Assembly: GCA_963811105.1 (NCBI GenBank)
Contig: CAWEPZ010000015.1
Span: forward strand, 1-33,697
Origin: Candidatus Bathyarchaeota archaeon
Lineage (GTDB): Archaea > Thermoproteota > Bathyarchaeia > Bathyarchaeales > Bathycorpusculaceae
DNA length: 33,697 nucleotides
Direction of reading: 5' to 3'
A model generated the notes under the pieces. The model made no database searches, was not told the DNA's origin, and worked only from the letters and a program-made list of their open reading frames with translations. This document shows positions 1 to 33,697 of this stretch, piece by piece (the stretch's first letter is position 1; each line of letters opens with the position of its first letter). The position numbers were made by a program, and so were the translations under genes.

Positions 1-152
1 TAGAAAGTGAAGGTGTAGAGGACGTTTATGATGTTTCCAGCTGTGAAAGCTACTCCGGCGCCTAAGATGTCATGGCAGAAAGCTACGTTTGCTATGGTGT
101 AGCTCATGTCGGTTTGATGTATTAATTAGATCAAAACAGTTTCATTGGCGGT
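1..152 (-). pseudogene. Remnant C-terminal fragment of a tail-associated protein, paralogous in style to 422..1165
   Basis: Minus frame reads TANETVLI*LIHQTDMSYTIANVAFCHDILGAGVAFTAGNIINVLYTFTF, echoing ITVTEVGLWL...FVVNTAVPLTIEWRLTFSFA of the upstream gene. Internal stop; runs to the window edge. Confidence 0.35.
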
Positions 153-421
153 TCTTGAAAAAAAGAAAGCGCATAACAAATGCGCCTATGTGTTTATAGC
201 GAATGTTCCAGCTAGAAGTTTTCCTAGTAGTGATAGCAGCTAAATTGGAGAGGGATAGAAGGAGTGCCCCCTTTCGCATTTGTGAGCGTCAGTGTGACTA
301 TGAGGTTTTATGCATGGGCGACCGCAGCGGCAAACGAGCAGGCATTTTTCAGCTTGGGTGTTTCTTATTACAAGTCCTTCCCGACGGTGTATTGAATCGT
401 TTAATGGCATGGTTAGTCATC

Positions 422-1165
422 CTATGCAAAGCTGAAGGTTAACCTCCACTCGATTGTCAAGGGTACAGCTGTGTTTACTACAAATGAACCGAAGTCTCCA
501 TCAGCAACTGACAGTCTGCTGAAGAACGAGGGATTCAAGTCTGTGCTGTTGCCAACGACTGCAGCCCAACCAAATGACTTCAAAGTGGCTGACCAATCAT
601 AGGTTGCAGTAGAGTAGTAATAGCATAGCCACAGACCTACCTCTGTGACCGTTATAGCGGTTAATACGCCACTGTTCCATGTTGCCAAATAACTGATTCG
701 GTAGCTTCCGGTGCTGGGGTTTGATGTATTACCCGACTGCGAAGACGGCAAAGTAGTATTTGCTACGGTTAGGTTGCTTGTGGTTGGTCCTGTTACGCCT
801 CCGCCAGTTCCAAGATAAATATGCCCGTATGAGGCAGAGGGTGCGCCGGTTAAGAAATTGCGAGTCCCAAGTCCTTGTACATAATTTTGTGAACATGCAA
901 GGAAATTAACGATTGGAATTAAGCCAGTGTTTACAATATGTCCTTTGCTTTTCATTATCAATCGAGCTGTTCCATCTTTGACTTGTTCTTTGGTGCCTTC
1001 ATAGAATAGGTATTCCTCGACAATTTCTATTTTGTCTCCAAAAGTGTTGCGTAGATGCAACAGGTTTTTGACGGCTTGTTTGATTTCACAAAGTTTTTCG
1101 GTCCATGCGTTTCGTTCTTTGATTGATATTTGCCTGCCAGGAAATGGAATTTTTATCGTAAAAAA
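422..1165 (-). CDS. Virion tail-associated (fibre/baseplate-type) protein
   Basis: ORF 422..1060; the frame is open upstream to 1165, directly after a GAGGTGA SD (1166-1172), but lacks a start codon there. Motifs IVNTGL, IYLGTG, ITVTEVGL and LTIEWRLTF are typical of tail-collar/baseplate-type proteins. Distal position in the operon. Confidence 0.55.
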   Translation of the reverse strand, partial: FFTIKIPFPGRQISIKERNAWTEKLCEIKQAVKNLLHLRNTFGDKIEIVEEYLFYEGTKEQVKDGTARLIMKSKGHIVNTGLIPIVNFLACSQNYVQGLGTRNFLTGAPSASYGHIYLGTGGGVTGPTTSNLTVANTTLPSSQSGNTSNPSTGSYRISYLATWNSGVLTAITVTEVGLWLCYYYSTATYDWSATLKSFGWAAVVGNSTDLNPSFFSRLSVADGDFGSFVVNTAVPLTIEWRLTFSFA

Positions 1166-1245
1166 TCACCTCTCATAATAGCGCTTACTGTGAATACTGG
1201 TTTCCTCTCTTTTGTCTTGGTTTGATTTGTGTTCATTCTATCACT

Positions 1246-2042
1246 CTACGTATAGTCGCAATGAGACTTGAAATAAACTCTAACAGTGTGGTCGTCTGTT
1301 CCATTGACTTTTGCAGGTACGGTGTAACTGCTGCCGTTTGCTCCCTGAACATCGGATCCGCCAACAACCCATTGGTAAATCATATAGCAAGTGTGAGTAA
1401 CGTGCCCTTGAGCGTCATAGTGATAATGATCGACAGGAGGAGTCCCTATGTTTTGTATGAACCCTTTTCCGGAACCTGAACTTACAGCTATGTAGCCAGG
1501 CACAGTACAGGAGGAATCAGCGGTTATAGCCCAACCAAGCAAAGGTCTTATTTTTAGAATGTGAAAGCCTACAGACGACAAAACTATTCTTTGGAAGGGA
1601 TTGTTAGGATTCGCCAATTCGTCGACTCCATCATACGTCCAGCCGACAATAACGTAACCCAGCGCCCTGTTTGGAAGAGCTGAAACAGTGTAGTCCCTTC
1701 CAATGTCTACATAGACGTTTTCTGTATCAACAACGCAAAATGCGCCCCCAATTGAGCCGCATATGGAAAAGCTAGCAAGACCCAGTGGCCTTCATTATCT
1801 ATCTGTGCGCTGTCAACTATGGAAAATCTGGAATCTGAACTTAGACCATCAGCCCACGAGGCGTCTTCGATAATATTGAATGGCGAATCTTTGCTTAGCG
1901 ACTGCAAAGAAAAGAGGCAATCGTCTTCTTTGTGGAAGGGGATTTCTTTGTATCCAAACTGCATGATGTAGCCGGTTTCAATGCCTCTGATACAGCGGTT
2001 GAAGCCACCGATTCCTTCTTGACCTCTAACAATGGCTACCAT
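1246..2042 (-). CDS. Virion minor tail protein with divergent InlB B-repeat-like domains (split by a -1 indel near 1748)
   Basis: ORFs 1707..2042 and 1246..1617 join through a G5 run (TTGGGGGC). The restored frame reads GGAFCVVDTENVYVDIGRDYTVSALPNRALGYVIVGWTYDGVDELANPN, a B-repeat-like Ig-type pattern. Confidence 0.5.
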
Positions 2043-2052
2043 GTTTTCAGCC

Positions 2053-2463
2053 TCAAGTATCGCAGTAGTTGATTTCTATGCAGTAGCAATTGTTGCTGTG
2101 AGTTACAGCGCCAAACGGGTTAGGGAAAGCGCCATATGTTAGTGCTCGTGTGTGGCCTTGGTCCTGTGTTCCAGGCGAGTAATATATGGCGCCAGAACCT
2201 GAGGCACTGTTGCACCAAATTACGAACAAGTAATCAGTGGATCCGGCCATCGTGAAGTCAACGTTGGTTAATTGAAAGACTACTCGTTGAGGAGAGGCGT
2301 TTGCAGCTACAGAAACTTGAACCGACTCAGCTGCAAGCGAGAGGTCACTGTGCTTGTAGACGGCTACTTTCATGTTTTTGGCTGATGTAGAGACGAGGAC
2401 ATAGGCTACAATGTTGAGGATTTTTTTGGGAGCTGGTGGTGAGGTGAAAACGCTTCCAACCAA
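2053..2463 (-). CDS. C-terminal beta-sandwich (putative receptor-binding) domain, probably the last part of the tail-tip protein
   Basis: Same frame as 2533..3990, separated by a single TGA (2533-2535). The intervening frame is open (DQFPSNRFGNSGTSANNSSCINTL). Beta-rich pattern GSVFTSP...MKVAVY...YLFVIW. Confidence 0.5.
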   Translation of the reverse strand: MVGSVFTSPPAPKKILNIVAYVLVSTSAKNMKVAVYKHSDLSLAAESVQVSVAANASPQRVVFQLTNVDFTMAGSTDYLFVIWCNSASGSGAIYYSPGTQDQGHTRALTYGAFPNPFGAVTHSNNCYCIEINYCDT

Positions 2464-2532
2464 GGTATTTATGCAGCTTGAATTGTTTGCGCTTGTACCA
2501 CTGTTCCCAAATCTATTGGACGGGAATTGGTC

Positions 2533-4588
2533 TCAAACGCTTCCGTTCTTGTTAGATTCGTCGTCTTCGCAAATTGATTGCTCTGTCCACTTGGCATCAT
2601 CCACTCGATGAGGCAAATTTTCCAACAGAAGGGAGTCTGCTAAATGGAACTTTTCTTCAACATTTATTTCGCCATCATTGATATTGATGACTTCTCCCCT
2701 TAATTCAGAACCGATTTGCAGAAAAACGGCAGTTAATGTGTGGTAGCTTAGTTCATCTTGTGGGTCGATAACGATGGGGTTAAGAGAGCCATAAACTTTT
2801 GAGCCGTCAAAAAACCAGTAATCAAACGCCCAGTTTCTAATGTTTAAGGGTGTTGCTGTTACCTCAAGTGTTGCACCGGTCTCAACCTGCGTGTAGCCTG
2901 TCGGTGAAGTCGTACCTCCAAGAGGAGTAACTATCGTGCAGTACCAACCACTTGAGGCTGAGCCGCCGCCACCACTAGTGCCTACAACTCGAAACAGGGG
3001 AAAAAAGTATAGCTCAAGCACCTCCTGATCCACAAGCGCCCGTGACCAAAGCATAACCTCAGCTAAAACACCCTTCAAGAAGACGCCCAGATAAACGATG
3101 TTTGCAGATGAATCAGGATTCCCTGTTTGATTCCACTGCTTGTGCAAGTATCCATTAACGTACATTTTCACGGTAGCGCCATCATAAGTGACCATACTAA
3201 ACAAGCGTGCACCAACAGTTGCCACCCCAGCATCAGAATTAAAATAATGAACCAGACCAGCTATAGTAACGGAAGCAGTAACTACTCCAGTGTTTGAGTG
3301 ATAATGCAAACCAAATTGCCCACTTTTCTGACAAACATTTCTTTCCGTTGAGTCAGCAGCTGAAGGACTAAACCAACCGCCAAAACTTAATTTTCCCGTA
3401 AAATTTATTCCTGCTTTGCTCGCATCACCCAAACTAACCATAGAACTTGACCCATTGAACGTAAGCATCTTTGTAATGGGACCGTCTTCCCAACTACCCG
3501 CGGTGATCCCGCCGTCTATGGGTGAGTCAACAGGTGCTTTATTCTTTGCATCTGTACCTGTGCCTTCATTTAAGTGGAATAAACCAATAAGACCCTGAAG
3601 ATTCAAACTCCAACTTGTTGACCCAGGCAAATAGATGCCTTGGTCTTCCCAACTGCGCAGATCCTCAATTGTACGATCAAGACTTTTACGAAATTTATCC
3701 AGCTGAAGTTTAACTTGAGTTCGCATCTTATTCAATTGCTTTATTCGGTAAGTACCATTGAGCAAATATTGATCATTTACAACTGAGACAGAGTCGCCAG
3801 GAGCGAAAGCTTTGCCAATAGTGATTAAAACAGAAACAGGAGCACCTGAACTATCAGTGTTAAGCTCAGCTAATTTCTTAGCAGCCATGCCATTTAGGGT
3901 TGCTTCATCGGTTACCTGAGTTATTGCTGAAGGTTTTGACTTTGGTTCCAGAACCAGCAACCCCCAAAATATGATGCCCCCAACAGTCAAGACCGCGAAT
4001 TATAACTTTGGTTCTTTGCTTTGAGCGGTCTAAACCTCGGTTACTAACAGATATTGCGCTGGGAGTCCAAACTACCCCATCGCCCTTAGTTGAGAGATTA
4101 ATCGATGTTCCACTTGTGGAGTAAAGGTCAAGGTTTAATGCATCAGCCAAAAACTTGAAGCAATCCAAACGATTCGCATTATAGAAGACAACGCTAACCG
4201 GTGTTGAAGGGCAAGAACCAAGTGTGATTCCTATTGTAGCCACTAAGTCAGCGGCTATTGTTGAGGCGGCTTTTTGGTCATAAACTCCACTTACAGGCTC
4301 CGCTTCATCTAAAGTGAGCATGACTGTATCATAGATTACAGCTTTAATCCTTGTTCTACCAAGATCACCCCCACTAAGGGTGCCACTGAAAACAAGCGTA
4401 TCATCAAACCAAACAGCAACCAACAAATCCTGCTGAATCAAAGCACGGTTCTCAGAAGTATTTGCAAGGTAGAACGTTGCGTAGCAGTCACCGTCGAGCT
4501 CCTCGTTGGTTTGATCCCAGACAGCATCAAACTCTATGAAAGCAGAGGTTCCTTCATCCCAATACTCCACGATCCACTTCTTGGTCAT
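2533..4588 (-). CDS. Baseplate hub / tail-tip protein fused to LamG (ConA-like) and InlB B-repeat-like domains (split by a +1 indel near 3915)
   Basis: ORF 3905..4588 is hub-like (LVFSGTL, CFKFLADAL, TKVIIRG). Removing one G in TCAGGTAACC joins it to 2533..3990. LamG signature GLFHLNEGTG...LTFNG...VTYDGATVKMYVNG...EVMLWSRAL; B-repeat GGTTSP...VTATP...FDYW. Follows Dit and tape measure. Confidence 0.75.
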
Positions 4589-4596
4589 GGCACCAC

Positions 4597-4965
4597 CTAC
4601 AAAGTAACTAAGGTGCTAACTTTGGTAAGCACCATCGTGTAATCGTAAATAAGCGCAGCTGAGGTCCGTTTGGGCTCAAACTTTCGAAGATACCAGGAGC
4701 CATCGATACTCCCGTTTCCGGAGACCACTGTTATTGTGGTCCCAATTTGTCCGATCATAGGCGTTAAATAGGTACTCCAGAGTTCAGTGTCAGTCTTTGC
4801 GCTATTTCCGATTGAGCCCGTTAACTGAACAGAAGTTTCAAAGCCATCCACCAGAACGATCGGGTCAACATCTGACTGTTGAATCTTGTCTTCATTTGGC
4901 GTCTTAATATACGCAATCTGCAAAGGCCCAAAAGGAAAAGTGACCGTTCCAAACGACCAGGTCAA
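4597..4965 (-). CDS. Distal tail (Dit-like) protein
   Basis: 122-aa beta-rich ORF overlapping the tape-measure stop (ATGA). Canonical position between TMP and hub; ends YDYTMVL. Confidence 0.55.
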   Translation of the reverse strand: MTWSFGTVTFPFGPLQIAYIKTPNEDKIQQSDVDPIVLVDGFETSVQLTGSIGNSAKTDTELWSTYLTPMIGQIGTTITVVSGNGSIDGSWYLRKFEPKRTSAALIYDYTMVLTKVSTLVTL

Positions 4966-6302
4966 AGGCTAGATCTCCTGTGTGCAAGTTTTTCGTTCAA
5001 AGATTCAATGGTATGTTGACTGGCAAGGTCATAGTCGGCTTCAGTCTGGATGTTGTTGGTTACATAGACGTTGATTATGTCGGGTACCCTTTCAGATTCG
5101 AAAGTTTGCCCGGATGAACTCGAGCGTTGAGCTTCATACTGAGCCAGCGGCATGACGATTTCGGGACCAGCTTCGCCAACAACCGCGAAAGTGGGTTTAT
5201 TGACAACTCCACCCGTTGCCATCCCGATAGCGTTTCCATATCCTTGTAAGTTTGCAACCATAGCGCCGATCGCAACACCTGAAGCAACCAAGGCAACCGT
5301 TGCAACGCCTAATGTTAGGCCTTCCTGGAGAGCCCAAACCGCTGCGGCAGCGGCAATTATGCCAGGCACAATAACCATTAAGGCACGGCCAGCCGGACCC
5401 AAAGCATCCCCAAACTGAGTAATCGCCTCATATCCAACAACAAACCCCCCGACAAAAGAGGCAACCGAAACCGACGCAACCAGCGCCTTATTGCCAACCA
5501 TAGAAACGTTAGTGCCAAGAGTTGTTAGAACCCCGGACATATCTGGGAAATTCTTCCAGGCTCGGCTCAAACTGTCGACCATCGTAATTGACGTCGGGAT
5601 TATCTGCAGAGCAGCCGACATGATTGATTTATTGACGTTCTCCTGAGCTTGTTGAGAGCGTTCATTTGCCAAAGTTAGCCGATCCTCAGCGATACTTAGC
5701 GCATCTTCAGCGGATTTTGCTTCTTGGCTGTTTATGCCATGCTTGGCGATTGCGTCTGAGACTGCTCGATGAGCATCCTCAACCGCTTTGGTTGAGGATT
5801 TCACCATTAAGTTTGAGCGATCAAGGCTTATCTCGGATTCATTCACCCGATCGTAGGCACCATACAAACTGAAACTGGCCGTAGCGACCCCTGAGATCCC
5901 GGTAGTGAAGGACCGCATAGAAACTTCACTTTGCTTAGTAGTCTCCCCAACTTGAGCTTGAAGAGTAGTAACGTTTGCTTGAGCAGCGTTCAGGTCCCGG
6001 AGAGCGGCAGCCGCTTGAGTACTATCGGCGCCATACTCCATTATGGCAGCATTAAGATTTTTCTGAGCATCCCGTAATCCAACTTGAGCCGAATTAAGCT
6101 GGACCGCAGTGGCTGCATTGTTCATCTGCGCTTGTTCAGAAGCTGACAGAGGCGGCAAGGACCCCTCGACAGCAGCTGACAATTCCTTCTGAGAATCTGT
6201 CACCTGCTGACAACTATCACTAATTCTCTTTGAAGCGGCAGCTATAACATCGCTTGCCTCATCCACAGCAGTTAAGCCTATTTCGATTTCTTGCCGAGCC
6301 AT
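4962..6302 (-). CDS. Tail tape measure protein (short, 446 aa)
   Basis: N-terminal IGLTAVDEAS motif, Ala/Gln-rich coiled coil, hydrophobic segments and the C-terminal ATGGVV..PT..VGEAGPEIVMPL motif typical of TMPs. Directly follows the tail chaperones. Confidence 0.88.
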   Translation of the reverse strand: MARQEIEIGLTAVDEASDVIAAASKRISDSCQQVTDSQKELSAAVEGSLPPLSASEQAQMNNAATAVQLNSAQVGLRDAQKNLNAAIMEYGADSTQAAAALRDLNAAQANVTTLQAQVGETTKQSEVSMRSFTTGISGVATASFSLYGAYDRVNESEISLDRSNLMVKSSTKAVEDAHRAVSDAIAKHGINSQEAKSAEDALSIAEDRLTLANERSQQAQENVNKSIMSAALQIIPTSITMVDSLSRAWKNFPDMSGVLTTLGTNVSMVGNKALVASVSVASFVGGFVVGYEAITQFGDALGPAGRALMVIVPGIIAAAAAVWALQEGLTLGVATVALVASGVAIGAMVANLQGYGNAIGMATGGVVNKPTFAVVGEAGPEIVMPLAQYEAQRSSSSGQTFESERVPDIINVYVTNNIQTEADYDLASQHTIESLNEKLAHRRSSL

Positions 6303-6307
6303 TTTTC

Positions 6308-6475
6308 TTACTTCCTTTGGTGTACCTTAGCCCAAGCTACCAGGTACTCGTATTGGAACAGCGTCAAACTTCGAATTGTTTCAAAGTTGTACTGTTGGAA
6401 ATTATGAAGCACCAACCCTAACTCGTCGGCGCTTGGGTTTGATTGGATCCATTGGATGATTTTTCCCCTAAAAAA
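6308..6475 (-). CDS. Tail assembly chaperone gpT-like extension, expressed by -1 frameshift (not in ORF track)
   Basis: The -1 frame from the slippery site reads RGKIIQWIQSNPSADELGLVLHNFQQYNFETIRSLTLFQYEYLVAWAKVHQRK* and stops 5 nt before the TMP ATG. Confidence 0.75.
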   Translation of the reverse strand, partial: FFRGKIIQWIQSNPSADELGLVLHNFQQYNFETIRSLTLFQYEYLVAWAKVHQRK

Positions 6476-6892
6476 CAGGGTTGCGAAAGAAAGAACTGCA
6501 ATAGTGATGTCCCCTCAACCATCGGAAAAGCACGGTAGAAATCCCCTATAGTCTCGGGCGTGTAATCTGGCATTTCTGGATAAGCCTTTTTCAGCATCAA
6601 GGTAAACAGCCATCGCACTTCGATCATCCTTGGTCTTGCATTTGCTAACAATCTCAGAATCCGATAGCATCAGCTCGCCAAATCTGATGATGCCAAGTTG
6701 TGGATGCCTTACCTGGTGAACCTCGTTTGCTCGAGCCATCAAAGCCACCGGATCAAAAAACTTCGCTAGATCAGCTTTCTTTTTCTCGTGACTCTCAGCC
6801 ATCGCTTTAAACTTCTGGTGAGCCGCGACGTTCTTGGGATCCTTTAGAAGTTCCCGAATGCTTTTCGCAGGTTGCTTAGGTGCCAAACTCAA
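6418..6892 (-). CDS. Tail assembly chaperone gpG-like (split by a +1 indel near 6600)
   Basis: ORFs 6515..6892 and 6418..6651 join by removing one base in TACCTTGATG (AMAVY-LMLKKAYPE), giving about 157 aa. Lies between tail tube and TMP. Confidence 0.7.
6469..6475 (-). promoter_or_regulatory. Programmed -1 ribosomal frameshift site T_TTT_TTA
   Basis: TGT TTT TTA GGG is in frame near the end of the chaperone gene. X_XXY_YYZ heptamer at the conserved lambda G/GT location between tail tube and TMP. Confidence 0.8.
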
Positions 6893-6898
6893 ATCCCC

Positions 6899-7306
6899 CT
6901 ACTGTGGACTTGGGAAGGTTACGTTTTCAGCTTCGCCGCTAATATTTTCAAGGACTCCATCAGATTCGCCAGCCTTGGCTTCACGATTGGTAACAGAACA
7001 ATTCACCCAAGTCTCAATAGTGTCGCCTGAATCATCGCCTTCGGGAGCAAAAACCAAATCAAACTTTGTGCCCGCTAAAAGCAGTTTTATCCAATCTGGA
7101 CCAGTGAACAAGCGTTCCATAGACCATGCAAAAGACTGTGCCCCAGGACTAGTGATAACAGGCTGGAGTGAATCCATGCTTCGAACTTTGATAATTTCCG
7201 CAGTTGCTTTAGTGCTTATGCTTTTGCCATATCCAATCTCGGCATTGTCCTTGAATATTCGTGCATCTCTTCCCAAAACCGGCTCAACCGGTGGTGGTGT
7301 ACTCAT
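6899..7306 (-). CDS. Major tail tube protein
   Basis: Probable start ATG 7306 after GGAGG. Beta-rich 135 aa (GRDARIF..IGY..SIS...G..SFAWSMERL...NCSV...ENISGEA), a tail-tube pattern. Follows the tail terminator. Confidence 0.75.
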   Translation of the reverse strand: MSTPPPVEPVLGRDARIFKDNAEIGYGKSISTKATAEIIKVRSMDSLQPVITSPGAQSFAWSMERLFTGPDWIKLLLAGTKFDLVFAPEGDDSGDTIETWVNCSVTNREAKAGESDGVLENISGEAENVTFPSPQ

Positions 7307-7369
7307 TTTTTCTTCATTTCCTCCATTTTGTATTTTGTAACTTGCCAAAGGGCAAGGTTACCAGTAAAC

Positions 7370-7879
7370 TCAAAGGGCAAACCAAAGCATTGCCTGAAAA
7401 CGTACAATTCCTCCAAACAGGACCTTATCTTTCTCGAACTTGATTTCTCCAGGAGCAAACCCCACAGGGTAGCAATCCTTCACTTTCTTTCCCAAAGTGC
7501 GATCAGCCAAAATTGCGTCGACCACATCGCCCATGGGCTTGATGATTTCTTCAAACCAATCTTTGGGCTCATATTCCCGGATAACGAGAATAACGCTGAA
7601 GAATACTGAGACGTTAAGCGCCTTACCCATAGACAAGGGATTGATCGGAGATGGCTCAGCGCTTATGATGGCTTTTGGTAGGTTGCCATAAGAGTACTGC
7701 TCGCCAACAAGGACCGTTTTAATCGAAGCAACACCCCTTGCAGGTACTCCAGGAACAGCTGGAACCGCCGGGACATCGTCATGAGCAGGAACTGCCGGGA
7801 TCTCGGGAACACCTGGAATATAAGCTAGAATACCCTTAACGGCGTCAAAGACGGCTTTATAATCGGTATAGAACCCCAT
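7370..7879 (-). CDS. Tail terminator / tail completion protein with a Pro-rich insertion
   Basis: Position between neck and tube genes. LPKAII...VVDAILADRTLG motif typical of terminators. (x-V/I-P)n insert near the N-terminus. Confidence 0.65.
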   Translation of the reverse strand: MGFYTDYKAVFDAVKGILAYIPGVPEIPAVPAHDDVPAVPAVPGVPARGVASIKTVLVGEQYSYGNLPKAIISAEPSPINPLSMGKALNVSVFFSVILVIREYEPKDWFEEIIKPMGDVVDAILADRTLGKKVKDCYPVGFAPGEIKFEKDKVLFGGIVRFQAMLWFAL

Positions 7880-7881
7880 TT

Positions 7882-8313
7882 TTAGCCCCCCACCAAATCA
7901 AGCCACAACTCTGCAAAAGTAACGTCAACTTTGCTTCGTGCCAAATCAGCTGCTCTTCGCAAAAACGGATTAGCCTTCGTGCCTGGATGATGCACGATCG
8001 GCGTGAAGACCATTTTCCCAGCAACCATAAACGCCAAAACTTTCCCGTTTGCCGGGCGGATTTCATGTGGAGCTGTCCCTAATTCCACGTCTACGGCGTA
8101 TGAAGCCGCAGCGCCAACCTTCCCCTCATTTGGAGTAACTTCTTTGTAAATAGTACTTGCTAAATACCCCGTTAGAACTGGGGCTCCCCAAAACGCCGCA
8201 ACAAAAGCAATATCGGTCACTCGCTCAATCAATTTTTGTCTGAGTGGTCCGCTGAGTCTTTGGGCTAATTCGTCAAGTTCCACGCCGCTTGAGGTGACGC
8301 TAAACTCGATCAC
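7882..8313 (-). CDS. HK97 gp10-like neck/tail-component protein
   Basis: APVLTGYLASTI, YAVDVELGT.PH.IRP and HPGTKANPFLRRA motifs diagnostic of the HK97-gp10-like family. Confidence 0.85.
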   Translation of the reverse strand: MIEFSVTSSGVELDELAQRLSGPLRQKLIERVTDIAFVAAFWGAPVLTGYLASTIYKEVTPNEGKVGAAASYAVDVELGTAPHEIRPANGKVLAFMVAGKMVFTPIVHHPGTKANPFLRRAADLARSKVDVTFAELWLDLVGG

Positions 8314-8626
8314 TTAGGCACTCCCCACATAATCGATTGATTCAGCAGCAACGTAGGCATCTAAGAACCTGTTAGCCTCTACCCAGAACGCCTCGGCACC
8401 GACAGGGTCACTAAAACGCCTAAACATCCAGGCGGCAAAATACTTAGATGCATCAACAATAAGCTGAGGCACAACTGCAGGAACAGTCAACTTCTTAGGC
8501 TTCAATAACCCATCAACTAAAGCACTACCACTGGTGACACAAGCTGCCAGCTGAGAATCGAACTTAGTCTCCGCTAAGTCAATCTGAAGAGGATCTTTCA
8601 CATCAATCACTCTCACAGTAGTCCAT
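8314..8626 (-). CDS. Head-tail adaptor (gp6/gp15-like; +1 indel near 8612)
   Basis: ATG at 8626 gives MDYCE, which joins VIDVKDPLQI after removing one base. This matches the typical M.YC..DVK start. Also S..VD..L and VP..IVDASKYFAAW motifs. Confidence 0.75.
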
Positions 8627-8639
8627 TTTTATTCCTGCC

Positions 8640-8680
8640 TGGCGTCTCGCATGACTCCACAAGTGAGCCATGTCGAGCCA
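8640..8680 (-). promoter_or_regulatory. Intergenic stem-loop between holin-like and adaptor genes
   Basis: On the minus strand CATGGCTC pairs with GAGTCATG, extended by CTCG/CGAG and TGG/CCA. Confidence 0.45.
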
Positions 8681-8689
8681 AAAAGGAAA

Positions 8690-8896
8690 TTATTGAGCTT
8701 TTGCAGCTACTGATTTTTTGAACAGATAATTATCGATCGCTGAAGCAACCGCTTTAAGCGCTCCACCAACCGCCAGAGCTTCAACAGCAAACAAAGGATT
8801 ACCTGCAGTCGCACCATAGAAAGCAACGCCAGTTCCGATAATCAAACAGCCATTTCCCACATCAGCAGCATCAATTGTTACATTTCCAAATTTCAT
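8690..8896 (-). CDS. Small two-helix membrane protein, holin-like
   Basis: 68 aa with two hydrophobic stretches and a basic C-terminal tail (FKKSVAAKAQ), inside the morphogenesis operon. Confidence 0.45.
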   Translation of the reverse strand: MKFGNVTIDAADVGNGCLIIGTGVAFYGATAGNPLFAVEALAVGGALKAVASAIDNYLFKKSVAAKAQ

Positions 8897-8898
8897 TT

Positions 8899-10183
8899 CT
8901 ACAACCCACCTCCATTACCAGTCGAGTTACCGTTACTTGCACCTGCAGCAGCCGCCTTGGAGGCATTCGAATCATCCCAAAGCTCCCAACCCAAAATCTT
9001 AACCGCATTCTTGCGAAACTCCTCAGCTCGAATAAGCGGCAAAGACCCCGCAGAAGCAGACGCAGCAGAAATCAAATCAGCAGCCACAATCTCCGGAGAC
9101 TCAGGTGATCCCCAATTCAAACGAACCTTCGCTTTAACAGGATCAAAACCAGCCTGCGAAACAACTACCCTGAAAATCTCACGTTCAACCCGTCGTTTAA
9201 TCATCCGCTGAATTGGATCAATAAGCATATCCTGCAATTCCAAAGCTGCCCGAGCTGAAGCCTCAGTGAAACCAGGCGTACTAAAAAGCCGCGGCAGAGG
9301 CGTTTCACAGCCTAGATAGAACTGGTTAACCATATGATCAATGTAATATGTGAAGCCCTGGGCTCTTGGGTCAATCGATACGGCATTAACATTGGCATCT
9401 TTGAGGCCATGAAATAGCCAAACACCTTCTTCCGGACGATTCTTAACAGCACGCTCAAACTTCTCAATCGTCTCAGGCTTCGCTCCAGGCAACCCAACAA
9501 CAACATCTGGACCCGCATACTTCTCAAAAATCTTGGGCATCAAACGCTCAATCTTAGCCTTCATCCACGCATACGCAGGACGCTTACTGCTATCAATCGA
9601 TAAAGTGTGCAAGAGCACCTGCAAGAGCCCCACACCAAAACCTGAATTGAAGTTCTGATTAATGTTCCAATGCAAAACAGCATCAGGCATCAAACTATCG
9701 CCAATTGAGCCTCGATAAGAATTCTTCAGTTGGTAACCCTCAACCTTATACGGAATCTTCAAACCCTCAACACTTGACAGTTTGATTTTCTCAACTGAAT
9801 CAATGGGCATTCGTACAAACTCAGAAAGCTTCTCGGGTGCTCGCTTTAGCCAAAAATCGTTTCCGCAAGCAATAAGGCGAATAGCCATATCATGCAGTAA
9901 ACCATCTAGATTTGATCTCTTCACAGAAATCATCCACAGCGGCCTTAGCTTTAGCGGCATCAGGATAATCTTTCTCTGCTGCACAAGTGGTGTAAAACCG
10001 CTTGACAGCCGAAGCAGCTAACAAATCAATACTTGATTTGCAGGTGGTATCTTTCTCGTAGAGTTCCATGACTTTGGCAAGCGGAATATCTGAAGTTTCA
10101 TAAAACGTGATGCCGCTAGGAGAAGCTACACCTGATGGCGAATAACTCAAAAATTCCCTAATCTTAGCGGAGACCTTATTCAA
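8899..10183 (-). CDS. Portal protein (split by a +1 indel near 9912)
   Basis: ORFs 9890..10183 and 8899..9984 join by removing one A in GAGATCAAATCTAGAT (FCEEI-NLDGLL), giving about 427 aa. Portal motifs C..SIDLLA..AV, LIACGNDFWL, VLHWN, GFGVGLL, P.RLF and IDPIQRMI.R.VE. Confidence 0.8.
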
Positions 10184-10422
10184 GACAGTGCCTCCAGCAG
10201 CAACCGACCCTTAACCGAAATATTGTAAGGTGCCCGATTCTCACAAGCACCCTTTACGATGAACCCTGAATCACGAAGAAAATAAAGCAGAATAGTAACT
10301 GTCGCGTAAGTTCCCGCCTTAGCCAAAACACGTTTCTCCAAAATCGAGAAACGACAAGGCTCACAGCTAAGCTCAGCTAACAAAACCCTTGCAAGCTCTA
10401 ACCGCTCTTTTAACTTCTTCAT
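10180..10422 (-). CDS. Small winged-helix DNA-binding protein
   Basis: 80 aa basic protein with wHTH pattern (RFS.LEK...ILLYFLRDSGFIVK...PYNISVKGRLLL). GAGGT SD; stop overlaps the portal start. Confidence 0.6.
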   Translation of the reverse strand: MKKLKERLELARVLLAELSCEPCRFSILEKRVLAKAGTYATVTILLYFLRDSGFIVKGACENRAPYNISVKGRLLLEALS

Positions 10423-10448
10423 GACTCTCTACCTCAACCAATTTTAAT

Positions 10449-10470
10449 TAAAATAAAAAAGGGAAAAAAA
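10449..10470 (-). terminator. Oligo-T archaeal terminator after the capsid gene
   Basis: Two long T-tracts separated by CCC on the minus strand, starting about 20 nt after the MCP stop. Confidence 0.55.
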
Positions 10471-10489
10471 GACAATGAAAGCCCATAAC

Positions 10490-11446
10490 CTAAGTTAGGG
10501 TTGTTTTAATGTTGGTCATTCTTGCAATTGCGGTGGAACGTAGAACACTTAAGCCAAAGCGGGTAGATCCTCGAATGCCGGATTTGCCGGTTTTCGCGTC
10601 ATACCAGTCTTCAACGGTTAAGTCCCTGCGTAACAGCATTATCGAAGCAATCCGAGTATCTATCGCGTAGGCGATGCCGTTGGTGATTTCGTTGCTGACC
10701 TGAACCTTCATGCCCAAAACGGTTCCGATGCTGCCTTGCTCTATGTCTGTTTGGCTGCTTGGTAAGTAAACGGATTTTACGAATTTTTCGTCGTTTAGCA
10801 GTTGATGTAGTTGCATTTCATTGATTGCCAAAACGTTGGGGCGCCAATTCTCTTTTCGCACCGCATATCGTAGAGCGAGCAGTTGAGCCCAGCTTAACAC
10901 TGCGGTTCCGCCTGCAAGATCTGCACCAGTAGCTAAATCTGCAGCTGCGACTGCTCCGTACATTGCGATGATTTTTTGGGTTTCCTTAACACCCACAGCC
11001 CTGCCAACGTTGCCCACCATGCGATCCAGAACGTTCCAAGTTGCGTCTTCACTGAATTCCTGCGTCCACTCATCGCCAGACTCCACAAGCAAGTTTGTGC
11101 TAACATCAACAGTTGTTGGTTTTTTGCCGCTTAATCGGACCGCTCCACCCTCAGCATATTGATAGGCAATTGCTCCGCCGTCTAATGGAAAACGCTCCAA
11201 CGCCTCAGTTGTTGGCAAGACGTTGATTATGCTTCTGCCGATTAGCTCAGGCCAAGCCGCATCAACCATCGTATCATGCATTCGTCCAAGCGCGTTTGCG
11301 GAATCACTAAACAAGCCTTCTTTTATGCCCATGGCAACGTATCGTTTGAGGAACGGGTTAGTTTCCGATTTGCGCTTCAGTTCTTCGTAGGCGTGCTTTT
11401 GGTCATTGTTTTTCTGCATTAAGGCTTCAAAAAGTCGAGGCTTCAT
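10490..11446 (-). CDS. Major capsid protein, HK97 fold
   Basis: 318 aa. PELIGRSII, AEGG, WTQEFSEDATWNVLDRMVG..GRAVG.KE, MQLHQLL.DEKF, G.IGTVLGMKVQVSN..TNG and TRFGLSVLR..AIAR follow the HK97-type MCP pattern. Downstream of protease/scaffold. Confidence 0.88.
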   Translation of the reverse strand: MKPRLFEALMQKNNDQKHAYEELKRKSETNPFLKRYVAMGIKEGLFSDSANALGRMHDTMVDAAWPELIGRSIINVLPTTEALERFPLDGGAIAYQYAEGGAVRLSGKKPTTVDVSTNLLVESGDEWTQEFSEDATWNVLDRMVGNVGRAVGVKETQKIIAMYGAVAAADLATGADLAGGTAVLSWAQLLALRYAVRKENWRPNVLAINEMQLHQLLNDEKFVKSVYLPSSQTDIEQGSIGTVLGMKVQVSNEITNGIAYAIDTRIASIMLLRRDLTVEDWYDAKTGKSGIRGSTRFGLSVLRSTAIARMTNIKTTLT

Positions 11447-11888
11447 TTAGCGGACCTCTATGAACAGAAGATCTCCAGCCGTAGTCGTAGATTGCAGTGC
11501 GTAGCCGAGTTTTTGGTTAAAGGGCACAGCTACAGTGTATTTTGCTGATCCGCCTTCATCAACTGCCTGGCTTACATCAGTTAGCATCAGGACCCGATGG
11601 GAAGAATCAGCACCATAAACCGCTTTGCCCCGTGTGATTGCGCCGCCTGCAGCAACTTTGACACGACCGCGAACAAGCACCGAAACAGGTTCGGTGTCGG
11701 CAACGGTTTGCATATGCGATGCCAATGCAATCTTGAGCAGCCCCCGCAGGTGTAACTTGTTCATCTGCACTGAGATAAACAGGATCACCCTTCGTTATAG
11801 CTGCATCAGCTGTGAAAGTTTCAATGATAGCGTCTAAATCGTCAGTTTCGCCAATAGCCATCCAAGTTTTTCCAGAATTATCAGTCAT
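11447..11888 (-). CDS. Capsid decoration/cement protein (DUF2190-like; +1 indel near 11715)
   Basis: ORFs 11607..11906 and 11447..11788 join (CIGIA-MQTVADTEPVSV), giving about 146 aa. Motifs TFTADAAITKGDPV, IGIA, GRVKVAAGGAITRG and LGYALQ..T.AGDL; directly upstream of MCP. Confidence 0.75.
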
Positions 11889-11919
11889 AATAATCGATCT
11901 CCACAAAATTTTAACTTAA

Positions 11920-11982
11920 CGAGTAGCGAGTTCGTCCTCTCTACCCGGTCTGTGTGACTATAAATCACGGAGAACCACTCCG
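11920..11982 (-). other. Candidate structured RNA: three adjacent hairpins upstream of decoration/capsid genes
   Basis: Minus strand CGGAG-TGGTT-CTCCG, GTGAT-TTATA-GTCAC and CGGGTAG-A-GAG-GACGAA-CTC-G-CTACTCG. Confidence 0.4.
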
Positions 11983-11983
11983 C

Positions 11984-12190
11984 TTAGCTTTCTTCAAGAA
12001 CGGCAATTTCTGCTTTCAAATTCACGATTTCTTTCTCAAGAACCTGGATTCTGCCGTACATGTTTCGAGCATGACGATTAAGCATCTCGTTATGAGGAAT
12101 TGCACGCTTCATGAAATCGTTGAGCTTATCAGCTTCAGCGTCATCAACAACGTGCAAATCGCATGGACCTTGAAGAGGATCTTGAGCCAA
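11984..12190 (-). CDS. Small coiled-coil protein of unknown function
   Basis: 68 aa in operon orientation, 2 nt after the scaffold stop. Heptad pattern IQVLEKEIVNLKAEIAVLE. Confidence 0.5.
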   Translation of the reverse strand: MAQDPLQGPCDLHVVDDAEADKLNDFMKRAIPHNEMLNRHARNMYGRIQVLEKEIVNLKAEIAVLEES

Positions 12191-12192
12191 AC

Positions 12193-12595
12193 CTAGTTCG
12201 CCTTTAATTTTTCCTTAGCCTGGAAAACTGCCGCGCGAATCACTTGGCCTTGACGCTGCATACTGGTACTAGAATGCTCAACAACTACAGGAGGCAGCAA
12301 CTTCTCGAGAACAGAAATATGCTCAGATACTGGCATTAGCACCGGGATGTTAGCCATCAAATCGGCGCCAGGCACAGCTTTCTTGAAGGCTTCAATGCAT
12401 TTGTTGGCAACGACCAGTTTGCCGTTCGACTCAGCAGTGGCAGACTCAGCAACCTTGGCTTTCCCTTCAGCAACTTTGGCGTTTTCCTCAGCTGCCAAAA
12501 GTTTCGCTTGCGTCTGGGAGATCTCTGTTTTTAGTTTTTCTATTTCAGGGGATTTCTCGCCGATTTTAGCAGCGATTTTCTCAGCAATTTCCCTA
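12193..12595 (-). CDS. Scaffolding-like coiled-coil domain, probably fused to the protease (-1 indel near 12592)
   Basis: The frame of ORF 12193..12498 extends upstream as EIAEKIAAKIGEKSPEIEKLKTEISQTQAKLLAAEEN. It is offset by one base from protease LEEKQI at ATAGGGAAATT. Confidence 0.6.
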
Positions 12596-13262
12596 TTTGT
12601 TTTTCTTCCAAAATCTCAACTCCTCTAAAACTCTCAGCGATCTTCTCAACTGGCATAATACGCGTTAACGGGATCCCGGGAAGCATTGTTTCTTTAGTTA
12701 ACCAACCTAACCCAGTAAGAACAAGACCATGACCAGGAACACCATGACTCCACTCACCCTCGATGCTGACGTTAACAATTTCTTTGCGATCAATCATCCC
12801 AACAAGAACCGACGTCTTTGGAACACGCACAAGACACTCCACACAGTCATCCTCAAACTGTGCAGCTACAACTTCCACGCCCACAAGGACCTTTGAGATG
12901 TCGTGGTTTAAGTCGCTGGGTTTACCCGTTAAGGACCGAGCAGCCTGCAAAACCTCCTCTCTTGTGAAGGGTGGACAATCCTTATTCATCGATTCAACAG
13001 GAAACAAAGCCTCAACTTGGTAGTAGAGGGCATCTTTGTCTTCTTTGACAAACTGCAAAAGAAAATTAGCCCACTCAAAACTCTGCTTAGACTTATTCGC
13101 TCGAGCAGCACCCTGAAGATAATAACTTTGAGTTTCATCCAGGGCAGAAAACTTTACCCAATCAGCATACCGAGACTCTCCCAGTTTAGGATCCTTGCTG
13201 TAATGGGACAAAAAGGCCGCATGTATCTTTTCGAAATCAGTATGTCTACAGTTACTCGACAT
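12540..13262 (-). CDS. Prohead (capsid maturation) protease with helical N-terminal domain
   Basis: SMN...FT.EEV..AARSL.GKP.DLNH (His) and IVNVSIEG (Ser) are HK97/herpes-type maturation protease motifs. First gene of the operon. Confidence 0.8.
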   Translation of the reverse strand: MSSNCRHTDFEKIHAAFLSHYSKDPKLGESRYADWVKFSALDETQSYYLQGAARANKSKQSFEWANFLLQFVKEDKDALYYQVEALFPVESMNKDCPPFTREEVLQAARSLTGKPSDLNHDISKVLVGVEVVAAQFEDDCVECLVRVPKTSVLVGMIDRKEIVNVSIEGEWSHGVPGHGLVLTGLGWLTKETMLPGIPLTRIMPVEKIAESFRGVEILEEKQIGKLLRKSLLKSARNPLK

Positions 13263-13333
13263 AATTTGACAAAAATAGAATTCAAAGGCTAAGCACTAAT
13301 AGCTTGTTAGCCCAAACACGATAATAACCAATT
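12993..13333. repeat. Copy 1 of diverged direct repeat (protease 5' end plus upstream region)
   Basis: Aligns with about 27290..27626. The 68-bp core 13033..13100 is identical to 27330..27397. Confidence 0.9.
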
Positions 13334-13363
13334 TAAGCATCCATTGGCAAAAATAGCCTTATT

Positions 13364-13555
13364 ATGAGCTTAACTCAAAGAGAGCGCATAATTCTTCAGT
13401 TTGAAACCAAAGGCTTAAGCGACTACAAAATAGCCCGCAAAATCAACACCGACCCACCCTCCATAACCCGCAGCCGACAAAACGCCCACAAAAAACTAAA
13501 ACAAGCCCAAACTGACCTACAATACGCCAAGCAAATAGGTATAACAATAAACTAA
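13364..13555 (+). CDS. Small HTH transcription regulator (LuxR/sigma-r4/Tfx-like), divergent from the head operon
   Basis: LTQRERIILQF..KGLSDYKIARKI..DPPSITRSRQNA.KKL HTH pattern. Shares a 101-bp intergenic region with the protease gene. Confidence 0.7.
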   Translation: MSLTQRERIILQFETKGLSDYKIARKINTDPPSITRSRQNAHKKLKQAQTDLQYAKQIGITIN

Positions 13556-13658
13556 TATTTTCTTTATTTGGGTAAAACGCCGAGATTTCCGTATTTACCC
13601 CACTTTGCCATTCACGACAGTGCAACCTGACAAGCTCTAAACAAGTTGTTGCATACTG

Positions 13659-13678
13659 TACCCACAACTCTTTAAGAG
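13659..13678 (+). promoter_or_regulatory. Promoter: CCACAA-N3-TTTAAG (BRE-like plus TATA)
   Basis: TACCCACAACTCTTTAAGAG about 40 nt before ATG 13720. Conserved in front of the paralogue at 26921. Confidence 0.55.
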
Positions 13679-13719
13679 TTTCAGGTAGGAAAATATTAGA
13701 TTGGATAAGGCTAGTTTGT

Positions 13720-13957
13720 ATGGATTTTGCTGAAGCAATAGAATTCTCACAGAAATTTCCCACCGTTCACCCAAAAATATTCAAAGGATTCAACGAATGG
13801 GGAATTTGGGATACCGAAACAGAAGGCTATCGTAGTTCTAACAGATACAGCTTCAAATAGTCAACTATGTTCCAATCAATTGAAAGATTACGCTAAGGGC
13901 CACACCTTAAGAATAGATCAGCTTAAGGATTACTTGATGATTGCCACTCTTGTTTAA
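13720..13957 (+). pseudogene. Frameshifted paralogue of 26670..26921 (not in ORF track)
   Basis: MDFAEAIEFSQKFPTVHPKIFKGFNEWGIWDTETEGY, then an extra C at 13831, then VVLTDTASNSQLCSNQLKDYAKGHTLRIDQLKDYLMIATLV*. Confidence 0.8.
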
Positions 13958-14001
13958 GTTCCTGGACAAAGTTCTTTGGGGGCTATTCAAGCACAACTAA
14001 T

Positions 14002-14256
14002 TTACAGTTGACAGTTTGCTGCTACAATTAGAACCTGCTCTGTTAACCGTTTTGAAACATCACTTGCTTTTTTGTGGTTGGTAACATGATTTTTTATGGC
14101 TCGGTCCATGGCTTTCAAGTCAGGCACCAACAAAATTTCAAAGCCACAGACACACTTTAGAGTAGGCATACGTGTTTTATGAGCCACATACTTGCCGGTG
14201 CGATCTTTGCTAAAAATAAAGTTGCTTTCTTGAATACCTTTCTTTGTCATATTCAA
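14002..14256 (-). CDS. Small putative Zn-binding protein (CxC...HxxxH)
   Basis: LKCVCGFEILLVPDLKAMDRAIKNHVTNH. TATA-like TTTATAAG upstream; the true start may be an internal ATG. Confidence 0.55.
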   Translation of the reverse strand: MNMTKKGIQESNFIFSKDRTGKYVAHKTRMPTLKCVCGFEILLVPDLKAMDRAIKNHVTNHKKASDVSKRLTEQVLIVAANCQL

Positions 14257-14525
14257 TTCCTTATCCGGAACAGGGAAGCTTGATTATCCATTCTATGTAG
14301 CTTATAAAAAATTGTGGTAGGCGCACCACAGTCACATGCGCATTGTAATTTATCAACTAACATCATAATTATGCATCATTTAATTCATATTATCACACTA
14401 ATGGCTGATTTGCTAATAAGAAGCAAAATTGCTTGAATAAAACACCACCTAATAGTAAAGCTTATACCACTCCAGAACATAACATGTAGATATATACAAT
14501 TGGTTGAGAGGGCAGGGACTCGAAA

Positions 14526-14822
14526 ATGAGAAGATCAAAATTAGAAACCCATGTCGCTATCCTAAGCGTATTGGCAATTAGAGGACCATTGAAGCTCACA
14601 CATATCATGTACAAAGCCAACGTTAATTGTGACATTCTTAAAGAGTATGTAGACTTTTTAATTAAGCAAGGTCTGGTCGAAAAACGAACAATTACAAAAA
14701 CGCGCGTCGTTTTCGCAATCACAACACGTGGCGCAACTGTGCTGAAGTACTTCCATGAACTCACACAAGCCCTACCAATCATCGAAGAACCCCAAAGGCA
14801 AACAAAGCCACTGCTCTACTAA
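14526..14822 (+). CDS. Winged-helix transcription regulator (archaeal HTH_45 / ArnR1-like)
   Basis: RRSKLE...IL..L...GPLKLTHIMYKANVN...LKEY..FL..QGLVE...ITTRG is the family signature. Confidence 0.85.
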   Translation: MRRSKLETHVAILSVLAIRGPLKLTHIMYKANVNCDILKEYVDFLIKQGLVEKRTITKTRVVFAITTRGATVLKYFHELTQALPIIEEPQRQTKPLLY

Positions 14823-15061
14823 ACCTTCAAACAAACCTCCAGACAAATCAAGCTAACACGCGACAAATACTCAGAGGCTCAGGTTACAGTTCCCAAACAC
14901 CCAGTACGCATAGCCTTTCAAATCGCGTACTATAGAAAACAGATTAAGAGGCTTCTAAGCAGAAAAGGTCAAAAAGCGAATATGTTGAGCTACATTTTGA
15001 AAACGCATTCTTTGAACAGAAGAATTAGGAATCTTAGCTCACTTTTAGACCCATTTACCGG

Positions 15062-18000
15062 TTAGCTCTTGTTGTGGGGTAAACGCATAATGAATTTTGC
15101 GCCTTCGCCTGGCTCGCCCTCTTCAGTTATTGTCCAGCCGTAAACATCCATCATCTTCTTAATAAGAAATAAACCGAAGCCTGTGCTGCCTCCAGTACTA
15201 AAGCCTTCTTTGAATAAACTCGGTTTACTCTCCAAAGGCACGCCTACACCATCATCCTCATAAATCAACTTTAAGTAATCTTGGTCAGTCTCCTCAAAGT
15301 ACACTCTTATAGTTGTTGTTTTCTTGCCGTACTTCCTTGAATTGTCGATAAAATTGTAAAATAGTTGTCTTAGGAATGAGTCTGCCCGCACCGTTAGCCC
15401 GTGGCATTCATTAATTATCTTTGGGATAGGTCCCGAAAAAAGAGCAGCTGCTTCTTTTAGTTTCTCTTCAACATTAACATAAGTCAGCTCTTCTGATCCA
15501 ATTTGCTCGTACATTTTGGCAAAATCAAAAATCTTCATCGAATCCTTAACAGCCTGCTCCATCTTAACAAGACCCTCAACAACATCCGCCTCATCAGCAT
15601 GCTTCTTTTTGAGAAGATACGAATAACCAGTCACCGCTGAAAGCTTGTTACGAACATCATGCCTAGTTAACCCACCCACTACTCGAAGTTTTTCATTTAA
15701 TTCCTGAATCTTAGCTAAACTATACGACAAAGACTCTAAAGAAAAAGTCAAATCAGCCTCTGTACTTTTTTGCAAAGTTATGTCAGTTGTAATACTTGCA
15801 GCGCCACTAAATTCTCCATCCTCTTTGAAAATAGGTGTTCGATTCAAAATTACTGGCACAACTGAACCATCCTTATTCTTAATACACGTCTCAGTTGACC
15901 AGCTTCCACCCGCCATTAACTTTGACGAAACTTTTTCAGCTTCCTCGCCTGGAGGATTGCCCAATAGCTCATTAATCTGGTGACCCAAGGCTTGGTCTTC
16001 TTGCCACCCATAAAATTTTTCTGCTGCCTTATTCCAAAAACGAATTATTCTGTTGTTATCAACCATTATAACAGCTTGCCCAACATGATTAAGCAAATCA
16101 GCCTGAAACTTAATTGCCTCTTCCGCTTTTTTACTTTCCGTTATATCTCTAACAATTCCGGCAACTGCAATCACGTTTCCTGAATCATCTTGAACAGGAT
16201 TCAGACTGGTGCTGATATACAATTCATGGCTCAAAGCAACCATTTTTTCCTCCACAAACATACTTTTGCCGGTTTCAAAAACATTTTTAATGTTGTTTGA
16301 AAATTTAGATGCAGTTTCTTGACCATATACTTCATTTACTGACTTTCCAATAATCTCTTGAGGAGTCTTTCCCAAAACGTCTCCCAAGGTCTTATTTACA
16401 GATAAATATGTGAGGCTCTCATCTAACATGAATATTTGATCGCTAGAGTTTTCAACAATACTACGCATTTTAGCTTCCGACTGCCTTAATGCATTCCTCT
16501 CCATTTTCAATTCGCTCTCAGTTTTATTTTGCTCAGTTATGTCTTGTCCTGAACTTAGGCTTGCAACTATGTTGCCTTCTTTGTCTTTTAAAACCGAGTT
16601 GTGCCAAGCAATCAGCCTTAATTCTCCATTCTTGGTTAGAACGTGATTTTCAACATATTTGAAAAGTTCTATTTTTCCAAAGATAATATTGCTAAAACTC
16701 TTCTTAACGATTGGTCTATCTGCTTCTGGTATTACAACATCAAACCAGTTCCTGCCTAAAATTTCATCCTCTGAGTACCCTAAAACCTCCAAAGTTTTCT
16801 TGTTCGCCAAAACAGTGTTTTGATCAGGAGAAATAACCACGATCATAACATCAGCAATATCCAAGTAACTCTGATTCCTATCTTTAGCTTCAACTAAAGC
16901 TTGTTCAGCTTTCTTTTGTTCAGTTATATCGCGGACTGTAGCTTGCAGAACTTCTCGACCCTTCAGTTGTATCCTTGTTAAGAGCACGTCCGCAGGAAAA
17001 GTAGTGCCATCAATTCTCTTGTGAATCCAGAAAAAGTGATCAGTACCACTATGAAGTGCATTTTGAATGTGGCTCATTGCAGCTTTCATGGATAGTGTGC
17101 CGTCTGGTTGAGTTGAGGGCGATAAATCTGCAGGATGAAACTTGGTAAACTCTTTAACCGACTTGCAGCCAAATAATAGCAGAGTAGTTTTGTTGCATTC
17201 AAAGAAGCCTTTCTCGTCAAGCAACATTAAGGCATCCATTGAAGATTCAAAAGTGGTTTCATATTTCTCTTGAATCTCTCGAAGCTTCTCTTCAGCAGCT
17301 CTGCGTTCTGAAATATCCCGTGCAATTCCCAAAACTAGTTTCTTACCTTGTATCTTCACTGGATGGGTTCTTATTTCAACCGAAGTCTGACTGCCATTTT
17401 TACGATTTAGAACGAATTCGTCAGGACCCGATGATTTTCCAAGGGCATTCAAAGATAGAAGCTTTGCCGCTTTAAGTATTTGATTTCTTGGCAACAAATT
17501 TAGACCCAAAAAAGAACTTCCAATCAACTCAGCTCTGGAATATCCCACCATTTCTTCAGCTTTCTTATTGCCATCTACAAAATTGCCCTTTAAATCACTC
17601 AAGTAGTAAGCGTCAGGTGCATTCTCAAAAAGGAGCTTTAGGCGTTCTTCGGATAGCTTTAGTTCATCGCTCAATCTTTTGGGTTCGGTGATGTTTTCGC
17701 AAAAAGCCATCATATTTCCATCAGACAATCGTGTAGCGTTTAAAATAACATAAACGGGTTCTCCGTCTTTTCTCTTCAGAGCTGTCTCAAAACGAGATTT
17801 TCCAGTTTCTTTAAGAGTTGCAAATTGCTTAAGTCCAAGAGAGATATCTTTCTCAAACAGAATGTCCATAATGCTCATTTTGAGGAGCTCGTTTTTGGAG
17901 TAGAGTAGTAGTTTGGTTGCTGCATCGTTTACTTGGGTATATTTGCCCTCAGGATTGACGACAAAGAAAGCTATAGGAGAATTTTCAGTATAAGCCCGAT

Positions 18001-18491
18001 ATTGCTCTTCACTTTTTTTTAGAGCTTCTTCAGCTTGTTTATGATCGACTGTTTGGATTATTCCATAGCAAAGCTCTCCGTAGACGGTTTCGGGTGAACC
18101 TTGCTTGTTAAAGTATCCGTCTGCACCCAGGTTCAATGCCCTTATTGCTACTTCTTCTCTTCCTTTTCCAGTAAACAGGATGAAGGGAATTTTATTATTT
18201 CGTGTTCGCAACTCTTTTAGGAATTCTAGTCCGTCTTTTTGGGGCATCTCATAATCAGAAACTACAACATCGTAGTTGCCTGTTGTTAGTTTTTTGAAGG
18301 CTTCATCTACGCTACTGACATTATCAATATCCAAACTGCTTTCAATGTCCATTAACATGAGTTTTGTTATCTCTAGAATTGAGGGGTCATCGTCAACGTG
18401 CAAAACGCGTATAACACTCTTTTTGTTTGCAGCAGCTAAATCAGTTGCGTCTACCTCTATCGCGTTTTGGTTGAGGGTTTGTATTAGCCAT
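15062..18491 (-). CDS. Cytoplasmic hybrid sensor kinase: REC - 6xPAS - HisKA - HATPase
   Basis: REC (HVDDD, SDYEMP, FTGKG, K), six PAS/PAC repeats ending DITE/DISE, H-box RHDVRNKL, N-box NFIDNS, DDGVG and GTGFGL. ORF track start 18403 cuts REC strand 1; ATG 18491 restores it if one C near 18475 is removed. Confidence 0.92.
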
Positions 18492-18707
18492 ACGCCACAC
18501 TCAAGAGGAGACTGGATGCACTATAAGTCAGTTATGAATCCAGAATACTGAACAAACCTGTGCCGACTAGAAACAGTACACTAAGCTATTTCGCCAATAG
18601 AGACGCTATTCTTTCGGCTTTTCAGATAATTCAAAATCTTGTATCTTATTGGTTCAAATTGGCTAGAGTTTATTAGTATTGTACGCCCAAAATTGGTTCG
18701 GGCATAT

Positions 18708-18953
18708 ATGAAGAGAGAAGAAGCTGTGGCCGTCTATAAGGAAATTATGAGTTTAGCTGAGTTCATGGGGTCAAACGCCTTTAATCTAAAGTTGTCGAAG
18801 ATAGATGACCCAACCTCAGAAGGCTATCAAATATGTATAACAATGGTCTTAGATACCGAAATCAGACAGCAGATAGCAAAAATTGCTAAGAAACATCATT
18901 TAGCTGTAAAAGAGGAGAAAGGCGAAGTAATAATTTTTAAGCCCAAAGCTTAG
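18708..18953 (+). CDS. Small conserved hypothetical protein, same family as 26670..26921
   Basis: Probable start MKREEAVAVYKEI. EGY...I..IAKKHHL...VII pattern shared with 26670..26921. Confidence 0.65.
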   Translation: MKREEAVAVYKEIMSLAEFMGSNAFNLKLSKIDDPTSEGYQICITMVLDTEIRQQIAKIAKKHHLAVKEEKGEVIIFKPKA

Positions 18954-18980
18954 CTTCGCTCTTCTTATTTAGAGTCCAGT

Positions 18981-21900
18981 TTATCGTTTATTTCTTTGGG
19001 GTAAACGTATTATGAAAGTTGTTCCTTTGCCCTCTTGACTCTCAAAAGACACTGTGCCGCCTAAAGCGTCAGTCATGCGCTTGATCACTGATAAGCCAAA
19101 TCCTTGACCTTTCGCTTTAGTTGTAAACATTGGCGTAAACAGTTTGCCCTTTACATGGTCCGGAATGCCGTCGCCTGTATCATTAACAGTTATGACAACA
19201 TCGTTTGATTGTTTGTATGCATTTATTGTTAGTTTACCTCCTTTGGGCATGGCTTGAACTGCATTAGTAACCAAATTGTACAGGATGCGATTTAAGAAAG
19301 TTGAATCAGCCACAACTTTCCTAACATCAGATTCCACTTTGACGATTACTTTAACGTTCTTAGGCAAACTATACTTTCTTAGTAGCTCATCGATTATTAG
19401 TTTTAGGTCGGTTTCTTCTGCATTTGGTTTAAGCGTTCTTGCATAGTCTTGCAGATCGGCAACAATCTTGCTAATGTAATCAACGTTCTCTTCTATTCCA
19501 TCCAAACTTTCTTTAACGTTTTTTTTGTCGTCACTTTCAGGCATTGAAACTATTTCTGACTGCAACAAATAGACATCACTAGTTATTGCTTGCAGAGGAT
19601 TACGAATATCATGACCAACCATGCCAGCAGTAGCGCCTATGGCCGCGAGACGTAGAGTTGCTTCAAGTTTTTTTCTATCATCAATATCGATAAAAGACAA
19701 GACAGCCCCATCTAACCTGTCATCTTGAGTTATGTAAGGTCTAATTTTCATATCAAAATAATGGCCTTGTGCATCCTTCACTTCTTTGGTGATAACGCTT
19801 AGTTTTGATGCGACTTCTGAAATTAATTCGCCTAAGTCTTCAACTATTACGTTCAATTTGATAGTTGTTATTGGCAGGCCAACAGTTGATGGTGAAAGAT
19901 TCAGAATTTTCTGTGCTGAAGGCGAAAATAACCTAATCTTTAAACCCTTATCGATAATAACTATAGCTGGTTCCACGTTTCTATTCAAATTGGTCAAGTC
20001 ATCATTCAACTGGGCAAGGGTTTGATTTCGGTTCTTTACCTCATCATTCAAAGTCTTTAATTCTTCATTGGTAGATTGAAGTTCTTCCTTAGCCGTTTCC
20101 AATTCCTCATTTGTACTCTGCAACTCCTCATTACTCGACTGTGCCTCCTCTATAGTGGTTCTCAATTCTTCATTTGTTGCCTCTTGGGTTTCAACAATTC
20201 TCTGCAAAGTCTGTTTAGTTGAATCCAGCTCTTCCCTGAGATCTTTATTTTGGCGGTCCTTAACGTTTTCCCGGCCTTCAGCAGTGGTATTTAACTCCAT
20301 TGTTTTGCGTAAGAGCGCTGCAGCTGAGCTGACATCTTCAAATAATAACAGGAAAAATGGCGCCACAAACTGTTCAACATGCAACGGAACAACCTGAATG
20401 TTGATTGTTTTCTGATCTCCAGCATATTCAAACCGAACAGCAGTTTCTTTGACAAGTCTATCCTCTTTTCTTGCTCTATAGATTATCGTCTGCACTTCAG
20501 ACCTTAACTCTTTGCGAACAATCTTTGCCAGATTCAAACTCGCCAAACCCGATTCAGGCAAAACATATGGTGCAACATTTCCACGAAAAACCAGAACATC
20601 CAAATCAGAATTAACCAGCAAAGCTGCAGGGACATACTCAGTGACTAGTAAATGGTCAACCTCCTCTTTGAGCACTGAAAGAACATCTGTCTTCTCGCCT
20701 TCTTTGCCCTCTTTACGCTTTAAATAAGGCGCTGATGCTTGCAGACCAAAAGTAACCTTAGCCGGAGCTCTCTTTTTCACATAGATAGGGCCCCTCTTGT
20801 TTACAGGTTCAAATAACTGGGTGAATTTTCCAATGCTTTCAGATTGTCCAAGGACAAGAAAACCACCCATTTTCAATGCGTAATGCAGAGTAGGCACTAC
20901 TCTTTCGTGGAGGACCTCATCAAAGTAGATGAGCATGTTGCGGCAACTGATAAGATCCATATTCGAAAAAGGCGGATCAGCCGTTATATCCTGCTTTGCA
21001 AAAACGCACTTATCTCGAATGGGTTTGGAGATTTGATAGTTGCCATTAGAGCTTTTGAAGAAATGTTTTAGTCGTTTTTCGTTGACGTCGGTTTCTATTG
21101 TTAATGGGTAGATTCCTTTTCTTGCTTTTTCAATGTTTTTTTCGTTTACATCTGTTCCGAAAATTTGAACTTCAAGATCACTTGCGGAGTTTTCTTCGAG
21201 ATATTCCTGAATTGCAATTGCGAACGAATATGCTTCTTCTCCAGTTGAGCAGGCTGGAATCCAAACTCGAATTGGCTCTTTGGGCTGGCGATTTTTGACT
21301 AAACTTGGAAACACTGTTTCTTTGAGTGCAACAAATGTTTCAGGTTCCCTAAAGAAACTCGTTACTCCTATTAGCATATCGTTGAATAATGCTTCCAACT
21401 CGTTTGGATGCGTCCGCAAGAACTTTGTGTAATTATCCATTTTTTCTATGTGGTTAATTACCATTCGGCGTGTGACACGTCGGTTTACAACCGTTTCTTT
21501 GTAGTGTGAAAAATCAATGTTGCAGTTGGATTTTAGCATGGTAAATATTGCGTTTAAGCCTTTTTCCTTCGTTAGTTTTTCTTCCTTTAGTCCGGTTTCA
21601 TCTCTTGTTGCGATTTCCTTTCGTGCTAGGTGAGGATTCTTAGCGATTTTTTGTAACTCTAGTGCAATCTTGTCTGGGGAAAGAACAAAATCCGTTGCTT
21701 CTGCTGAAATTGCGCTTTGGGGCATGTCTCCATATTGGGCTGAATCGGGAGTTTGTGCGAAAGTTATTCCTCCTTGCGCTTTGATTGCTTTTAGTCCTTC
21801 AGTTCCATCAGAGCCTGTGCCTGAAAGCACAATTCCTATGCTTTGACTCTTCAAGTCCTCAGCTAGAGAAACAAAAAAGGTATCAATAGGTTTCAGAGAC

Positions 21901-22202
21901 TTACCCTTCGGGGTAAGTTTGAGAACCTTCTTTTCAATGGTCATTGTTTCTCCGGGTGGAATAACGTAAACATTATCCGGTTCAACGGGCAGTCCATCTT
22001 TGACTACTTGAACAGGAATTTTGGTAAATCTTGAAAGAATTTCGGTCAGCATGCTTTCTTGACCAATGGCCAGATGCTGAATAATAACAAAAGATAAACC
22101 CGTATGGACTGGTAAATATTCGAAGAAAACCTTGAAGGCTTCTAAGCCGCCCGCTGAAGCGCCAATTCCTACCGTAATCAATGATTGTTCAACTTTGGAC
22201 AT
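18981..22202 (-). CDS. cheBR: CheB methylesterase - CheR methyltransferase - coiled coil - PAS - histidine kinase fusion
   Basis: CheB (GIGASAGG, IIQH, LSGTGSDG). CheR (IGVTSFFRE, WIPACSTGEEAYS, GTDVNE, DLISCRNMLIYF). NEELQS heptads, H-box GHDIRNPL, NAVQA, DTGDG and GQGFGL. Confidence 0.95.
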   Translation of the reverse strand: MSKVEQSLITVGIGASAGGLEAFKVFFEYLPVHTGLSFVIIQHLAIGQESMLTEILSRFTKIPVQVVKDGLPVEPDNVYVIPPGETMTIEKKVLKLTPKGKSLKPIDTFFVSLAEDLKSQSIGIVLSGTGSDGTEGLKAIKAQGGITFAQTPDSAQYGDMPQSAISAEATDFVLSPDKIALELQKIAKNPHLARKEIATRDETGLKEEKLTKEKGLNAIFTMLKSNCNIDFSHYKETVVNRRVTRRMVINHIEKMDNYTKFLRTHPNELEALFNDMLIGVTSFFREPETFVALKETVFPSLVKNRQPKEPIRVWIPACSTGEEAYSFAIAIQEYLEENSASDLEVQIFGTDVNEKNIEKARKGIYPLTIETDVNEKRLKHFFKSSNGNYQISKPIRDKCVFAKQDITADPPFSNMDLISCRNMLIYFDEVLHERVVPTLHYALKMGGFLVLGQSESIGKFTQLFEPVNKRGPIYVKKRAPAKVTFGLQASAPYLKRKEGKEGEKTDVLSVLKEEVDHLLVTEYVPAALLVNSDLDVLVFRGNVAPYVLPESGLASLNLAKIVRKELRSEVQTIIYRARKEDRLVKETAVRFEYAGDQKTINIQVVPLHVEQFVAPFFLLLFEDVSSAAALLRKTMELNTTAEGRENVKDRQNKDLREELDSTKQTLQRIVETQEATNEELRTTIEEAQSSNEELQSTNEELETAKEELQSTNEELKTLNDEVKNRNQTLAQLNDDLTNLNRNVEPAIVIIDKGLKIRLFSPSAQKILNLSPSTVGLPITTIKLNVIVEDLGELISEVASKLSVITKEVKDAQGHYFDMKIRPYITQDDRLDGAVLSFIDIDDRKKLEATLRLAAIGATAGMVGHDIRNPLQAITSDVYLLQSEIVSMPESDDKKNVKESLDGIEENVDYISKIVADLQDYARTLKPNAEETDLKLIIDELLRKYSLPKNVKVIVKVESDVRKVVADSTFLNRILYNLVTNAVQAMPKGGKLTINAYKQSNDVVITVNDTGDGIPDHVKGKLFTPMFTTKAKGQGFGLSVIKRMTDALGGTVSFESQEGKGTTFIIRLPQRNKR
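19102..19141. repeat. 40-bp identical block shared by the two adjacent kinase HATPase domains
   Basis: Identical to 22670..22709, within about 650 bp of high similarity (about 18990-19640 vs 22560-23200). Confidence 0.85.
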
Positions 22203-22551
22203 TTAGTAAGCACCTTCTTACAGATTTTGTTTTCGCTTTATCTTTTATTTTTGACAAAACTTACTCTCCCAAGAGTTTGTTTTGTTTTGCCAGGTTAAAG
22301 TAATAATTAATACTTATTATTTGAATAGCAAGTAACTAGTATTAATAGTGCGCGTACTTGGCTTAGATAAAAATGTCAAATGACTCCGTATGATTCAATC
22401 ATTTAACTCAAAATCAATCAATGTTTAGAAAATCGGCTCAACCAGTGTATTATTCGATCTCCTTTTCAGTTTCACCCCAAGGTTAAAGGTACGTTCAAAT
22501 TACGTATCTTGATTTTTCATCCTCCTCATTACTTTTAGGTTCATTTACCGT

Positions 22552-25500
22552 TTATTTCTTAGAAAGAGGTAAACACACCCTGAAAGTCGTTCCTTTGCCT
22601 ACTTCACTTTCAAAAGACACTGTGCCGCCTAACGCTTCAGTCATACGCTTAATCACAGCTAAGCCAAAACCTTGACCTTTCGCTTTAGTTGTAAACATTG
22701 GCGTAAACAACTTGCCTTTTACATCTTCAGGAATACCAACGCCTGTATCCTTAACAGATATGACAGTATCATTTGCTTCTTTGTACGTGCGAATGGTTAG
22801 TTTGCCGCCCTTTGGCATGGCTTGAACAGCATTATTCACCAAATTGTACATTATGCGATTTAAGAAAGTGGAGTCAACTACAACTTTTCCAGCTTCCACC
22901 TTAACACTTACTTTAACATTCTCTGGCAAACCGTTCTTTGACAGCAAGTCATCAATTATACGTTTCAAATCAGTTTCTTCAACATTTGGCTTAAGAGGCC
23001 TTGCAAAATCTTGCAGGTCCTGAACGATTTTGTTAATATAATCAATGTTCTTTTCAATCTCTGTTAGGCTTTCTTGGATGTTCTTTTTCTCTTCCCCTTC
23101 AGGAATTGAATCCAACTCTGTTTTAGCCAAATAAACATCCCCAGTAATAGCCTGGAGCGGGTTACGAATATCATGCCCAACCATACCAGCAGTAGCACCA
23201 ATAGCAGCTAAACGTTCAGCATCCTTCAACTGCGCAGCTCTCTGATTAGCAAGCTCCTCCATTTGAGTAGCATATTCTTCAAGACGAACTGCAGACTCTT
23301 CGAGCTTTAGTTGCATATGAATTCGTTCAGTAATGTCAACATTTGACTCCAACACTTCCACTATTTTGCCATCAGATCCCAATTTCCCCAACCAATAACT
23401 TTGCACAACCAACCTACTTCCATCTTTGCAAATATGGATAATTTCCCCAGACCACTTCCCTTTTGTTTTGAGGTCATTTTGAATCTCCTTCAGCGATTGT
23501 GGCAATTGGGTCTTCAACAACACGTTAACATCTTGCCCTATGGCTTCATCTTTTGTCCAACCATATAGTCTCTCAGCACCTTTACTCCAAAAAGTAATTG
23601 TACCATCAAGCTTCCTAACAATTATTGCATCGGGACTGAGATCAATAAGCTCAGCCTGCCTTGCAGTAGCAACCTCAGCTTTCTTGCGTTCGGTAATATC
23701 AACGAATGCTCCAAGGCAACCACGCACGTTTCCAGCGTCATCAAATAGTGGTTTAGCGTTTCCAATAATCGTAATCTTTCTACCACTAGGAACTACCACT
23801 TCCAACTCAGAATTCTTAATTTCAACGTTCTTTGCCGCTGCCTCCTGCATAGGAAGCTCTTGAGGTATCAACTCTTTTCCATTCCGGAAAAACCGCCTGG
23901 TAGTATCTTGTGCACTTCCACTTGCCGGTCCCGCAGAAACGTTCTCCTCACCCTCTGCTTCATAGAAGGTGTTCGCCGCCTGATTACCGACTATTACTTT
24001 GCATTCTGGGTCCTGGGATACCCAAACAGCGGCAGGAATAATATCCATAAGTTTTCGTAGTTCTTCTGCACGCTGACGAGCGTGTTCCTCACTTTTTTTG
24101 AGTTCTTCTTCAGCTTTCTTGCGCTCAGTGATAATTTGCGTTGTAATCGCAATGCCGTCAGAGATTGGAGTGATGGTAACAAGGAACCAGTCGTCCACTC
24201 TATCCGCTTGGTAGTGGTCTTCAAATTCAATTACATGCCTGGTTTTGAATGCCCGCTTGTACATCGAAAAGAAGTGAGTTTGAGGAAAGGTAGGATAGAC
24301 CTCGGTCATGCGCAGGCCAACTAACTCTTCCGGCTTGCGTCCTGTTAACTTGGCAGCCCTGGCATTTTGGTAGACGAACGTGAAGTCAACCACTTCCCCC
24401 TGATCATTGAAAAACGGTTTGAGAATTGTGAAGCGGTCAAGGGAATTCTCCTGCACAGTCCGGAAGCGTTCTTCTGCTTGTCTTAGTGCTTCTTCGGCTT
24501 TCTTGCGTTCAGTAATGTCTCGGAATATTAGAACAACACCTGTGGTTTTGCCTTCCTTATCTTTTATTGGTGCTCCACTGTCGTCAATTGCAACTTCAGT
24601 CTTGTTCTTCCGAATCAATAACGTATGGTTTGCTAATCCAACAATCAAGCCTTCCGCCAAGACTTTGCTTACAGGATCTTCAACTTCAACTCGGGTCTGT
24701 TCATTAACGATGTTGAAAATATCCTTCACCGGCTTAAGTGAAGCATCACTAAATGTCCAACCCGTCAGTTCTTCAGCCTCGCGATTCATAAATGTGATTT
24801 TACCTGATGTATCTGTGGCTATGACAGCGTCGCCGATGCTTGACAGTGTAGTTACCCAACGCTGCTCACTCTCTTGTAAAGCGGTCTCAGCATTTTTCAT
24901 ATCTGTCAAGTCAACGGTTGCACTTGAAACACCAATTATTTGACCTTTAGAATCACGAAGTGGCGACCAAATTATGTCTAAAAAGATTGAACCAGACGGC
25001 CTATTAAACCACTTTTGCTCACGTAATTCAATGCCTTCTTTCATAACCCTACGCTTGAGGGCTCCTACATATGCAGCTTCTTCGGCGGTGAAAATTTCAC
25101 TGTCCAACTTGCCTATAATTTGCTCAGGTCGAGCCGTCTTTTGATTGTACGCCCAAGTATACCTAAGCTCCAAGTCTTGTGCTGCCACTGATACAGGTGC
25201 GTTTTTAAGTGCAATACGGAACCGCTCTTCACTTTCCATCAATGCCTCTTCATCTTTTTTGCGCTCTGTGATATCGTGCATTGTCTGAATTGCGCCAACT
25301 ATCTCGCCTTTTTCATCTCTTAGAGGTGCGTAACTGTTGCTTGTAAACCAGCGCTTGCCTAAATCGGTTCGTTCAACGATAAATTCTTCATTATTGCCGG
25401 ATTTTCCTTGAAGTGCTTTAGTCGCTGGCCACTCTTCAACAGGCACATAAGTCCCATCAAGCCTGTAAGCCTTAAAAATGGTTCCAAGTGAGCTAATGCT

Positions 25501-26559
25501 TCTCAAAGTTTCCTCCCTGTTCTTAAACTGATTAATGCGACAAAACGCGTCATTGAAGTCAATGACTTTGCCTGTTTTGTCCATAACAAAAACTCCCTCA
25601 TACATGCTGTTGAAGACACTTTCAAGCAAAAGTTTACTTGACAATACTTCTTCTTCGGCTTTCTTCCGGTCGGTAATGTCCTGCCACATTCCAACGAGAC
25701 GTTTTTTTCCATTCACAGTAATAGTTTGGGTAAAGTAGGTTGTATCTATCTTCTTTCCATTTGGAAGAAAGTAAGTTTGTTCATCCTCAACTTCTTTTCC
25801 TTCGTTGAGCAGCTTTAATGTCCGTTCTCGTTTGTTTCTATCGCCATATTCAAGAAAATCAGACATAAAGTGCCCTATTAATTTTTGACGCTCTACACCA
25901 AACAATAGCTCAAATTTAGTATTAACTTCAATTAATTCACCGTCTAATTCCGATATTGCCATCGCTTGTTGATTGCCAAAGAAGGCCTTTGAAAAGCGTT
26001 CCTCACTTTCCTTTAGCGTTTCTTCAGCTTTCTTTTTCTCAGTAATGTCGGTGCCTAAAACTGTAATTCCTTCAGCCGAAGGAAACACTGTCATCCGATA
26101 CCACTCTTTGGTATATTTGCCGCCTATTTCAAAGCGCCTTATTTCTCTTGTTTCCATTGTGGCACGAAAGTTCTCTTCAAGAATAGTGCCTAAATGTTTT
26201 GGAAACATCTTCCAAATATTTTGTCCCACAAAATCTTTAGGCTCCTTTCCTATTCTGCCCGTGAATCGTTTGCTCGCAAAAACAAAATTCCAGTTACGGT
26301 CAAGCACATAAAAGTCATCTTGGATGCTGTCTAAAATCTCAGTAATAGTTTGGTAACTAAGTTCACTTTGCTTGCCTTTCGCAATCGTTTGCTCATTATC
26401 ATTTTCTTTGTTTGTAGGCAAAGAAACACCGCAAGTCCCAAAAGGTTTTACTTTACTTTTCACAGGTAAGAAATAAAAGCATTCCCTAACTAGGAGTTTC
26501 ACGCTAACGAATTGTTTCATTGATAAGTCGTAAATCACTCTTTTTCTGAATTGTTCCAT
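22552..26559 (-). CDS. Cytoplasmic multi-PAS (8x) sensor histidine kinase
   Basis: Eight PAS/PAC repeats, H-box GHDIRNPL, NAVQA, DTGVG and GQGFGL; no TM helix. True start possibly TTG 26421. Confidence 0.93.
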   Translation of the reverse strand: MEQFRKRVIYDLSMKQFVSVKLLVRECFYFLPVKSKVKPFGTCGVSLPTNKENDNEQTIAKGKQSELSYQTITEILDSIQDDFYVLDRNWNFVFASKRFTGRIGKEPKDFVGQNIWKMFPKHLGTILEENFRATMETREIRRFEIGGKYTKEWYRMTVFPSAEGITVLGTDITEKKKAEETLKESEERFSKAFFGNQQAMAISELDGELIEVNTKFELLFGVERQKLIGHFMSDFLEYGDRNKRERTLKLLNEGKEVEDEQTYFLPNGKKIDTTYFTQTITVNGKKRLVGMWQDITDRKKAEEEVLSSKLLLESVFNSMYEGVFVMDKTGKVIDFNDAFCRINQFKNREETLRSISSLGTIFKAYRLDGTYVPVEEWPATKALQGKSGNNEEFIVERTDLGKRWFTSNSYAPLRDEKGEIVGAIQTMHDITERKKDEEALMESEERFRIALKNAPVSVAAQDLELRYTWAYNQKTARPEQIIGKLDSEIFTAEEAAYVGALKRRVMKEGIELREQKWFNRPSGSIFLDIIWSPLRDSKGQIIGVSSATVDLTDMKNAETALQESEQRWVTTLSSIGDAVIATDTSGKITFMNREAEELTGWTFSDASLKPVKDIFNIVNEQTRVEVEDPVSKVLAEGLIVGLANHTLLIRKNKTEVAIDDSGAPIKDKEGKTTGVVLIFRDITERKKAEEALRQAEERFRTVQENSLDRFTILKPFFNDQGEVVDFTFVYQNARAAKLTGRKPEELVGLRMTEVYPTFPQTHFFSMYKRAFKTRHVIEFEDHYQADRVDDWFLVTITPISDGIAITTQIITERKKAEEELKKSEEHARQRAEELRKLMDIIPAAVWVSQDPECKVIVGNQAANTFYEAEGEENVSAGPASGSAQDTTRRFFRNGKELIPQELPMQEAAAKNVEIKNSELEVVVPSGRKITIIGNAKPLFDDAGNVRGCLGAFVDITERKKAEVATARQAELIDLSPDAIIVRKLDGTITFWSKGAERLYGWTKDEAIGQDVNVLLKTQLPQSLKEIQNDLKTKGKWSGEIIHICKDGSRLVVQSYWLGKLGSDGKIVEVLESNVDITERIHMQLKLEESAVRLEEYATQMEELANQRAAQLKDAERLAAIGATAGMVGHDIRNPLQAITGDVYLAKTELDSIPEGEEKKNIQESLTEIEKNIDYINKIVQDLQDFARPLKPNVEETDLKRIIDDLLSKNGLPENVKVSVKVEAGKVVVDSTFLNRIMYNLVNNAVQAMPKGGKLTIRTYKEANDTVISVKDTGVGIPEDVKGKLFTPMFTTKAKGQGFGLAVIKRMTEALGGTVSFESEVGKGTTFRVCLPLSKK

Positions 26560-26669
26560 GCCTCAAAGGTGAAACTGGTTAGTGCCCAATGCCAGCCTCT
26601 TTTTGTAGTAACAAGCCCCACAAGCACCATGTATTGCCGACATAAAGAAGTAGGAAATTCATTAGTCAT

Positions 26670-26921
26670 TTATCGTTGAGCAACTTGGCAGAGGGTGCTG
26701 ATAATCAAGTAGTCTTGGCCTTGATCTATTCTTAATTTATGGTTCTTAGTATAATCTTCCAGCTGGTTGAAGATTGGTTCCTTAGACGAAGATGCATCAG
26801 CTAGAACTACATAGCCCTCTGTTTCAATATCACAAATCCCCCACTCATAAAATCCTTTAAATATTTTTGGATGACAAGCAGGAAATTTCTTTACAAGCTC
26901 TACTGCATCAGCAAAATCCAT
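26670..26921 (-). CDS. Small conserved hypothetical protein
   Basis: 83 aa; has an inverted paralogue at 13720..13957 with a conserved promoter. Confidence 0.75.
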   Translation of the reverse strand: MDFADAVELVKKFPACHPKIFKGFYEWGICDIETEGYVVLADASSSKEPIFNQLEDYTKNHKLRIDQGQDYLIISTLCQVAQR

Positions 26922-26961
26922 GAAACCTAACCTAGAATAAATAAAATCTTGTGCAATGAAT

Positions 26962-26981
26962 CTCTTAAAGAATTGTGGGTA
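26962..26981 (-). promoter_or_regulatory. Promoter: CCACAA-N3-TTTAAG
   Basis: Minus strand TACCCACAATTCTTTAAGAG, matching 13659..13678 at 19 of 20 positions. Confidence 0.55.
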
Positions 26982-27286
26982 ACAACAAGCAACAACTTTC
27001 CTAATGGCAAACTTTCTCAGCAGGGGAGTCTTTGGAGGAGCAAAACCCCGCAGAATTTGAGAAAAAACAATTTAATGATCATTTTAGCAAAAAAAAATTT
27101 AAACCAATAATAAGTGCAAAAAACAATCCTTTATTCTGGATTTGTAAACATGATTTTTGAAACCTTCAAGTGTCCAATTTGCAGCTCATACCTATCAGAC
27201 CCTGAACAACTTAGATTACATCGAATGAAAGAACACAAAGGTCGATCAACAAAAATCAGCATTGATTCAACACTTTTATAACTCAA

Positions 27287-27568
27287 TTATTCAACCGGGA
27301 ACAAGGTCTCAAATTTGTTGTAGAAAGTGTCTTTGTCTTCTTTGACAAACTGCAAAAGAAAATTAGCCCACTCAAAACTCTGCTTAGACTTATTCGCCCG
27401 AGCAGCACCCTGAAAATAATAACTGTGGGTTTCATCCAGGCCAGAAAACTTTACCCAATCAGCATACCTAGACTCGCCAAGCTTAGAATCTTTGCTATAG
27501 TGTGCCAAAAAAGCTGAGTGAATCTTCTTGAAATCAGCGTGCCGTCTGCCTTCATAAGACATGCTCAA
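27287..27568 (-). pseudogene. Truncated second copy of the prohead protease gene (N-terminal domain only)
   Basis: Highly similar to residues 1-90 of 12540..13262. Stops at LFPVE*, before the catalytic His and Ser. Confidence 0.85.
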
Positions 27569-27600
27569 TTAGATAAGAACAAACTACACTAATGGCTTAT

Positions 27601-27616
27601 TGTCGTAAATACGACA
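27601..27616. promoter_or_regulatory. Operator-like palindrome TGTCGTA-AA-TACGACA
   Basis: Perfect 7-bp inverted repeat 33-48 nt upstream of the truncated protease copy. Confidence 0.4.
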
Positions 27617-27945
27617 GCACTCAATTGATTAATCTGAAGATCTTGATAATCATCTTTTAGAAAGAATCAAGATTGAAAAAAGACAGACCAGTGATATATT
27701 AACTAGTGAAGAGGCTTTGTTGTTTGCAAAGTACCTAAGGAAAGAAAGGCGAGAATGGATTCCGACACCTCCAAAACTCTAACTTTTCGCGCGCTTCTCC
27801 TAGTTCAATTCAAGCTTGCTCGCTAAAGTTGAGAAGCTTAATTCAATTTGTTAGTTATATAATTACCCAAAAAAAATATATCTTTAATTTCCAATGGAAA
27901 GATATGCTTGACGTTAATCGTAAGTTAGTTTAGGAGCTTTCAAAA

Positions 27946-29109
27946 TTGAAAAAGCGCGCGCGCTGGGTTATAGTTGCATCGGTTTTGTTATTGACTGTTT
28001 TGATAGGGTCATTTGTTTTCCAAAGATTATTAATTAGCGAAAGTGCACAAGGATCAGCTAGCTATGTTGGCGTTGCTTTTGGCGGTAACACTACGAGTGA
28101 AGCAAAACTTCTTATTGACCGAATAAAAGGGCACTGCAACCTCTTCATTCTTCAGTCTGGTCCGATAAGCACCAACGAGACTGCTACTAACGAGATCTGT
28201 GATTATGCAGTCGCGTCAGGACTAAACATAATTGTATATTTCGGCGACCTTGACCCAAGGATTCTGGCAGAGAAAAACTTGACATGGCGCGCAACTTGGA
28301 TCAGCTCCGCAAAATCACATTATGGCGAGCACTTTCTGGGTGTCTACTATTACGATGAACGAGGAGGAATCTACCTTGACACCGACAAAAACGCTACTCA
28401 ATGGAACTTACCTCCTAACTCAACCTATGATTCCGTAGCCGCAAGATTCGAAAATGGTTTCCTAAAAGATCCAGGAACCATCGCCTTAAAATCGGAACAA
28501 ATACCAATCTTTTGCTCAGATTATGGGTTATACTGGTTTGACTATCTTTCAGGTTACGATGTTGTCTTTGCGGAAGTAGGCTGGAATCACACACTTGCTA
28601 AAGACGTAGCCTTAATTCGAGGAGCAGCAAACTTACAACACAAAGACTGGGGAGTAATAATCACTTGGAAATACAATGAAACACCTTACCTTGACAGCGG
28701 CGAAGCAATTTATGAGCAGATGCTTTCAGTCTATGAAGCTGGCGCAAAATACATAGTGATTTTCGACTATCCATACTCTGACGCGAATCCCTACGGCGTT
28801 ATGCTAAATGAGCATTTTGAAGCTCTCCAAAAACTCTGGGATAACATAACACAAGGCAAAATTACTTACAGTTCAACAATTGCTAATGCCGTTTTGGTTT
28901 TGCCGAAGAATTATGGGTACGGATTTCGATATCCTGAAGACACAATTTGGGGTTTTTGGGGTCCAGATGAAAAATCGCCAGTAATTTGGAATCTAAGTCA
29001 AGAACTACTGTCTCGATATGGATACTCTTTAGATATTGTCTATGACGACTCTTCTTTTCCATTTGAAGGCAAGTACTCAATGGTTTACTATTGGAATTCC
29101 ACGTTCTAA
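27946..29109 (+). CDS. Membrane-anchored extracellular protein, possible TIM-barrel glycoside-hydrolase-like fold (family typical of Bathyarchaeia)
   Basis: N-terminal basic plus hydrophobic anchor. YVGVAF, FLGVYYYDE.GG, SDYGLYWFDY..GYD, AEVGW, WGVIITW and GAKY motifs. Confidence 0.6.
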   Translation: MKKRARWVIVASVLLLTVLIGSFVFQRLLISESAQGSASYVGVAFGGNTTSEAKLLIDRIKGHCNLFILQSGPISTNETATNEICDYAVASGLNIIVYFGDLDPRILAEKNLTWRATWISSAKSHYGEHFLGVYYYDERGGIYLDTDKNATQWNLPPNSTYDSVAARFENGFLKDPGTIALKSEQIPIFCSDYGLYWFDYLSGYDVVFAEVGWNHTLAKDVALIRGAANLQHKDWGVIITWKYNETPYLDSGEAIYEQMLSVYEAGAKYIVIFDYPYSDANPYGVMLNEHFEALQKLWDNITQGKITYSSTIANAVLVLPKNYGYGFRYPEDTIWGFWGPDEKSPVIWNLSQELLSRYGYSLDIVYDDSSFPFEGKYSMVYYWNSTF

Positions 29110-29320
29110 CTGTTTGCGTGCCACAAATGAACGTTGATTAACGAGTTGACAGATTTTATAGTAGCGTTTTTTTAACTCGATTTTTTTCTTGGGAGAATGT
29201 TTGGCTGAAGAATAATGCTACATAAGTAATTTGTTTTCTTGGGCTTAAAAATAATTGTGCTAATGTGTTTATTTATCAATTTGGATGGTGGGTTTGGTTA
29301 TCAATATAGTTAAACCCAAA

Positions 29321-29605
29321 CTAAATAGCCTCCCCAAACTTTGAAGGCTTAATATTACAACAAACGGATACGGGGTATTTTGTGGTCTCCTCACAATCAA
29401 TGTTCGCTTCAACCTTAGGAAAAGCCAGATCCACACTCGCGACGTCTACGTCATCAGCTAACTTTTCCCAATGAAGCCTACAACAAGGAACCTTCTCAGC
29501 AGTCAAAAACACCGCAGGATCTGACTTGCAATCTTTGCACACACGTAACTCAGCCAAAGCCTCAGCATCCAAAACCCAATGATACTTAGAAATCTTCTTT
29601 CTCAT
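29321..29605 (-). CDS. Small Cys-rich (Zn-finger) protein
   Basis: Probable start MRKKISKYHW overlapping the upstream gene; CKDC...CCRLH. Confidence 0.55.
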   Translation of the reverse strand: MRKKISKYHWVLDAEALAELRVCKDCKSDPAVFLTAEKVPCCRLHWEKLADDVDVASVDLAFPKVEANIDCEETTKYPVSVCCNIKPSKFGEAI

Positions 29606-30263
29606 GCCCCAAAACCTCTTCAGATCCAGCGGAAGAAACCTCACTCTCTGGCTCAATTGGCTCATCGTAGGAATCAAAAGCAAACCTAGTCAAGGCCCAT
29701 GCATGACCGCGTTTCTCAAAGAGGCATTTGCCCGTTTCTTTATGTAGGCGCTTGTTCATGCGCAAAATCCGCCGACTCACATCATAATACCTTAACCCAA
29801 ACTTTCCACGCAAATTGACATCAGCAGCAACAACCTTTGGCAAAACACCAGGAACTCCAGCTTCCCGAATCCGCTGCACAATCTCCCGATCAACCTCATC
29901 AACCAACGCAAAATGCTCAACATCCAACCTTGAATAATCCGCTTCACCAATCCGATCTATCTTATTGCGAAACCAACGCAACTCCATCTTAAGATCCTCA
30001 ATACCCGCTAACGCCTGCTTAATTAACTGCTGATTATACCTGTTTATGCCAGCCTTATCGCTTGGGTCACGCTTCTTTTTAGATTTTGCAACCACTTTTT
30101 TTGTAGTTTCAACAGCATTTTCACCTAAAACCTGTTTTTCCTGTTCAAACAAGACATCCCACTCCATCAACGTTACCGAAAAAATAGTGCCCGTAATCAG
30201 GGCTACCCACCATAAGAAACCACCATCTTGAAAGCATGGACTTTTCCCATGGATTTTGAGCAC
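29586..30263 (-). CDS. Coiled-coil plus C-terminal winged-helix DNA-binding protein
   Basis: DEVDREIVQRI...GVLPK.VA...VSRRILRMNKRL...LFEKRGHAWALT wHTH pattern. True start probably TTG 30152. Confidence 0.6.
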   Translation of the reverse strand: MLKIHGKSPCFQDGGFLWWVALITGTIFSVTLMEWDVLFEQEKQVLGENAVETTKKVVAKSKKKRDPSDKAGINRYNQQLIKQALAGIEDLKMELRWFRNKIDRIGEADYSRLDVEHFALVDEVDREIVQRIREAGVPGVLPKVVAADVNLRGKFGLRYYDVSRRILRMNKRLHKETGKCLFEKRGHAWALTRFAFDSYDEPIEPESEVSSAGSEEVLGHEKEDF

Positions 30264-30348
30264 GCTTTTGTTTGCTTTTTTGCATCAAACAAGCTTTCAC
30301 ATCCAAAATTACCCATAGGCGATCGGGCAAAACAAAATTAAGAGACAT
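30145..30348 (-). CDS. Hypothetical protein
   Basis: 67 aa bridging the flanking genes, with short overlaps at both ends. Confidence 0.35.
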   Translation of the reverse strand: MSLNFVLPDRLWVILDVKACLMQKSKQKRAQNPWEKSMLSRWWFLMVGSPDYGHYFFGNVDGVGCLV

Positions 30349-31387
30349 ATTTGGCGCCTCCTAGAGCGTTCCCTTTTGGAGCTTGAGAGTTACCGTCTAG
30401 ATTGAAAACCTGATGCAAGACGTCAGTTAACCTGCCCAAGTTTACAGTGAGCATGTTGACGTCGCTCCGTAGTGCAGAGACTTCGTTTTCAATGTACTTG
30501 GTTTTATCCAGGTCACTGACTTTGTTTTTGTACATGCCCTCGATTAGCCGTTCTAAGCCCATCAGCCGAGAGTTTGTAAATTTCAAAGCCTCAGAATTAC
30601 CCTTGACTTCCTGCTTTAACTCAAAATTCGCCTGAGCGTTAGAATGCTCATTAAAGCCCTTAGATATGGCTTCCTCAAACTTGTTAACACTCATCGGAGT
30701 TACGGTTTTTTGTTCTTTGCGAACTAGATTCTCCTCTTTTTGGTAAACTCGCTCGATCATACCGTAAAGATCCGTTCTAGTCACACATTGGACTCCATCG
30801 ATGCGTAAGCCGTGATAGTCTTTGTTGAGCTCAAAAGTTAGGATTTGCAGGTCATTTAACTGGAACGCCAAATGATCCTGTACAATGTCAAACCAACGAT
30901 TCAAAGCCAGAAGGCAAGCATCATGCGACATGCCACCGACGTCACAAGCGATGTAACCACTAACCTTGCGCCTCTCCTGCCCAAAACAAACATGAATCTT
31001 AACGCCCCCAATGAATTCGTCTTTTTCCCAAGACTTAACATCCTGGCAAACAAAACTTCGCAGGCTAATGTTGTGCACTGCCAACGGAACAAACCGCACC
31101 CCGTAGGTGATTTTGTTACAGTATGCTCCAAGATACGGCTGCAGAATCAAGCCCTTATCGAGAAGTTTTCTGATGGCACACCTAACTGTAGTGTATTGAC
31201 CGCGTGTTGGCTTCTTGGGAGCATGGAGTTTACGTGCAATCTCGGCAGGTCTAAGCTCAATTTCTGAAGCATCGATAATATGAAAGACTCTGTTCTCTAT
31301 GCTCCAATTCTTCGTCGACACGCAACTGTTGCAACTGGTGTTGCTAGAGGTGTTTGTGACCTTATCAGATGAAACAGTCAAAAACAA
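30338..31387 (-). CDS. wHTH plus putative Rep_trans-like replication initiator plus coiled coil
   Basis: N-terminal wHTH (LRPAEIARKL...VRCAIRKLLDKGLI). Central FELNKD, ERVYQK and VRKE resemble the D-x3-D, Y-x-K and R-x-E motifs of pT181/Rep_trans initiators. C-terminal heptads. Confidence 0.45.
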   Translation of the reverse strand: MFLTVSSDKVTNTSSNTSCNSCVSTKNWSIENRVFHIIDASEIELRPAEIARKLHAPKKPTRGQYTTVRCAIRKLLDKGLILQPYLGAYCNKITYGVRFVPLAVHNISLRSFVCQDVKSWEKDEFIGGVKIHVCFGQERRKVSGYIACDVGGMSHDACLLALNRWFDIVQDHLAFQLNDLQILTFELNKDYHGLRIDGVQCVTRTDLYGMIERVYQKEENLVRKEQKTVTPMSVNKFEEAISKGFNEHSNAQANFELKQEVKGNSEALKFTNSRLMGLERLIEGMYKNKVSDLDKTKYIENEVSALRSDVNMLTVNLGRLTDVLHQVFNLDGNSQAPKGNALGGAKYVS

Positions 31388-31395
31388 GTATCTCC

Positions 31396-31647
31396 CTAAG
31401 TTCCTACTCTACTTTTCAATTTTCCCAATCGAAAAGTGCACCTAACAAAAACCATAGGGTCCTTAAAACATGAGGCTGGACAAAATGTCCCATCGGAACA
31501 GTAACGGCCTTCACAAACAGGATCAATTTTGTCGCCGACAAACTCACAGAAGACAGCAGCCGGCGCCCGATCCGCAACCTCAACAACCTTTGCACTCTGA
31601 ACTGAAACAGTACCTTTAGGCTGCCAAAACGGCTTCCACTCAGTCAC
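31396..31647 (-). CDS. Small Cys-rich protein
   Basis: 83 aa with six Cys; overlaps the upstream stop; GGAGGGG SD. Confidence 0.55.
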   Translation of the reverse strand: MTEWKPFWQPKGTVSVQSAKVVEVADRAPAAVFCEFVGDKIDPVCEGRYCSDGTFCPASCFKDPMVFVRCTFRLGKLKSRVGT

Positions 31648-31967
31648 AAAAGCCCCTCCTTAACCAAAACCTCAGAAACAAAATCATTCGGGAAACTTTG
31701 CTTGATCTCCTGCAAAACAGCGACGTCTTCACTCAAAAACTCAAGGTAAGGCACAAACTTGTTACTGTGAAACCTAAAGAAAATCGACTTCTGGCCCGGC
31801 TGCCGATTAATGCAGTTAAAACGTGTTTTGCTGTTCCAGGTGATCGAGCATCCAAACTTTATGCTAACCTGATTCACCAGATCATAAGCAAGTTTAGACT
31901 TTAAGCGAGCAGACTCCAGGGACCCGTATTTGGGAGGCACAAAACCCTGTTCAGCCAAAGCCATCAC
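31644..31967 (-). CDS. Hypothetical protein
   Basis: 107 aa, overlapping both neighbours in operon orientation. Confidence 0.55.
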   Translation of the reverse strand: MMALAEQGFVPPKYGSLESARLKSKLAYDLVNQVSIKFGCSITWNSKTRFNCINRQPGQKSIFFRFHSNKFVPYLEFLSEDVAVLQEIKQSFPNDFVSEVLVKEGLL

Positions 31968-32188
31968 TCCAATACTCCAGCTACAGCGAAAAGCTGCTTT
32001 TGCCCCGGCTCTAAAGGTTTTTCAACCCTAACAGGCTTAGGCAAACCCTTCAAAAGAAACCGAGCAACGACGTCAGAGTCGCCACGGTCAAAACGCATCT
32101 TCAAACAACGGTTTTTTTCATGATCTTGTCGATAAGCGCTGGGAATTGGTTTGCCGCAAATCCTACATTTACTATGACCTACTGGCAT
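31964..32188 (-). CDS. Small Zn-finger protein (CxxC...H...C)
   Basis: CRICGKPI...DHEKNRC; abuts the PolX stop. Confidence 0.6.
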   Translation of the reverse strand: MPVGHSKCRICGKPIPSAYRQDHEKNRCLKMRFDRGDSDVVARFLLKGLPKPVRVEKPLEPGQKQLFAVAGVLE

Positions 32189-32758
32189 TTACCAAGGAAC
32201 CTCCCTATCTTTTGGCTCAACATACGCCAGCCCAAGAGCAGCAAAGATATCCTCTTCAGAACGGCTAGCGATAACTTCAGCTCGAGGCTTATGATCACTA
32301 TCAACCCAATGCCTTTGAACACCTTGAGAAGCACTAAGCATCAAACCCTTCGAACGCGCCAACGTGCAAAGCTTCACATTATGCTCCTTACTGCCAGTGC
32401 GTACGAGCAGGATCACGCCCCACGTCTCCGGACGCGCCCGGTAAACATCCACTTGAAAGCCATTATCTGAGAAAAAGCAGCGCAACAACTCCTGGCCAGA
32501 AGCCTCAACTTTCAAACCTAACTTGACTAGAACTTTAGGAAGTAAATTCTTCCAAACAGTTGAAGGATCCACTTTAACAATACCAATACCAAACAAGCCG
32601 CTAGGCAGATCCACAATCCTAGGCGCCGCTACAATATCGATATCGCCAACTTCCGCCTTTCCCCGGCGAATAGATCCAGCAACTTCGACACGCCAACAAT
32701 AAGGCTCCAAGACCTTACAGACCGATAATGCCAAAACCTGAGCTTCATCTAATTTCAT
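32189..32758 (-). CDS. polX: Minimal X-family DNA polymerase (palm plus thumb only)
   Basis: VAGSIRRGKAEVGDIDIV, FQVDVY, RTGSKEHN and SEEDIFAALGLAYVEPKDRE. Lacks the 8-kDa lyase, fingers and PHP domains. Probable start ATG 32758 after AGGAGG. Confidence 0.88.
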   Translation of the reverse strand: MKLDEAQVLALSVCKVLEPYCWRVEVAGSIRRGKAEVGDIDIVAAPRIVDLPSGLFGIGIVKVDPSTVWKNLLPKVLVKLGLKVEASGQELLRCFFSDNGFQVDVYRARPETWGVILLVRTGSKEHNVKLCTLARSKGLMLSASQGVQRHWVDSDHKPRAEVIASRSEEDIFAALGLAYVEPKDREVPW

Positions 32759-32954
32759 CAAGAAGCCTCCTTTCGCGTATCTTTCCAAACTGTGAACGTG
32801 CAACCGCAACTTTGGCACTCAAAAGCTTCAATATCGGGACTAACCCACAAACCCCAAGAATAAGCGTCTTTTTATGGTTCGCCCAGCTGCCGCAGGAAGG
32901 GCAGAAAAACTCAATCTTAGATGCCATAGTCGGGCTCCTCAAAATCCTCATCAT
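32745..32954 (-). CDS. Small Zn-ribbon protein
   Basis: MASKIEFFCPSCG...H...C; the start is probably the internal ATG after GAGGAG. Confidence 0.5.
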   Translation of the reverse strand: MMRILRSPTMASKIEFFCPSCGSWANHKKTLILGVCGLVPILKLLSAKVAVARSQFGKIRERRLLDEIR

Positions 32955-33207
32955 CGACTAAGTCCCAGCCGGGATTGCATTCATCGCAAGTGCTGGAACC
33001 ACAATCGCAACCCATTTCAAAACAGCTTCCATAAGCCCATTCACCCTTGAATTCCTCAGCCCCTTCCTGCTCAAGTAGTAGCCAGAAGGCTGCGAAAGTC
33101 TTTGACTCAAACGGATTGCGAACCCAAACTGTATTGAGATAAACAGAAATATTGAGCTCAGGAAACTTTATCGGGACATCGTCAAAGACGTTTTTTTGCC
33201 CTTTCAT
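32917..33207 (-). CDS. Hypothetical protein with acidic, Cys-rich C-terminus
   Basis: Probable start MKGQKN after AAGGAGG; CFEMGCDCGSSTCDEC. Confidence 0.55.
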   Translation of the reverse strand: MKGQKNVFDDVPIKFPELNISVYLNTVWVRNPFESKTFAAFWLLLEQEGAEEFKGEWAYGSCFEMGCDCGSSTCDECNPGWDLVDDEDFEEPDYGI

Positions 33208-33386
33208 TAAGACAGCCTCCTTACAAAACTGCAGTCTTTGCACTTCTTTCGCCCAGTGTTACGCTTACCTTCATGAGTTACATTTCGAGAACAAACTTTA
33301 GCAATGCAAACTGGGCGCGGCAGTGCATTATAGGTCTTGAAGGACTCAACACTGTAATTCTGGGACCTAGTTGAGTTCCAAGTCAT
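33207..33386 (-). CDS. 59-aa Zn-finger-like protein (below ORF-track cutoff)
   Basis: MTWNSTRSQNYSVESFKTYNALPRPVCIAKVCSRNVTHEGKRNTGRKKCKDCSFVRRLS*. ATGA and TAATG overlaps with both neighbours. Confidence 0.6.
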   Translation of the reverse strand: MTWNSTRSQNYSVESFKTYNALPRPVCIAKVCSRNVTHEGKRNTGRKKCKDCSFVRRLS

Positions 33387-33604
33387 TTCCGTTTTCTCCC
33401 GGTTGTAATTCGCTTACCAAGAAGGCACAAAATACCCTTGAGGCAGCCAACCTCACAATCACAAGAAACCGCAAAACCCGTAATCCAGCCAAGATAACGA
33501 CCCTGAGCTGATCCCGGAACAACACGCAAAGAAAGCACAACAAGCCTACTGCGCTTCAAACTGCACCAGTTTTCTACATCCTCAAAAACAGGCTCATCGC
33601 TCAA
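33383..33604 (-). CDS. Small Cys-containing hypothetical protein
   Basis: 73 aa with TTG start after AGGAGG; preceded by an oligo-T tract (about 33628-33642). Confidence 0.55.
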   Translation of the reverse strand: MSDEPVFEDVENWCSLKRSRLVVLSLRVVPGSAQGRYLGWITGFAVSCDCEVGCLKGILCLLGKRITTGRKRK

Positions 33605-33697
33605 GAAAAAGCCTCCTAAAAATAATTAAAAAAAAGAAAAAAGAGTGTTTCGGAGAAGAAATTTGAGCGAGTGGGACATCCCCATCGAGGGCGGAGA

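Follow-up and report, generated by a model that had tools for sequence, protein, structure and literature searches.

In the phage P2 gpA replicon, a temperate tailed virus combines a rolling-circle initiator, an origin located inside the initiator gene and packaging by terminase. Two families of TBP-fold initiators, Rep_trans and Rep-Arvir, are named in the available part of PMC13595969. The Rep_trans family (PF02486) includes pT181 RepC, RepD/RepDE (4CWC), RepSTK1 (4CIJ) and inovirus Reps. For RepD, the accessible text of Carr et al. gives the residues R140, D142, A144, D146, T176, Y178, G180, R189, Y191, K193, R212 and E214, with D46, D142 and E214 as metal ligands (PMC4797284); these positions were checked on pT181 RepC and six other Rep_trans proteins. 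Rep-Arvir is described, in the sections available of PMC13107129, as an initiator that is common to viruses, plasmids and ICEs and moves between these element types; the viruses named there are pleomorphic and lemon-shaped, with no tailed ones among them. For many archaeal viruses, the same sections note, a replication protein has yet to be recognized (PMC13107129).

The window analyzed here is one whole 33.7-kb contig (C15) of a 3.49-Mb Bathyarchaeia genome, and the contig end falls inside a provirus (Table 1). An earlier note on this DNA had proposed that one of its genes, termed REP here, encodes a Rep_trans-like rolling-circle initiator linked to a tailed-virus structural module; the names REP, X2 and X3 are labels coined in this analysis. 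A literature search, with most subscription papers outside its coverage, found neither a description of the REP family nor TBP-fold initiators in tailed viruses.

Table 1. Coordinates of the features discussed, in positions of the window
Feature	Position	Strand	Remarks
REP, candidate TBP-fold tyrosine transesterase/replication initiator	30338..31387	(-)	349 aa ORF
REP winged-helix domain, residues 30-90	31118..31300	(-)	predicted structure and Pfam HTH_IclR matches
REP TBP-like catalytic domain, residues 96-247	30647..31102	(-)	H105, E186, D190, T203, R213, Y215, K217, R223, E225
REP long helix (coiled coil), residues 245-328	30404..30655	(-)	predicted; followed by a conserved C-terminal Y-V-S/R/T end
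23-nt nested palindrome, candidate origin or REP binding site	31322..31344	(-)	inside the 5' end of REP; 114/116 loci
Second conserved inverted repeat	30234..30251	(-)	upstream of o29586, in REP, X2 and X3 loci; 62/189 fetched loci at <=2 mismatches
Downstream gene o29586	29586..30263	(-)	no family match; follows REP, X2 or X3; 25/90 REP loci, most X2 loci
Early/middle genes upstream of REP, including short PolX	31396..33604	(-)	synteny with other copies in the genome
Truncated second copy of the first head gene	27287..27568	(-)	87% identical to 12992-13240
Interruption of the provirus by three host-type PAS/CheBR sensor kinases	15062..26559	(-)	absent from the virus in relatives
Putative protease/scaffold, cement protein, HK97 major capsid protein (MCP)	10490..13262	(-)	
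Putative portal, split over two frames here	8899..10183	(-)	assigned from its position and size
Neck, tail tube, tape measure and LamG tail genes	422..8616	(-)	contig ends at position 1

The REP protein and its candidate DNA sites

The REP ORF is real and conserved. A protein search returned 209 relatives, and a profile search returned 339 representatives, of which 150 were listed. The alignment contains 98 sequences, made up of REP itself, 10 close relatives and those 87 listed representatives chosen because they cover the middle domain; identities range from 18 to 81%. The genome itself holds four intact copies and one frameshifted copy of REP in decayed elements, and dN/dS is 0.01-0.09 in all six pairs among the intact copies. 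Close homologues carry the label Bathyarchaeota. In a sample of the phylum, full matches to the catalytic domain occur in 8 of 401 genomes, a patchy host range; the search matched 325 of the genomes, almost all via the winged helix, and only matches covering the catalytic domain were counted. No REP relative was found among INPHARED phages or PLSDB plasmids, the ESM Atlas gave no match for REP or X2, and IMG/VR yielded no context for three distant homologues. A distant REP-like gene (L187:14890-16239 on G277:C1; E 6e-11) occurs in an integrase-bearing element of another family in the phylum, and this element has no recognized capsid gene.

The earlier note had described a winged helix followed by the motifs FELNKD, ERVYQK and VRKE (residues 185-190, 212-217 and 222-225) and then a coiled coil. 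This architecture is borne out by the full-length structure model (mean pLDDT 86.8) and by Pfam HTH_IclR, which 32 of the 98 homologues match; the N-terminus preceding the winged helix is disordered in the model. Scans of Pfam, PHROGs and NCBIfam gave no match to the catalytic domain, and a PDB sequence search matched the winged helix and coiled coil only. The PHROG phrog_31115, 'replication initiation protein', is matched by 12 of the 98 members (best E 6e-5), and was not counted as an identification because the matched region is probably the winged helix.

Folded alone, the REP domain is modeled with a pTM of 0.85. Among 48,161 chains, RepDE (4cwc) ranks sixth (Z 7.3, rmsd 4.4, 136 of 158 residues aligned) and RepSTK1 (4cij) ranks tenth (Z 6.6, rmsd 4.2, 136 residues aligned), where Z values below 8 can reflect a common fold arrangement. 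TBPs (Z 8.0-8.4) and the N-domain of archaeal SerRS (Z 8.1-8.2) outscore the Reps in the same comparison. TBP is also the best Foldseek match of the middle domain (E 4e-5), and the BFVD viral models matched include TBPs and inovirus Reps such as A0A345MNV4 (E 9e-4). According to the available portions of the two reports, A0A345MNV4 is the hit through which Rep-Arvir was recognized (PMC13107129), and RepDE itself compares with TBP at only Z 5.4 (PMC4797284). No Rep-Arvir member was recognizable among the fold hits, in a solved-structure set that may contain none and a BFVD set in which many entries are nameless. In these models the REP fold is TBP/Rep_trans-like, and the fold by itself does not tell a Rep from a TBP-like factor.

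The residue pattern adds to this picture. On a map drawn from motif order and the start of the structural range, REP is colinear with RepD: E186 corresponds to D142, D190 to D146, T203 to T176, R213 to R189, Y215 to Y191, K217 to K193, R223 to R212 and E225 to E214, and the structurally aligned ranges start in register at H105 and D46. Y215, R223 and E225 are invariant in all 98 homologues across the whole range of identities. D190 is kept in 96/98, R/K213 in 96/98, T203 in 93/98 and K217 in 92/98, and the remaining counterparts of the metal triad by motif order or aligned range are E186 in 85/98 and H105 in 78/98 (otherwise Gln in 19 and Glu in 1). The E, D, Y, K, R and E residues whose invariance the earlier note proposed to check are thus conserved at 85/98 to 98/98. 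Its assignment of metal ligands to D-x3-D and R-x-E, with the Tyr in Y-x-K, stands as regards conservation and has to be amended as regards the ligands, which in RepD are the three residues given above, the first of them appearing as His/Gln in REP. The RepD motif R140-x-D142-x-A144-x-D146 is not kept: REP has T-x-E-x-N-x-D, with T184 for R140, so that the last Asp is retained (96/98) and the Arg and Ala are not. R140, A144 and Y178 have no like counterpart in REP. Overall, REP is likely a tyrosine transesterase of the Rep_trans superfamily.

Membership in a named family is a separate matter. PF02486 is matched neither by REP nor within the best 25 families for the 98 homologues, and it is absent from the genome at E<=1, with positive controls matching; PF25227 (DUF7845) matches neither REP, nor the homologues, nor the genome, with a control matching in Haloferax. 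Because neither family profile matches, REP is set apart from both Rep_trans and Rep-Arvir. In a profile-profile comparison with seven Rep_trans sequences, REP reaches no significant score (equalled in 21 of 60 column shuffles), and hhalign pairs only the R-x-Y-x-K stretch with Rep_trans, including RepC. As for HUH enzymes, there is no conserved H-x-H in the 98 homologues and the predicted fold is TBP-like, not RRM-like. The earlier label, Rep_trans-like, therefore holds for the fold, by the RepDE and RepSTK1 matches, and not for PF02486 membership. The conserved motifs suggest that REP probably works like Rep_trans proteins while being a member of neither named family.

The 23-nt element inside the 5' end of REP is composed of nested AAC/GTT palindromes. 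With <=1 mismatch, it is present at 114 of 116 distinct loci having enough upstream DNA (129 before duplicate removal) and in 0 of 2320 shuffled controls, the pattern having been drawn from the same loci on which it was counted. A self-complementary central dinucleotide is present in 98 of the 114, and two outliers (L183 and L186) have CAC/GTG in place of AAC/GTT in every arm. The element sits in another reading frame at 17 loci, and Asn codons within it are AAC almost without exception; the REP N-terminus, modeled at low confidence, is conserved because the underlying DNA is conserved. Exact matches in the genome number six, five of them inside REP genes. As single-stranded DNA, the element folds no better than shuffles (z -0.22), with no significant nick-site hairpin, and so reads as a double-stranded binding site. 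It is a candidate origin or a candidate autoregulatory operator; the pT181 origin hairpin likewise lies within the 5' coding part of repC. The second inverted repeat has a 7-nt centre, which is found in either orientation depending on the locus, and the folding of this repeat is no better than that of shuffles (z -0.74).

The provirus, its relatives and the REP slot

The REP copy of the window lies in an interrupted, contig-truncated provirus. An HK97 MCP (phrog_267, E 1e-14) and tail genes, as in Caudoviricetes, are present, and the head genes show 89% nucleotide identity to those of a related contig (G649:C115). The protease/scaffold is named by position and has no family match. Pfam, PHROG and NCBIfam gave no match to the putative portal (400-430 aa, encoded behind the MCP); other REP viruses have Pfam portals. 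The putative portal is a single ORF in relatives, so that a programmed frameshift was rejected; the single-base frame breaks in this gene and in the cement gene (11447-11906), both intact in relatives, are either real or an assembly error. In agreement with the earlier note, no primase, MCM or PolB was matched among the 30 window ORFs scanned.

The sensor-kinase island (14-kb) is bracketed by a 123-nt inverted repeat (13708-13830 and 26811-26933) and lies between the first head gene and its truncated second copy. Also encoded within the provirus (27946-29109) is a 387-aa membrane-anchored protein that lacks a Pfam match and belongs to a host family present in multiple copies. The short PolX (32189-32818) consists of palm and thumb only and is a recurring viral gene near the REP slot. 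Related proviruses, representing at least three head types, have left many decayed remnants across the genome (C1, C2, C3, C4, C6, C7, C8, C10, C11, C12 and C15), and the start of one REP element (C4) and of one X2 element (C2) adjoins a tRNA gene. REP and the head module of the window may be remnants of two related proviruses, and for this reason the REP-head link is shown for the family and not for the window's copy.

In total, 139 REP loci were fetched, and ORFs were clustered in the 90 of 5 kb or more. Several head types accompany REP, the window's MCP family being found within 10 kb in 3 of the 90 (L010, L053 and L104). G001, a 38.5-kb element rated complete, contains REP, the window's MCP family, terminase, tail genes and an integrase, and a scan of its 42 ORFs gave no helicase, primase, PolB or other initiator match. 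The co-occurrence with this MCP family that the earlier note called for is thus seen in G001 and in G647, and is not seen in 29 IMG/VR loci of the MCP, where REP occurs in none and X2 in 10. REP belongs to integrated tailed viruses of Bathyarchaeia, the hosts being uncultured archaea of soil and peat.

These viruses carry terminases. None was matched among the 30 window ORFs scanned because the contig ends, and since no assembly contig overlaps the window's start, the terminase of this copy is unplaced. G649:C115 agrees with the window in its MCP (95% identity) and in the order of its tail genes, and also matches window positions 1-76; its terminase lies ~3.3 kb beyond the point matching window position 1. 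A second relative (G647:C10) carries REP (88%), o29586, head, tail and terminase, all encoded on the same strand; the first head gene is ~2.7 kb away from o29586. Among 10 genomic loci of the window's MCP family, a terminase lies downstream within 20 kb in seven and none lies in that span in three. A terminase-type gene is present in 28 of 52 partly redundant REP loci with >=8 kb downstream, 24 of these genes belonging to clusters with a Pfam terminase representative and four to a cluster named by position without a Pfam match. PF03237 was matched in four of five virus records searched, and the fifth was matched by ORF scan. In relatives, the terminase gene either follows the tail genes or precedes the head genes, and terminase homologues are found elsewhere in the genome (C7, C6, C3, C11, C2, C10 and C12). 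The HK97 capsid and tail lacking terminase, as the earlier note had it, is accordingly not upheld by syntenic relatives, and motor-independent packaging is refuted for the family. This virus group shows an unusual gene order in L026, L039/L049, G649:C115 and G647:C10: protease-scaffold, cement, MCP, putative portal and tail, with terminase and an ABC-ATPase/GNAT gene last, at the far end; the putative portal in this order matches no family.

The REP slot may also hold other proteins. At three loci of the genome, ALTERNATIVES is in the REP slot, with X2 located between the same neighbours (G000:C2:412514-413356, C10:9254-10075 and C11:1496284-1497126); X2 has 295 relatives. X3 (L039:5286-6152), like X2 an unannotated winged-helix protein, occupies the slot in L039 and is also present in L028, and L075 has REP together with an inverted X3. 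X2 is the commoner partner of the window's MCP (10/29 IMG/VR loci and 5/10 genomic loci, none of them with REP). REP and X2 never occur in one locus: the REP domain is found in 0 of 47 X2 loci (47 of 49 re-examined), and that of X2 in 0 of 144 REP loci. Both X2 and X3 have a winged-helix-like start and the C-terminal Y-V-S/R/T end of REP, and the 5' DNA of each gene contains repeats or palindromes of its own. By eye, D-x-S/T stands at the place of the REP Y-x-K, and neither protein has a catalytic Tyr. Since hhalign of REP with X2 gives nothing significant outside the winged helix, kinship of the catalytic domains is by eye only. The occurrence of Tyr-less proteins in the same slot suggests that the job of the slot may not need a covalent intermediate.

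A VirB4-like ATPase, with no head or terminase cluster, is present in 11 of the 90 REP loci (L091, L092, L094, L151, L152, L154, L155, L158, L165, L167 and L178), some of which add ArdA, prepilin peptidase, TBP or methylases. A VirD4-like protein occurs in two, of which L152 looks partly bacterial; all VirB4-like and VirD4-like matches are below curated NCBIfam cut-offs, and the elements are incomplete. Ca. Bathycorpusculum is named in three records, and the literature search on this host genus and 'conjugative' found no paper. All 10 full-length REPs at VirB4-linked loci retain the catalytic motifs, and no other relaxase was matched among those VirB4-locus ORFs that were scanned. In a FastTree tree built from 257 columns of 77 sequences, with a distant homologue as root, nine VirB4-linked REPs and two unlabelled loci form one clade (support 1.0), nested among virus-linked REPs (support 0.92-0.97). 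These capsid-less elements are candidate archaeal ICEs, and the REP of this clade probably serves the conjugative element as its relaxase.

Proposed role of REP and competing explanations

REP is, with reasonable probability, the rolling-circle replication initiator of these temperate Bathyarchaeia tailed viruses, combined with ordinary terminase packaging; P2 provides the model for such a scheme. Once the provirus is excised, the winged helix of REP would bind the palindromes within the 5' end of the REP gene, and Y215 would nick a single strand, with H105, E186 and E225 as the ligands of a metal. The 3' end would be extended by a host helicase and polymerase. REP would then close the displaced strand, which the host would convert to double-stranded DNA for packaging by the terminase-portal motor, as in P2.

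Lambda O offers the comparison for a different role, in which REP, X2 and X3 would each bind a theta-replication origin, at repeats within the respective gene, and engage the host helicase through their shared C-terminal tail, with nicking being secondary or vestigial. The repeats or palindromes in the 5' ends of all three genes, their similar C-terminal ends, the mutual exclusion of REP and X2, and the lack of the Tyr in X2 and X3 would all be accommodated. However, the invariance of Y215, R223 and E225 down to 18% identity is the pattern of an active site, and the motifs are all retained in the full-length REPs of the VirB4 clade (10/10), which makes this role rather unlikely. REP might instead be a non-replicative site-specific nuclease or nickase (a resolvase, a packaging helper or a selfish mobile nuclease) moving between elements, consistent with its occurrence alongside at least four types of head/terminase, next to conjugative genes and in small integrase-linked islands, and with its patchy hosts; yet the slot is fixed, G001 has no match to another initiator, and Rep-Arvir shifts between element types alike while being an initiator, so that we regard a non-replicative enzyme as unlikely. 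A viral TBP-like transcription factor, acting as a late activator and autoregulating through the 5' palindromes, is improbable: TBPs are the best structural matches, REP directly precedes late genes in many loci, and a TBP gene adjoins or closely follows REP in eight loci, mostly VirB4-linked, but the invariant acidic residues and the sheet Tyr fit Rep chemistry rather than TATA binding, and PF00352 is absent from the top families of the 98 members. The reading of the earlier note, in which rolling-circle single-stranded DNA is packaged by a terminase-less HK97 capsid and tail, can hardly be maintained given the terminases of G649:C115, G647:C10, 7/10 genomic MCP loci and 5/5 virus records (four by PF03237, one by ORF scan).

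Returning to REP as a rolling-circle initiator, a common Bathyarchaeia provirus group now has a named candidate for the initiator, with the catalytic residues, and one for the origin, which makes the question testable in vitro without host culture. A broader proposal, which we put forward tentatively and hold to be somewhat doubtful as a whole, is that REP represents a third TBP-fold rolling-circle initiator family, replicating archaeal HK97 tailed viruses from an intragenic origin and taken over as a relaxase by a conjugative element, with X2 and X3 as sister initiators having an Asp-x-Ser/Thr site. As an initiator, REP would extend the TBP-fold class to tailed viruses, and its VirB4-linked clade would exemplify a viral initiator that became a relaxase.

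Comparison with known systems

By their description in the available text, Fuxivirus and Kunpengvirus share the host class, HK97 MCP, portal, terminase and tail with the REP viruses; Kunpengvirus has MCM and PolB, and for Fuxivirus no initiator is named (bioRxiv 2023.08.24.554615). A rolling-circle initiator is not named in the accessible parts of this report, PMC11705971 or PMC13573593, the gene tables of which may hold homologues as hypothetical proteins.

MOB_T relaxases (RelSt3, NicK and Orf20), as presented in the sections available of PMC6499999, resemble REP in having an N-terminal HTH and a Rep_trans-type domain. They match PF02486 and are Firmicute proteins, whereas REP does not match PF02486, is archaeal and, in the window, is viral. 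MOB_T relaxases are encoded by ICEs with VirB4 and a coupling protein (PMC6499999); a VirB4-like protein accompanies REP in 11/90 loci, the window not among them, and a VirD4-like protein in two.

Rep-Arvir/RepSNJ2 (DUF7845, PF25227), as far as the available text describes it, is likewise an archaeal TBP-fold initiator with a winged helix and the same inovirus structural hit (PMC13107129). Its N-terminal catalytic domain is followed by a MarR-like winged helix, whereas this order is reversed in REP (PMC13107129), in which the catalytic domain is half the size and the Y-x-K motif is kept. The candidate DNA element is inside the gene for REP and downstream of it for Rep-Arvir, in the part of the description available. 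The words 'Bathy', 'tailed' and 'Caudoviricetes' are absent from the accessible text of one Rep-Arvir supplement.

Rep_trans proteins share with REP the TBP-like curved sheet, the colinear E/D-x3-D, T, R-x-Y-x-K and R-x-E residues, and a conserved DNA element lying within the 5' portion of the coding sequence. Their domain is ~195 aa compared with ~150 aa in REP, and the gap from the Tyr to R-x-E is 21 compared with eight residues. Unlike Rep_trans, REP has no HMM or profile match, His/Gln for D46 and no R140, and combines an N-terminal winged helix and a C-terminal coiled coil in archaeal tailed viruses. The pGS5/pTP2 Reps are a possible lead for comparison. The overall scheme proposed for REP is that of P2, with the difference that P2 gpA is an HUH enzyme whereas REP is predicted to have the TBP fold.
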